A stretch of 64,000 nucleotides of DNA from Eremomyces bilateralis CBS 781.70 (taxonomy: Eukaryota): NCBI GenBank assembly GCA_010015585.1, contig ML975161.1. The stretch is one strand, 5' to 3'. Shown here piece by piece: positions 1-64,000 of this stretch. Positions within the stretch are counted from its first letter, which is position 1. Every line of letters starts with the position of its first letter. The position numbers and the translations under genes were made by a program. The notes below the pieces were generated by a model that had not been told where the DNA came from, made no database searches, and saw nothing but the letters and a program-made list of their open reading frames with translations.

Positions 1-441
1 ATCATATGCCTTCGAACCGGTCATCGTAGGTGGTGTCCGTATCGGTAGCTGATCGGTTTGAGATCGACTCCGTTTACGGCTCGGTTTCGGAGTAACCGTA
101 CCCTCTTCCTGCTCTTCCTCTTCCTGCTCTTCCTCTCCTAGCTCTTCCTCTCCTAGCTCTTCCTCATCGTCTGCAAGGTCCCTTTGCGGATCTAGCTCCA
201 GAGGTGTTGTCTTGCTAGCAGTCTTGGGTATGCTAGACGACGATGCCTTCGCCGATACCTTCTTTGGAGCTACCTGGGCTTTCTTCTTTCGACCCGCCGT
301 CTTTGGGGCCGCCTTCTTTCTGTTCTTTTTCTTCGTAGCTGTTTGTTCTCTCGCAAGTTGAGCAGTGCGCTCAATCTCGTCTTCAAACCGGACGCGCGTT
401 CGCGTACTGCGCGTACCAATTCCACGCAGTTGGGGTGCCAT
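1..441 (-). CDS. Partial hypothetical protein running off the window start; Lys/Arg-rich then Glu-rich N-terminus, possibly a transposase or nuclear protein
   Basis: Stop-free frame from ATG 441: MAPQLRGIGTRSTRTRVRFEDEIE...KKKNRKKAAPKTAGRKKKAQ...DDEEELGEEELGEEEQEEEEQEEG...KPSRKRSRS. Absent from the ORF track because no stop lies in the window. Confidence 0.6.
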   Translation of the reverse strand, partial: MAPQLRGIGTRSTRTRVRFEDEIERTAQLAREQTATKKKNRKKAAPKTAGRKKKAQVAPKKVSAKASSSSIPKTASKTTPLELDPQRDLADDEEELGEEELGEEEQEEEEQEEGTVTPKPSRKRSRSQTDQLPIRTPPTMTGSKAYD

Positions 442-1667
442 TTCCTAAATAAAAAATAAAAAACCCGATATAAAACCCAATCTAATAATTTCCCTTTAAT
501 TTCACAACTTGCAGTCACGAATTCAGCGCGTTTTGGTCATAAAATGGGTGATAATTATCGCGTTTTCTGGTGGAGTTGCGGGCGGGACACACACACACTC
601 AAAAAAACGCCAAGCGTTCTCTCACATTTTGCAACCGCCAGATCACGAAACACACCATATTTCCTACATCAATGATACCCGCGCCTCTGTCAAAGAGCCT
701 AGGAGGTTTTCCTCCATCCAGCACCATGGTGCGTAATTTCATCTGCGATATTGCGAAATCTGAGGTCGTCTAGCAAGTCGAACACTCGATTCACACCTTG
801 GAGATTTTCACTAGGGTGAGCTTACTCATCATGCAGGGTCACTAGGGTATTACGATCTCATTCGCCAGAACTGCCCTGGCCCACTCTGCATATTTGAACT
901 AACCCAATGTGGTTGCACTGATCCAGCCCTCCCTTTTGGAGGCGATCCAGGTCAACCTCAAACTCTCATTCCTCCCACTCAATTTCCTCCTTCAATGGTC
1001 ATAGAAGGGATTTCCAATTGAATAGTATACTGCTTAATGACCTCACCATGCCGTCGGAACCATCTGCCGTATGTTGAAATCTAAGATCGTGTAGTGTGTA
1101 CACCTCTTTGAGTCGCATATATTCTGGTTCTGCCCGGTTCCACCGCAGTCTTTCTCGGGAATTTACTGCAGAACACGCTGTCTTTGACCTCTCACAGTTA
1201 TCAAACCAGGTAGCAGTTCCTCTCAGTATATCGGTGCAGGCTACAAGGTATAAATCCAGCTTTTTATAATCAACCGTCCTCTTGCGATCAGTCTCTCCTT
1301 AACGTTCCTATTATTTTCAGTTCAGATGTTCGGGCAATCTCTATCCAAACTAATTCGTCCAAGTCCTTCATACTCTTATCCCAGCCCTTTTCATATTATA
1401 CTTAGACCGGTGTTAATAAATTCATTTCTTCGATCCGAGAGGGATTCGTATTATTTATCTACTGTTTAAGTAATTTTCATTTCTTTATGGTTAACACGTA
1501 CCAAAACTTTGAACACAGACCTTGCTTTCACCATCATGTTTCTGCTATCATATCTCTACTACCAGCGGCAGGAGTAAAAAATAGGACACTTTGACCTACC
1601 GCCGAGTGAGCAAGAGCCAAAGCAGAGGAAAAGTTAGATCCCATACCAGGATCTCACTGGGTCAAAG

Positions 1668-2519
1668 ATGGGTGGTCAGGCCATCGTCCGTAGCGCTGGT
1701 CTCGAAGATATTTTCTGGATACCAAATGAGAACCGAGAACCTGAGACACCAACGCTCTATGACCCCAAAACTTTCCCGGACTATGAAGACACTGTACGGC
1801 GCGGCTTCTGCGGCGAGACACAATCCCCGCCTCCCTTTCTTCTACATCTCCCGTCCGCTCATCACAGCACTCAGGACGGAAGCATTGCAGTATTACGATC
1901 AACCCTCGAACCAATCGATTGGAACAATGAGGACGACTATGTGGGCAAAGACTTCATCGAAGTGGTGGGATCTATCTTGGATAGTGCACGAAACGGGGTG
2001 CTTCAACATTTTCTGAACATCGAAGGCGTCGAAAGCTTCTTGTTCGCAAGATTTGGCCCGGGAGACAAGTTCTGTCAGATCATTGGACGACGGAATCGAG
2101 AAGTATTCGTACGTCGTCTTCCTAGATACTTAGGCGTCATTCCCTTTATCGAACCAATCCCTGATGTCGCTAACACACAGTAGATCGGGTACGCACTTAC
2201 CGAAGCGCTCGATACTGCCAGGAACGGTGATGCCCTCCTGCTTGCGCTATTCGAAGACAATGCCTTGCTTGACGATCACGGACACAAACCCTGCCTACAG
2301 TCATGCGGACTCCAGAGCTGGGTCCTTATTTTCGTTACCGAGAAGCAGGAATGGTCATACATTGCCGTCATGGATGATTTCTTTCTCCCGGTGGTCTATA
2401 GACTAGAAGCGAGCATTAGTCATTATTGTAACCGATGGGTCGATTTAGCCATCAAGAATCAGATCTGGGCTGCCGATGACCAAGGGGGTCAAGCATTTGC
2501 CACATACGTAAGCAGTTAG
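1668..2519 (+). CDS. Hypothetical protein, 2 exons (paralog A of an unrecognised family)
   Basis: ORF 1668-2108 joins 2184-2519 via a phase-0 intron 2109-2183 (GTACGT...GCTAAC...CAGTAG). Motifs shared with the 3618-4353 gene. Confidence 0.7.
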
Positions 2520-3617
2520 CGTTTCAAGAGAATGGAAGCAAGACAAGAGCCTAGGACGGTTGACTGCCTCCATTGCTCCCAAGAGGAACAAAGTCAACAG
2601 TAAGAGGCAAATAATAATAAGAATCAATTTAACGTACTATCTGGATCCCTTTCGGGTCTATGAGCACGATATTCTATCTGGTCTGTCGCGGGCAAAAGTT
2701 TCCCCCCAGCCGAGGCTGCAGGTACATAAAATCCCGCCTCCTCCCCTTAGTAGAGTATCTCAATCATTGTTCATCTTTCCGCACGGGTCGGTGTTTCCGC
2801 CTAGGAGGCAAATAACATAAGTAGTCATACCCCCTTTTCGCAATCCATCAATTTGCGATGTCGATGTTTGAAGCATTCTTATGGTTATATTTGCAGGATT
2901 TCCAAACAACATCTTCGCAGTCAACGTATAAAATCTCTCCCAACCCCCTCATCCAACGAGGAATGCATCGTGCCACTCACTGTCTGCTCATATCATTGGC
3001 TTGTATATAATCAGGATCCCCAAGACTCTGAAAGGATCCCCTGAATTCTACTACTACACAGTTCTTCGTCTACCAAATATCCGGGTATACAGCACCATTA
3101 TAAACCTTCCATTTGGAAGTCTCCAACCAAAAAGCCAGCCCATTCGAGTTGAAGGAGGACAGTAGAAGGATACCTCTGCCGGTACAACTGCCAGAGCAAC
3201 GTTTCATAGGTCTTTCGTAACGTTGCTCTTATCCATTGTGCTCTGTGGCAACGGAGTGGGTAGACTTGCCGGGTGCATTTTGTAGAGTGGAGGACATTCG
3301 GGTTCACGTATAAATTCATCACCAGCGTGATGACTCAAATCAGTGACCTTGGAAGACTTGTAACACATTAGTCGCCCTTCTTCCAATATACCAGTTCATT
3401 CACCTGCTGTGTCTTAACACAAGGAATTTCCTGCAAATTTGACACTCTCCTTCCTCATATCTACACCGCGGAAGACAGTCGATCCAACGTTCTGCATCTT
3501 GCATTCTTCACAATTGTTGTAGCCGGAAATTCCATTCTCTCACTTTAGAAGCACTTCCAAAGGACAATACAAACCAGGGCCCAGAAACCATCATCCGACA
3601 GTAAAGACGTCCGAATA

Positions 3618-4353
3618 ATGACAAACCACTCGAAAAACTCCCGTAAGGCTTCCCGACCGACTTGTATTCTGTCCTAGGATATTGAATGTAACATTTCATA
3701 GAATCCCCATCGGAGTACTCATTCCACCACCTCCCCCTTCCAGGGTGGTTGGGGATGACCAAGGTCATCGACTTCGCCAGATCTCGGTTCGTTGAGGACC
3801 ACGAGTTCGACTTTCCGAAGTTAGAAGAAGTGGTTGGTTCCGTCTTGTTCCACCAGGACAAGAAACACCTCGAAGCCTTCCTCGAGACTCGAAAGATCAA
3901 GCAATTTTGGTGGATGCGTGTGGACGAGAGCAAGGAGCTCATGCAGGTGATCGCCCGCCGCGAGCACGACGTCATCGTAAGGACCTTCTTTCATTATGCC
4001 CTAGCTATCTCTTAACGTTTGCATAGGTCGGGTGGGTTAGCCATGTGGCATTCGAGGGCCAGAACTTTACCCAACTTCTCGACAACATCTGGGGCGGAGC
4101 ATCCCTCGACAACCACGAGATCTGCCCTCATCTCCAAGCTCTGGGCCTGATGGCATGGATTTTATGCTCCCTGTCCTCACAGGGCGAATGGAACCGCCGT
4201 TGTGTGATGGGCAACGGGATGCCTGACGATACTTCGGACCAGATCCAGAAAATTCGTCATGCTGGGAGGCTGTGGGTAAAGTCCGCTATCACGGAGAAAA
4301 TCTGGGCCGCGAAGGAAGAAACAGTCCAGCATTTCTGGGTTCATTATACCTGA
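3618..4353 (+). CDS. Hypothetical protein, 3 exons (paralog B of the same family)
   Basis: ATG 3618; introns 3643-3701 and 3977-4026 (both GTAAGG...CATAG) give a continuous frame MTNHSKNSQSPSEYSFHHLPLP...HFWVHYT*. Confidence 0.75.
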
Positions 4354-5882
4354 GTGCGACCACCAGTGATTGCAGTGCAGGGCGGAAGACTCGGACTTGG
4401 AAAGTGGAAGAAAGGAGATAAGAAGCGAGGGATGAGCAATGGGAGTTGAAAATGCGCATAATATCAATATCCACCGGTATATATGAAATCAAGCGCAGCG
4501 TTTCTGATAAATTTTAGTATTGCGGGCGTCAAGTGAGTATTGTTGAATATTCAGTTCATTTTTAGACAAGGAGACTAAATCCATCGCTGGGTAGTAACGG
4601 ATACTGCTGTTGCTGAAGATAAGAAGTATCGCCTACAATGGTGATAACTACAAACGGCTCCAGGGCGTAATCTAGGGTGGCGTCGCATTTGATGACGACA
4701 GAGTCAAAACGCACCTCCAAGCTCTTGGACTGGATGGACGGATCCTATGCTCCCTTTCGGATAAGGGAGAATGGGTTCGCCGGAGTGCCATGGACGACCA
4801 AATCCCCTGAAGATGAGGCGGATCGGGCTAAGAACATTCGACTGTTAGAGAAGAAGTGAGTGAAAGATGGCATCACTGAGAAGGTTAAGGTGCAGCGAAA
4901 GATATAGGAGAGTAGGAGTACTTCTGGGTCCATTATAATTAAGGGCAAAATGGACATCGAGTGAGCTTGAAGGGCGTAAGCCTCGTCAAACATCCCGATC
5001 CCTGTGGCATGATAAGTGCTAGTAGGTGTTCGACAGTGTCGTGACCTTGTCGTGGGCCCATGGCCATCAGGATATTCTGAATTCCGACCAGTCATCCCAC
5101 GCTCCAAGAATAAGTAGTTCAAGACATCTGGTGCGGAGGACGGCTCTTAATGTTCCACATTTCATATCGGTGGGAATAAATGCGCATCTTTATAAGCTGA
5201 GTCCGTTGATCACCTCCAATTGCATCTTTTTCGAGCAGCAGTGATACTCTGACTGCATCGGACTGCATCGCACGGCGGAGTGAAGTGTTTCGGCCCCTGT
5301 CCGCATTAAAGCACGCTTGACCTTATCTAGACTAGCGTACCGCCGATGCGCCGATCACCCATTCTTCTCACCAACGAGAATAGAACAACTTCACCTCTCT
5401 CGCTGGAAGGCCAAACTTTGGCGGGTGGGCTGAGGGCCTGTCGTGAGAGGGGCTGTGTAAGCGTATATCGAGTTATTGACCACCATAATGTAATGGAAGT
5501 GGAGATGCCAGATATTGCTCCCATCTAGCTGTTGGCTCGTTTCAGTTCATTCAAGTTCGCTGTGTCGCTCGTTCTTTCTATTCCATCCTATTGAGTCTTC
5601 TGCTGTTCAACCATCCCATCTCTTCTCGGGATATTTCTCTCCATCTTCGCCTCGTCGGCCTCATGTGTCCGCCTGCATCCGCGAATACACTTGTACGACG
5701 ACCGTAACTCGTCAAGGAACTACTTATTGACTGTCCTACCCACTCGATCCCTCGCTTCGCCCGTCCCCTTCGGCACCCCATCTTCACATCCGGCCAGCGA
5801 CTGACCGTGGTCCAACCTTGTCCGCCTATCTGCACGCAGCCGACGAATAGGGACGACTGCCGTGGCTCGTAGCCGGCAGATT

Positions 5883-6959
5883 ATGGCCGTCCTAACTAGG
5901 TCCGCAGAACCCGATGATGATAAGCTTGAGCAAGAACATGAACACTGGGATCCAACCGCCGTAGGGATGCAGTTTCAAAAACTCCCACAAACCAACCCTT
6001 CTATACGACATTCCAACGACGACGACAACGACAGCGACGACGATGATCCAGACAATGACCCAAGCGACGTAACTCTCACCATCGAACTCCCTCCATCGTC
6101 TACATCGACGGACTTACCGCCATCGATACCCACGACCGCGAGGATGAATGGGATAGCATTCAAACCATGGCCTCAATTCCAATCATCTCCCCCATCATCG
6201 ACGCTCCTAACGACCACCACCGACGATGCCTCCCAAACCTCACCCACCTCAACCTCAACCCCCCTCTCCGCCATCGAAACCGGCCCGTCAAAACACCTTC
6301 CATCAATAGGTCCCGACTCCAGCCCCAACCCCAACCCCCATACCAAACCCGACACCATTCCTACCCGCATCCTCGTCAGCGGCATCATGGGCCCCCTCGT
6401 CCTCCTCTTCCTCATCGCCCTCGGTATCTACCTCTGCATCGTCCGTCGCCGCCAAAAACGCCGCCACGAACTCGAAGCCGCCGACCCCCCGATGCACCTC
6501 CAACCCAACGCCACCTCCCTTACCCGCTCCGACGGAACTGCCGCGCCCTCCAACCCACCACCCTCCTCCCCCGTCCCCACATCCCCTCCCCCCGTCCTCC
6601 TCACCCGCGACATCACCGCCGCCTACTACACCGGCATCGACACCTCCGACCACCCGCGCACCCCACCCCCACCTATCTCCCCGCTCGAAAACCCTTTCGA
6701 GCCCATCTCCCCGCTCGATGACGACGAGCCGCCCCCGCCATATCGGCCGCGGAGCGAGAACGGGAGCGGCGCCGATGGGTTGGGGAACCCGTTTGAGGAT
6801 CCGGAGGAGTTGGGGGAGGGGGGGAATGGGATGCATGTGGTGGCAAACGGGATGGGGTGGGGGGAAGGGATGGCGGGAGGGAGGGAGGGGGCGGCGGAGG
6901 ATGCGGCGAGTGAGATGAGTGATTTGAGTGATGATTCTTTGGAGAGGAGAGGATGGTGA
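5883..6959 (+). CDS. Single-pass membrane protein: Asp- and Ser/Thr-rich N-terminus, Pro-rich tail with PPPY and NPF motifs
   Basis: Long ORF; hydrophobic ILVSGIMGPLVLLFLIALGIYLCIV followed by RRRQKRR; tail has EPPPPY, ENPFE and GNPFE. Start codon uncertain. Confidence 0.75.
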   Translation: MAVLTRSAEPDDDKLEQEHEHWDPTAVGMQFQKLPQTNPSIRHSNDDDNDSDDDDPDNDPSDVTLTIELPPSSTSTDLPPSIPTTARMNGIAFKPWPQFQSSPPSSTLLTTTTDDASQTSPTSTSTPLSAIETGPSKHLPSIGPDSSPNPNPHTKPDTIPTRILVSGIMGPLVLLFLIALGIYLCIVRRRQKRRHELEAADPPMHLQPNATSLTRSDGTAAPSNPPPSSPVPTSPPPVLLTRDITAAYYTGIDTSDHPRTPPPPISPLENPFEPISPLDDDEPPPPYRPRSENGSGADGLGNPFEDPEELGEGGNGMHVVANGMGWGEGMAGGREGAAEDAASEMSDLSDDSLERRGW

Positions 6960-7559
6960 GCGGGTACGAGTTGATATGAGGACCATGATTGATGGTTTCG
7001 GGGTATGGGTTGATATTGGTTCAGGATGGCGGCGCTTGGGTCTTGGAGAAAAGCTTTTTATGGCATGTCTGGTCAGTTTTGGGATGTCTTGAAGGCCTCC
7101 GAAATTGGAACAATTGGTGGATTGGGAATGGATGATTCTGGATAGCGTCGCCTTGTCATGATGGAGTTTCTTCTGGGATGGAGATTTGGGCCTACCTGTT
7201 GGTCGGCTCCATGGGTATGTTGATGGATAATGAATGATATAGGTCACGATGTCCCGATCTAAGACACGTCCAAGATGTCTACTACGATAGAAGTCAGCTG
7301 TGAATTGGCAATCAGACCTGGGATTTTCCGTTGCATTGAACGTCCCAGTAACATAACTATTGTCATCTCAACCACATGAATAAGAACGGACATTAACCAA
7401 TCACACGGTAGAAATTCATATTCGCTCCGCTTTCGTGAAATGAACAAATCAACCGTAATCACGGTACCCAAGAGATGTCAAATTCGCTATCTGCACCATC
7501 CCTTCCTTACCCTAACCCACGACCCGACATGCCTCATTCCCTAGAAAACCACCCCCATA

Positions 7560-10500
7560 CTACTCCGGCACAACCGGCTCTACATTCCAGATCATCTCAG
7601 CATACTCATCAATGCACCGATCACTACTAAAGAACCCCATCCGCGCCACGCTCGTGATCGCCCTTGTCACCCACTCCTCCTGATTCCGATATCCCTCGTC
7701 GATCAGCTCCTGCGTCTTGCAGTACGACGCGAAGTCGTCCGAGACGAGGTAGTAGTCGCCGTGGTCGACGATCCCGTTGACCAGCGCCGAGAACGAGGAT
7801 GCGTCGCCAAAGGTCCCGTGCTTGATCGCGTCGAATACGGTGGCGAGCGCGGGGTCGAGTTGGTAGCGCCCGTAAAGGTGCGCGTGGCGGAGGTCTTCGA
7901 CGTCTTCGGCGAGGTTGCCGAAGAGGAAGATGTTGGCTTCGCCGATCTCGCGGGTGATTTCGATCTGGAGGTCGTTAGTTACTTATAATCATGAGGTGCT
8001 GAGATGGGACTCACGTTGGCGCCGTCGCAGGTCCCGATGATCAACCCGCCGTTCAGGACGAACTTCATGTTGCTGGTCCCGCTGGCCTCGGTGCCGGCGG
8101 TCGAAATGTGCTCGCTGATATCGCTGGCCGGCACGATCAATTCGGCCTTGCTGACGTTGTAGTCCTCGAGGAAGATGACCTTCATCAGGTCGCCAACGTC
8201 GGGGTCGGAGTTGATGACCTTGCCTACTTGGTTGATGAGGTGGATGACCGTCTTCGCCATCCAGTATCCCGGGGCCGCCTTGCCGCCGAAGATGTGCACC
8301 CGCGGCATGACCTTCTTCCGTGCGGCAGGGGTCATCGCCTTGATCTGCAGGTAGCGGTGGATGCAGCCGAAGATGTTCAGCTGCTGGCGCTTGTACTCGT
8401 GGATGCGTTTGACCTGAATGTCGAACAGCGACGCCGGATTGACGCTCACGCCAGTCGAGTCCTTGATGAGCTTCGCGAGCCGAACTTTGTTGGCGTATTT
8501 GATCTCCTGGAACTCCTTGCGGAACGCAGCGTCGTCGACGTAGGCTTCCAGCTTGTGGAGCATCGTCAGATCCTTGAGGAAATCATAGCCGCCCAGTTTG
8601 CTCGCGATCAGCTCGGAAAGCCGAGGGTTGGCTTGGTGTAGCCATCGTCTGGGAGTGATACCGTTGGTAACGTTCGTGAATTTATCAGGACCAAAGATCG
8701 CAACGAAATCCTTGAAAATGGTTGTCTTGATGAGGTCCGAATGCAGCTCCGCCACGCCGTTGACTTTGTGAGACCCAATGACCGCGATATACGCCATGCG
8801 AACCATCTTGGGGTTGGACTCCTCGATGACCGAGACGCGGGAGAGCATGTCTCGGTCCTTGGGGAAGGTTCGTTCGACATACTGGAGGAATTGGAGGTTG
8901 ATGTCGTAGATAATTTGAAGGTGGCGGGGGAGGAGATGTTGCATGAGCGGGACCGACCACTTTTCAAGTGCCTCCGGCAGCACAGTGTGGTTGGTATACC
9001 CAAAGGTCTTGCTAGTGACTGCGAACAATCAGCGATGCAATATTTCAATGAAATGAATGTGACATACTGTCCCATGCCTGGTCCCAGTCCAAGCCTTCGA
9101 GATCAATCAAAATCCTGATTAGCTCGGGAATCGCAAGGGTGGGATGCGTGTCATTCAGTTGAATGGCCACTTGGTTAGGGAATTCGGTCCAAGAGCGATG
9201 GGTCTTCTTGAATCGGCGGACGATATCGTATAATGATGCCGCGCACCAGAAGTACTGTTGCTTTAGACGAAGTTCCTTTCCTCGTTCGAGGCTATATGGA
9301 GTTAGCAGAAGAGTGGAAGATCTGAAGCCAAACTCACTTGTCATTTGGATACAACACAGCAGAGATGGTCTCGGCTCGCTGCTGGTCGGCGACTGAGCTC
9401 TCATAATCACCCGAGTTGAATTTCTGGAAGTCAAACTCGCCAGATGCTGCTTTACTGCCCCATAGCCGCAAGTTGTTCGTGGTGGCAGTCTGGTAGCCGG
9501 GAACTGCGCATGTTAGCGAATGGGTTAAGGACGGGTAGAAGAACACTCACTTGGAACATCAAAAGCCAAAGCTTGCACAATCTCGCCCCCCTCCCAAACA
9601 CTGATGGATTTGCCGTCGTCGTCCCTGGATGTATGTTAGACCTACGCTTATCGAGAGTGTCCATTTGACGTACTGATACTTCCTGACGGAACCGTAAAAC
9701 TGGACGTCGACCTTGATATCATGACGAGCGAACTCCCACGGGTTGAAGTCCAACCAGTAGTCGGGAACTTCGACCTGGTAGCCGTCCACAATCTCCTGCT
9801 TGAAGATACCATAGCGATATCGGAGGCCATATCCCCACGCAGGATAGTTCAGGGATGCTAGACTATCCAGAAAGCAAGCGGCAAGACGTCCAAGCCCACC
9901 GTTTCCAAGAGCCGCATCGTGCTCCTGAGCGACGATGTCCTCCATTCGGAAGCCGAGACTTTCAAGCCCCTCTAGATATCTGAAGTTAGCACTGAAATGG
10001 TCGTATTCAGTCCCGTAGTACATACCCTTGGCGATGTTCTTGAGCCCAACGTTCAGCATGGCATTGTCGAGTGTCCGACCCATCAAGAACTCGAGAGAAA
10101 GGTCTGACCACTGATTAGTCCAGCACCCAGTCAATCTGCCTGGATCACCCACAGTATACGCGTTTCTGGTCCTTGAACGTATGGTTCTGCTGCGTCGTAT
10201 TCCAATCGATGATGAGCCGGTCGCGAAATGCGAGGGCAGTCCCGGCGTATGTCGCGCTGAATCACCAGTGGTCAGCATGCAGATATGGGTTGTGAGGGAG
10301 CGAGTGCATACAATTCATCGCAATTGTACAAGGATCGCGCAAGGGTGGTCTCGATATGTCGGATAGCTTCTCTCTTCGCATCGTCAGCTCTTGTCTGGGT
10401 ATGTCAGAGAGCTTCATTACCTCAAACTCCTCGGCTGTCTGGAAAGGCTTCGGTGCCTGTTCATCTCTTTGTCAATATGTATTGGATATGACAGGGTGGT

Positions 10501-10761
10501 GAAAAGCGATAGGAGCAACTCACGAACTTCTTCCAACTATAAAATCGTTAGCTCCGTATCTAAATCCGACGCAGCGATCTGGACTCACGCTTCCCGTTGA
10601 GGTTCTGGTATACTGGCTTCCACGCTCTTGATCTCCGCCGGACCGAATCCTGTCACGGTTCTCTTATGCTTCGGGCGGGAGAACCCAGGCCCAATTGGAC
10701 CTTTGAGATCGGACAGCGGAGCGCTGGTGCTGGGCCGCCGCTCGCGTGTTGAGGAGGCCAT
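7560..10761 (-). CDS. GPH1: Glycogen phosphorylase (GT35), multi-exon
   Basis: [34 protein letters not shown] and the PLP-lysine motif [10 protein letters not shown]; starts [11 protein letters not shown] at 10761, ends [10 protein letters not shown] at 7560; canonical introns. Confidence 0.97.
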
Positions 10762-12226
10762 GGTGGGGTAGTAGGGATGAGGGACGAGATGCAACTGAAC
10801 ACAACCACAGAGGTTTCTTGCGTCGAAGAAAGTCAAGGAGATCAGGGAGGGGAAGAGGTTGGCAAACGAGATGATATTGGGAGGAAGGAGATATGAAGAT
10901 TTGGAAGGGAGGGGGATATGAGGGCAGTCAATCCCACTTTGCACACTGGGTCAATGGTCTGGACCCTGGAACACGAATTCAACTAATGGCGTTCCAAATG
11001 GATGGGGAAAGTTGGGAGGGATGGTTGCATTGGTTGAGACCTGAGAAGGCCATGTTGAGATACTTCCACTTCATGTTGAGAACTCGAGATTGTTAGCTCC
11101 TGGGGGCTCCATGTCGCCTTGGAACAGGTCTGGGTACAGTATAGGTAAATGGTATTATCATGGTGTTATGCAGTCAGGCATGTCATGCTGCCACAGCATT
11201 CTGCCAACCACCGAGTGAACCGCATACACGAACCTAGTGCGGGACAACAATCCCACCCTGGAGTGCAGCGGGTATTGTCTCTCTTTCTTTCACTATTGTC
11301 TCGACTATTGTAGCTTTGTACTCCTACCAGAGCAGCACTACCATCTGGGGTTCGGTTTAAGGTACTACCTACCTGATAATAGTCTCAAGCTGGTGCCCGC
11401 CATCACCGTCTCAAATTTTCCATCCTCCATGACCGCACTGCAACACCAGAGGGAGGAGAGGAGGGGTCATCCACCCTTGACAAACAAGAAACTGAAAACT
11501 GTCGCGCCACCAGGACTGGGCCGCTGGGGGGTCAATTGTTGAGCTAAAAATGCCACGCAGGCTCCCAGTAGGCTGGAAAGCTTGATTCGCATCACGCCTC
11601 CAGCTGGCCTTCATCGTGTCGTCGCGTCCTGGCACGCGGATGTGACAAGAATGCTCGTACATGAAGAAGCGGTTGCTCCTAGGACACGAGAAATCGCGCT
11701 ACGTACGGTCGAGGAACGAGAGGTAGCTCGAACGCGCAGCGTTTTGGGTGTCAGTACTCCCGGAACAGCTATCACGCTGGCGCACGAGATGACTATGGTG
11801 GAACGTTTCGACTTCGACTTTTGAAGTATTTGAACACACAGTCAAACGGAAAAGCAGCAGAGGCCCCAACAGGTCCAACAGTCGTGTCCGCTGACTATGT
11901 ATGGATACTAATATGCGCTGAAGTTCTCATGATAGGCTCTCGGTCTATTCCATACCCTTTCAACTCGATAGCCCGGGTTAATTGGCCCTTGGCAGGGAAC
12001 CGGTCAATAGAAACCACTAGGAGCTGCAATGGCGTAAGGGGCCGATCTGAATTCTGAACGGTAGGTTTTACTCTGATACAGGTCCTCTTTTACACCTTGA
12101 CGAACGCGTCTAAGGTATATCATGAATCTTGGTAGTTGACACTGTTCTTTCCATTGGCTATTACTGATTATCTCGTATACGACAGTATGAACCGATCCCG
12201 TATTATATCCTCCGTCGGAACGACTA

Positions 12227-13031
12227 ATGGTCAATATGAATAGAGGATCACAGGGTTTGTCAGCGCTCAATCCGGATGGGATAATCCCCAACGTCGACAA
12301 TATGGAAGCCTTCGGACGCCTCTTCAATGCCTCTCTCGCAAGGAGTCCTCCGCCACCGGTTGAGAGCGACGACATATACCTCGTTCGCATGCTCGACGAT
12401 ATTAATCACCCTCGATATGGTAATCCCATGGACGCTGCGCTTCAACGACGTGCTAGACACAGAGAAACCGCACGCCTCGCTGTCGAGACTGCTGAAGATC
12501 GGAGATTGGCGGAAGGCCGGCAGTCGGCTGCAGCTCCAGGTTCGCTTCTCCTGTCGGTCCTCTGCGACCGGTCGATAGGGGTTGAGCTATGCTCGCCAGG
12601 AAAATGGAGAGTTGGAGATTCATGTCCTCGGATCCTTCACCACGGAACGCCCGGCCGTCTCCTACACTAAACAACCCTTCGACACGGATATCGAGGACCA
12701 TCCGCTGGCAAAGTCGCTCCACAAAGCCACCGAGAGCCCACCAATCTAGCCCGGGCCCTCCTACATGGTTGGTCGTTGGCGCTCGCCGGCCGAGAGTCGG
12801 AAGTCTCCCCCCTGCTCGGCGTGCGAGACGACGCGATCTGCCCCGCCGCCGATGCGCCCTCAGCGAAGGCAGGGGAGTTCCGATGAGGCCCAAGCGGCTG
12901 AAGGGATGGACCATACTCTCGTTCGGGCTACAATTCGGCTGGGACTAGCTGCAGAATCGCGTCGTCGAGACCCGCACCATCTGTTTGTCCACGAGGGTGG
13001 TGGCCGAGTTGCGAAGTCAGGCACAGGCTGA
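12227..13031 (+). pseudogene. Probable decayed hypothetical gene
   Basis: Coding-like 147-aa ORF from ATG 12227, a candidate intron near 12540-12599, and a coding-like continuation in another frame broken by TAG. No family recognised. Confidence 0.3.
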
Positions 13032-13442
13032 CCTCCCCGCCGTGGATGGGGAGGGGGGGTGAGAAGTCCTTCGTCAGCGATGGCGACGTGTAGACGGCGA
13101 GGGACACACGCGTGGTAGCCTCCTCCCTGCCACAGTCACGGTTAGTGACGATACTCCAGGCGCTCCACGTGCGATTTCGATTGTCGTCGCTGCTTCAGGC
13201 GTCGATCTCAGTCTATCAACGACAGGACCCACGGCCGCCACACCCCCTCAGCCCAGTCCATTAGCCAGTGACGAACCGCGACCACCTCCATCACGTCGAA
13301 GCACGACCTCGTACTCCCAATCGCAATCTGTTCCCAAATGGTCATCTTCTGGTCATTCTTCGAGACGATCAATAAGTGCCAGTCATGATCTTGAGCGGTG
13401 AGAAGCAGGAGAGCGGGCCACGGCTTACTCGGAGTGGTTCGG

Positions 13443-13727
13443 ATCAGAGCGAGACGTTTCAGCCAGGTATCCGTCCATATCGCGATCTCGGGTTTACTGA
13501 CCGTTCATGATTTCATAGGGCCCTTGGTTTCAATAGGGATGGCAATGGGATTACAACCAATCTGAGTTGTGTGGTTCTGGGACTCGATGGGTTCGCCAGG
13601 GAGCGGACGGAGGCGGTCCCAAGCTTCGTTGATGGCCGAGTCCGGTTTAAGTGTGACAACGTAATCAACGACGCGGCCGTGGAGAGCGGAGCGCACGAGG
13701 GATGCGGGTTCGGTTCTGGCCGTTTTT
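13443..13727 (-). pseudogene. Fragment of a fungal PD-(D/E)XK nuclease-like gene
   Basis: Reads KTARTEP...RVVDYVVTLKPD...NHTT...PIAIPIETKGPMKS*TVSKPEIAIWTDTWLKRL, matching the family pattern VD...NHT...PIAxxIETK...xIAIW; TGA at 13505-13507 interrupts it. Confidence 0.7.
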
Positions 13728-13767
13728 CTACGGCCATGAGCATGTGACTGTTGAGATCTACGACGAG

Positions 13768-15151
13768 ACGAAGACGAAGACGAGCTGGCCAACCTGTTTC
13801 GTTCCAAAGTGAACATCTTAGCCACAGAACAAGATTCAGAACGGGTTTTGAATCTCCACAAAGATTCAAGAGAGATTGGAACTATTGTTTTTCCAGACGG
13901 CGACACGTTTGAGCAAAATGTTATGTTGTGGGCTATTTCGGAATGCATACTGGCAACTTGCATGCAATAAGCCGATATCTTAGCACTTCCGCCGAAGCTA
14001 AACTCTTTCTACACAGAGAAGACAATACTGGAAACACTTCTCTGATCATGGCGGCGGAAGAGAAGAGCCATGAAATGATGTCAGTCCTTTACAACACGGT
14101 GCAGATACGAACGCTATCAATGATGGACGAAGTCCGCTCATGGAGGCAGCGCTCTGGGGACGAATTGAAAGCGTGAAAGCGCTGCTTACCGCCAACACTG
14201 ACAAACGTCTTCGAGATCAGAAGGGTCGGTGGATATAGCGCAGCGGGCTCGCAAAAATGAAAAGGAAAGATAGGAGCGCGCTTCTATCGCTGCAGCAGAG
14301 AAAGTTCCCGAGCGTGACGAAGACAGGCGAAACATTGTCCTTTTACTCAATGACTCGGCCACCAAGAAGCAGCATGGATGCACCGGACCGCTTTCGGAGG
14401 GTGAACTGAACAAGTATAGCTTCAGGGAATCCCGATCTGAGATGGCAATTACGCTTTATGGACCCGTTGGCAGCTACCGCGTGCCATGAATTACCAAAAC
14501 TGGCGCCGTTCTAGACGGTAGGGATCAATTTGCTCGTATATCGGCAACTAGTGGCTGGGGTGCCGATGCTCTGCCTCTAAACAACAATACTGGGACACAC
14601 TGGACTGAGCACGTCTCTTATATCGCTTCCACGATTGGCCATAAGCTCCAAGATGCGCCATATCCGGGTTGGGGCCAGGGCAAGCCGGGGCAGGATTGTG
14701 CTTGCCATGCGGAGAAGAAGTTGATCGCCTACTTCATAGACAGGCACGGGTTCATGCCGCAAGACAGAGAGCAGACCAGGATTTGGAAGACTCAATCCGT
14801 GAAGTGGAAGACTTTCTTGCAGACGGAAAGCACTCGTCCGTAGCCTGGGAAAAGGCGTGTGATCTGGAAGAAGGAAAGTAGAATTTGACTCCCAGCTCTT
14901 CGACGCAGATCATCGATTACTGGGCGATTCTGACGATGAGCAAATGGTCAAGAGACTGAAATCTGAGATGCATGCGATCGATGAAGAACTGTTATGGTAA
15001 GCCTTGAGTTGGACGCTAGCGTGGCTGCGATGAGAGCACAGGAAAGGGGCAGTCTTATTGATCAGCAACGAGATCTGCGAACTGTGATATGTTCAAGAGA
15101 AAGGAGAATACCTGTTTCCAGTTGAATATCGAAATGCGCCGGTGCACCTAA
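13768..15151 (+). pseudogene. Decayed ankyrin-repeat + SsdA/DYW-like zinc-dependent deaminase gene
   Basis: Across frameshifts: ankyrin GNTSLIMAA and GADTNAINDGRSPLMEAALWGRIESVKALL; SGW (14550-14558); GQGKPGQDCACHAEKKLIAYFIDRH (HAE 14706-14714); ISNEIC-E/-C-DMF (Cys 15076 and 15083, frameshifted); stop 15149-15151. Internal stops at 14271 and 14487. Confidence 0.85.
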
Positions 15152-15732
15152 TTTAGTATATTTCGGCATGAGAATTACGCCATGCATTCTAAAAAGTATT
15201 GCACGACGTTAGAAACGAAACACAACGCAGGTGGTTTTGGCGAGGCGGAGATCATACAAGGTTATTCCGTACTCCATGGGTGATTCAGCCTTCCGGCCCT
15301 GTTCACCACTAGTGCAGCCTTGCTCGAGGATCGCGGCTAGGATAGTACCTCGACTTAACCATTCCCATATTTTATACATGGTCTCGTCTCCGCATCAAGT
15401 TGACCAGGACCGCTACCAGCATGATCGCATCCTGACTGCCGCATTTGGGTACAATCAATTACGTATCAAGTCATCACTAGGGAGCCGAAGGATTCAACCT
15501 TGCGAATTGACGGTCGATCTTTATATGGACGTTCCAATAGACTGGGGTGACCGCACATCGTGCATCCTGCATACGAGGCTGCGCCTCCGTCAGCTCAGCT
15601 CGCCCATGATATATGATTTGGCTCGGGGAATTCGCTTTAGAGGGTAGCATGTCGTATTTCCAATAATTTTAAGAGCAAGAAGTCGGGTTATGTTCGCATC
15701 TTTCTTTTGTTCAATCCCATAACGAATTCACG

Positions 15733-17164
15733 ATGTCTTTTCCAGAGGAGGGTTCAGGGAGCGTGGCTACTAATCCTACAGGTGCGCTGGCCGAGGAGTC
15801 GGACCCTCGATCGAGTGACCTCGGCACGGATCCGAACGATGGCTCTGGTTCTGGCGCTGGATCACTGTCTGAATCCATCCCTTCGGACTGCCTGGGTCTT
15901 GGATCTCCCAGCGCCGTTTGTGAATGCCAACGGGGCAGCTGGTCTGAAGATAGAGCATCCGCGCGGGAGTTTTGCAGCTGCCCAAGCGGCACGAAGTCGA
16001 ATGGCGATCCCGCGATGCCACTCTGCATATCTTCCGCCATCCCATCATCGACAGCGGCCAGAAGCTTATCTACTGAATCTCCCAGCTCTGCCAGCGTGAC
16101 CAGCGCTCTCCCATCGGCTGCCCTGGCCAGTGGGTCACCGATAAATGTTAGCAGAAGTGGACTCGCCCCCGGTCCGGTAGCGGGCATCGCCGTTGGATCT
16201 GCCGTCGCCGGAGCCGTGATCGCGAGCCTGATCTTGTTCTTCGCCTGCGTCCGAGGACGATCCAAGAAAGGAAGTGGCTACGGTAGCAAAGTTCGCTACT
16301 CCGACATTCCTGAAGAGAAGGACGGGCACCTTAACGGAGCGTCCAAAACCCCCACTGTTTCCGTCGTCGAAACCCATCTCCCCCAACCGGCAGCCGACGA
16401 CGTGATCTTTGGCGAATTCGGCAACCTTCGGGACCGCATTGTGAACCATGTCCAGGCCTATTACCACACCGCCGAAGTCGACGACGACATGATCGGGACC
16501 GCTGCTCTCCACGGCATATCGAATATCACAAAGATCCCGGCATCGACTTTACGAGCGCTGCTGCTGGACCCGAGCACGAGACCGCATGCGCTTCGGACGT
16601 ATATCGGCTGCCTAGTCCTCTCCCGGGCGACGCCCGAAGCGGACGCGAAGGTGTCCTTACTCCCACCAGAAATCGCGGGCTGCCTCCCCGCCATAGCCGC
16701 GCAGTCTAGTCCAGGTCCGTCGTCGTGATCCCGCGCTCGTATGCAACGTAACCGCTAACGTGGAAATAGTCCAAATGGCCCTGTTCAGTAAGTGGAAAGC
16801 CATCTCCGGCGTGCTCCTGCAGTCGCGGTATGACCCGAACGTCATCGTCGATGACGACACGCGCAATCCTAGCATTCGCCGGGCGCTGGGGGAGGCCGAG
16901 CTCGTCCTTCAGCCGTTCGCGGCGAATCTGACGGATGAGCGAGAGCGGAACTTGGAGGAAATCATGCGCGGGGGCGCTCGCTTCGGATTCATACTCTTCG
17001 GCCAACCGTCCAGCTGGCGGTTTCAATGGGATGGAGCGGTGGATGGGTTGGCGGTCTTTCCGCGTCTCCTTCAGTTAACGAATGACGATGGACAGGCCGT
17101 GCAGTCGCCGAGAGTGTTTGGCGAAATGGAGGTGGTACAAGGAGCTCACGTTGTATCAAGCTGA
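15733..17164 (+). CDS. Single-pass membrane protein: Cys/Ser-rich N-terminal region, uncharacterised cytoplasmic domain
   Basis: TM VAGIAVGSAVAGAVIASLILFFACV followed by RGRSKK; intron 16715-16769 (GCTAAC branch) joins the two ORFs in frame. Further 5' exons possible. Confidence 0.75.
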
Positions 17165-17743
17165 TTTGAGGCTCTGCGGATCCCGTCACACAGCATGATT
17201 CGTGCCAGGACGATCAAAGCAGTTGTCCTGTAGTCCAGACGACCTACTGCTAGGCCATTTCATCCTAGTGGCATTGATTAACAAGATCATATAATATATG
17301 AATATGCGTGAACTCACAATTGTCCGTTTAGCCAACATGCTTTTGTTAAGAGTCTGAGCCCTGGATGAGTCAGATGAATTTCCCTGGCGACACTCCAGCC
17401 CACCACCAACAATCAAGTCTGGACCTCCGACAAAGTAAAAACTATTCGCTTGTATTTCGCTAATCGCGTCTATCGTTAATTTACAATCCGTGTCGAAGCC
17501 TGTAAGCACCGAAGCCAAGTCAAAGCTGCCTATCCAGTATCCATATATCAGAAAGACAGACCCCGCGGTCCCTCTAATATTGGTACAAACGGACCCCGTC
17601 GAACGTGCCGAGACACAAATTCCCAGCGCAACGGATTCATCCAAAGGGATATTATGTGTCAAACTGTCGTTTCAACAAGAATCGAAGTCTTTGCACCGTA
17701 CGCCCCGTTCCATTTGAATGCAAGTCATGTCGTGGTTCCGCTT

Positions 17744-18916
17744 TCAACCCCCCTCCTGCGCCGCTCGCGCAGCGTCCTCGGCTTCCTTGACGGCGATCCG
17801 CTTCTGCTGCTCCTCCTCCGATAGGGCCTCGAACTCCGCGAGGTCCGCGTCCCATTTCTGCACGCACTCCATATTCCAGTTACAGGCTTCCACTTCGCCG
17901 AACATCGGATGGCTGTACCGGTGGTGGTTCGACGGCCAGCCCGACGCGTGATAATGGTGCTTGACCAGTGCGATCTTGCCATCGTGATTGCCGGAATCGG
18001 AATGGCCTTGGCCGGCGGCGAAGGCCTCGACGGTTAGAACGAGGATTCCGCCCACGGACTTCGATTCCCGCAGGTTGGTGAAGGTGTGCCAATTGACCTC
18101 ATGGCCTTCCCTTTTTGACATCTCCGCCAAGATCACGTTGGTAAACGCGGACGGGCCGGTGCCACTGATGACCTGGTCAAAGTCCAGCTCGATGTCGGAG
18201 ATGGGCTTGTTTTGCTCGCGGGCCACGCCGTCCAGCCAGATGATGATGTTGTTGATCAGCTGTAGCATCACCGGAAGCTTGGGTTTGCAGATGAACGTCC
18301 ACTGGCAGAACGACTGGGATTTCGGCCCAAGGATGGTGTGGTTGGAGAATTCAGGTTCGTCGATCTCGACTCCGACGATCATGTCGATGGACTTCTCGTT
18401 GTAGCGCTCGGGAATGAAGAAGTCCAGCGGCTTGAGAGCCTCCACGTCGATGTCGGTCCAGACGCCTCCTTCGGCGTACATAATCAGGTAGCGGAGGAGG
18501 TCGGCTTTGATGATTTTCGCGGTGAGGTGGCGGTAGACGTAGACGATATCCGGTCGATTGAAGCCCTCGGGGCCAAAGTAAGTCTCGACATATTGCATAT
18601 CATTCTGGTCGGTCAAGACTTCGTATCGATACCTCGGATTCTTCCCAACCCACGACCGGGCGAGGTTCAGGTCCCTCTCCTCAAAGTTGAGAGGGTCAAC
18701 TTTCCAGGACTGCCATATTTTCCTTGGAAAATGCCCGCCTGTGACTGAGGACCGATAGGCGAAGCGGCCCAGGTTCCCCGTGTTTAACAAGAAAATCGAG
18801 AGGATGATGCACGCGATAAGGACAGGTATCCGATTGCGAGAGCGAAACGGGAAGTAACTCCCGAAATGCTGCACCGGCGCGTGCATTTTCTTCTCGGAAA
18901 GATTTGAGAACCGCAT
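17744..18916 (-). CDS. OCH1-like alpha-1,6-mannosyltransferase (GT32)
   Basis: Type II TM anchor, FPRKIWQSWK, KADLLRYL and the DxD motif GGVWTDIDVE, QFCQW-like SFCQWT, TGP. Alternative ATG at 18958. Confidence 0.9.
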   Translation of the reverse strand: MRFSNLSEKKMHAPVQHFGSYFPFRSRNRIPVLIACIILSIFLLNTGNLGRFAYRSSVTGGHFPRKIWQSWKVDPLNFEERDLNLARSWVGKNPRYRYEVLTDQNDMQYVETYFGPEGFNRPDIVYVYRHLTAKIIKADLLRYLIMYAEGGVWTDIDVEALKPLDFFIPERYNEKSIDMIVGVEIDEPEFSNHTILGPKSQSFCQWTFICKPKLPVMLQLINNIIIWLDGVAREQNKPISDIELDFDQVISGTGPSAFTNVILAEMSKREGHEVNWHTFTNLRESKSVGGILVLTVEAFAAGQGHSDSGNHDGKIALVKHHYHASGWPSNHHRYSHPMFGEVEACNWNMECVQKWDADLAEFEALSEEEQQKRIAVKEAEDAARAAQEGG

Positions 18917-20614
18917 CAGCTCTCCGGAATTAAACGAGTGAAAAGACCATGGAGTCATAGGAGAAACAGGCGACGAAATCAACGAAGGGAGAGTCCAAAC
19001 GTTGGGAAGGATCGTAACACTTTTTTCGAGATCGGGACGCGCAACTTCGCAAACGACAAAATGCTGGGCACCCCAGGCGGGGATATATGTGGATGGCGAT
19101 TAGGGAGTTAGTATGAAACCTTGCAAGGAGCGCCGAGGCCACAGGGAGGGAAATTAATTTCTACGCATGGAGGAATGGAGAATGGGCGCGATGGAGGGTT
19201 CGGTGAAGAACCCGATGCACGCTTGCACAGTTACATTCGTGATTTTTGTTGCCACGGACCGGGGCCGATACGGACGATGCTGGTCGGGGGGTCTAGTCGG
19301 CGAACGGATTTCCGATCTAACGCTTGCGGTTGGGATCCGCATGGCCAGTGGTGAGTGAAGCATTTAGATTCATGACGGCAAAGAGATAGCGCGTGGATCA
19401 GGACTCGATTCGGCGATTGGTGTTAAAGGGTACGGCTGGTATCCCTGTTGCATCCCTGAGTGCTAAGGTCCTTGATCGATATTTGTGTCGTGCAAAAGGT
19501 TTGGACGTTGGAATTGCGATGTGAGCGTGAACCAATCCCACGGGAATCAAGTCAACGGCCAAACCGATCAGGGGCCATTGAATAGCAGCTGTTGTTGGAG
19601 GAGTAGTGGTTGTTACTCCTGGCGAAGGGTACCACTTGACGAATGGGGTGTACACTATCCCGCGTAACAGAAACATTGGTCGGGCATCAATAAGGATGAG
19701 CGGGTGACCCGGCCGGTGCAATTAAGACGCAATTGTTCTGGAAGCCCAGGTTGATAGCGTGGTTGGACAGTTTCCCGGTTCCTACGGGAGCCCCCTAGAG
19801 CCTGGACTCGCCCTAGGGGAACTGTGAGTAGGGGGTTACAGCGTCTTCGGACAGCTGTACGCAGTACAGGACATTTGTACTTGTGTGCTCCCTACGACTG
19901 GCTACTTCGCGCCTTTCAGATGTTAGGCAAGGGAAAAAGTGGGCTTCTTGAGGCGAATTCAGGGGAAGCGAGGATCATCCCCGTTCACGTCCCTTACTAT
20001 CCCTTCATATCAGCAACGGCGCGGGGAAAAGGGGGTCAACACCGGTTCCCCATTGGTGAAGACTACCAGCCGGCCTCGGTGAAGGCGTCGCCTCCAGTAG
20101 ATTAATTACAATTTCGCACCATACCATGTGAAAAGCCACCTATTAGTATTAAGGCACAGCGACAGAGTGCCGCCGACTATAGACAGACGGTGCCAAAGCC
20201 TGCCCTTCGCCCGGATGCCCCAGCACCGAACTCCCCCATTTGTGAATCGCCCCGATTTTCTCATGCGGAATGCTGAATCTGAAGCATGCCATTGAAGTTA
20301 GACGTCCGTGACGCATTAATCCATCGGTGCTAACTGCTAACGGCCTAAGCGTGCTAACACCTAAGGTATGTCTCGAATTCCCTGGGGTGTCAGATAATTC
20401 TCAGCCCACACCGTGGCTATCGCCGAGTGTTTGCGGCCATCTGTCTTCGTCGGACCTTTGACTTCAGGAGTTCAAGTTGGAAATTCTCTCTCCTTCACTT
20501 CTATGCCATTCTTTTCGTGATTTTTTGGAGGGTCTGTACATGTCGAGCTCCATCGACACCGATGAATGATCACTGAACCGTCTTTCGACTCCGTTCCGTG
20601 CGAATACCTCCTGG

Positions 20615-22066
20615 ATGCCTGCCCAAGACGGTATACTGGAGAAAGGATACTTGGGGGATCTCAATCCAGACCTAGCCCGCTCCGCTCCCTCTCGATTATT
20701 CAAATGGTTGCTCCATTTGGCACGACCGTCCTTTACGGTCCACCCCAATGGCAATGGTCATAACAACAAGTTAGGACGGACCGCATATCTAGATGGTCTG
20801 CGAGGGTTTGCCGCGTTCATCGTCTACTGGCACCATCACAACCTCTGGGCGCGCGGCATCGCCAGCGGAGTCTTCGAGAATGGCTACGGCTACATGGGCA
20901 AACATTACTTTGTCGCGCTCCCCTTCGTCCGGAACTTCTTCTCCGGCGGACATTTCGCCGTCTCGATCTTCTTCGTGATTTCCGGCTACGTCCTGTCCGC
21001 CAAACCCGTCGCCCTGATCCAAGCTGGCGACCACGTCAAGCTCGGCGACAACCTCGCTTCGGCGCTGTTCCGCCGCTGGATCCGCCTGTACATCCCGCTC
21101 ATCGCCACCACGATCCTCTACGTCTTCTGGTTCCACACCTTCGGCCTGGGCGTGATCGCCAAGAAGAAGGACACCATCGGCGCGGAGCTGTGGGAATGGT
21201 ATGCCGAGTTCAAGAACTTCAGCTTCGTCTACCGCACGAGCGGCGAGCCGTGGTTCACGTACAATTTCCACACCTGGTCGATCCCCGTCGAGTTCAAAGG
21301 GTCCGTCATCATCTACACCTGCCTGCTGGCGTTCTCCAGGGGGACGCGGAACGCGCGATTGCTCCTCACTATCGGCATGATCGTGTATTTCATGTACATC
21401 GTCGACGGCGCCCATTATTCCATGTTCCTCGCCGGCATGCTCCTCGCCGAAATCGACACCCTTGCCATGAACGACAACCTTCCGCACTTCTTCAAAGCCT
21501 TTGAAGCGTCGAAGCAATACATTTTCTACGGCTTCTTCATCGTGGCCATGTACCTCGGCGGCGTCCCGTCCATCGACCAGGACACGAGAAACCTCGCCAA
21601 GTCGCCCGGCTGGTACTACCTCTCCTTCCTGAAACCGCAGGCGATCTTCGACTACAAATGGTTCTACCTCTTCTGGGCCGCCGTGTTCATGGTCTCCTGC
21701 ATCCCGCGCATCCCTCTGCTCCGCCGCTTCTTCGAGACGCGCTTCAACCTGTACCTGGGCCGCATCTCGTTCGCGTTATACCTCGTCCACGGCCCGGTGC
21801 TCTGGATCGTCGGCGACCGGATGTACGCCGCCGTGGGATGGTATCGGGAGGACAACATGCTGCACACGCCCAAATGGGTCAACGCGTTCCCGATCCCGCG
21901 CATCGGGCCGTTAGGGCTGGAGACGGACTTCTGGCCGTGTCATCTGGTTCTGCTGCCGCTGACGCTCTGGCTGGCGGAGGTCGTCACGCGGATGTTCGAC
22001 GAGCCGAGCGTCAAGTTTGCGCGGTGGATATATACGTCGACGCTGGAGGAGGAGAATAAACGGTAG
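20615..22066 (+). CDS. Acyltransferase family 3 (OafA-like) integral membrane O-acyltransferase
   Basis: 483-aa intronless ORF with RTAYLDGLRGFAA, FFVISGYVL, WSIPVEF, YLGRISFALYLVH and many TM segments. Confidence 0.92.
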   Translation: MPAQDGILEKGYLGDLNPDLARSAPSRLFKWLLHLARPSFTVHPNGNGHNNKLGRTAYLDGLRGFAAFIVYWHHHNLWARGIASGVFENGYGYMGKHYFVALPFVRNFFSGGHFAVSIFFVISGYVLSAKPVALIQAGDHVKLGDNLASALFRRWIRLYIPLIATTILYVFWFHTFGLGVIAKKKDTIGAELWEWYAEFKNFSFVYRTSGEPWFTYNFHTWSIPVEFKGSVIIYTCLLAFSRGTRNARLLLTIGMIVYFMYIVDGAHYSMFLAGMLLAEIDTLAMNDNLPHFFKAFEASKQYIFYGFFIVAMYLGGVPSIDQDTRNLAKSPGWYYLSFLKPQAIFDYKWFYLFWAAVFMVSCIPRIPLLRRFFETRFNLYLGRISFALYLVHGPVLWIVGDRMYAAVGWYREDNMLHTPKWVNAFPIPRIGPLGLETDFWPCHLVLLPLTLWLAEVVTRMFDEPSVKFARWIYTSTLEEENKR

Positions 22067-23256
22067 ACTCGGAGTGGGGGACAAAAGGGCTAACTTGTAT
22101 AGACGAATCCTAAAGTAATGGATTTGCATTTACGTTTGGCGTTTGGATTGTATACTGGTGTAGTTCTAGCCGAAGCAATGCATTTTTATCGATAGCTTTA
22201 GCCTATGCCGTCACGATCAAGGGATATGTCTGTCCACCAGTGATGAGGGTGCCGAGCCATGTGAGGTTCCATTTCGAAGTTGTGAATACGGTCCCATCAT
22301 GCCTTGGGAACTAAGTATTAGTTTTAGTTGCCTATCCCCATTCCGGTTCCTTCTGCCGGTATTTAGGGGAGAAATATTAACGATCCGATCAGCCATGATT
22401 CCATGAATGAGGCTCCATCTATTGGCCCCACATGATCTAGTCCATATATTGCACACGATCGGCGGCCCGGCGCTCCTGTAACATCACGGCAGAAAATTAA
22501 GGACTCTGAAACGTAAGGCTGCATGAAACAACGGTGCTGGCTTGAAATAATGCTGAAACAAAGTGTGATCAGGTGCATTGTCGGCTCCAGGAATGCGGGT
22601 TTTCGGGATCGGCGTGGGATGGATAAAGTTTAGGTATCCACCGGGATTTGGATGTAAGGTGAAATGATCTATCAGGTTATTCAAGTCTTGGGCCTGATAG
22701 GAATAAGGGTTCAAATGTACGCGAAAGAAAGAGGGTAGCACCTACATAGTACTTACTTGTAGCAGTTACTCTTCCTCAACCGACTGTATGTACCATGCCA
22801 TGTTAAAGCTGACAATACGAACGGCGCTCTGCGACGACGCTATGCGACGACGCGCGGAGAGTTGAATGAAGAGGTGTCAGATTTCGCAGCATCTGCTACA
22901 GACCAGCAGACATAATTCCTGCAATCCGAAGGGTGGATTACCTTGAGGGACAACAATATTAATGGCTGCGTGGCGGAAAGATAGCTCAGGAGACTGATAT
23001 TGGATGAGGATATGGTATTAGACAAGAGTTGAAAAGATCCGTGCATGCTATGGTACAACTCTGTGCCATCCCTCCAATCATTGACCTGGCCGTTTCCGTC
23101 AAATATTATACAGATGATGGTTTCAATGGGCTCTGGGGAAAACGCCTGCGCCACTGTATGCGTACATGCGGGTATCGACAAGACCCGGAGCGAACTTGAC
23201 CTCCCCCACGACTCTCCATGAAGCGGGAGCGGAGCGAGACGAACTGCATGGTAATT

Positions 23257-24531
23257 CTAGACAAACACTTCACCATAGTCCACCATGTTCGGTGACCATT
23301 TAAAGCCTTCTCCGGCATGTTCCGTTTCACTCGGCAGCGTGACTTCCAGCGGGCTGTAAAGATACCACGACTTAAGCGCTGCCGCCGCCGCTCGTACTCG
23401 TGCCTCCATAAGACTCGCCCCAGCCGCTTCTCCCAACTTGTCTTTCCCGGAGTACACGCCCACCACGTACACCGGATGCCGGCTCAGTCGACCGGTCTCC
23501 GAGATGAGTCTCGCCACCGGCGCTTCGAAGCCTTCTCGGCCGCAGAGAATCGCCAGTTCCCGTTGTGGGTGCCGGAACTGGAAGAGGGACGCGACGTCGA
23601 GTCTTCGCGAGAGGAAGTGCGCTTGGAAGAAGCGCTTGGTGGCGATGGGACCGCAGTGGAGGTACAGAGCACCGATGAGTGCCCTGACGAACGATTTGTA
23701 GGCGTCCTCGACAGGTATACCAACAGGTTCGGCCTCGGCGCCAGTCGCGTGGTCTTCCGCATTTGATATCGTTTCTCTTGGCACGTCTTTGGGGAACTTG
23801 AAGTTCGTGTTCGAGAAAGGGGTTGTCACCCCTTTATGGAGGTCGCCGAACTGGTCGTCGTATAGCACTCGCGAACTCAGCGTCCGCCTCCGATTGCCCC
23901 AAGCTTCCTCCGGCGACGCGACCTCCTCGCCCGAGGCGAGCTTCAAGTGCTGCAAGAGCCCCGGGTCGACCTCACCGCCGGGATGCGCGGCGGTCTCCAC
24001 ACCCCATTCCTTGGCGATCGTCGCGAGGGCGGTCGATCCAACATACGCGGACTGCGCGGCGAATAGGATCGCGATGGGTATCCGCGGATAGTGGCAGAGG
24101 AGGTATTCGGAGGTGTAGTATCCGAGGAGGTCGGAGCCGAGGGTTTCGAGGGCGGCGTTGTTGAACTGCGGGTTCGGATCGGCGGAGGGGGTGACGAGGG
24201 CGCGGGCGAGGGTTTGGATGGGGAAGCGGGAGGGGAGAGAGAGTCGGGCGTGGAGGGCGGACAGTTTCGGAGAGGACAGCGAGCGCTGGACCAGTGGTGA
24301 CGGGAGTTCCTCGTCCTTCCAACGCCGCGTCCGGGGACGGTCTATCGGTTGTCCATCCTCGAAGGACGGATGGGGATTGCTGGCACTTTCCTGCGCAGCG
24401 TATGCCGAGTATCTACGGCATTGAGGGAGGGAGAAAGGTGTTGGGGGGTGGGATCGAAGGAAGTGAGGATGCGCTCGTGACGGAGAACGCAGGTATAGAG
24501 GAACCTGCGTTCGTAACCGGATGGGCTTCAT
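23257..24531 (-). CDS. MRPL3: Mitochondrial ribosomal protein mL44 (degenerate RNase III + dsRBD)
   Basis: Arg-rich presequence, KLSALHARL, VRALIGALYLH, SETGRLSRHPVYVVGVYSGKDKLGE, ALKSWYLYSP. Confidence 0.92.
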   Translation of the reverse strand: MKPIRLRTQVPLYLRSPSRAHPHFLRSHPPTPFSLPQCRRYSAYAAQESASNPHPSFEDGQPIDRPRTRRWKDEELPSPLVQRSLSSPKLSALHARLSLPSRFPIQTLARALVTPSADPNPQFNNAALETLGSDLLGYYTSEYLLCHYPRIPIAILFAAQSAYVGSTALATIAKEWGVETAAHPGGEVDPGLLQHLKLASGEEVASPEEAWGNRRRTLSSRVLYDDQFGDLHKGVTTPFSNTNFKFPKDVPRETISNAEDHATGAEAEPVGIPVEDAYKSFVRALIGALYLHCGPIATKRFFQAHFLSRRLDVASLFQFRHPQRELAILCGREGFEAPVARLISETGRLSRHPVYVVGVYSGKDKLGEAAGASLMEARVRAAAAALKSWYLYSPLEVTLPSETEHAGEGFKWSPNMVDYGEVFV

Positions 24532-24831
24532 GAACAAATCGGGAGGGCCAACACCATCTGCTCTATATCCTGTCAGCGGCCGGGAAGCAATAGAGAACGA
24601 GATTCCGAGAACGTGGGCTAGAAAGAATCAGTGAAGTGGTTGAATGTTTGGAAAGTTCGACGTCGAAAAGTCGAGAAGAGAGAATGTCCCAAAGCGGTTT
24701 AGTCGCATACGATTGCTCGGCGGCTCAACTCCAACGTCAAGGAAGTCCACTATCATCGCAATTGAAGCTATCTTTGCGAGCAATTCCCAACACCTCTCTC
24801 CTTATACCGATTATTTCCGGGTCCTTTCACA

Positions 24832-25289
24832 ATGGGAGGAAGTGATCCAAAGCCACATGCTCCGGCGAGCGCCCATCCACATGCCAACAACATTGGCGGG
24901 GGTCATCATGGAATGATCAGGTATGTCGACCATCGATTCATGTCCTCCGTACACCATTGCTGATCCATTGACAGATATCCCAAACACGTCTGGTCCCCTA
25001 CCGGTGGATGGTACTCCCAGCCTGCCAACTGGAAGGCCAACACGGCCATCGTCCTCGCCGTCAGCTCCATCATCATCGCCTTCACCTGGAAACTCAGCGC
25101 CGAGCGAGAAGTGCGCTACAAAATGCCCGACCCGGATCGGTTTTATCCGAGCAGATAGTAAGAGATGCGCAAGAGGAGCGTTGGAGCACCGGCTAACATG
25201 CGTCGTCTAGCTGGAGCAAGCAGATTATCGAACACGAGAAGAAAACGAAACTACACAAGGAGCAGAAGGAGGCCGCGGACAGCCGATAG
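24832..25289 (+). CDS. Small mitochondrial membrane protein, NUUM-like complex I accessory subunit, 3 exons
   Basis: Introns 24921-24974 and 25158-25210 give MGGSDP...RYPKHVWSPTGGWYSQPANWKANTAIVL...FYPSRYWSKQIIE...SR*. Not present in the ORF track. Confidence 0.8.
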
Positions 25290-26124
25290 AGTTGAGGGAT
25301 ATGAAAGCATTGTTTTGGAGATCATGGCGCGACCAGCATCTTGTGACGATGCGTCCGAACTGGTGTACTATTAGACCCCGAAGACCAAGGGTTCTGTGAA
25401 TATATATCTTCGTTGTTGCAGGCCCGGACATGCCACGATGTGGATGGAGGAATAGATCAAGCGGACTCGAGATAGCCAGTACCCGCCAACAATTCGAAGG
25501 ACGGCCGTATGCAGCATACTGATTCTAAATGGGCCTGTTGAATCCAATTGGGACTGTGATGTGCCGTGATGTGTTCACAGCGAGATAATAATCAGCTCCC
25601 CCGGCATGACCAGATGGAATCGCTAATTTTCTTCAATAGCTACCTTCATGTACCATGCCATGTATACAACTGAACTATTGTGTAGGAATGATATTTATTG
25701 ATTGGTTCTGTACATGTCTAGTTGCTATTTACAATCAATGACGCGCCGCTGAAGTTAGACGTTGGTCGATCGTCCTACTACGCGGCACCGACTTGAGACC
25801 TAAATAGGTACGCAGCAGATGCCCGCTCTTGAGGCAGGCTTCTCGTCTGCTTGTCATATTCTTTGGGACGACGGCTAGGGTTCGGTGCTGGACCTGGATA
25901 AACAACTTTCTAAGGTCGAAGTTCAGGTGGTAGACCTCGCGGCGCAGACCCCATCTCGTAGAGCCCATGAAGTCACTCTCATATGTTAGACGGATTTGTC
26001 CGCCTGACTTCGCCATGGAGGTTCCCAGTAGTCCTCCTACGATGTTCCCTTCGATCGTCTTAGGACAGGAGCGCCATCCAATCGCAGTACGACGATCATC
26101 GCGGACAGCGTCAAGGCGACTAAC

Positions 26125-26720
26125 TCATAAGTACTCTTCCGGCACAACCATTGCCGTTGGAGTTTCTCGGATCTTCGACTGCGACTTGGCATGGATACTC
26201 TCAACCGGACCAAATCGAACAAACGGCCAAACGATGTACGACGCCTTCCCATGAATCAAGGCTTTCGATATCTGGGGCGCATTAGCATCTCGCACATCGG
26301 GGACATAGATATACGCACGGGTCCGTAGTCATTACTATCCTTGGTATCCCGCTCATTATCCCCCTCAACCCAGACATGATTAAACGGAACCACCTCCTCC
26401 CGCAACGGATATTTGTCGCTCCTAGGAACCACCGTATCGCCTGCCACGGCCACCACTCGCTTGACCCCGATCTTTTCCGGATCGTGGGGCGTCCAGAACG
26501 CAATCACGTCGCCACGCTTCAGATCGTGCGCGGCGCCCCATTTGGTGAAGACGACGCGGTCTTTGCGGCCCGTCGCGTGGTAGTCGGGGCTCAGCGCCGG
26601 GTGCATGGAGCTGCCCTCGATGGCGAGCGGGCTGGCGAGTTTTTCATTGATCAGGATGCCCGTGGCGAAGGCTAGGCCGGCGCGGTAGGGGAAGCGGGCA
26701 TATTGGCGGAGGGTCTGCAT
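26125..26720 (-). CDS. IMP2: Mitochondrial inner membrane peptidase subunit (S26)
   Basis: Ser/Lys dyad GSSMHPAL and VKRVVA; WVEGDN...DSNDYGP; intron 26272-26318, then ISKALIHGKASYIVWP. IMP2 versus IMP1 is less certain. Confidence 0.85.
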
Positions 26721-27472
26721 CTTCGAGGTCGGGCTCAATAGACAATATAAAACCTCGATCCTGATGGCCTAGTGTCACCTCTAGCCCTGCATGGCAGATT
26801 CCCAACCCCTTGCCCTTCGCACAAAACAAAGGGGATGCTCGCAGGCCTTCGAGCAATTCAACCTTCAAATTCCGGAAAAGAGAGAGATATGAAACGGATC
26901 AATTGGTTGCCAACGAAACAGGGAACGGATTACGGATAGATGAACACTGGCTAGAACCGCAGATCCGCGATGGGAGCTCCGATAAAGGCTGATATGATCC
27001 CGGGGGTGTCCATTGTCCAATGGAATTGCCATGCGATCAATTTTATCTTTTATCACCATTCCTCTCATTCCCCATCCAGCATCCGAGTGTGAATATCAAT
27101 TCAAAATAATGAGTTCTACAACTTTCTTCTCTTTTCCACGTCAGCTCGTATAATTCTGTTTTTGGGTGTCTTTTGGTGATTAGCAGCATACTTCTAGTTT
27201 CCCACCCACCTCAACCAATCTGCTGCGCCGCTTACACGTCTGCCTATCAGCCCGGAGATAAAGTCTGTCCGGACCGCCGACGTCGACGGCTGGATCGGTG
27301 ACGACTGTCCAACGAAGCCTACAGCATCGTGAGAATTTGCCTGGCCACATCAACGGAGGACACTTGATCATTCCGCCTGTAAACCCGGACCGCTGCCATT
27401 CATACGCGGTCCCCAGCCTCCATCATCTCTACATAAACCCCTCTGTGTCTCGAACTTTGCCGCAGCTCGCAA

Positions 27473-29280
27473 ATGAGCTTGCGGCCTCACAAACTGTTCT
27501 CCCTCAACACAGTGGCAGGTTTTCTGCCGCGTCGTCCTGCTATTCCCCGATCGGGTTATCCGCGAACTCTCATAGGAGCCTTCGTTGGAGCCGTTGCTAC
27601 TCTAGGTTACTTCAACGACGCATCGTCGCGGTCTTCGTCGCAGTTGTCGGACGGATCCGGTGCGAGCTATTCAATCATGACCACAGCAGAGGCAGAAGGG
27701 TCGGGAAGGGGGCGATCACAGCAGAGCCCGTTGGCGTCTCAAAGAGTAAATGAGGTAACTTCGGCTCCGACGGGAAGACCAGCCAGTCGGTTCGACCAAT
27801 ACTTTCCCCTCGGTTACAAAGAGGGCTTCAATCAATGGGTGGGTAATTCCTGAAGCACCATAGCGGTTTCAAGAAACTGAGTAAAATCTAGTGGACAGGC
27901 TTGGCTCCCGCGCGCACCGAACATCGAGTCCTTTCCTATATCCCGCATCTGCAGAAACCTCCGACGCATACCCACACCGGCACCGAGCCGCTCTCGGACG
28001 AATCAGCCGCATCGTCGATATCCGAGGACGCATCCGACCGAGCGACGCCGGTGGTGTCAGCCGATGATCCCTTTGGGCCCCGGCGATGGCAGTCCACGCT
28101 GGTCAAGCTCAGCGGAAAGCAACGCGCATTGAACGAGTTCTCCGTGGAGCGCATCGGGGAGGAAGTGGAGAACAACGTGGTCATCCTCCATGGCTACGGC
28201 GCGGGTCTCGGGTTCTTCTACAAGAACTTCGAGGCGCTGAGTCGCGCGCCCGGATGGCGGCTGTACGCGTTGGACATGCTCGGCATGGGCCGGAGTAGTC
28301 GACCGCCCTTCCGCATCCACGCCAAAGACAAAGAAGACAAGATCCGCGAGGCGGAGAGCTGGTTCATCGACGCGCTGGAGGAGTGGCGGATCCAGAAGAA
28401 GATCGACAAGTTCACGCTCCTGGGCCACAGTCTCGGCGGCTATATGGCGGTGGCCTACGCGATCAAATACCCTGGCCGCCTCAACAAGCTCATCCTCGCC
28501 TCCCCCGTCGGCATCCCCGAGGACCCCTACGCCGTCGCCGCCGACCTCCCGGAACCCGGCGATTCTGCCCTCGCCAGCGAGTTCACCCAAGACCAAGAAG
28601 AGGTCGTCAACCCCCCCAGCCGCGCCCGTACCCCCGCCCGGAAAGCCACCTCCCCTCCCACCCAACCCCCCCGCCGCCCCATCCCCAAATGGCTCACCTA
28701 CCTCTGGGACGCCAACATCTCTCCCTTCAGCGTCGTCCGCTGGGCCGGTCCCCTCGGCCCGCGCCTCGTCTCCGGCTGGACCTCCCGCCGCTTCTCCCAC
28801 CTCCCTGAGGACGAGGCCCTAGCCCTCCACGACTACTCCTACAGCCTGTTCCGCCAGCGCGGCAGCGGCGAGTATGCCCTGGCCTACGTGCTCGCACCCG
28901 GCGCGTTCGCGCGCAGCCCGCTGATTCGCCGGATCGACCAGGTCGGGCGGATGCCGCTGGCGGGCGACGCGGAGGAGGGGGGGTCGCGGGAGCAGGGCGT
29001 CCCGGTGGTGTTGATGTACGGGGATAACGACTGGATGGACGTGCGTGGCGGGTTTGCGGCGCAGGACAAGCTGCAGGCGGCACGAGAGCGGGCGCTGCAG
29101 GGGAAGAGCTCGGAGGAGAGGAAGCGCGATCAGGGGGATGCGAAGGTGATGATTGTAAAGAATGCGGGGCATCATTTGTATTTGGACGGGGCGGAGGAGT
29201 TTAATGATATGGTCACCAAGGAGATGCGGGACGTGGAACGGCGACAGCGGCTGCTGAACGAGGGGGGGTCGAGGATGTGA
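27473..29280 (+). CDS. CLD1: Alpha/beta hydrolase, cardiolipin deacylase Cld1 / ABHD4-5 family
   Basis: HGYGAGLGFF, DMLGMGRSSRP, nucleophile GHSLGG, YGDNDWMD, AGHHLYLD; intron 27839-27891; mitochondrial-like N-terminus. Confidence 0.85.
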
Positions 29281-29529
29281 AGGGCTTGCATCGGATCGGA
29301 TCTAGACCTAGATACCACACCGTGACTAAATTTTGAATAGAGATATATACTTCAACGCACGCGCAAATCGCATCGATTGTGATTTACCAGAAGCAGCTGG
29401 ATCACCGCGCTGAATCGCAGACGATGCAATGATCTCCTCTATCCGTGATATCTTCCGCAACAGAATGCACCACCCCCGCCTTCGCAGCGATCTAAATATC
29501 CCGCCGCTCAAAATCGAAGACCCTACCCC

Positions 29530-30331
29530 CTACTTCACATTCACATCCTTCCTCCCTAAAAACGCCGTCAAAATCCCCACGATCCGCTCCAGCGCGTCCA
29601 ACCACTCCCTTAATAACGCATCCACCCTCGCCGCGTCATCCCCCAGCTTCGCGTAGAAGTCCGCCCGGTACGGACACGCGCCCATGGCGGCGCTGAAGAT
29701 CGGCTTGACCAGGAAGCTGTGGTGCGGCTTCAGGGTGTCGGCGTAGGCGGCGCGGAAGGAGGCGGAGAGCTCCTCGGCGGGGACGGTGAGGTTGCGGCGG
29801 AGGGATTGGGCGGTGAAGTCGAGGCCGCTGGAGGAGGGGTTAGGTTGATACTTAATGAGGGTTGGAGGGGGAAGGGAGACGTACCGATTGAGCCAGAGGA
29901 GGCCTTCGGTGGCGGTCTTCTTCTTCTCCTTGAGCTCGTTGAGGACGAGGTCTTGGAGGGTGAGGGAGTTGCTGGGCGATGCGAGGAGGCGGTCGCGGAG
30001 TTTCTACGCCGGATAGGCGGGTGAGCTTCGTGGCGATATACGGTATACAGGGACCCCGTTACCTTGATGTTCCCGAGCATATCGCTCTTCACCGGCGTGA
30101 ACGTCACTGACCCGAGCACGTCTGCCCCCGCGTCAGCCAGCTCTCATCGATCTCTCCCCGCTCCGCCACTCGGGGGTCATGCGCACCGAATAACGTCGTC
30201 AAACTCTCCGCAGCCTCCAGAAACTCAGACGTCGCAACAGCGTCGCCGTGCGCGCCGTCGATGGGCACGGCGGTGAAATTGCGCTTCAGCGTGTCGAAGA
30301 AGGTGCCGCCGGGGGGGTAGGGGGACGCCAT
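29530..30331 (-). CDS. het-c2: Glycolipid transfer protein (GLTP / HET-C2 family), 4 exons
   Basis: GGTFFDTLK, EFLEAAESLTTLF, FTPVKSDMLGNI, ATEGLLWL, LKPHHSFLVKPIFSAAMGACPYRADFY; stop at 29530. Confidence 0.9.
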
Positions 30332-30868
30332 GGCTGGGGATCGAAAGGACGAAAGGAACGAAACGAAGGACGGGGAGTGGGATGGGTGATGGAGAGAAGG
30401 ATTGTTAAAGTGGCGGATCGGGAGTTGAGTAAGAGGGAGGATGTGTGGAGCTCAAAGCGACGATCGGATCGAGGGGTCGAGGAGGAGGAGTTGTCTCATG
30501 TTGGTGGGAGGAGGACTGAGGAGGTTCCCCGCCGTCGCTCCACCCCCTGCATCATTCATCAAACCATCGCGGAGGCTTCAGGGGTGACCGGAAGTTCCTG
30601 AACTCATGATATTGTTCATCATTGGTAGCGAATGTAATGCAGTATTCATGGGGGCTCCAAATCATTTTTTTTGTATATAAATTGATATTTTCGCCACCCT
30701 ATCATGGATTGGTCCCGAAACCCGAGTCATATCCTCTATTGCTAACCCCCTTCATTAAACATATAATAGTTATATATGATCCTGTGCTGATTCCCAGTCC
30801 CGAACACCACGACCGAACCATATCTATGACAAGCAGTCCCGACTCCAGCGCATGCTTCGAGGTGGACT

Positions 30869-31784
30869 TCAGTTCTGAACGGGACGAGCATTAAACCCGA
30901 GGACCTTCTTCGCCAACAAGAAATTCTCCGCATCAATGGCTACCGGGGCCGCGCTGAGGATCCATTCGATCGGCTCGCTGCACGGCGGCGTCGTCAGAGA
31001 ACCGGAATACCTGGATGGCGGTCAGTGGTGATAGACTGGGGCCCGCATCCCTACACCTACCGATAGATTTTGTTGCTCTTGAAGTGCTCGACCAGCCTAC
31101 AGAAGTCCAGCGGACCAGTCGATGCCTCCATTCCCGGACGAGCGACGGTCCCCACGACGCCGAAGATGGACTCCAGCAGCGGCTCGCCGCACCCCTGGCT
31201 GGCGCACAGCTCGACGAAGAATCCCAGCGCTCTCCGCGATGCATCGACGGGGTTCTGGAAGACGAAGTGCACTTCGACGGGGAAGTACTCGCCGTACAGG
31301 TGGTGTTCGGAGGGCGTGTGGAAGTGGAATTGCACGAGATGGTAGGTCCGGTTGCCTTCTCGCATGGTGCCGTGCGCGGGGATCTCGATGGTGGTGCCTA
31401 GGTTGTGCATGGTGGTGCCGTTCGGGTAAGGGTGCAGCTGGAGCGTGAGGGCGGTCGGGCTGCCGTGTTGGGCACTGGCGGCGTGGAGGTCGATGGGGGA
31501 CTGGTGCGTGCCGGAGGCGCAGAGCGAGTTCTCGCCATTCCCCAGCTCGTGCCAGTGATCGGGGCCTTTCTCACCGCTGTAGGTGAACTTGGGTTCAAAT
31601 GTTTTCTCATCGCGGTATCGGAGTGATCGAGCTGATCGGGGAGCTCGAGGAGTCACCAACAAGCATGATGATGGTTCTAGAAGGGCCAGAAAGCACAGAA
31701 TGAATCTACAGACAGGTACATGTATTAGAAAGACTTGTAGCAGTGCCAATATGGTCTCATGACTCACGCTACTCGAGACCACAT
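30869..31784 (-). CDS. Secreted alpha-carbonic anhydrase, 3 exons
   Basis: GPDHW, QSPID, Zn ligands QFHFHTPSEH and EVHFV, YSGSLTTPPCSE. A 17-nt first exon plus intron 31706-31767 yields signal peptide MWSRVAFILCFLALL; second intron 31011-31060. Confidence 0.9.
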
Positions 31785-33905
31785 GACTGAATGTCAGAAT
31801 CACAAACACGGTTCGTTTAGAGTAAGACAGAACGAAAGATCCAGACAGATTGAATTTGAAACGAGATATCGAAGTGAGAATTGCAAGTAGAAAACAGGCC
31901 GGGTTACAAAGGATTCACATGTTAAGAGTCCGTTGCAGCGTGGAAGTGACGGCGAGATCAGTGCCTTCTCATATTCAGGCGCTCCATGGCCGACACTTGT
32001 CTTACCGGCATTCATATATCGAAGAAAGCCATAACAGCCTCCTTCGGTTGAGTCCATGTACTTACCAACCAAACGAACCCGTCATCGCTGAGCAGAATGG
32101 GTTTCGGAGATGACAAGAATCCGAATCACGCAAGTTAGAGGGGGCGGACAGTTGCACAGCCAAGTGATTTACCACTGCCGGATTCCCACGCCGGTACATG
32201 TATGCCAACATCCAACACCTGATGGATGAAATCGCGGAATCGATGATTAGTGCCAGGTTCATCCAGTGGAAATTGGAAAATCACAGAGACGTTGTGCGTT
32301 CGGGCAGTCAACCTTGCCTCCGCTAAACCAGTAACCACTAGACGGGCCGATCGTTCGACGCTGGAGGGCGAAGTGAAAATGCACTTCCTTTTCTCTTTTG
32401 ATGTGCTTGACTGAGGAGTGAGGATGTATTCTCCGAACCGGTAGTACACCGCGGCGCTCCCGGTGGCAGGTGACAAGCCGTCCGCTCTTCAGGATTGCAA
32501 CACGTCGGTTGCTTGCGGAGTCGGCGGCTGCGGACAGGTATTTGAAGACCAAGCCTGGGCGTCCCTGGAAATCGTGGCCGACCCGGATCTGGATATTGGA
32601 CAATTTACACAGGGCTGTACACACGACACCCCCCCCCGCAAGACGTTCGCCGAGCTTGGCTGCCCTATCATGGAACGGAATCCAAGCCATCCTGCCCCGC
32701 CACCGTGTGCTATTCTCAGATGGCTGCAGGTTTGGGGCATATCCGACTCGAATTGCATACGGTACGGCAGTATTCCCACGCATGGTGCGGAATCGAGACG
32801 ACTGGATTGACGAAGAGAACCTCCAGCGAGCAACTGATATCATGAAGTGGATTCTTCTGCTGCGGACCAAGGCATTGCAACTTGCATGACTGTTCGATAG
32901 CTAGGGCAAGGCTGGGCTGCATCCAGCCTCCTTCATCCTTCCAGCTTCATCCTTCCAGCTTCTTGTTGAAGTCTGAACACATTGAAGAAATAGAACATCG
33001 GATGGTCCAGGAGACTCGTAGACACTAGACAGAGTCAGGTAAGGTATTTCTCTCAATTTCTAAGTCCGAACTAAACGTGACCATGCGTCAATCCTCAGTC
33101 GCGTCGCGTCTTCATCGAAAAAGCAACGCTTAGCGACTAGTCCCAGCAACCGGGGGGATGCCGGGATCTCTTACGGCCCCGTGAGGCTGCTCCCGCTTGT
33201 CCAACGCGCTGCCCCCACCCCCCTAATAGCAAATCAAAAGTGTGAGAAACACTGCCGCCGCTATCCAATTGTTCCCTCTTACCAAGCACCCCCTCCTTTC
33301 TCTTTCCATCGCCTTTTGATGCACCAACTCACCCCTCTTGGTTCTAAACTGCCATCGTCATTCGCATCCAAATTAAATTACCTTGACGAAGACCCTGAGG
33401 CATCGATTTTCTCAGCCTTGGGCATCTTCGTCAAGGAGCTTCATTCCGTGCAACCACTGCGAGCTAAGCATTGCGATACGGCTGGCGAATCGAGATCAGG
33501 CTGTGGGCGATAAACAGCCCCTTTGGTGTCAATTGGATAAGTCGAGCTTTGGTTTATGTGTATGGAGAGCATCGCTTGTTTCTTGCTTCAAATTCCTTCT
33601 TTTCAAAGTTGAACTTCTCTTAGAAAGTCCTCTGGACAATATATGTGTACCATCGGGTACAGCTCAATTGGCGTGGACCTAAAGCTTACACATGGAGAGA
33701 AACCGAATACAGAAATATAGTTGGGTTACATGGCTGGACTCCCTAGATTGAGCAGCCTTACAAACGATATTGGGCATTGTTTCTTTCCTTCACCCTAATA
33801 TCGGTACCCTTCACTACGCTACCTAGGGCTCTCCTAAGACACCATTGCATTGGTCCAACCATCAGGTCCTGCTCCATTGGGTTCCAGCACCAGCATCGGT
33901 CCGAT

Positions 33906-36900
33906 ATGCCCCAACTACACTCACTCTCCACCCCTTCCGGGATCAGGACTTACTCCCCGGGACATCAAACGCCGGGAAATATCACCCCGTTGAGCAAGAG
34001 ATCCCTCACAAGCAAATATAAGCATTCTCATTATATGGTCAATGGTGCAATCCGGGAACTCAACCGGAGGTGGATGTTTGGATTCCAGGAGCGTCCCTCG
34101 CTCGATGATCCGACCAGCCATTCCTTCGACCATGGCGCATCTATTCGAGCATTCGATGGGATCCTAGCCCTGTTCTTCCATAATTCATGGGATGAATTCA
34201 TCGAGCTTCATGAGGATCACTGGGACTCGCTGCCGCAGCATGCACGACTCGACCGCTTCTTGGACGCCCTGGACACCTTTCGAGAAACTAGTCGTTCCGC
34301 CGGGAAAGGCAAAAGGTCGGAATCCACCCCGCAAATGTCGCCGGTATCGTCTTTTGCGGAGAAACTACAGAAGGCGGGCACGCCCATTCCCAAACGACGT
34401 CGCACCCCCTCGTTTGGCGAGGGTCATGCGGCGACGCCATTCCTCGCGGCCCCAATACTGCCTCCGCCGAAGAAGCGGATTTCCAATGGAGATTCGGCCA
34501 GTGTACCCTATACGACGGCGCAGTCCACCAGCGGAGCACCACCTAGCAACATGCTACCACCGGCTGCACAGCTTAACTGGTCTTTTGGATCCACTGTACC
34601 CTCTGCTAATGCCTCGTTTGGCGCCGTTTTTGACAGCAACCGTCTATCTAGAAACACATCCTTCACCACTGTACCCACTGAGCCGGATGAAGACTTCTAC
34701 AAAGAGCCGTTGCAACAGGAAGACCCAGGGCTAGACTTTGGCTGTCCCCCCTCCAGTTCGGACCCCCTTGCTGGGTTCACCGACAGCCAACTCGAGCTAG
34801 TCTTTCGCGAAAACAATTCACAGGACCAACCGCAAGTCCCCGAGCCCCCCCGCCGCGATGGGAATGGCCGGACGGAGATGTCTATTGTCCGCGATTTCCC
34901 CTCCAAAGGTCTCCATATTGACTTCTTCAACGAACTCCTTCACTTGGACTTCTTTAAGCGTTTCGAGTGTGCGCGAGTATCAATCGATACCGACCGGAAG
35001 GTAAAGACCATCTGGCCCAAGGTGCAATGTGCTGATGACTACGAATCATTCTGGAGTCCCGTCAAGCAGTTCCCGTTGATTGCACGCCCTTCGTTGAAAG
35101 CATGGCAAGCCGGCCGCGTGCAGTCGCCGAATGTGTACTACACGGCCGAGTTGAAATATAACAAGGACCGTTATAATATCTTCAAACTCATCCTCAATCC
35201 GATCACGGTGGAGGAGACGTCCAATCGGTTGCACCGCAAGTTCGGCAGCCACCGGTTCCTGCATTTGTCGTTTCCCTTGCGGAACCACCTTCCGGACTTC
35301 CTCCGGGGCCAAGAAACCCACCTGTTCGACCGTTTCCGTGAATGGACCGCCAAGCCCAAGCACTTCCTCGGGTGCAGCTGGGAAGTCTTCTATTGCAAAG
35401 AGAAGAAGGTTCGAGCCAAGTCGCGCAAGATGAAAAGCGATGACGACTTCGGACTGCGGATTGTCCTTTTCGCGACGCAGGGTCCACGGATCAAAGATGT
35501 GTCCATTCATGAGTTGCTGGACTGGTTCATGCCTCTCCAAAGCAACGCCCAGATGACATATTGCAAAGGTTTCGCACGCCTGGATCTGGCCCTTTCCGCC
35601 ACCTACCCGAGCGTCAAATTGAAGCCATCCGAGGTGAAGTTCACGCGAGACAAGCTTGCGGACGGGAACCCGGAGGCGTGTGAGTTCGACGACCCCGACT
35701 TCCCACGCTCGAGTGTTGCCTACGATTTCGACCCTGATCGCGTTATGGATGATGGCTGTCAAGTCATGTCAGTCGGACTAGCCAGGGAGATCTGGCTGAC
35801 TCTCGGCGCCGAGGGCCCACTTCCTGCTGCGTTTCAGGGGCGGATTGCCGGCGCGAAAGGGATGTGGTATAGGAGTGCTCCGTCAGACACCACGGATCCG
35901 CATAACCTGCAGAGATGGATCCGCATCAACGACAGCCAGTTGAAGTTCAAGTCGCATTCTGAGGACCTGAGTGACGACAAGAACTACGACCCTGATCGGC
36001 TGACGTTTGAGGTACACTCCTACACCAAGAAACCCGCTCCCGGCGCCATCTACGTGGACTTTCTACCAATCCTGGTCAACCGCGGTGTCCCGGTGGGCGT
36101 TTTGCAGGATATCGTGTCCCGCCCTCTGGACGAAGACGAGAAGGAGCTGCTCGATGGCCTGGAGAATCCCGAGCTGTGTCGGCAATGGATCCATAAGCGG
36201 CACGCATATTTCGAGGACATGCACCGCGAAGCCGACAGCCCCATGCTGTATCAGGGAAGCATGCCCTTTGGCCAACTCGAACGGGCGATCCTGCTGCTGG
36301 AATCGGGATTCGATATCCACCTTGGCCTCCTCGGCGATTTAATGCAGGGGATCGCCAAGTCGTATTTCGAAGACACGTTGAAAACCATGCGCATCGACTG
36401 CGAGAAGTGCGTGAATCTCAAGGGTATCGCGGACCACAGCGGCACCCTGAGTCCAGGCGAGATCCACGTCTGTTTTTCCGAGAGCATCGGGGACGGGCTC
36501 GCGCAGTTCATCAATCAGGAAGTGCTCGTCGCGCGAAATCCGGCGCTGCGTGTCTCCGATATCCAGAAGGTCCGTGCGGTGTTCAAGATGGAGCTGGCGC
36601 ACCTGCAAGACGTCGTCGTGTTCCCCACCCGAGGATGCTTTCCCTTCGCCGCTCGGTTGCAGGGAGGCGACTACGACGGGGACACCTTCTGGATTTGCTG
36701 GGAGAAGAGTATTGTCGACCCGTTCCGCAATGCGCCCGCTCCCACCAAATCGCCGAATACAGGAGATTACGGCGTTGAAGTGGATCGACGGACGCTGGGC
36801 GATGTGCTTAAACCCGCGCCGGAAGGCGGCACCCCGGACGTCCGCGACTATATCAACGAAAGCATCAAATTTCGCTCGAAGGATATCTTGGGGAACATGC

Positions 36901-37982
36901 TGGCGTACTCCACGCTGTACCACCGAAAGGTGGCGTACGCCGCGAATTCCTTGCGACATCCCGGGGTCGAGAAGCTGGCTGATCTCCACGACCTCTTGAT
37001 TGACTCCGCCAAGAACGGGTATCTCTACGACCAGGTCACGTTCCATGACTATATCCGCTCGCAACCGGATATCACCCAGGTGATCCAGGCGCAGCGGGCC
37101 GGGCTGTCCAAGCCAGCGTATCAGGAGAGCATGGAGCAACTGCGATCCAAGAAGCGCAAGTCCACCGACAAGCCTCGATATAACAAAAGCCACATCATCG
37201 ACCACATCTACTTCCAAGTTCTCCAACCCCGCGTGCAGGCCATTCTCCGCCGCTCCTTCGCCCGCATCGCCCATCTCGCCTCCCCCGCCCCCGACCCCAC
37301 CCTCCTCGCCCGCTACCACCACCTCGCCCACAGCGCCGCCCACGACCCGTCCTCCGTCCTCCGCACCACCCTCATCACCGAACTCGACGCCCTTCTCTCC
37401 GCCCTCCGCACCCTCTACGCCCTCCACTGGGCCGCCCCCTCCCGTCACGCCATGGAGCTCGCCGACCGCGACCCCTCCGCCAACGCCTCCCTCGACCAGC
37501 TCGACCGGCGCATCGCGGACTGCCACGTGCGGTACACTGACATCCTCCCACATGACCCCACTCATCCGACCATCGCCGAGTGGCTCATCCCCGCCGCCCC
37601 CGGCATACCGACCTCCTGGGCCATCCTCAAAGCCAGCGCGCTGTACGCAGTCATCTCGGGGGAGGCACGGGACCCGGACCGCCGGTCACCGCGGAAACCG
37701 GGACTACACCGCGCGGCGGGTAGTGGCGGGTTGGCGCGGCAGGGGGAGAAGTTCCTGTGGTATATGGCAGGGACGGAGTTGGCGCGGATGAAGGCGTTTC
37801 GGGAGGGGGGGCGGGCGAGAGTGTTGGTGGAGAGGATGTGGGCGGGGATGAAGCCGAGGAGGATACGGGTGGAGTTGGAAGGGGGTGAGGAAAGGGGGAA
37901 GGAGGTGGAGGAGGTGGAGAAAGAGGTGGGGGTGGATGGGTTTGATAGTGATGAGTTTCATTCTGCGGCAGAGGGTTGGTGA
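33906..37982 (+). CDS. qde-1: Cellular RNA-dependent RNA polymerase, QDE-1-like (RNAi/quelling)
   Basis: About 1360-aa intronless ORF with DGC, FQGRIAGAKGMW, LVARNPAL, DVVVFP and catalytic GGDYDGD followed by WICWE. Confidence 0.92.
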   Translation: MPQLHSLSTPSGIRTYSPGHQTPGNITPLSKRSLTSKYKHSHYMVNGAIRELNRRWMFGFQERPSLDDPTSHSFDHGASIRAFDGILALFFHNSWDEFIELHEDHWDSLPQHARLDRFLDALDTFRETSRSAGKGKRSESTPQMSPVSSFAEKLQKAGTPIPKRRRTPSFGEGHAATPFLAAPILPPPKKRISNGDSASVPYTTAQSTSGAPPSNMLPPAAQLNWSFGSTVPSANASFGAVFDSNRLSRNTSFTTVPTEPDEDFYKEPLQQEDPGLDFGCPPSSSDPLAGFTDSQLELVFRENNSQDQPQVPEPPRRDGNGRTEMSIVRDFPSKGLHIDFFNELLHLDFFKRFECARVSIDTDRKVKTIWPKVQCADDYESFWSPVKQFPLIARPSLKAWQAGRVQSPNVYYTAELKYNKDRYNIFKLILNPITVEETSNRLHRKFGSHRFLHLSFPLRNHLPDFLRGQETHLFDRFREWTAKPKHFLGCSWEVFYCKEKKVRAKSRKMKSDDDFGLRIVLFATQGPRIKDVSIHELLDWFMPLQSNAQMTYCKGFARLDLALSATYPSVKLKPSEVKFTRDKLADGNPEACEFDDPDFPRSSVAYDFDPDRVMDDGCQVMSVGLAREIWLTLGAEGPLPAAFQGRIAGAKGMWYRSAPSDTTDPHNLQRWIRINDSQLKFKSHSEDLSDDKNYDPDRLTFEVHSYTKKPAPGAIYVDFLPILVNRGVPVGVLQDIVSRPLDEDEKELLDGLENPELCRQWIHKRHAYFEDMHREADSPMLYQGSMPFGQLERAILLLESGFDIHLGLLGDLMQGIAKSYFEDTLKTMRIDCEKCVNLKGIADHSGTLSPGEIHVCFSESIGDGLAQFINQEVLVARNPALRVSDIQKVRAVFKMELAHLQDVVVFPTRGCFPFAARLQGGDYDGDTFWICWEKSIVDPFRNAPAPTKSPNTGDYGVEVDRRTLGDVLKPAPEGGTPDVRDYINESIKFRSKDILGNMLAYSTLYHRKVAYAANSLRHPGVEKLADLHDLLIDSAKNGYLYDQVTFHDYIRSQPDITQVIQAQRAGLSKPAYQESMEQLRSKKRKSTDKPRYNKSHIIDHIYFQVLQPRVQAILRRSFARIAHLASPAPDPTLLARYHHLAHSAAHDPSSVLRTTLITELDALLSALRTLYALHWAAPSRHAMELADRDPSANASLDQLDRRIADCHVRYTDILPHDPTHPTIAEWLIPAAPGIPTSWAILKASALYAVISGEARDPDRRSPRKPGLHRAAGSGGLARQGEKFLWYMAGTELARMKAFREGGRARVLVERMWAGMKPRRIRVELEGGEERGKEVEEVEKEVGVDGFDSDEFHSAAEGW

Positions 37983-38339
37983 TGGGGATGAGTGTGGGGA
38001 TGACTTTTGGATTTCAGACGAGGTGATGGACGATGCACATCGAACCGAATCAGTTCGTCCCGGTCGGTACCTCTTGTTTTATTGCCCTGTATGTCGCCAT
38101 TCATTGGACTGACCGATTTTTGTGTGTATGATACCATCTTAACGACTTTTGTTACACGCCCTATGCGGAATCTATCCCGACTGGGACCCCGTTTGTTTCT
38201 ACTTGCGCCAACTCCTTCCCATGCTTTTCATAAACACCGCGTGATTTGCATACGGGTTCTACCACCTGCCCGTATAGAAACCCTGTTTTCCCAGAGAAGC
38301 GCAACCAACATGGCGGAACCTTGAACAATGCCTTCCGTC

Positions 38340-39935
38340 TCACAACTCCCGTTCCCACAGACCACGTCCCAAAATAGCGGAAACCCTCCGTCCAATGCCG
38401 CATAGCAACTCGCCCACGCGGACGTGCATCCCAGGTTGCCGCCGTCCGATATACCAGCCAATAACGCCGACCAGCACCGCACCGGTGACGAGCAGTTGCC
38501 GTCGATGCTTCCACACGTTGGCGCGGAACCGTCGCTTGGCGTGCGCCCACTCCCGCGCCTTGTCTTCGGCCACCTGCCTCCTCTTCATCTCCTCCGCCAA
38601 GGTATGGAATAGCCCCTCGCCGTTCTCGAGCGTCTGCGTCGCTACGCGGTGGACCGGGGACGTCGATTTGAGCACCGACGACGCGGGGATGAGCTTCCAG
38701 GGTCGCGGACGGAAGATGAGGGGCGGCGGCGCGGGAAGGGACTTAGGGAGTTGGGTGAACTTTAGGGTTTCGGGGGGGTAGCAGCGGAAGAGGTCGGAGC
38801 ATCGGGAGAGCAGGGTTTCGAGGATCAGAGGGCGGGGGAGGGAAGAGAGGGTGGCGTGGAGTTCGGGGTCGGAAGGGTCTAGGTCGAAGAGCTCTAACCG
38901 GCGATTGAGGATGATCTGGGAGATTGGTATTAGAACGTAGGTCGGGTCGGAAGATGGCAACATACCGTGGCAAAGAGGTATATCGACATGACGGCTTCGT
39001 TCGCCAGGAGGAAATCAAACAGCCGTGCGATATCTCCGTATCCTTGGATCTCGTGCGCGTACATGGTCAAGGTCGCCGACAGCGCGAAGAAGGGTTGGAT
39101 CCGACTCAAATGATGACTGAGTTTCCGGTCGACGGCGCCTATGATGGGAAACAGGAGGTGCAGATGCGCCATCGCCGCGGTCAGTGTGGGGAGCATGAAG
39201 TCCCGGATTCGCAGCAACGAGAGGCGCGCCACGGCGGGGACAGCGGAATCGCTTCCGAGAACCAGGAGGAACACTTGGACGATGTCGTGGTAGCCTTGGA
39301 AGTAACAGAGGCACGGATGTGTGCGAAGGGTGCGGACGATGAGCTGCTGGAGTTCGGCGCGGCGTCGCTCCAGCTCGCTGCCTGACATATCTGTGATCGA
39401 TACGGTCAGCCTGTTCGATCCTGCGGTTCTAGGTGTATGGATGCTTTCATACCGAGTGGGTAGTACACGAAGGATCGATCGACATCCAGCTGCACCTGAT
39501 GTTCGTCCCGGTGTTCTGGCCACTCTTTCCACGCCGTCTCATCCCCCGGCGATGGTTCGGGGTCGTCGGCTGCGCGTGTGCAGCCCAGTAAGATCGGCCC
39601 TATCGACGACGTTAGCACCGCCAGCGGACGGCAGCGTGCATAGGCGACGTACATGCCTTGCGGCGAAGGGAATCCTCGAGCAGACCGCCAGGACTGATAG
39701 CCAAGCGGGCGACGGCGTCGAAGTCGGCGTTCTGGCACGCCTCGTGGATCAGGGAAGCTTTCTGCTCCCGATCGTCGGGGGTCATGGCGTCGGAATTAGA
39801 GTCGCGGGCATTGCGGTGCTCGTCGGCGACGCTGGACAGCAGTTCCTGGAGGGTTTCGAAGGGGTGGTCCGGGGGATGGTCGGAGGGGGAAGAATTGTCG
39901 CTCAGGGAGGGTTGCACGACGGATGAAGGGTCCAT
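38340..39935 (-). CDS. GYP8: TBC-domain Rab GTPase-activating protein, Gyp8/TBC1D20-like, 4 exons
   Basis: Spliced LRRKAWPILLG, QVQLDVDRSF (Arg finger), YFQGYHDI (Gln finger) and a C-terminal TM segment. Confidence 0.88.
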
Positions 39936-41413
39936 GGACGCGGCAGGTCAAAGGCTCTGCCCATGTTCTAGAACAGGTGTGGTTTTAAGAGAGGGATTTT
40001 GGGATTGTCGGGCCATGGGTGGGAAATAGGTGTGCTCCATCACTGGCATCAATCATCATCCATATATTTCTTTTCCACGTCACCTGTCGCGACTCTCTCC
40101 TCTCTATCATCACTGGCCTCCAAACAAAAATGGAGTCAGGCGACAAGGCGTATATCAGACAGTTAGTACATGTCACGTGGTGTAATCTGCAATTCATGGA
40201 ATTCATTCCATTTGAACATTGAACACTAAATAGTAAATACACTCCGTAATCAATCTAACTCCGCATCGCTCAGTGACACTCACATACAATGAAACCGTGA
40301 GGTGTGCTAAAATTGTAGCCCTGCCTTGCAGCTGGTGCTCGTGCTCATCCTCCATCGCTTATAGTTTATATATATGCACCGGTCGAAAAAGCAATGGCCG
40401 CTTAATCCCCAATCGTTCGGCAGCCCGAGATATGTGGAGGTGATTCAGGCGGGCTGTCCCGAAAAGGAGCTCCCATCCAGCTCCATCCAATAATCCAAGG
40501 GACCATGACTCCATGAGACTTTGAGAGACGAGAATTGATCGGTCACAGACTAGTTCACATCCTGGAATGATTGATCACTGCGGCGTCTAGGACCAGCATG
40601 CTGCAAATCTCGACAAGTTGCATATCAGATCTGCATCCGATGATCGATCCAGTCACACCCATCTCCCTAATACAACTTCAAAAGCGAAAATGCTCTCTGC
40701 TTGTTCCTTATCCGGACGTCCCACTACCATGCTGAGCCTTCTCTGACTGCGTTCCATGGCCTACTGTCGTGTTGCAGTGGTTGCATGCACTATCCGACGC
40801 AGTGCAACATCCACCAATATCTCCTCAAATCATCCATCATCGATCGTCGTGTTGGGCGGACTCCCGATTCTTCCTGCGAGCATCACGGCGCGCCAGCCAA
40901 GTCCCTTGCTGTGGATTCCCCAGGTATCCTGATCGAAATCGACATCGGTATCTCGGCTGGCCTGTAGATGCGGCTACCCGCAGAAATCGAGGCATCAAAC
41001 CCTGCATTTCCTAAACCTCCTCCATCTCCTCCCACTGCACAGCCATTGCTGAAAGGGCTGCCATATACCAGTAGGATTGCGGTGTGCATACAGGCTGAGA
41101 AAGGACGCGTTGGTTTATTCTCTTTCTCAGTTCCTTTCCCGCGCTTACCGTTGTGAAACACCACTGGCTTGACCTACGACGCGCCACCGACCATCGCACC
41201 ATCCAGTCCAGAAGCCTCTTTGCTCGCCGATTCAGCTTCCTTGGATCCTTCCGCCGTTTATATATATTCTGTGACCAAATCCGATTTTTCGTCGTTCATT
41301 CTCTCAGATTTCCTTTCTCTCGAATTTTGCCTCTGATGCGCTCCACTGCCGCGTCCTTTTAGGGACCTTGGGCAGGAGTTGGCGTTAGTAAAGGAGACGA
41401 AGTCGGAACCATC

Positions 41414-44400
41414 ATGGACGATCCGATGCAGGTCGAGACCCACGTCATGGTCGACGGGCAATATCAGACGCGTCGAGCAAACCTTCGCGATATCCTTGCA
41501 ACGCAACGCGTAAAGACGGCACAAAAACAAGAGGTGCCCAAGTCACTCCATGCTGGTCCGTATATCGGCATAGTGTCTCGAACTCTGCTTCATTCGCCGA
41601 TGATCAATCATGTCTTTCCTGCACGAATTCGCCGGGGGGATAAGAACGATTTGGTGTTCGTCGGCGAGGACTTTGTGCATGTCAAGGAGGCTTCCCCGGA
41701 CGGCTCCCTTCATCATGTGGCTTTCCATGCCACAGACAGCCACATCCGTGCCGCAGCCATCCTAGGAACCCCTTCTGTAGATCATTCGGTGGAAGGAGAA
41801 GGCTTATCGAAGCCAAAAGTCAAAGATGAGCATGGTGTCCAAAAGGTGCTACCACCGGAGATTTTGGTCTGTACCCTACAGAGTGGTAATCTCCAGTTCA
41901 TATGGCCCGAAAACAGGCTCGGAGCAACCCAGTTCCGCATCGTCTCATTCGCACTCCCGATCGATATCAGCCACCTGAAAACGTTCGGGAAGCATCTCGC
42001 TGTGGATGCGCACGGACGTGCCATTGCAGTGGCTCCATCTGAAGGTGGCGTCATGTTCTATAATCTCTTGCCGCGGAAAGAGATGGAGGCCATGTGGGAG
42101 GCATCCCCTGAAGAATTTCATCCGTTCAAGAATGAGACCGCCATCGCTATCAACGGCACCATTCTGAACATGACGTTCTTGCAGCCATCTACCAATCCCC
42201 AGGAGAAGCACGTTGCGAGCCTCGTGGTCATCTTCAAGGCCGTGACGAAGGTGCGAATGATGTGTTATGAATGGGACGTCAGAGACGCCAATCCCAAAAT
42301 CGACACGGTCGTCAAAGGATATCCCATGTCGCACGGTACGTCACCCATTGTTGAACCCTATGGCCAGTACATTGAACATGCCTGCAGAAATAAAAAATCC
42401 ACAAATGATCATCCCCTTGGAGCGATCTCGGTCATTTTGCGTGGTTTCCGATAACCTCATAACCCATATCACTGGGATTCAAACCAGGGACCCGGTTTTC
42501 CGCGGCCCGTTACCACTGAACTCCGCTGAGCCACGGTATCCCGGGCTCTCGAGAAGTTCTCCGCTTTGTACACACTGGTCTCGAGCCATTCGACATGCAG
42601 ATTGGAAGGACCAGAAACAGGAAGCATTCTACGTGGTGCGCGAGGACGGGCAAGTCATTTATATCGAGGCTACTGAAACCGGGGTGTCTATGCAGGCAAC
42701 GGTGGGCATCTTTGATTGCCACATAAACAAGGCATTCGCAGCTTTCATGATCGGGGATGAGTTGAGAGAGCCCGATTATCTCATCGCATCGGGCTCCATG
42801 AGCGAGGGTCAGTTGTTGAAAATTGGTGGTGAGGTCCCGGAAGACTTTACGCATCCGACTCGAGAGACGTCGTTAGACCCTCAGTCGGTTCAGACCTTGC
42901 GAGACTGGGCCCCGACCCCGGACATGATTCTCACCAATTTGCAATCGCTATCGCCAGGGCAGGGTCGTCCAGAACGAAGGCCCCTCAACTATCCTTCGAT
43001 CTTCACCACCGCCGGCAATGAGCCGTACGGTGCAATCGTGGAACAACGCATTGGTCTCGAGCTCCGGAACGGTACCATGGTCGATAGTGATCTTTTCCTC
43101 GGCACCACCAAGCTTTGGACGTTCTGGGATGCCGATATGGCCATGTACATTCTGGCTTCGCGTGCCGAAGAAAGCAACCTGTTCCGCATTCAGGACGGCG
43201 ATCTCATCGATGAAGAGCTCACGTCGGCGAACTGTGGTTTCAATCCGGAACGCCCCACGGTGGCTGCAGGTGACTTTGGTCAATACGTCGTGCAAGTCAC
43301 TCCGGAAGCGGCTTTTGTGTGCAGTCCGACTCATGAAGGTATCGCTTTGCCACAGGACCACACGTTCTTTGCAACTTCCGGAGGCAAGTTCGTGGCTGCG
43401 GACATCGATCAGTCCAGCATGACCATCGCCTTCGTCTCGAGGCAAGACAACCGCAGCCACCTTCACCTAGTGGAATTTGACGAGGACGAGGCGGGTGGCA
43501 TGTATGATCGGAATTGGGGAACGGTCCCCCTTCCATCAGTGGAAGTGACCTGTATACGCAACATGAGCAGGGAGGACGCGCATGTCGTCTTCCTTGGACT
43601 GTCAGACGGGACGATCGCCGTGTTTCCCGCGAGCCCAGGAGCTGGCTTATCGTCGCCGTTCTTCCTCCCGTTGAGTGGTGAGCCTGCCAGCACAGTGGAG
43701 ACGCACGTGGCAGAAACTGTCACGGTGTTGGAGAATATTGGATCTGCCAACGAGGACGGCGATGAGTTCAAACTGTTGTGCGGTCTTCGAAACGGTGAAC
43801 TATGCCATGACACGTTTATTCTGCGGGCTACCGATGCAGGAGAGACCGAGATAGGTGAGCAGATCATTCCCAGCAGTTAAAGCAGTCCTAACCGTGTTTA
43901 GTCTTCAAGGGCCAAATGGCGTTCATCAGGATCGGACAATCGAGTCTATTTATCACAGATTCCCGCGAGAGCTCGGCAGCCAAATACGCGTACGGGGTCT
44001 GTGGATCGGTGATCGTCACAATATTCTGTGATACCTTAGATTTTGTGAATGTGGAGCGCGTCTGGATCGCCGATCAACACAGATCTGCTTTCAGGCAGCC
44101 TACCGTTTGTACACTGGCCGCGATCCCCTTATGCCAAGTTCAGAATCACAAGGATGAGGTCGCGTTGGCTTACATCGTCGGAGAACATTTGTACTTGGGC
44201 ACCACGAGCACACAAGTCAAGCCAGTCCCAAGACGAATCGACATCTCGGGCTCTCCTGAACGAATCATGTATTCGCCTTTCCTCAAGGCGTTCATTGTTT
44301 CTTCCGTTCGAACTGAAATTCGGAACGGTAGAGGGCGATCGGATCCGGACAAGAGAATCAAGCGCGGTGTGATCTACGTCGTCAAGCCTGATGGAGGTGC

Positions 44401-45984
44401 CGACGAAATTAGCACCCTGGGCATTAAACAGGAGGAAGGCGAAAATTCCCGGGAAAGTCTGATCCTGGGAGCCTTTGATTTGTACCCTAGCGAAAGGGTA
44501 CATTCACTATGCGAATGGGAGCTCCAACTCCAGCAAAGGCGGATGAAGGATGTCATGATCTTGGTCGGTACGAGCTACACCAAGAGACGCAGTAACCGCC
44601 TAGAAGAGCTTGGGCGAATTATCATCCTACGCATTGCCCTGGCCAAGGATGGGACGTGCAAGTTCGCGGTCCTGCAAAAACTGGAAGTTCCAGCTCCTGT
44701 CCGAGCGGTGGCTTCGTACGAAAAGGATGGCGTGGTCATGTGCACGGGGAAGAATCTGGTCTTGAAACGATACTCGAAAGAAAGGAAAAGGTAAGGAAGA
44801 TTATGCGTTTTACTAAGTCATTGAGCTAATTATCTACCAGGCTCCTGACCACCACTTCAATCGAGCTTCAAGCCCCGGGATACAGGATGTCAGTGTTGCC
44901 GCCTGTTATTCACGTCTCAACGGCAACCGACTCGGTGATGTCGTACAGAGTACAAAATCGGACCAATCCTTCAAACACAGCAGCCAACCCGGATCGGACC
45001 CATCCAGTCGAAGAGTTTGTCCTGTTTGGGTCAGACACTATCGCCCGCACCTCGGCAACGCATCTTGAGGTGACCATCGAGAACGACGCGCGATCACTGA
45101 ATGGAGTTCCATGGCTCAATATCAATGGAGAATCGAGCCCTAAGCTGCTGCTTGTGTCGGACAAAGACAAAGGCCTGGCGGCTCTATGGCAACCACCATC
45201 TCCCGACATCGATAGGGCGGGGGTGGACAACCGACCAGCATCCGAAATATCACTTAATCGATCCATCACGACGCTTCGCCAGCTTTCGAATCGTCCTCCG
45301 TGGAGGAATCCTTCTCAGTATCTCGCCGACGCGCAAGAACCTAGATCCCCCTCGGATAGTCCCACGGTACGCGGCGCCCTGGTGGACAACTTGCTCGGCT
45401 CCTCCCATGATGGTACGCTTTTCGCTTTTACCATCGTCGACGCGGCGTCCTGGAGACTTCTACGATTCCTTCAGAACCTGGTCACATCGGTCACGAAACT
45501 TACCGAGCAGCGTCCGGCTAACGGAAGCAACAAAGACAACGAGGAGGACGAGGAGGACGGGCGCACGTTGATGCAGCTGGGGTTCCTCGACCCGGACCGA
45601 CAGCTGCTCAACACGAACCGGCAAACGAACTTCCACATCAACGGCGACATCGTGATGGCACTTCTGAGGCCGGGAGGCGTGGACGATTTGGTTCGGATGC
45701 TGCACTTGATTCCCCGCAAACGGGAGGCCCCGCCTGGGGAACGGGCTCCCGGGGAACCGGAGAGCCAGGACTCGTGGGATCAGGAGTTCGGCATGGATCT
45801 CGACGAGGCGCTGGGGGATTACGAAGATAACCAGAGGAACAAGAGGGAGGTGAAAGAGCGGGTGGAGCGGTTCCGACAACTGGCGGCGGAATTTGGGACC
45901 GGTCAGCCGGCGGAGGATAAGCTTGAGGAGGTGGTTGAGCGAGTTTTGAAATGGGTCCGGGTCCTTTTGATGTCGCCCATGTAG
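41414..45984 (+). CDS. Mms1/DDB1/Rse1-family beta-propeller protein ('thermotolerance protein'-like), 4 exons
   Basis: Four ORFs joined by introns near 42336-42388, 43855-43901 and 44791-44840; PARIR...DLVFVGED, GKHLAVDAHGRAIAV, DWAP and C-terminal HINGDI. Confidence 0.8.
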
Positions 45985-46448
45985 GCTTTTTCGGCATTGG
46001 GGCGAGCGATGCATTCATGGAAGATTCCCCTGAAGGGAGGGAATTTGATGTAGGAGGGCATTATGAGTTCATGAGACGTGACGACGGGTGACTTTTTGGA
46101 TTAGCGATATTGAAGCAGAGGCGTAACCGTTTTCTCAATTTTGGCCATCCACAAACACACGACTCTATTCTACTAAAATCATGAATTGAAATACCGGGAA
46201 TGTCCAGTGTGAGATGCTGTAGGCGAGGTCTATTAAAAGCTCTGTCACTTCATCGGAACACACTCGGCCATGTCTCGGGCGTCCAACTCTTCAAGCTCAT
46301 TCAGCAGTGGTCAGGATGACGTATAGAGAATAGCTGAACGAGCTCCACTCCCCTTTCGACCCGTCCATATCATGGACGCGGTCTCGGCGAAAAAACCAAG
46401 AATGGACGCTCCACGGACACTTCTCGAGTTTCGCTCCTCAAACTCGAT

Positions 46449-48290
46449 ATGGCCTCCGCCGCATTGAAGAGCCGCGTCCGTCGGCCCGCGTACCTCAAAA
46501 AGCTGGCCAAGGCCGAAGACCTCATCCACCACTTCCCACACGGCTCATACATCGGATGGAGCGGTTTCACCGGGGTAGGATACCCAAAGTAAGTTGGCGC
46601 GGTCATTTGGCGATGGTAGGGACCAGTCGCTCATGCATCATAGGCAAATCCCGACCGCCCTCGCCGACCACGTCGAGAGGAACAACCTCCAGGGAAAGCT
46701 CAAGTATAACCTCTTCGTGGGAGCGTCGGCGGGAGCGGAGACAGAGAATCGATGGGCGAGGTTGAACATGATTGAGCGGCGGAGTCCGCATCAGGTACCA
46801 ACTTCTGTTTTGCGGGCATCGTTTCCGCCGCTGACGATCAGGGCAGGTTGGGAAGGAGATCTCCAAGGGGATCAATAATGGCAACATCAACTTCTTCGAC
46901 AAGCATCTGAGCATGTTCCCGGTCGATCTGATGTACGGGTTCTATACGCTGAAGAAGAAGAGCAACCGCATCGATGTGGTCGTGGTCGAAGCGACGGCGA
47001 TTACGGAGGATGGTGGAATCATCCCGGGAGCATCTGTCGGTATGGATTCCTATTGTGTCTGCCAGGGGCTCTACTGATGTTCTCTAGGTGCCACTCCTGA
47101 GCTGGTACAGATGGCGGATAAGGTCAGTCTATCTTCCTGTTGCTTTTGGATGGACTAGTGCTGATATACGCAGATTATCATCGAGGTCAATACGGCGACT
47201 CCATCATTCGAAGGCCTACACGATATTACCATGACGGATCTACCTCCGCGGCGAAAGCCATATCTGATCATGTGCCCGGAGGACCGTATCGGAACCCCTC
47301 ACATTCCCATCGACCCCGATCGCGTGGTGGCAATCGGTAAGCATGCACCGTGTTCAGAAAGACATCATCTAACGCAATACAGTCGAGTCCACATACCCCG
47401 ACCAGACTCAACCGAACGCTCCAGCCGACGCCAAATCCGAAGCCATTGCCGGGAACCTGGTCGAATTCCTCCAGCACGAAGTCAAGCACGGCCGACTGCC
47501 ACCGAACCTGCTTCCCATCCAATCCGGCATCGGCAACATCGCCAACGCCGTCATCGGCGGCCTGGCTTCTGGCGGCGCCAACTTCAAGAACCTCCGTGTC
47601 TGGACCGAAGTCCTCCAAGACGCCTTCCTCGACCTCTTCGATTCCGGCAATCTCGACTTCGCCACCGCGACCAGCATGCGTTTCAGCCCCGAAGGTTTCG
47701 ACCGCTTCTACGGCAACCTCCAACACTACGCTCCAAAGCTCCTCCTCCGCTCCCAGCAGGTCAGCAACAGCCCGGAGATCATCCGCCGCCTCGGCGTCAT
47801 CGGCATGAACACCCCCGTAGAGGTGGACATGTACGCCCACGCGAACAGCACCTGCGTCATGGGATCCCGCATGCTCAACGGCCTCGGCGGGTCCGCCGAT
47901 TTCCTCCGCTCCGCCAAATACAGTATCATGCACACACCATCCTCTCGCCCGTCCAAGACCGACCCGGACGGCATCAGCTGCATCGTGCCGATGTGCACGC
48001 ACATCGACCAGACGGAGCACGATCTGGACGTGGTGGTAACGGAGCAGGGACTGGCGGACGTGCGGGGCCTGTCGCCGCGCGAGCGGGCAAGGGAGATCAT
48101 CAAGAAAACCGCGCATCCGGACTATCAGCCGATTTTGCAGGATTACTTTGATCGGGCGGAGTTTGAGTGCTTGCGGAAGGGGATGGGGCATGAGCCGCAT
48201 ATGCTGTATAAAACGTTCAATATGCATCGGTATCTAGAGGAGAAGGGGACGATGAAGATCCCGAGCTGGGATTTCAAGTTTGATAGCTAG
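46449..48290 (+). CDS. ACH1: Acetyl-CoA hydrolase / acetate:succinate CoA-transferase, 6 exons
   Basis: [67 protein letters not shown]; five GT-AG introns. Confidence 0.96.
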
Positions 48291-48978
48291 GGAATTGTGC
48301 CAGCTGACCAGCTACGAGTGGAAGAGAGCTAGTTCGGAAGTAGGAGATGGGCACCTGGAATAGAGGGACTACATCATCCTGGTGTAATCAAACAGCAATA
48401 TAGCATGGCAGTTGAAATCTAGAAAGAGATTTATGTATGGACATACCTTTCGTTGTACCATTAGATGCCAAGTTCAATCAATATCTGTACAGTAGCACGG
48501 CCTTGAGCAGTATTGGAAAAGCTTTAGCTAGGAAAGCCGACGAGGGGAATTCTAACGCTCCTTCAGTGTTCATACCTCTTTTATAAAATCGCCGGGGCAT
48601 CATGAAGTAGGAATTCTCAGAAGATTTCAGATTCATTGCTCCATCTTGAACCATCAGGAACTTTTGATCTCCAAGTGCTGGTCTGGTTGCACCCCCACCG
48701 CTCAACGCCCAGCACGACAAAGGTGAATCCATGAAGCAGATACAGCCGTCACAGTTGATTAAAGATATCATAATAGTAATGATTACCAACGTAATACGTA
48801 CTACATCAAAAAGAAATGAATCCGCCAAAGAGTAACGCCTTGCCTCAGGATGGCTCTGTCCCATCACCAACATAACCACCGCGTCGCCGCACCACACCCC
48901 AATCTTTTCAAATCCTGACAGTGGTCGCTTTGAAGGTTTGAATTGAGATTGCGAAAGAAAAAAAATGCAAAAAGAAAT

Positions 48979-49070
48979 CGACACGAGCAGGATTCGAACC
49001 TGCGCCCTCGAAAGGACTGCCTTGTCTACTTGATAGCAGGGCAGCGCGTTAACCACTCCGCCATCGTGCC
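48979..49070 (-). tRNA. tRNA-Ser(GCT) with an 11-nt intron (49023-49033)
   Basis: Acceptor stem GGCACGA/TCGTGTC, D-loop AGTGGTTAA, anticodon stem CTGCC/GGCAG with GCT, long variable arm, GGTTCGAATCC, and downstream oligo-T Pol III terminator. Confidence 0.95.
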
Positions 49071-49961
49071 TTTGATGTAAGATAGTCAAGAATTTTGATA
49101 TTTATAGCTAGGATCCCCATGGGCCATCAATACTCTTCAGTTCTTTAGTTACTCCTTTCCATTAGATGAGCCTTGGGCAAAATGGAAATTTTCCATATCC
49201 AATTCTACGAACTTGTACGTACTGACACCAAGCTGGTGGCGTGGTCGAATACCCGAGCGACTACAACTTCTACATGACCCTTCACCTTGCTTCCCAAGAG
49301 CAGTTCTAATGAACCAGTGTTAATACTGATCAGAAGCCCAGAAATGTTGCACCCGAGTTTATCAAGATTCCCTATTTCCATTCTCCTCGCCTCCCGGCCC
49401 CCGGACTCCTCTTCGGTCTTCCCTTCCCCGCATCGGGTAGAGCTTGTAAGTTGTAGCCTGTAGGATTTAGGAACTAAGAACTGCCATGTGCAGCTGGCGC
49501 CCTAGTCTCCCGCTCTCCCCGCAATCTCCTTTCCGATCTCCCCTTTCTCCAGACTCCCATAACCAATATCTCTCATCCAAAACCCGTGCAATTCCCGCTC
49601 CTTTCATCCCCGTCCATCTCTGCTTCCCATTCTTCCGTTGCACTGCATAATCTTTCTTATTCCCGGCCACTGCTCACTCCCCGTCCCATCGGCCCGGTAT
49701 CGTTACCCATCTTTCGGTGTTCGCCTGCCCCAAATCGCCTGTCGATCGGCCCGAGCGACGCCTCCCAGTCTGTTGTCTGCATAGGTAGCGTTGCATTGGT
49801 GTCGACATCACCATCGTATGAATCCGGGGTAAGGGTCCAGACTTCGAACTCGATTTGACCGCCGCAATGCGCCATTCGTGTGAAAGCTGCTACCGATACC
49901 GATAATGATCTGCGACGTCTGATGATGCATCTCGTCGACATTTAACTCTTGCGCCGAGACC

Positions 49962-52753
49962 ATGAGTTCCCCAGGGACTCTCGACCCTGCAGGTCCGCTG
50001 CAGTCGCGTCTACCCGACAATCACGCGCATGGCATACCGGCATCGACGAGATCTCTAGAGGACGGTGATGATACTCGCTCGGAAGGACATTTCGATCGCG
50101 ATGGAGACCCGTCGCTTCGGCCACCGAAGAAGAGGCAGAAAAGAAATAAACCCACTTTAAGTTGCGCGGAATGCGTCGAGCGCAAGACGAAGGTAATGAT
50201 TCTTCGCGTTTTTATATGCTCGCGCGATTATGTATGCGTTTTCTGGAAAATCTCTTGTCTCTCAAGTAAAATACTTTGTCGTCCATTTGTCTTTTGATTC
50301 TATGTTGATGAAGTGGATGGAATCTGAGAATATATCAGCACATGTAGTTCTTCGCAGCAAACCATCCTGCACCTATGCGGAGTTCTTTTCCGACCAGCCC
50401 CTAAGGGGGATTCTGTTAAATTTATAGAACTGGCTGACAATACATCGCATAGTGTGATCGAGGCCGCCCAAGATGCATCTCGTGTTTGAAAAGGCAGACA
50501 GAATGTACTTATTCTGCGCGCGCTGAACTCATCTATTCTGTCAGGTTCGTTGATCCTTCCTCACCAAGTCCATCTTTAACAATTCGACCATCTAGCGTTC
50601 CATCAACCAAGATCAAATCTCGTAGAGAAAGCGATGATGCCGGAAATGGCCTTTCCAATGTTAGTGCACACGTTCTTCATAATAGTATATCACTAAATGA
50701 TTGCCAGCTTCCACTCCCACCCCATTCAGGTACGCCACGTCGCCGACATGACTCCATCTCCAATCCGCCAGCGTCGTCAGCATTCCTACTATCGCATATT
50801 CCGTACTCCAAACCGAGCCCGTCCGATGTCTTCGGTGTTGGTAAAGAGCATCCCTTCGCCAACTACTGGACCTGTCAAGGTGGTCTTCCCGAGGTAATCG
50901 GCATCCTTCCGAAGAAAGACCAAGCCGACATTCTCGTGGCGAAATACTTCGAGTGCGTCGATCCGGTCTACCCGATGCTCAATCAACAATCCTTCCTCCA
51001 AGATTACGAGAACTTCTGGCAGCTTCAGATCCAAGATAAATACAAGGCGGATCCAGGCCTCGTCGCCCTCCAACTCATCATATACGCGATGGGAACGCAA
51101 TTCTTCCCGAAAACATGCGCGACGGCAGACGGCACCCAGCAGGCCCAAATGGCGGAATTCTACGTGTCGGCCGCCCATCAAGCGTTGCGCATTTTTGCCT
51201 ACCTCAGCAGAGTCAACCTGAGCTCCATCCAAGCGATGATCCTGATTTGCTATTTCTTGATGAACGACAACAAGGCTTCCGATGCGTGGGCTTTTGGTGG
51301 AGTTCTAATTCGACAGGCGTACGCCCTAGGATTGAACCGTTGCCCGGACATTATCGTTCCCGATGCCACGCCAGAGGAAAAGCAGCAACGGAGGAAAGTC
51401 TGGCAGGCAGTCTTCGTTCAGGATACCTTCCTGACCATTCTGCTAAGTCTTCCACCAACCTCAACTTTCAGTGACTGCACCGTTGATTCGTTGACCGAGG
51501 ATCCTGAACCCGCAACGCTGTCGCATAATATGTCGGAGCACCCATCTCCAGCGTTGAATGGATTATCCAACACCCGGACCCTCATGAGCATCTCGAATGT
51601 TGTTGGCTCAATTATCAACTCTCCTAATGTCCTTGGGCCAAACACCTTCCACAACCCGCCCAACGTCTTGCACACCAGCACTCTGCTGAACGACTCAAAT
51701 TCCCCTACCAGTGTCTCGACGTCACAAAGCCAAACCCCTCTTAACTTGATCTCAACACGTGGAGATGTTCGCTACACCCGTACTATGTGGCATCTGGCGA
51801 ATCTCGTGCAGCGAACCATTTGCTACCCTAGGGCACTCTCCCAACCGGCGACAACGACCCCCGCTTCGAAACGGGGCTTGGTTGCAAATTACCAAAGCCT
51901 CTACCGGGAATTTCCACATATGCTCACCGAAACCCAACGGGGATGGACTGCCCAGCTCGTCCAAAACGGCGAATACCGAACCGCCCGACAGTCCCTCTTC
52001 CTCCGCAGCAACTACTGGCACAGCCTGATGCTCATCCACGCCGATGAAGGCACTCCAGTCCCCCCCGCCCATTCCTCCACCTCCACAGCCACCACGCGCA
52101 ACGTCCGTTCCAGCAGCGCAACCAGCAACAACAGCGCGTCCAGCAAGCCGAACAGCCGCCACGACAGCGCCATCTCGCACATCCCCACCATCGATGCCCG
52201 CGCTGCCGTCGACGCCGCCCGAACCGCCATCGCCACCTTCTTCGATCTCTGGCAATGGTTCGAGACCGAAGCCGGCGTATGGTGGGTGTTCCAGCACCGC
52301 GCCTACGAGGAAGCGCTCATGATCTGCCGTCTCCTCGCAGCCTATGGCTCGCAGTTCCCCCCCATCTCCGTCTCCGTCTCCGAACCCCCGAACAACGCCT
52401 CCACCCCCGTCGCCCCCTCCTTCCCCGCCCCCACCTCCTCTCGCACTCTCCCCTACCCCCACCCCTCCACCCCGCCATACCCCCCCTCCGGCCCCGGCTC
52501 CTATGTCGGCAGCCCGCCCGCTCCGCCGTTCTCTCCGCCCGTACAGCACCCCGCCGTCGCGTACCCCGCCCCGCCGACCCGCCTGTCGGAGTCGCCCCGG
52601 TTGGAACCCGACCCGCTGTTCATCGCGGCGAAGGCCGACGTGGCGCGCATGCTCGAAATCTTGGAGCAGGTTGGAACGAGCGCACCGGAGCTGCAGAAGA
52701 CGAGGCGAGAGATTTTGTGTCAGGCCTGCGAGGCGGTGGGGGATGGGCTATGA
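49962..52753 (+). CDS. Zn(II)2Cys6 transcription factor with fungal-specific TF domain
   Basis: CAECVERKTK, intron 50192-50452, then CDRGRPRCISCLKRQTEC; NLS PPKKRQKR; YFECVDPVYPML, AYALGLNR, QRRKVWQ. Further short introns likely near 50545-50710. Confidence 0.9.
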
Positions 52754-53123
52754 TCGGGGTATCTTGAGTCCACACTTAAACCAGCGGTGGTGGATGCTAT
52801 TACCGTTTTGAACGTGGTTGGGGAAGAGGAGTCGTGTCGCGACCACAATATAGCCGTCATGCACGCGCAAAATAGTTGCCACACATCAACAGACATGGTG
52901 AAGTTTTTCAAATGAGATAATATGATCGGTATCATACATTGGCCAGATAGACCTCAACTCCGGAAACTGAATGATTCCTCCACTACAAGTGTCGACCACT
53001 GATTTTCGCCGTGCACTATCGTGTCTCCGCATCCCGACACCAGCTATGACTCCCCTAACGCCGTCAACACTAAAGGACATCTCGACCTCGTATCATTTCA
53101 CCCGCGCATCCCACCGCCCCCGC

Positions 53124-55655
53124 CTACAACTCAAACCCCCGCCATCCTTCCGACGCCTCCGGTGGCGCCAAGCTCGACTTCCCCTTCTTCGTCACCGCCA
53201 ATCGCCCGATTCCACCCGGCTTCCCCGGCCCTGTCTCCAACGCCTCTTTCACCATCTTCGCCGCCTCCACCACCTGATCCACCGCGGGTTGCGTCTGCGT
53301 CGCCGTCCCACCCACCGCCCCCCCATTCATCGCCCCCGTCCCATCCATGCCCGCCACAGGGCTCACCAGGGTTAGCGCCTTCGCGAACGTCTCCTCCACC
53401 TCGCGCATGCGCTGCATGAACGCCAGCCGCTCGAGGAACAGCTCCTGCCGCTTGCGCTCCACGTCGCGCTTCTCCGACGTCACCCACCCCTCCAGCTCGT
53501 CGAACTGCTGCAGCTTGAGCTCCAGCTTCTGCAGCTGGATGTTGGTTGCCGCCGACACGAGGTGCGTGAGCTTGCGCTCTTCGTGCGAGGCGAGGCCGCC
53601 CGAGCGGCCGGCAGCAAGGGCGAAAGGCATGGTGGTGATGGGGTTGCCGAGGTCGGGTTGGGGCTGGGAGGGGGCTTTGCTTGAAGCAACGACGTCGCTG
53701 GGTTCGGCGGTATCAACTTCCATCGCGTCTTCGTGTTTGACGGTGTCCACGCCAGATGCTTCGGCTGAGGGTTCGCCAGCGGGTGCTTTCTCTTTGCTAG
53801 TACCTTCTTCAGCAGGTTTGTCGCCCTTCTCAAGTCGCGACAGAAGTGTTCGCTTCATCTCCTCCACGCTTCGGTGAGCGGCGGCGGCGGTGACGTTGGG
53901 GTTGGCGAGAGAGGCGAGGAAGCCGAGGACGGACATGATGGGATTGTCGCTTTGGGTGAAGGGGATCCGGCTCGCATTGTTGTAGTACGCGACGGACGCT
54001 GGCCCGGCGGCCGGAGCCTGGTTGTTGGCGCCATTTTCGGACACGCCCAATTCGGCATCCAGATACTGGTCTTCGATCTCAAGTTGCAGGAACTTGAGAA
54101 TGCACTCTTCGCGGGACCGGGTGGTGACGTGGTCCGCGACGCGGTTCCAGTCGTCGTCAAACATCTCCAGAGCTTCGAGGAGAAGGAGCAGCTCCGAGTC
54201 AGTCCAAGGAGCATCTCGGTCGGGGATAGTCGAGTATCGGGGGTTCTCGAGCTTGGTGTAATCAGACGCAAGGCAGGCTTGAGGGTACTTCTTCTCTTTG
54301 AAGCAAGTAGTGCAGAGGTCGTGTTTGGTTTCGCTCGACGGCTTGCCCTGCGCCGGTACAGGAGTTCCCTTCGCATAGTGGAACCGGACTCGGGTGCAAT
54401 CCGTACCGCACTGCATGCAATGGAATGTCTTGCCCGGATCGTTCAGCAGTTCCTCAAGCTCTTTGGCTGAGAGCGGCCGCTGATCCGCTGCTCCGTTGGT
54501 CGCATTTGCATCACCATTCGCGCCACCATTCAAGCTTGCCGGTGTCACATCCTTTCCGCTCGACTCGTAGATGTTTCGGCGAACCTGGAGGTTAAGATCG
54601 GCTTTGGTGGGAGGCGCCGCGTTCGCTAATCGCTCCGTTGGAGGATATGGCTTTCCTTGTGTAACGACGGAACCTGGCGCGGGTTGGTGAGGCTGCAAAC
54701 CTCGAGGTGTATCAGCCGTGATTTTGAAGTGTCCTGTGAATGGTGGTTGGATGTTCGATGGGCGAGCATCGGGATCAACCTATTTTCAAAGTAAGTATGA
54801 ACCTCATAGTTCCGGTAGCGGGCTACAAACCTGATAATTAATCAAACCCCATTGCTCAAGAAACGCGTGCACTCGCATGATGGCGCAGACATCGCCCGCA
54901 AGATTCCGACGGCACGCGGTGACCGTGAGGTATTCCGCTGGATTCAGACGATATGTGTTGATCATGAAGTCGCGATAATCCTTATACACAGCCGGCGTTT
55001 TGCTGCGATTGCGGCTATTAAAGAACTCGGGGAGAGCTTTCTTCTCGATCGCGTTGATATCGTGTAAATCGAACCAGGTGCTGTAGCTCGGGAGGATGAT
55101 GGCGTGTGTTTGCGCAATCAGGTGTGATCTCGCCGATGCTTCGATCGTGGTTTTCGCTTGCGCCTGGGCATCTTCGTTCGTTCCATCACCCTCCGTCGTT
55201 CCATTCGCATCGGCTTTCTTGTCGCCCTCAGTCCCACCCATTTCTTCGTCCTCATCCGCCTCTCCTTCATCGGCCTCGGGTCTGGGTGCGGGAGGCGCAT
55301 CTAACGGATTATCCGACACTTCAGCGGGAGGCCCTTCTGTTGAGTCTTCTCGAGGCGGTTTCACTGCAGCGGGAGCATCATCGTCACCCTCCATCTTCGT
55401 GTCTAAATCGGTGTTAGCTTAAGCCCTCCACACTGCGAAGTATGCGCCAACGACAGATGGGCAACGACGCTTGTAAGTTTATGATCACTTCATCACCAAT
55501 TCGAAGCCAATAAACGGTCATAAAAAAGGCAATCACTTACCCGTCGTAGATTCTGGTTGGGCTTGCGATGGCGAAGATGGTTCACCAACTGCAGTGACAC
55601 CAGTCTCCTCCGACTGAGTCGGATTCGCAGTTGCTGCAACTGATTCATCCGCCAT
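53124..55655 (-). CDS. RSC8: RSC/SWI-SNF complex subunit Rsc8/Swi3 (SWIRM, zinc finger, SANT, coiled coil)
   Basis: [70 protein letters not shown] 55655 with two introns. Confidence 0.93.
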
Positions 55656-56142
55656 GTTGACTTTTTGTGCGTTTCAGAAGGCTAACCGTTACGGTGGATT
55701 GCGCTCACTTGAACGATGGAACGAATGTACTGAAGAGAGGGAGGTGATGGCCGGCTCCGATGTGAACTGCGACAGTCTACAGCGCGGTACTCGTACCAGT
55801 GACGGTCCGCGACGCACCGGAATCGATGAAGAGAACTGGGAATGTGCTTAAAGAGTCACGCTGAAGATGGAGATACGGACTTCAAAGGTCGCGTCGATGA
55901 ACAGCCGTGATCCCTAAACTTCAGATTCGCGAGTCGCGCTGAAAATACGCTAGTCTCGATTAGATATATTCACGTGACTGGGGTGGCTAATCGTCCGAAG
56001 TCCAACCGAGCCCGAGGTCACGGGTTCCTCCGGTCCGATCTCAGGACTCTCCGGTCATTTGGGGAATTGAGCCACTTTCTCCTGCAAGTTCATTTAGACG
56101 AGACCTGTGGAAGAGGTCGACTGGAGGAACAAGCAAATCACA

Positions 56143-57234
56143 ATGTTGTTGTCAATAGCCTCGCGGCATGCCCGTACCAGATTACGCATCCAAGCCCCCT
56201 CCGCCGTGCCCCTCCATTCCGTAATCGCTCGCTTCCTGTCGAGTTTGGCCATCCTGGAGCAACGAGATGGGAAGTTGAATCCGTCGTCGTTATCGGCGGT
56301 GGCTGCTGCTCAGAAGCTGGGAGGTACCGTCACAGCATTCGTGGCTGGCAACGGCGTCAAATCCGTCGCCGACGAAGCGGGCAAAGTCCAGGGCATTGCG
56401 AAGGTCGTCTATGTGGATAGCAGCGCATACGATCGGGTATGGCAATTGTTCGATATCTAGTTGAGCTGTGGCTGATTGATTGAACCTCAGGGCTTACCCG
56501 AGAACTACGCTCCTCTCCTGGTCGAGAACATCAAGAAAGATGGCTTCACCCACGTCATCGCCGGCCACTCCGCGTTCGGCAAGAATCTCCTCCCTCGCGT
56601 CGCCGCCCTCCTAGACAAGCAGATGCTCTCCGACGTCACGGGCATCGAAGGCGATGATATCTTCGTGCGCCCGATCTACGCCGGCAACGCCGTCCTCAAA
56701 ACCCAATCCACCGAATCCATCAAGCTCTTCACCGTCCGCGGCGCCGCCTTCCCAGCGCCAGAGACCATCGGCGGCTCGGCTGAAGTCGTCGAGGGCGTCG
56801 ATCCGAAGGTGGAGTCACAGACGGAGTGGGTTTCGGAGAACCTCACCAAATCCGAGCGACCGGACCTCGTGTCGGCTAACCGGGTCGTCTCCGGTGGTCG
56901 TGGCCTGAAGTCGAAGGAGGAATTCGAGCGGCTTATCCCCGCGCTGGCGGACGCGCTTGGCGCGGCGGTTGGCGCGTCGAGGGCGGCCGTGGACAGTGGC
57001 TTCGCGGACAACAGTCTGCAGGTCGGGCAGACGGGCAAGAACGTCGCCCCGCAGCTTTACCTGTGTGCGGGGATTTCGGGTGCCATCCAGCATCTCAGCG
57101 GTATGAAAGACTCGAAAGTCATTGCTGCGATCAATAAGGACCCCGAGGCGCCGATTTTCCAAGTCGCTGATGTCGGCTTGGTGAGCGATCTTTTCGAATC
57201 GGTGCCCGAGCTGACGGAAAAGCTCAAGGCTTAG
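56143..57234 (+). CDS. ETFA: Electron transfer flavoprotein alpha subunit, mitochondrial
   Basis: Presequence, [48 protein letters not shown]; intron 56437-56490. Confidence 0.96.
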
Positions 57235-57546
57235 GTAGCTTATAGAATATATATGTACAAAGTTCATTTGGCTTCAACCATTGCTCAGGACGGACGTGAC
57301 TAGGATTGTTATTGCTCGAGACATATCCGCCTATTTGGAACAATATTCGATGTAATTGCACTAGATGCATAATACATCGCTGGATGACTGGCTGTTCCCG
57401 GCTAATTTGATTCATGATATCGATTCTTTCTTAATCCTCTGAGTCTACTATCAAGAGAGCACTACTCCATTATTTTCACTCGTGATTGTGGACTTGCCAC
57501 ACCATACCATCCCTCCTGTAACCAACAAAAATTGATGCATGTCCAT

Positions 57547-59499
57547 TTACACGCTTTCGGCTCGCTTCTTATCAAACACCTCTGTATGAGTGGCATGTCC
57601 CGTAGCTTCCTCAAAATCGTGGTCGTGCGCAACGTCGAACTTCCGATTCTTGTACTCTGGCCCCGCCAAGGTCGCAATAATCTGGTACGCGTAGACGCAG
57701 CCCATGAAGATGCAGATGACTTTTCCATAGTCGTACCGCTTCGTGTCGCCCTGTGTTTTACCATGTTAGTGGAACTTCGAGGGTCTAAGATTCGATGAGA
57801 TTACCTTGGGCGGAAGGGGAAAGCGCTCCCCGATTGTAGATTCGATTGTAGAGCTCGCACTTGAGACCAAACTTCCGAGTTGGTAGCTGTCGAGCATGTC
57901 AGTTGAGCGCTGGGAATAGAAAGGTGGGGGGGATAGAGATGGGTCACATACGAGGTACCAACGACGAATGTTCGGAAACTGCCAGGGGAAAGTTCCATGA
58001 GATGGATCTAAAATTGACAGTTAGTAATGGAAAAGCCAGATTTAGAAGTTTCGTGATGAAGACGGGGAAAACATGGATCTTCCGTCCCATAAGGGACATC
58101 TTTGTTTCACTGAATATGCAGTCAAAAAATTCGTGACTTACAGGGACAACACCCCAGATACCTTGCACACAAAACTGCTCAAAGAAAGCCGCTGCGATAA
58201 TGCCGTTATTCGAGACGAAGGTATATGGATACACGAGTGCGCCGCCAATGACACAGAAGAAGATGATGGAAAATCGCCGGCCAAAGATTTGTGAGCCGTA
58301 TCCGACCATCGTTCCGCCAGTGATGGCACCAAGATTGGCGACCACCTGCGTCACGGTCACTTTGTCGGAGGAGAAACCGTACTGGTTCTCCAGCAAGGTC
58401 GGATAGAGGTCCTGGGAGCCATGGGCCTGCACACTATCAGCACTATCCACTCGAGGGAGCTTGGTCAACGTACCAAGAAGTTGAGACCGGTCGTAAGGGT
58501 GATCAGGTAGAGCAGAAGAAGCCAGTGATTCTTTAGCGCCACCTTGCCCTCCGCGATGAAGGTCTTGCTAATGTTGTCGCTGGCTTCTCTCACCGCCCGC
58601 CGTTCCAGATATGCATTGGTCTCGGGAAGGCACAATCGGAATGCAATGATGAGCACAGGCGGTCCCGCGCCGAACCAGTAGAGCTATGTGATGTCAGATA
58701 AATGATCCCCACGGTATTCAAGTTGCACTGACCGGTCTCCATCCATGGCCTACAGTGTTGACGAATGCTCGTGCAAATACCGTCGCCAACAAATACCCGA
58801 ATGCATACTAGATGTGAATTAGCATAAATGCGTAAAAGGGTTGCGGACATCGACTTACGCCTTGCTGCAGCATCCCGGAAATAATTCCTCTCGCTTCCTC
58901 TGGGCAGTCTTCCAATGCCGTGGCGGCTGCGTTTCCGTATAGACCTCCCATCGCAATACCGAAAAGGGCTCTCACCCCCAAAAATTGCTCGTAGGTGTTG
59001 CAGAAACCGGTCCCGAGCTCCAGCACAATGAACAAGATGTTGTTCACAACAAACTGTCGCCGCTCAGTCAGTCAAGGACAGCGTCAGTTATCAGACGGGA
59101 ACCTACCGGCCATTTTCGCCCGTAGCGATCGCTAGCAATACCAAAAATGATCGCACCAACGCTCCGGAGCATTAGCACGGTGGTAATTCCCCAGGTGATA
59201 TCCGTGTTGGTTTTCCCGAATTCTTTCGCGAGATCGTGGACTGTCAGGGAGACGGTGAAGAAGTCGAAAGCGTCCCATGTCCACCCAGCGAAACCCACCA
59301 AGAAGAACATCCATTGCTGTCTGTTCAGGAGCCCTAAGACGCGGATGGGATTCGGGGCTTTGTCCATCGGGGGAACTAACGTCGTGAAACGCGTCGCGAT
59401 GTATCGTCCAATGGACATGGACTGCGCCGGCGGCTCGTTGGTGTACTGCTGCTCCAGTCGCTCGTCCTGAGGACTGAGATCGCTGTGTTTCTCAGCCAT
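57547..59499 (-). CDS. JEN1: Jen1-family carboxylate/lactate:H+ symporter (MFS), multi-exon
   Basis: WDAFDFF, SDRYGRKWP, GIAMGGLYG, SGMLQQG and the spliced family signature NFLAHGSQDLYPT; ends KRAESV*. Confidence 0.93.
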
Positions 59500-61724
59500 G
59501 GCGACGAGAAGAATTCAAAGAGGGCCTCGTGATTGAGACGTTGAATCCTTGTTTCCAAGCTCTTGAAGCGGCGCAATCAAGTCCGCAATATATCGGCAAC
59601 TGATAGTAGTACAAGCGCACTCGGAAACAAAGTTGAAGCGTCTGGAATTTTGATCAGAGCATTGGGAGGGGGGATGGATTTTAAACAACATCAATGGGGA
59701 TTCTGCAACCTTCGGCTGTTGATCGCCAACTCGGCAGCTTCGCTCCAACTCTCCAACTTCCCCGGTTGTCTGCGCTAAAGTCCGAGTGTGTGATGCACGC
59801 TAAATGGTTCAGTTGTTAGCGGTTGGTGTAGCGTTGTGTCAACCGAACTAGTAGTCGACATTACATGTCAAGCATGAGTAGTTTAATTCTACTACGTACA
59901 CGCCTAATTAGTGCTTGAAGTGTGCGGGTTTAATGGATCTAGGGGTATCTTATGGTAAGTAATAAGTAGTTAGTAAGTTATTTCCGGAGATATTAGCCTC
60001 TACACCACTCCACTTCTCTAAAAGTCGCCAAACCTCGTCACCCTCCACTCGAAAACATTTCACTACTGCGGGTCTCGCGGTCCCTCTAAGCACATTGTGA
60101 TCGCCGATCCCCCAACGGGCTTTCTCTATACCCATCCGAAGCGGCAAAGGGGCCGGTAATAAAAGACTCCTAAGTCCAAACTGTCGTCAGTGTCGTCAGT
60201 GCCGTGTGAGTGGACGGACCTCACGGAGTTGGAGCATCATGGGGAAGGTTTAGGGCATCCATCACAATCTATGTGATGGCGGTAGCAGCATCGGCATCGC
60301 TCGCGGGTGGCAAATTCAGCCAATTACGACGATCAATGAGCGAAGCCGAGATGTAGATTCTGCAGGACAGCAGGGAAGAGGCTGGGAAATGGGATGGAGG
60401 CGGGACTGGGGAAGAGGGTGAACGCGCGGGGTGAACTAGCCCACCATTTGCTGTCCATCAGGGACTCGGGGACCAGGGTCGACTTGCTTCGACGACCAGT
60501 TCCGTTCGAGCGAGCGTCTATTAACTCTCCAGTATTCCCGTATTATCTCCGCATTTGCTTGGAACATTTGAATGAATGGGAGATGATAGCGCGTTGCGAA
60601 GCACCCCACAAACTCCACCTGGGGTTCTCCTATCCTCCTCATGACCAGTCCAGCGACACCAAGTGCACCGTTCACTCGACCTAAAAGAACCGAACCGTAT
60701 CAATATCATGATGTCGTATGCGAGGAAGATTTTAGTGAAGACGCTAGCAATCCCGAGTGACCGTTGTTCCACAAACCAGGCGCACTAGCGTATCTGGGCG
60801 TGTCTGGGCATGACTTAGCCCGCGACTTAACTCCCGTGCCGATGCTGGGCAAAGCCTTCATTCATCCACACTCCGCGGGATCAACAGGCAGGGACTCGGC
60901 AAACGACGCCAAACTACGCCAGTGGCGCCTTTTGAGAATAGCTTGGTCTGTTTGGTGATGTCCAAGAATTCTTGATCTGACCTCACATTAAATCTGATCG
61001 ACAGCAATTGGCCTGGATCACGACGAGCCATGCGGCATGACGAATGAGATGATGGCCAGAACGTTGCCTACGTCGTTGAGCACTTGGGATAGGGCTGTGG
61101 GATTGGATCGTCTAACTTCAATAACCTCCAGCTCTCACAAAGTCCACCATAGTTGATGGTTTACATACTTCCAGTCCATCTCGTGTCGTAACTCGAAGTG
61201 TGGTGATCTAAGCATCAAACCGACGGTTTTGTGATCTCCAAACATCACTGGGACCTTATCGATAGCCGAGTCCCCGAGCCCCTGGAATTGGACAGGGCGA
61301 ATCGGTTGCGGATAGCCTCCTGTCCATTTTCTCCTCGTCCTCCCCTCGGTCTGGCCTGTATGCTGTAACTGAGCCTTGTGGCTGTGCCTTGTGGCTGGTA
61401 TTTCAAGTACCTTCCAGCCTTCCACGGACCAAACCACTTCTTCACGTCCATCGCCTTCCCTTCCTGTTCTCAACTCACAAGGCTCATCGTCTTAGTTATG
61501 CCACATATGCTGTGACTTTTCGTTTTCCAGTGATTTTCCAGCTCACACCTGTAGCGTATGGTTTCATGCTATAAAGATGCTTGAGTTCACGCCAGCTGCT
61601 TTGATTCCTTTTAATGATGCTGCGTTGCCATGCAATTTTCTGCTCGGTTTCTCTCCTATGTAGTGTAGTTACTTCTCATCGACTTGGTTTGTTTCATCAT
61701 CCTGCGAATGTTCTTCACTCAAAT

Positions 61725-61800
61725 CATTTCCCTTTCACATTTCCCTTCCCATTTCCCTTCCCATTTCCCTTCCCATTTCCGTTCTCATTTCCCTTTCTCA
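61725..61800 (+). repeat. 12-bp tandem repeat (CATTTCCCTTCC), about 6 copies
   Basis: Directly visible: catttcccttcc repeated, with degenerate flanking units. Confidence 0.85.
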
Positions 61801-61949
61801 TGCCCCGATTTCCATCTCAAACCAGCACAGCATCATTCACAAAAGCATGGGAATGGCAATTGGGGGGTGCAGCTGACGATGCATTCGAGCTGAAGCGTTG
61901 GGGACTCCTTTTCGAACTATTGGAGAGGCCACTTGGTTGAGACTGCATT

Positions 61950-62238
61950 CATCCCAATCACTCCCAGGGTCCTCACCACCTCAACAATCCAAATAGGAGT
62001 GCTTGTCCCCTTTTTCAGCTTTCACGATCTCCCTTATTTCGTACGCTACAACATCCGCTCAAATTGCTCCTTCCAGGTCGGAGGAAGCGAGAGCAGAGAT
62101 CTTCTTCACCTGTCGCGCCTTTCCTAATTGCCAGTTGCATTCCATGGGCTCACTACCTGTGCCCTTCAGCTTGCGCAGAACTGCGCTCGATTTGTAGTGG
62201 TTGAGGTACTGACTGTCCGTGCTCAGCCCAAATTTCAT
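61950..62238 (-). pseudogene. Decayed gene remnant with a weak chromodomain-like segment
   Basis: Frame from ATG 62238 with two TGA stops; contains YEIREIVKAEKGDKHSYLDC*GGEDPGSDW. Confidence 0.3.
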
Positions 62239-62500
62239 GCAACCCTTTCAAAACGAGCCTCTTTCTGCTCGTCTGAACTCGCATTCCTTTCTCCACACTC
62301 TGTTGCAGCATCGTCTACTCGAGCTCATTGTTATGCAGAGGTTGTATAAGAGTCCCCCCGCCCCCAAAGCAGATTTATTAGACAAATTCGATCCTCATTC
62401 ACCCTGACTACAAGTCTCGTGACTCTCATGCTGTTGTGTGGCCGTACTAGGGCTCCTGGAGCTATGACCACCCTCCAAACCTTTGCGCCCTTTTCTCATC

Positions 62501-62825
62501 ACTCTACTGGATAGTCCTCACGATACACCGGTTCAACCGAACTTTGTGATGGAGCGATCCCTTTCCAATCCTCATGATAGGACCTCCCGTGGTTTCTCTC
62601 TGATTTCTTGTGACTCATTCCCTTACCGCAAACTCTACTGGATAGTCCTCCACGGTAGACTGGTTCGATCTCTCAGCTCGTGTATTCTCCTATCTCGCAA
62701 TCGAGCACGGCCACCCTTTTGCAGAATTTGCCGGCCAGTCCTCCATGATAGTATGGTTCAACCTCACTGTGTGATGAAGTTATTCCTTTTCCAGCCCCCA
62801 AGATCGGAGTGATCCGTGGATCTCG
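62501..62825 (+). repeat. Three diverged copies of a roughly 100-130-bp unit
   Basis: ACTCTACTGGATAGTCCTC is identical at 62501-62519 and 62632-62650; a third copy from about 62737 shares agtcctc...ggttcaacc...tgtgatg with the first. Confidence 0.75.
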
Positions 62826-62944
62826 TGTGATGCCAGAGCCCGACTGTCGAGGGTCAGCTCCCCCCTCGAACGTAAATACCAGTTCGTCCCCCGTTTCTTT
62901 CTTGACTTTCTTTCTTTTCCTTCATAGGCAACCGACTGAGCCTT

Positions 62945-63300
62945 CGACCGCCGACCGCAAAGCCGCTATTCACCACCCCAGTGCCACGACAAAGCCGCCA
63001 CCGACGGCGCCCGACCGCAAAGACACGATCAACCGTGCATCCGACGCCGCAAAGACGCGATCAACTGTGCATCCCACGAAGCCACTCCCGAGAGCGCATC
63101 GACAAAGCCGCCATCAACGGCGCCCGACCGCAACCCTCGCCCGAGAGCACCGCCCTGGACCTCATCGTCTCTCGGTACGTAGCCTTCACTACTTGATGAC
63201 AACCAACATCTCAGTAGACCGTCACCGCCCGTAGGCCGCTATCAACAGAGCCTTCATCGACCGGAAAAGCCGCGATCAACCGCGCCACGACCGAAAACCG
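62945..63300 (+). repeat. GC-rich imperfect direct repeats (CCGACCGCAAAG / GATCAAC motifs)
   Basis: 62988-63020 and 63101-63133 match at 31 of 33 nt; cgcaaagac-cgatcaac-gtgcatcc occurs twice in tandem. Confidence 0.75.
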
Positions 63301-63540
63301 TCACCGACGAGGCGCTATGAGGGCGTGAGCCGCTTCGCTTCATGTAGAGCGCTGCCCGAAAGCCGTCAACCGACGAGGCACCAGAGGGCCCGGCAAACCT
63401 CTTTAAACACCGCGGGTGACGAATGGACTCTGCACCTCCACGTGGTGTCACCTGGTAACTCAGTGAGCGCAAGCTTGCTGAGGCCAACGCAGAGACGACC
63501 CCCTTTACCTGTGAGTTGTTCCCAGTCTTCAGTTCTCACC

Positions 63541-64000
63541 TCGTCTCGCCATGTCGTTACAGTCTTGCCATGTCATCGCCCTCCTGCCATGTCGTCGTCC
63601 TCTTGCCACGCTGTCCTCCTCTTGCCACGCTGTCCTCCTCTTGCCACGCTGTCCTCCTCTTACCATGTCGTTGTCTTGCCATGTCGTCGTCTTATCATGT
63701 CGCCGTCTTATCATGTCGCCGTCTTGCCATGTCGTGCCATGTTGTGCTATGTCGTCGCCTTCCTATCATGCCATCGTTGTCTTGCCATGTTGTCGTCCGT
63801 GGCTTGTCGTGTCATGTCGTTGTAGTCTTTCCATGTCATAGTTGTCTTGCTATCATCATTGTCTTGCCATGTCGTTGTAGTCGCGCCATGCCGCTGTCTT
63901 GCCATGACCTCGTTGTCTAGCCATGTTGTCGTGTCGGTATGTTGTCGTGTCGGTATGTTCTCGTGTCAGTATGTTCTCGTGTCAGTATGCTGTCGTGTGG
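63541..64000 (+). repeat. Compound minisatellite running off the window end
   Basis: Degenerate TCTTGCCATGTCGT units, three perfect 19-mers CTCTTGCCACGCTGTCCTC (63600-63656), and about five 16-mers ATGTT(G/C)TCGTGTC(G/A)GT (63923-64000). Confidence 0.9.

Follow-up and report, generated by a model that had tools for sequence, protein, structure and literature searches.

The locus described here lies in Eremomyces bilateralis CBS 781.70 and comprises two genes, A (positions 1668–2519) and B (3618–4353), followed by a pseudogene of their last exon, psi (4628–4942), all on the + strand. Positions are those of the window, the whole 64,000-nucleotide stretch of DNA analyzed, which is part of a 660,774-base contig. 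The outer end points that the initial annotation had assigned to the A–B pair proved right: position 1668 is the ATG of A, and the stop codon of B ends at 4353. Psi was absent from that reading.

Gene structures, transcription, and setting

Gene A consists of exon 1 (1668–2108, 147 codons, corresponding to residues 1–147 of the public protein P0001), a 75-nt intron (2109–2183; GTACGT...GCTAAC...CAG|TAG, GT..AG, phase 0), and exon 2 (2184–2519, 111 codons plus the stop codon, a 100% match to P0001). When the intron was excised by these coordinates, exactly P0001 was obtained. The public model of A (KAF1811543.1 / XP_033533174.1, hypothetical protein P152DRAFT_489296, 258 aa) and the 258-aa spliced product derived here are thus identical. 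The intron is closed by tandem acceptors, CAG (2178–2180) and TAG (2181–2183). An open frame requires use of the distal TAG acceptor; use of the proximal CAG would leave a TAG stop codon in frame, and reading through the intron leads to the in-frame stop at 2181–2183. The first ~51 residues of A have no counterpart in B.

Gene B was resolved into three exons encoding 208 aa. Exon 1 (3618–3642) contains the ATG and about eight codons plus one base, and is unlike the N-terminus of A. Position 3618 is the first ATG in the open frame 3549–3677, and it is the likely start codon, because there is no ATG between it and position 3391, where the contig of a public sequencing run (X1, described below) that ends at 3642 begins. 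Intron 1 (3643–3701, 59 nt, GT..AG, phase 1) is followed by exon 2 (3702–3976), which is homologous to exon 1 of A, by intron 2 (3977–4026, 50 nt, GTAAGG...TTAAC...TAG, GT..AG, phase 0), and by exon 3 (4027–4353, 108 codons plus the stop codon), which is homologous to exon 2 of A. Homology to A starts at the first codon past intron 1, and therefore the 51-residue leader of A appears to be replaced in B by a new leader of eight residues. The sole public protein for B is the unnamed 86-aa P0002, which overlaps exon 2, starts from an internal Met at 3755, runs into the shared intron at 3977, and stops at 4013–4015. Compared with the model presented here, P0002 is without the RNA-supported 5′ exon and without the 108-codon exon homologous to exon 2 of A. 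The gene model of B is thus corrected from 86 aa to 208 aa in three exons.

Transcription was assessed in X1, a public run available as contigs and guessed to be RNA, which contained 77% of the words sampled from positions 1500–5000. Contigs of this run retain the commoner variant and drop rarer ones, so that a splice that is not seen cannot be equated with a splice that is absent. A single joint was found at the locus: one contig, with a depth of 2.6, connects 3642 to 3702 and skips 59 nt with GT..AG borders. This junction had been derived from the reading frame before the contigs showed it. The joint implies that X1 contains cDNA, that transcription of B proceeds along the + strand, and that the 5′ exon of B is real. 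B thus appears to be transcribed, and its first intron to be spliced. The same intron is also covered by an unspliced contig (3613–3731), whose depth is 6.3, versus 2.6 for the spliced one.

A different picture was obtained for the intron shared by the two genes, since no joint across either the A or the B copy was present among the X1 contigs. One contig (2048–2211) is unspliced through the A intron, and contig 8 (1423 nt), colinear with 3702–5000, spans B intron 2, exon 3, the spacer, and psi. The RNA data therefore bear out splicing of B intron 1, while the shared intron, which the initial annotation had proposed, is unspliced in the contigs of both genes. Because contigs keep the commoner variant, and because even B intron 1 is mostly unspliced in X1, splicing of the shared intron is considered unconfirmed rather than disproved. 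Part of exon 2 of A (2319–2552) is without X1 cover; this was not taken as silence.

The window is a stretch of ordinary gene-dense chromosome, with a gene for an acidic/lysine-rich product at its left edge. Of 28 long ORFs examined, 17 have Pfam families and are ordinary cellular genes, among them those coding for glycogen phosphorylase (about 7.5–10.3 kb), a glycosyltransferase, a signal peptidase, carbonic anhydrase, an RNA-dependent RNA polymerase, a CPSF1/DDB1-like propeller protein, a SWIRM/Myb protein, and ETF-alpha. A mobile element had initially been suspected beside the genes. Such an element did not materialize: none of the 21 ORFs flanking the A/B pair (within 1–7367) matched a Pfam family at E ≤ 0.01, and a search across the window for a second copy of the A/B spacers found none.

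A ~250-nt stretch of the A–B spacer (2553–2801) has sequence in common with several far more abundant X1 contigs, which are present at 600–2000-fold depth and part from the window sequence at 2609–2614, 2658, and 2801. It is the sole hint of a mobile element at the locus; either a dispersed repeat or an abundant transcript could be the source of this fragment. A search of Rfam with positions 1–7000 returned a single match at chance level (E 0.94) and nothing at 2553–2801.

Paralogy, selection on the exons, and a dead third copy

The spliced products of A and B align colinearly, with 30% identity (48 of 160 positions), two gaps, and an E value of 3e-20. The relationship holds on both sides of the shared intron: in BLASTP comparisons, exon 1 of A matched exon 2 of B at E 5e-8, and exon 2 of A matched exon 3 of B at E 2e-12. 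The Smith–Waterman score of the pair is 169, and the scores of 500 shuffles had a mean of 31.7, a standard deviation of 4.7, and a maximum of 55, which places the observed score at z = 29. The two shared introns fall in the same alignment column: residue 148 of A and residue 101 of B, each the first one encoded past its intron, are paired. Phase 0, GT..AG borders, and a branch-site-like motif (CTAAC or TTAAC) are common to the two introns; their lengths are 75 and 50 nt, and they have no sequence similarity to each other.

These results agree with the initial annotation, which had described two diverged, colinear tandem paralogs with a phase-0 intron at the same site. The pairs of short motifs on which that description was based are all present; one of them, QSP..HLP, is weak but colinear, and its copy in B is coding because B has the extra 5′ exon (3618–3642) and the intron that follows it (3643–3701). 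A colinear alignment, the same intron column, and the same intron phase, as in tandem paralogs from one intron-bearing ancestor, are thus all present. The comparison establishes A and B as old paralogs that would descend, by local tandem duplication, from one ancestral intron-bearing gene.

We examined A/B identity separately at the three codon positions. Over 153 aligned codons, identity at positions 1, 2, and 3 is 50%, 54%, and 30%, respectively, and ~26% is expected at position 3 from composition. Upstream of the shared intron (50 codons) the corresponding values are 0.46, 0.62, and 0.28, and the same pattern is seen downstream of it (103 codons; 0.51, 0.50, and 0.31). In the other two frames, the A/B DNA contains 3–14 stops, and alignments are at chance level, with scores of 34–36. 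Codon usage was evaluated as log-odds trained on 12 Pfam-bearing ORFs from the window. In-frame values are positive for exon 1 (+0.20) and exon 2 (+0.29) of A and for exon 2 (+0.56) and exon 3 (+0.25) of B, while out-of-frame values are negative for all four of these homologous exons, and values are negative in every frame of both spacers. The downstream ORFs of A and B (111 and 108 codons) are intact despite 53% nucleotide divergence. Saturated silent sites in combination with a conserved protein argue for an old duplication followed by long purifying selection. The suggestion of an old duplication with both frames kept intact is thus upheld by the saturated third positions, the open ORFs, and the positive log-odds. 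At the level of sequence, the data show that the protein encoded by all exons is under purifying selection.

Downstream of B, a tblastn search with B revealed a match at 4628–4936 (E 1e-13) with several in-frame stops. Together with a DNA alignment, this match delimits psi, a pseudogene of the last exon (4628–4942, + strand). The same region was returned by an independent repeat search as the direct repeat D2, in which 4129–4215 and 4712–4798 are 70% identical over 87 nt. In the DNA alignment of the whole last exon, stop codons have taken the place of two Trp codons in psi, and there are indels of 1, 2, and 3 nt; psi retains the aligned position of the stop codon (4940–4942). Nucleotide identity is 58% of 334 positions for B and psi, 45% of 338 for A and psi, and 47% of 327 for A and B. 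The B–psi identity is the highest, from which the branching order (A,(B,psi)) follows. Psi is therefore nearer to B than A is, yet it has acquired at least four disabling lesions, while the frames of A and B are intact. Psi is a useful internal control, in which live and dead copies are compared for selection on A and B.

RIP was considered as a cause of psi decay. The substitution spectrum of psi consists of 66 transitions and 74 transversions, and its dinucleotide indices are 0.80 for TpA/ApT and 1.21 for (CpA+TpG)/(ApC+GpT). Judged by the RIP-index thresholds, this spectrum and these indices give no indication of RIP, which was rejected as the cause.

Searches for relatives and predicted protein properties

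A and the exons of B were combined into a family profile based on a three-row alignment. Sensitivity of this three-sequence profile is limited to roughly the level of A–B divergence. In an HMMER search of 1,835,955,588 representative proteins, the profile found two at E ≤ 0.001, both of them the locus's own models (P0001 and P0002), and beyond profile position 152 P0001 alone was matched among the proteins returned. A word-indexed search with exon 2 of A yielded 121 candidates, one of which passed; it was A itself. Searches of Pfam-A with the four exon translations produced only three sub-threshold matches (E 0.099–0.24, 12–13 bits versus gathering cut-offs of 25–39), and full-length A matched no Pfam-A family at E ≤ 0.01. 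The five matches in a sequence profile search of the PDB were at chance level (E 0.78–1.4). With metagenome contigs, pattern queries from exon 3 of B and from A gave 44 and 41 matches, respectively, and no relatives were confirmed among them; no stretch of the family alignment is conserved enough to serve as a metagenome pattern.

Comparisons by structure gave similar results. Feature searches of the ESM Atlas with the whole of A and with its residues 90–258 produced no usable match, and the structure rows all had TM values below 0.5 and belonged to unrelated families. The Atlas's own model of A has a pLDDT of 0.29. AlphaFold2 models based on the three-row alignment had a mean pLDDT of 34.3 and a pTM of 0.22 for full-length A, and a mean pLDDT of 41.1 and a pTM of 0.33 for residues 90–258, and were too poor for a fold search. 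The absence of a known domain, noted at the outset, is thus borne out for the four exon translations and for full-length A. The profile search likewise brought up no characterized family to set beside the highly significant A/B alignment. No relatives of the family are detectable by sequence outside the locus among the protein databases, PDB, Pfam, and metagenomes searched.

The order of predicted structural elements recurs in both low-confidence AlphaFold models: two helices, two to three strands, helices, two strands, and a long helix. This recurrence and the conservation pattern point to a mixed alpha/beta domain of ~160 residues, which would correspond to residues ~98–258 of A. With pI values of 4.6 and 6.2, the two proteins range from acidic to neutral. 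Their maximum 19-residue hydropathy is 1.14 for A and 1.44 for B, too low for a membrane span, and their N-termini are not hydrophobic. From these properties, we infer small proteins that are soluble and intracellular, with neither a signal peptide nor a membrane segment.

Origin and possible role of the family

E. bilateralis, a dung saprobe, had a new order, Eremomycetales, built around its own genus in the Dothideomycetes study of Haridas et al. 2020 (PMC7082219). The same study indicates that Pfam-less orphan genes are common in Dothideomycetes genomes, with a Pfam domain present in only 8.6% of species-unique genes. A second source describes the placement of E. bilateralis as unstable (PMC7325674). 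An orphan family is therefore to be expected in such a lineage. Like the unique or orphan genes counted in PMC7082219, A and B have no Pfam domain and no relatives outside their own genome, and the public annotation is that of a hypothetical protein (P152DRAFT_489296). Unlike singleton orphans, they form a small family with saturated silent sites, a conserved intron, and a dead member. An old family with a conserved intron and a dead member argues against both an annotation artefact and a very recent de novo gene.

We consider it likely that the locus is a real, selected, lineage-restricted tandem gene family of E. bilateralis. Such an orphan family would grow by local tandem duplication and evolve by birth and death. 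The present arrangement would then consist of two intact old paralogs, A and B, with a partial, degraded copy lying downstream of B. The difference between the leaders could be explained by the gain, in B, of an additional 5′ exon where the duplicated segment ends. As a guess of low confidence, the proteins may act in binding or regulation inside the cell, in a role that is lineage-specific and non-essential, rather than as enzymes of any known class.

The lack of detectable relatives can be read in more than one way. A possible explanation, itself compatible with a selected lineage-restricted family, is that the proteins are very diverged members of a known fold or superfamily and work like a known family. 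Their divergence might have passed beyond detection through the isolation of the lineage and rapid evolution of the genes. The limited reach of a profile made from three sequences fits this explanation, as do the erection of an order for the organism's own genus and the ordinary alpha-alpha-beta-beta(-beta)-alpha...beta-beta-alpha pattern recurring, at low confidence, in two AlphaFold runs. Against it stand Pfam E values no lower than 0.099 for the exons and no family at E ≤ 0.01 for A, a best PDB match at E 0.78, and two Atlas searches without a usable match, in which all TM values were below 0.5. It is unlikely, in our judgment, that the domain is an undescribed fold that arose in Eremomycetales, de novo or by extreme divergence, and went through at least two duplications under purifying selection. 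If true, this would make the locus a rare tractable “old orphan”, in which a dead copy next to a live pair of paralogs could be used to study how new proteins establish themselves. A more specific role, that of an immunity, incompatibility, or drive-type pair, had been put forward in the initial annotation. Fungal conflict loci with tandem, fast-evolving paralogs include the wtf drivers of Schizosaccharomyces pombe, the Spok genes, and the het loci; wtf genes code for multi-pass membrane proteins, and Spok genes for large proteins with nuclease and kinase domains. A and B resemble these loci in lineage restriction and in the presence of tandem intact and dead copies, and rapid divergence and a common core with differing N-termini are further circumstantial points in favor of a lineage-specific toxin–antidote pair, spore-killer pair, or allorecognition locus. 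They are unlike them in having no membrane spans, no HET, nuclease, or kinase domain, and no repeat- or transposon-rich setting, and in their sizes of 258 and 208 aa. The exons of A and B contain no HET domain (PF06985) and no NLR, NACHT/NB-ARC, HeLo, nuclease, or kinase domain; none of the 21 flanking ORFs or 28 long window ORFs matches HET, HeLo, NACHT, or NB-ARC; and no membrane segment of the wtf-type kind is present. The neighbors are housekeeping genes, the 21 flanking ORFs have no mobile-element domain, the saturated silent sites are those of a long-lived pair rather than a fast-turnover driver, and two live copies and one dead copy of one family are not unlike partners. The proposed conflict role thus drew no support from the searches, and we regard it as highly improbable. 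A new fold or a part in a conflict system would make the locus of greater interest; nothing found points there.

The RNA data raise the separate question of whether the genes are decaying. In that case the upstream exons alone would be expressed (giving ~147–172 aa from A and ~111 aa from B), the shared intron would be retained, and the downstream ORFs would be relics. The X1 contigs, which keep both shared introns and have no joint across them, are consistent with such a state, and so is the public model of B, which is the retained-intron form; the proximal acceptor of A would bring in a stop, and psi shows that the family does lose members. The behavior of the downstream ORFs makes this account quite improbable. 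At 53% divergence, the 111- and 108-codon ORFs are both intact, while psi, only 42% diverged from B, has at least four lesions. Their codon-position pattern equals that of the upstream exons, their in-frame log-odds are positive, and the splice signals of the shared introns are canonical. The unspliced background in X1 is, moreover, high, as seen with B intron 1 (6.3 unspliced versus 2.6 spliced).

The selected tandem family that we favor for this locus is of an already known kind: lineage-restricted tandem families are fairly ordinary, and the interest of this one is modest, its value being chiefly that of improved annotation and of a clean case. What is new here is the psi copy, the 5′ exon of B, and the corrected B model. 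One hypothetical protein from a fungal order that has seen little sampling is thereby placed in what is likely a selected three-member tandem family, and the comparison of its live and dead members demonstrates selection without recourse to other genomes.

The spacer between genes A and B

Between the tandem paralogs, genes A and B, a stretch of the spacer at 2553–2801 stood out in run X1, a public sequencing run available as contigs only and guessed to be RNA: summed contig depth reached 1800–2000 there, as compared to 2–17 elsewhere. Several of the X1 contigs matched only parts of this stretch, departing from the window at positions 2609–2614, 2658, and 2801, and one carried an A>G mismatch at position 2726. 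An (AAT)n tract lies inside it at approximately 2609–2620, and accounts for just part of this pattern of depth and divergence. The high depth, together with the piecemeal matching and divergence of the contigs, suggests that the stretch is a fragment from either a dispersed repeat or a highly abundant transcript.

Open frames in the window

In the product of the left-edge gene (1–444, minus strand), a lysine-rich region precedes an acidic, Glu-rich repeat, which is specified by a 15-nt tandem unit at 102–170 (four copies, 70–100% alike). A 384-codon open frame at 5805–6959 (plus strand, GC content up to 0.70) has a strong excess of Pro, Ser, and Thr codons. Its predicted product, with a single hydrophobic stretch followed by an Arg/Lys run, resembles a membrane protein of the single-pass type. 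Neither this frame nor the left-edge gene matched a Pfam family. The long open frame antisense to the 384-codon frame, at 6303–7367 (minus strand), is probably a by-product of composition.

Among the 28 long ORFs scanned for Pfam families across the window, the sole nuclease-type match was to PDDEXK_12 of the PD-(D/E)XK nuclease superfamily (13508–14008, minus strand; E-value of 8e-8, weak but over threshold). This ORF may be what is left of a gene that was selfish or related to repair. Another ORF, at 23260–24627 (minus strand), carries a ribonuclease III domain, and ~10 kb from it lies an ORF of 1411 aa (33747–37979, plus strand) whose product has an RNA-dependent RNA polymerase domain (E-value of 7e-111). 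Both families are tied to RNA silencing; the two ORFs have no connection to the gene A and B finding.

Gene B model and gene A splice acceptors

The publicly available model for gene B, P0002 (86 aa; 3755–4015), corresponds to a retained-intron reading. It lacks both the RNA-supported 5′ exon (3618–3642) and the last exon (4027–4353, 108 codons).

The gene A intron ends in tandem acceptors, CAG and TAG (2178–2183, plus strand). Use of the proximal CAG would retain TAG as an in-frame stop, with a predicted product of 147 aa. Through alternative splicing, the tandem acceptors could possibly serve as an on/off switch for gene A.

Follow-up and report, generated by a model that had tools for sequence, protein, structure and literature searches.

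A decayed gene of Eremomyces bilateralis, very probably for an ankyrin-repeat SsdA-type deaminase, adjoins a truncated nuclease-like pseudogene

The plus-strand interval 13767-15151 of a 64,000-nt stretch of Eremomyces bilateralis CBS 781.70 (contig ML975161.1; this whole stretch is called the window) is very probably, on the evidence of its sequence, the decayed remnant of a Pezizomycotina-type fungal gene that encoded ankyrin repeats followed by a zinc cytosine deaminase domain of the SsdA type, that is, BaDTF2-like and within the DYW clade. The remnant is a member of this family by descent, though not a working one. It cannot encode a protein, as it lacks a 5' end and a start codon, has eight breaks and two stop codons in its reading frame, and carries a CxxC motif that is out of register. 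What is newly described here is that it adjoins, in head-to-head orientation, another pseudogene without its 5' end, one of the PF20516 nuclease family. The deaminase family itself was recognised in 2011, and Pfam and UniProt today annotate its members automatically (PF24120). As a dead copy from a large family already known by computation, the locus itself carries little weight, but it shows that Ank-SsdA_C genes have been gained and lost in the Dothideomycetes, which fits their patchy distribution.

The interval is colinear with residues ~83-586 of ascomycete proteins of ~575-600 aa that carry ankyrin repeats and the PF24120 SsdA_C domain, as found by tblastn and by a frameshift-aware alignment. 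In the latter, the colinearity spans all three frames and reaches 72.5% identity to homologue P0002 over 444 aligned codons. With seven intact homologues as queries against the whole window, tblastn matches were confined to 13767-15148 and were again colinear. The largest open piece (14490-14843, 117 aa) found matches at E<=0.001 in 50 of 135 scored candidates, the strongest reaching 5.2e-41 and 67-80% identity; a precomputed domain column assigns both Ank and SsdA_C to 38 of these 50 relatives, SsdA_C only to ten and Ank only to two. The same piece matches Pfam SsdA_C with E=3.1e-16 over profile positions 1-56 of 56, and its score of 60.2 bits, above the gathering cutoff of 27, compares with 61.1 bits for intact P0002. 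No piece of the remnant matched the Pfam DYW_deaminase profile (PF14432) at E<=1. Upstream of the SsdA_C match, in the order seen in the homologues, the piece 14074-14235 matches Ank (PF00023, E=3.4e-6, 27.5 bits, cutoff 21.1) and Ank_2 (E=4e-6), and Ank_2 also matches the piece 13913-14176, more weakly and below the cutoff (E=0.0095). A preliminary description, made from the DNA letters, had proposed an ankyrin and SsdA/DYW-like deaminase pseudogene with two ankyrin repeats. The family call is borne out by Pfam and by intact fungal homologues of identical architecture, with weak agreement from the fold, and tblastn and the frameshift-aware alignment confirm a broken and stopped frame; of the two repeats, the second exceeds its Pfam cutoff and the first is the weaker Ank_2 match.

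Nine segments can be followed along the remnant by tblastn, the frameshift-aware alignment and reading of the sequence. The first (13767-13949, frame 0) corresponds to homologue residues ~83-143, ahead of the ankyrin repeats. The loss of one base at 13950-13951, in a codon that specifies Phe in the homologues, moves the frame from 0 to 2, in which segment 2 (13952-14086) holds the first ankyrin-like repeat, GNLHAISRYL...LIMAAEEKSHEM. One base of a Leu codon is lost at 14087-14088 (frame 2 to 1), and segment 3 (14089-14229, frame 1) carries the second ankyrin repeat, with one further codon lost in frame near 14119. The third frame break, within 14218-14231, removed about two codons (about 7 nt, net -1; frame 1 to 0); its exact place is ambiguous, being 14218 in the frameshift-aware alignment and 14229-14231 when read by hand against the homologues. 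Segment 4 (14232-14771, frame 0) comprises the linker and the N-terminal half of the deaminase domain, and within it lie both nonsense codons, a TAG at 14271-14273 where the homologues have Tyr and a TGA at 14487-14489 where they have Arg.

The SGW motif, in the context ATSGWG, is at 14550-14558, and HAE is at 14706-14714 inside CHAEKKLIAYF (14703-14735). SGW is almost invariant across 35 relatives, and the His and Glu of HAE are invariant in 35/35 family members. These two motifs, like the frameshifted CxxC, lie where the preliminary description had put them, as judged by direct reading and by alignment with the homologues. Its statement that no single open reading frame shows the motif set holds for the full set, but SGW and HAE do occur together in one listed frame of 117 codons. 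As for the meaning of SGW, the available excerpt of de Moraes 2021 (PMC7901873) agrees with its use as a mark of SsdA and BaDTF2 in stating that it is unique to BaDTF2 members, and the motif is defined there and in an excerpt of PMC11789416 as lying in the insertion before the HxE helix.

Beyond HAE, the homologues have about 150 residues before CxxC, modelled as four long helices, so that the long helical insert proposed earlier finds support both in the homologue alignment and in the AF2 model of a relative. The corresponding insert of the remnant occupies 14736-15045, less an ~86-nt deletion. One base of a Pro codon is lost at 14772-14773 (frame 0 to 2), and segment 5 (14774-14869, frame 2) specifies the first helix of this coiled-coil insert, the helices being those of the relative's model. 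A base lost from a Glu codon at 14870-14871 (frame 2 to 1) leads into the middle of the insert in segment 6 (14872-14994, frame 1). Five extra bases at 14995-14999, equivalent to 2 nt plus one codon, restore frame 0 for segment 7 (15000-15044), which holds the insert part SLELDASVAAMRAQE. At 15045-15048 only four bases stand against 30 homologue codons, and the frame passes from 0 to 1. This ~86-nt deletion removes the end of the insert's last helix and the linker ahead of the zinc-site strand; in tblastn, homologue residues 535-563 (P0002 numbering) find no counterpart between 15075 and 15080.

After the deletion the remnant reads AVLLISNEIC against AVILSSNEIC in the homologue. Segment 8 (15049-15078, frame 1) thus holds the beta-strand AVLLISNEI, which is strand 265-270 in the relative's model, and the first Cys of CxxC (15076-15078). 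Two bases are lost at 15079, by comparison with the family's ICxDC, moving the frame from 1 to 2, and segment 9 (15080-15151, frame 2) contains the second Cys (15083-15085) and the C-terminal helix and strand, NCDMFKRKENTCFQLNIEMRRCT. Both Cys codons are therefore kept, but they are 4 nt apart rather than 6, in frames that differ from each other and from that of HAE, and the remnant has Asn where the family has the Asp of CxDC. Over the last 100 nt, linear gap costs misaligned the frameshift-aware alignment, and the end was read by hand against tblastn and the homologue alignment. In tblastn, 15080-15148 matches homologue residues 553-575 or 564-586, and the TAA at 15149-15151 is the family's normal stop, reached after a C-terminus that ends ...IEMRRCT with no terminal DYW.

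Comparison of folds points in the same direction as the profiles, with less force. Searches of PDB sequences with a full-length profile, and a Foldseek search with a full-length model, were dominated by ankyrin proteins, and the deaminase region of the intact relative P0032, without ankyrins, was therefore modelled (AF2, pLDDT 84.1, pTM 0.75). The Foldseek search of this model against the PDB returned no match at E<=0.001; SsdA was the sole deaminase among the matches, at rank 2 as 7jtu_A (prob 1.00, E=0.028, 26% identity over only 77 columns) and at rank 38 as 9c63_A, and it covers only the half before the insert. A small family profile found 7jtu_A among PDB sequences at E=0.069, across the stretch GQYF-SHAEK. 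A phmmer search of PDB sequences with the 117-aa piece found no deaminase, only chance matches to CaMKII and catalase at E>=0.13. Structural neighbours in the Atlas include plant DYW clusters (TM 0.35-0.37).

The fungal family to which the remnant belongs has 370 representatives at E<=0.001 and 187 clusters (50% identity) at E<=1e-10. Ank and SsdA_C occur together in 59 of 64 long representatives, and secretion or toxin-delivery domains are absent from these. Members are found in Mytilinidion resinicola, Trematosphaeria pertusa, Emericellopsis atlantica, Cenococcum geophilum and Trichoderma spp. The ankyrin fusion and the large insert of the ascomycete DYW-like deaminases were described computationally in what is available of Iyer et al. 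2011 (PMC3239186), with which the background given in the preliminary description agrees; full-text literature searches found no experimental work on the fungal Ank-SsdA_C family. The remnant shares with this family an ascomycete host and the whole succession of pre-ankyrin segment, ankyrins, linker, SGW/HAEKK deaminase, helical insert, AVILSSNxICxDC and C-terminus, and the best members are 67-80% identical to it. The remnant differs in being without the N-terminal ~82-95 codons and in carrying the eight frame breaks, two nonsense codons and ~86-nt deletion set out above. In the AF2 model the HAE helix and the pre-CxxC strand flank the insert, whereas a table in the accessible part of Iyer et al. 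(PMC3239186) places it between strand 3 and helix 3.

Two better-known systems are related. SsdA of Pseudomonas syringae (PDB 7jtu, 9c63), the type member of BaDTF2, is a type VI-secreted ssDNA cytosine deaminase toxin, and it shares with the fungal family the SsdA_C profile, SGW, HAE(K), CxDC-type motifs and the aligned GQYF-SHAEK stretch. However, SsdA is a bacterial, secreted protein of about 150 aa, accompanied by an immunity protein, SsdAI, and lacking both ankyrins and the ~125-aa coiled-coil insert, whereas the fungal proteins are eukaryotic, ~580 aa long and have no immunity partner in view. In the strict sense BaDTF2 implies bacterial origin, a link to secretion and an immunity protein, and the fungal host places the remnant outside it. 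No immunity-like domain was recognisable in the flanks of the remnant, where 26 ORFs from 10.6-13.4 kb and 15.06-15.73 kb had no Pfam matches at E<=0.01. The PPR-DYW RNA editors of plants, Naegleria and Laccaria (PF14432) belong to the same clade and, in the available text of PMC3239186, share HxE with a following basic residue and the C-terminal hairpin division. They differ in having a PPR tract, a PG box and a terminal DYW, the features of a classical DYW deaminase; the remnant has none of these and carries SGW in place of PG.

In the intact ancestor and its relatives, the motif set suggests that zinc would be bound by the His of HAE together with both Cys of CxDC, and that the Glu of HAE would act as proton shuttle in the hydrolytic deamination of C to U. 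The SGW loop is likely to sit beside the active site, as in SsdA; because of this placement, ssDNA seems by analogy a likelier substrate of the intact fungal family than the organellar RNA of plant DYW proteins. The ankyrin repeats may bind a partner or a target, and the four-helix coiled-coil insert, running from the HAE helix to the CxxC strand, could act as an oligomerisation or regulatory arm. In the preliminary description the remnant was taken for what may have been a fungal system of nucleic-acid editing, defence or toxicity. The main alternative, possible but rather unlikely, is that the intact family edits RNA in the manner of plant DYW proteins, with ankyrins replacing PPR repeats in targeting. 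Iyer et al. 2011 (PMC3239186), as far as its available text goes, assigned the ascomycete proteins to the DYW clade and suggested organellar mRNA editing as a possibility, a view repeated in the accessible part of a 2025 paper, and the plant DYW clusters among the Atlas neighbours are consistent with it. Against this, the family has the motif given as unique to BaDTF2 in the excerpt of PMC7901873, and the tested representative of that group, SsdA, acts on ssDNA. The remnant ends in ...RRCT rather than DYW, and the DYW_deaminase profile finds no match in any of its pieces. Ankyrin repeats, moreover, usually have proteins rather than RNA as their partners. The family bears SGW, HAE and CxDC together, the signature of bacterial toxins that act on ssDNA. 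A DNA rather than RNA cytosine deaminase in filamentous fungi, should the family prove to be one, would be relevant to genome defence and to base editors.

The second pseudogene lies on the minus strand at 13217-13735 and retains the last ~170 codons of a PD-(D/E)XK nuclease-like gene (PF20516, PDDEXK_12), as found by Pfam and tblastn. Its two pieces match PF20516 at E=8.9e-17 and 8.3e-8, an in-frame TGA stands at 13505-13507 where homologues have Trp, and the N-terminal ~190 codons are missing; in tblastn it matches residues 194-363 of 367 of homologue P0052 with 73% identity, and 17 homologues are 62-80% identical to it. About 30 nt separate its truncated 5' end from that of the deaminase remnant, and the two ends point at each other. 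The simplest account of this arrangement, going by the adjacency of the two, would be a single deletion that removed both 5' halves together with the intervening sequence.

The two genes could in theory have formed a functional, divergent two-gene cassette, a defence or conflict module or the cargo of a mobile element passing between Pezizomycotina classes, which decayed after a single deletion of the shared promoter region and both 5' halves. The head-to-head position and the nonsense codons in both remnants are in keeping with this, as is the closeness of distant relatives: P0003 shares 73-80% identity with deaminase members in the Sordariomycetes, Lecanoromycetes and Dothideomycetes, rows of Sordariomycetes fall within those of Dothideomycetes in the deaminase tree (supports 90-92, not starred), and the nuclease remnant shows its 62-80% identity, while a transcription factor encoded in the window reaches only ~44% against orthologues from other Dothideomycetes. 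The transcription factor is an unreliable reference, as genes of this kind change quickly. No named species is common to the deaminase and the nuclease matches, nor are the domains fused, PF20516 being present in 0/64 long deaminase representatives and Ank or SsdA_C in 0/17 nuclease matches. The flanks contain no other domain remnants, and a search of 9-18 kb for terminal or direct repeats around the locus gave short chance pairs only. Adjacency in one genome may be chance, and the cassette is on balance doubtful. Much more speculative still is a horizontally mobile Pezizomycotina conflict or genome-defence cassette of which the remnants would be relics, the SsdA-type enzyme deaminating foreign or repeated ssDNA and the PD-(D/E)XK partner cutting the damaged DNA. 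If it existed, it would be a DNA-mutator system of filamentous ascomycetes, widespread (187 or more clusters at 50% identity) yet unstudied, and could have a bearing on the origin of C-to-T repeat mutation in these fungi.

A functional gene would have a start codon and one uninterrupted or spliceable frame, and the deaminase remnant has neither. The earlier summary of its damage as mostly small indels plus two stops is right about the two stops (TAG 14271, TGA 14487), but the frame is broken by eight indels, among them the ~86-nt deletion, and the 5' end is absent as well. When the first 110 aa of 36 homologues were searched against 9-17 kb for the missing N-terminal ~82-95 codons, nothing was found beyond the remnant's own start at E<0.2; at E<=50 there were only spurious matches (E>=0.2), in the glycogen phosphorylase gene and elsewhere. 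That gene (7979-10314) and a glycosyltransferase gene (17744-19099) bound the locus on its two sides. Selective constraint on the remnant has been relaxed. Of the covered columns, four of 41 that are invariant in the family are changed, as are 20 of 104 conserved at >=90%, and its terminal branch in the tree is 0.28, against a median of 0.10. The dinucleotide indices give no RIP signature: TpA/ApT is 0.56 and (CpA+TpG)/(ApC+GpT) is 1.43, values that the customary thresholds class as non-RIP and that are, like the GC content of 0.497, within the window's own range.

Assembly error is unlikely to lie behind the lesions, because other frames of the window are open for 1411 codons (4236 nt), 766 and 551 codons, with Pfam domains, and because no lesion falls in a base run longer than 3. 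That the gene is alive, its breaks being introns, programmed frameshifts or assembly indels, is very improbable. Five of the eight frame breaks are single-base losses, and the interval 14997-15041, starting GTAAGC and ending CAG, has the look of a short intron; it was rejected as one, since the homologues align without a gap across it when a different frame is read. The frame changes occur within a few bases, leaving no room for introns, and neither the two nonsense substitutions and the 86-nt deletion nor the lost 5' end and the altered family-invariant residues suit a living gene. An indel rate of about 6 per kb would be very unlikely to leave frames open for up to 4236 nt, as they are elsewhere in the window. 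As to the motif set being a chance product of stitching frames together, that frames had to be combined to see it is all that can be said in favour, and the idea has next to no probability beside the E values of 3.1e-16 to Pfam and 5.2e-41 to intact proteins and the colinear order of nine segments across 1.38 kb.

The plus-strand locus at 13767-15151 holds the remains of a gene for ankyrin repeats joined to an SsdA_C deaminase domain (Pfam PF24120). The window copy is a new but dead member of an already known family; published work describes the family together with its insert and its fusion to ankyrins, and current databases label the domain. The preliminary description had named an ankyrin plus SsdA-type deaminase, and the Pfam profile and colinear homologues of like architecture bear this out. 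Ankyrin repeats are matched on the piece at 14074-14235 (Ank, E=3.4e-6, plus Ank_2), and seven intact homologues used as tblastn queries align with the locus in nine colinear segments, hopping among three frames, this being their only match in the whole 64-kb window. Identity with P0002, an intact fungal homologue, is 72.5% over 444 codons in a frameshift-aware alignment. The longest open frame on this strand of the locus is 117 codons (14490-14843); it contains both ATSGWG and CHAEKKLIAYF, so part of the motif set first said to show in no single ORF is seen in one.

The lesions were mapped by frameshift-aware alignment with P0002 and a further homologue, P0003, the last 150 nt being read by hand. 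The 5' end is absent: nothing upstream of 13767 corresponds to the first ~82-95 residues of the homologues. On the plus strand, one base has been lost at each of 13950, 14087, 14772 and 14870, one codon has been lost in frame at ~14119, and a net -1 frame change with loss of about two codons lies at 14218-14231, whilst TAG replaces Tyr at 14271 and TGA replaces Arg at 14487. Five extra bases (14995-14999), a deletion of about 86 nt or 30 codons (15045-15048) and the loss of two bases from within CxxC, in between its Cys codons (15079), which confirms the frameshift first described in that motif, precede the normal family stop, TAA, at 15149-15151. Eight frame-breaking events, two nonsense codons and the missing 5' end uphold the pseudogene call; the two stops and small indels are as first described, but 'mostly small indels' understated the damage, given the ~86-nt deletion and the absent 5' end. 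A search of 9-17 kb with residues 1-110 of 36 homologues did not find the missing N-terminus, the only other matches being spurious (E of at least 0.2).

The remnant is a dead gene, neither an artefact nor a live gene. An origin of the indels in assembly is unlikely, since at the remnant's ~6 indels per kb the 4236 nt that are free of indels elsewhere would be very unlikely; open frames of 1411, 766, 551 and 498 codons, all with Pfam domains, occur elsewhere in the window, and no small lesion lies within a base run longer than three. An intron at 14997-15041 is rejected because homologues read coding sequence there, and each of the remaining shifts of frame takes up only a few bases, leaving no room for introns. 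Constraint on the remnant is relaxed: of the 44 columns that do not vary among 35 family members it covers 41, four of which are changed in it, as are 20 of the 104 covered columns that are conserved at 90% or more. In a 49-row tree (quick search, LG+G4; the remnant plus every one of the 48 family rows that reach 290 aa) it is placed beside the homologues P0001 and P0005 (SH-aLRT 96), on an end branch of 0.28 against a median of 0.10.

The 117-aa translation of 14490-14843, searched against 5.8 billion proteins with the search set to longer proteins, gave 135 scored candidates, 50 of them at E<=0.001 (best E=5.2e-41; 67-80% identity), and most homologues are 545-645 aa. According to a precomputed domain column, 38 of the 50 carry ankyrin and SsdA_C, 10 SsdA_C only and 2 ankyrin only. 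All named matches are Ascomycota (Emericellopsis, Mytilinidion, Trematosphaeria, Plenodomus, Psora, Trichoderma, Cenococcum, Nemania, Bipolaris, Bimuria and Poronia). An exhaustive phmmer search of 1.84 billion representatives with P0032, a Cenococcum geophilum relative without ankyrins, gave 370 matches at E<=0.001, of which 187 have E<=1e-10 and 34 have E<=1e-30; 82 of the 147 new representatives among the matches listed combine SGW and H[AST]E[KR] with a late CxxC. Pfam, run on the 64 of these 147 that have at least 380 aa, found SsdA_C in 63, ankyrin families in 60, both in 59, and no other kind of domain. SGW, HAEKKLIAYF and AVILSSNxICxDC show little or no variation across 35 full-length members, where HAE and CxxC are about 150 residues apart. 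Residues 1-95 of intact relatives (P0002, P0003 and others) form a conserved Cys/His-rich segment (consensus CPYCEEIHRHG...C.PGG) that matches no Pfam family and has low confidence in the AF2 model, and it is this part that is wholly absent from the window copy. Members from three classes (Sordariomycetes, Lecanoromycetes and Dothideomycetes) are 73-80% identical, and Sordariomycete rows are nested among Dothideomycete rows in the family tree (supports 90-92, not starred), which would fit either horizontal spread or strong constraint.

Full-length P0003, modelled with AF2 (pLDDT 77.2), has only ankyrin proteins as PDB matches, and the profile matches are ankyrin proteins as well. A second model, of P0032 (299 aa, 40 aligned sequences; pLDDT 84.1, pTM 0.75), has a small sheet that leads to the SGW loop. 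The HAE helix (123-135) is followed by four long helices (146-254), which correspond to the long helical insert first described, and these by a strand (265-270), the CxxC helix (276-289) and one final strand. In a Foldseek search of the PDB with this model, the bacterial toxin SsdA (7jtu_A) ranks second (probability 1.00, E=0.028, 77 columns, 26% identity) and 9c63_A thirty-eighth, the remaining matches being coiled-coil proteins that fit the insert; no PDB match reaches E<=0.001. A six-row profile against 7jtu_A gives E=0.069, spanning GQYF-SHAEK. The Atlas has ascomycete clusters with 238 and 73 members and, among structural neighbours at TM 0.35-0.51, bacterial clusters of SsdA_C and Toxin-deaminase proteins together with clusters of plant DYW proteins. 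The support of these predicted folds for an SsdA-like deaminase is real but weak, and the family call is carried by the Pfam profile. The modelled insert, of ~125 residues, separates the HAE helix from the strand preceding CxxC, whereas the table of Iyer et al. 2011 (PMC3239186) puts it between strand 3 and helix 3.

The DYW-like clade of Iyer et al. 2011 (PMC3239186) includes ascomycetes, whose proteins have a large insert and are fused to ankyrins, the fusion being as the preliminary description had it, and organellar mRNA editing is suggested in that paper as something to look for. According to de Moraes et al. (PMC7901873), SsdA deaminates ssDNA with only residual activity on RNA, SGW (in the preliminary description the mark of the SsdA toxins) is unique to BaDTF2 members, and these members have no PG box, CxC motif or terminal DYW. 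The subfamily hallmarks named in a 2025 paper (PMC11789416) are HAE, CxDC and SGW. The motif set of the fungal family is that of BaDTF2 and not that of plant DYW proteins, which would make ssDNA the likelier substrate. Experimental work on the fungal proteins was not found in full-text searches of papers open without subscription.

A second pseudogene remnant, on the minus strand at 13217-13735, comes from a PD-(D/E)XK nuclease-like protein (Pfam PF20516, with E=8.9e-17 on one piece and 8.3e-8 on the other), of which the C-terminal ~170 residues are left. It matches residues 194-363 of a 367-residue Lojkania enalia protein at 73% identity, has an in-frame TGA (13505-13507) where homologues have Trp, and has lost the N-terminal ~190 residues. 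The two remnants lie head to head with their truncated 5' ends about 30 nt apart, and the simplest account is that one deletion took both 5' halves and the spacer. The two genes may once have been a functional pair; however, the named species in their match lists do not overlap, and no deaminase-nuclease fusions occur among the family proteins examined.

No flanking repeats (9-18 kb) or RIP signature were found at the deaminase locus, nor further domain remnants by Pfam in ORFs of the flanks (10.6-13.4 kb and 15.06-15.73 kb). GC is ~50-60% in the region, and the genes around the locus are ordinary housekeeping genes, so the relic lies in a normal gene-dense region rather than a repeat-rich island. 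These encode glycogen phosphorylase (7979-10314, minus), an RSE1/DDB1/CPSF-A beta-propeller protein (41363-45984, plus), a SWIRM-Myb (Swi3-like) protein (53124-55418, minus) and ETF alpha (56476-57234, plus). The window also has a Zn2Cys6 transcription-factor gene (49962-52750, plus) with two exons 100% identical to a protein of the Dothideomycete Eremomyces bilateralis CBS 781.70, a record that probably stems from this very assembly and so is no independent check of the sequence; its next best matches are ~44% identical. Two genes of RNA-silencing type are less than 10 kb apart, one for an RNase III plus dsRBD protein (23257-24627, minus) and one for an RNA-dependent RNA polymerase (33747-37982, plus; PF05183, E=7e-111, 1411-codon open frame).
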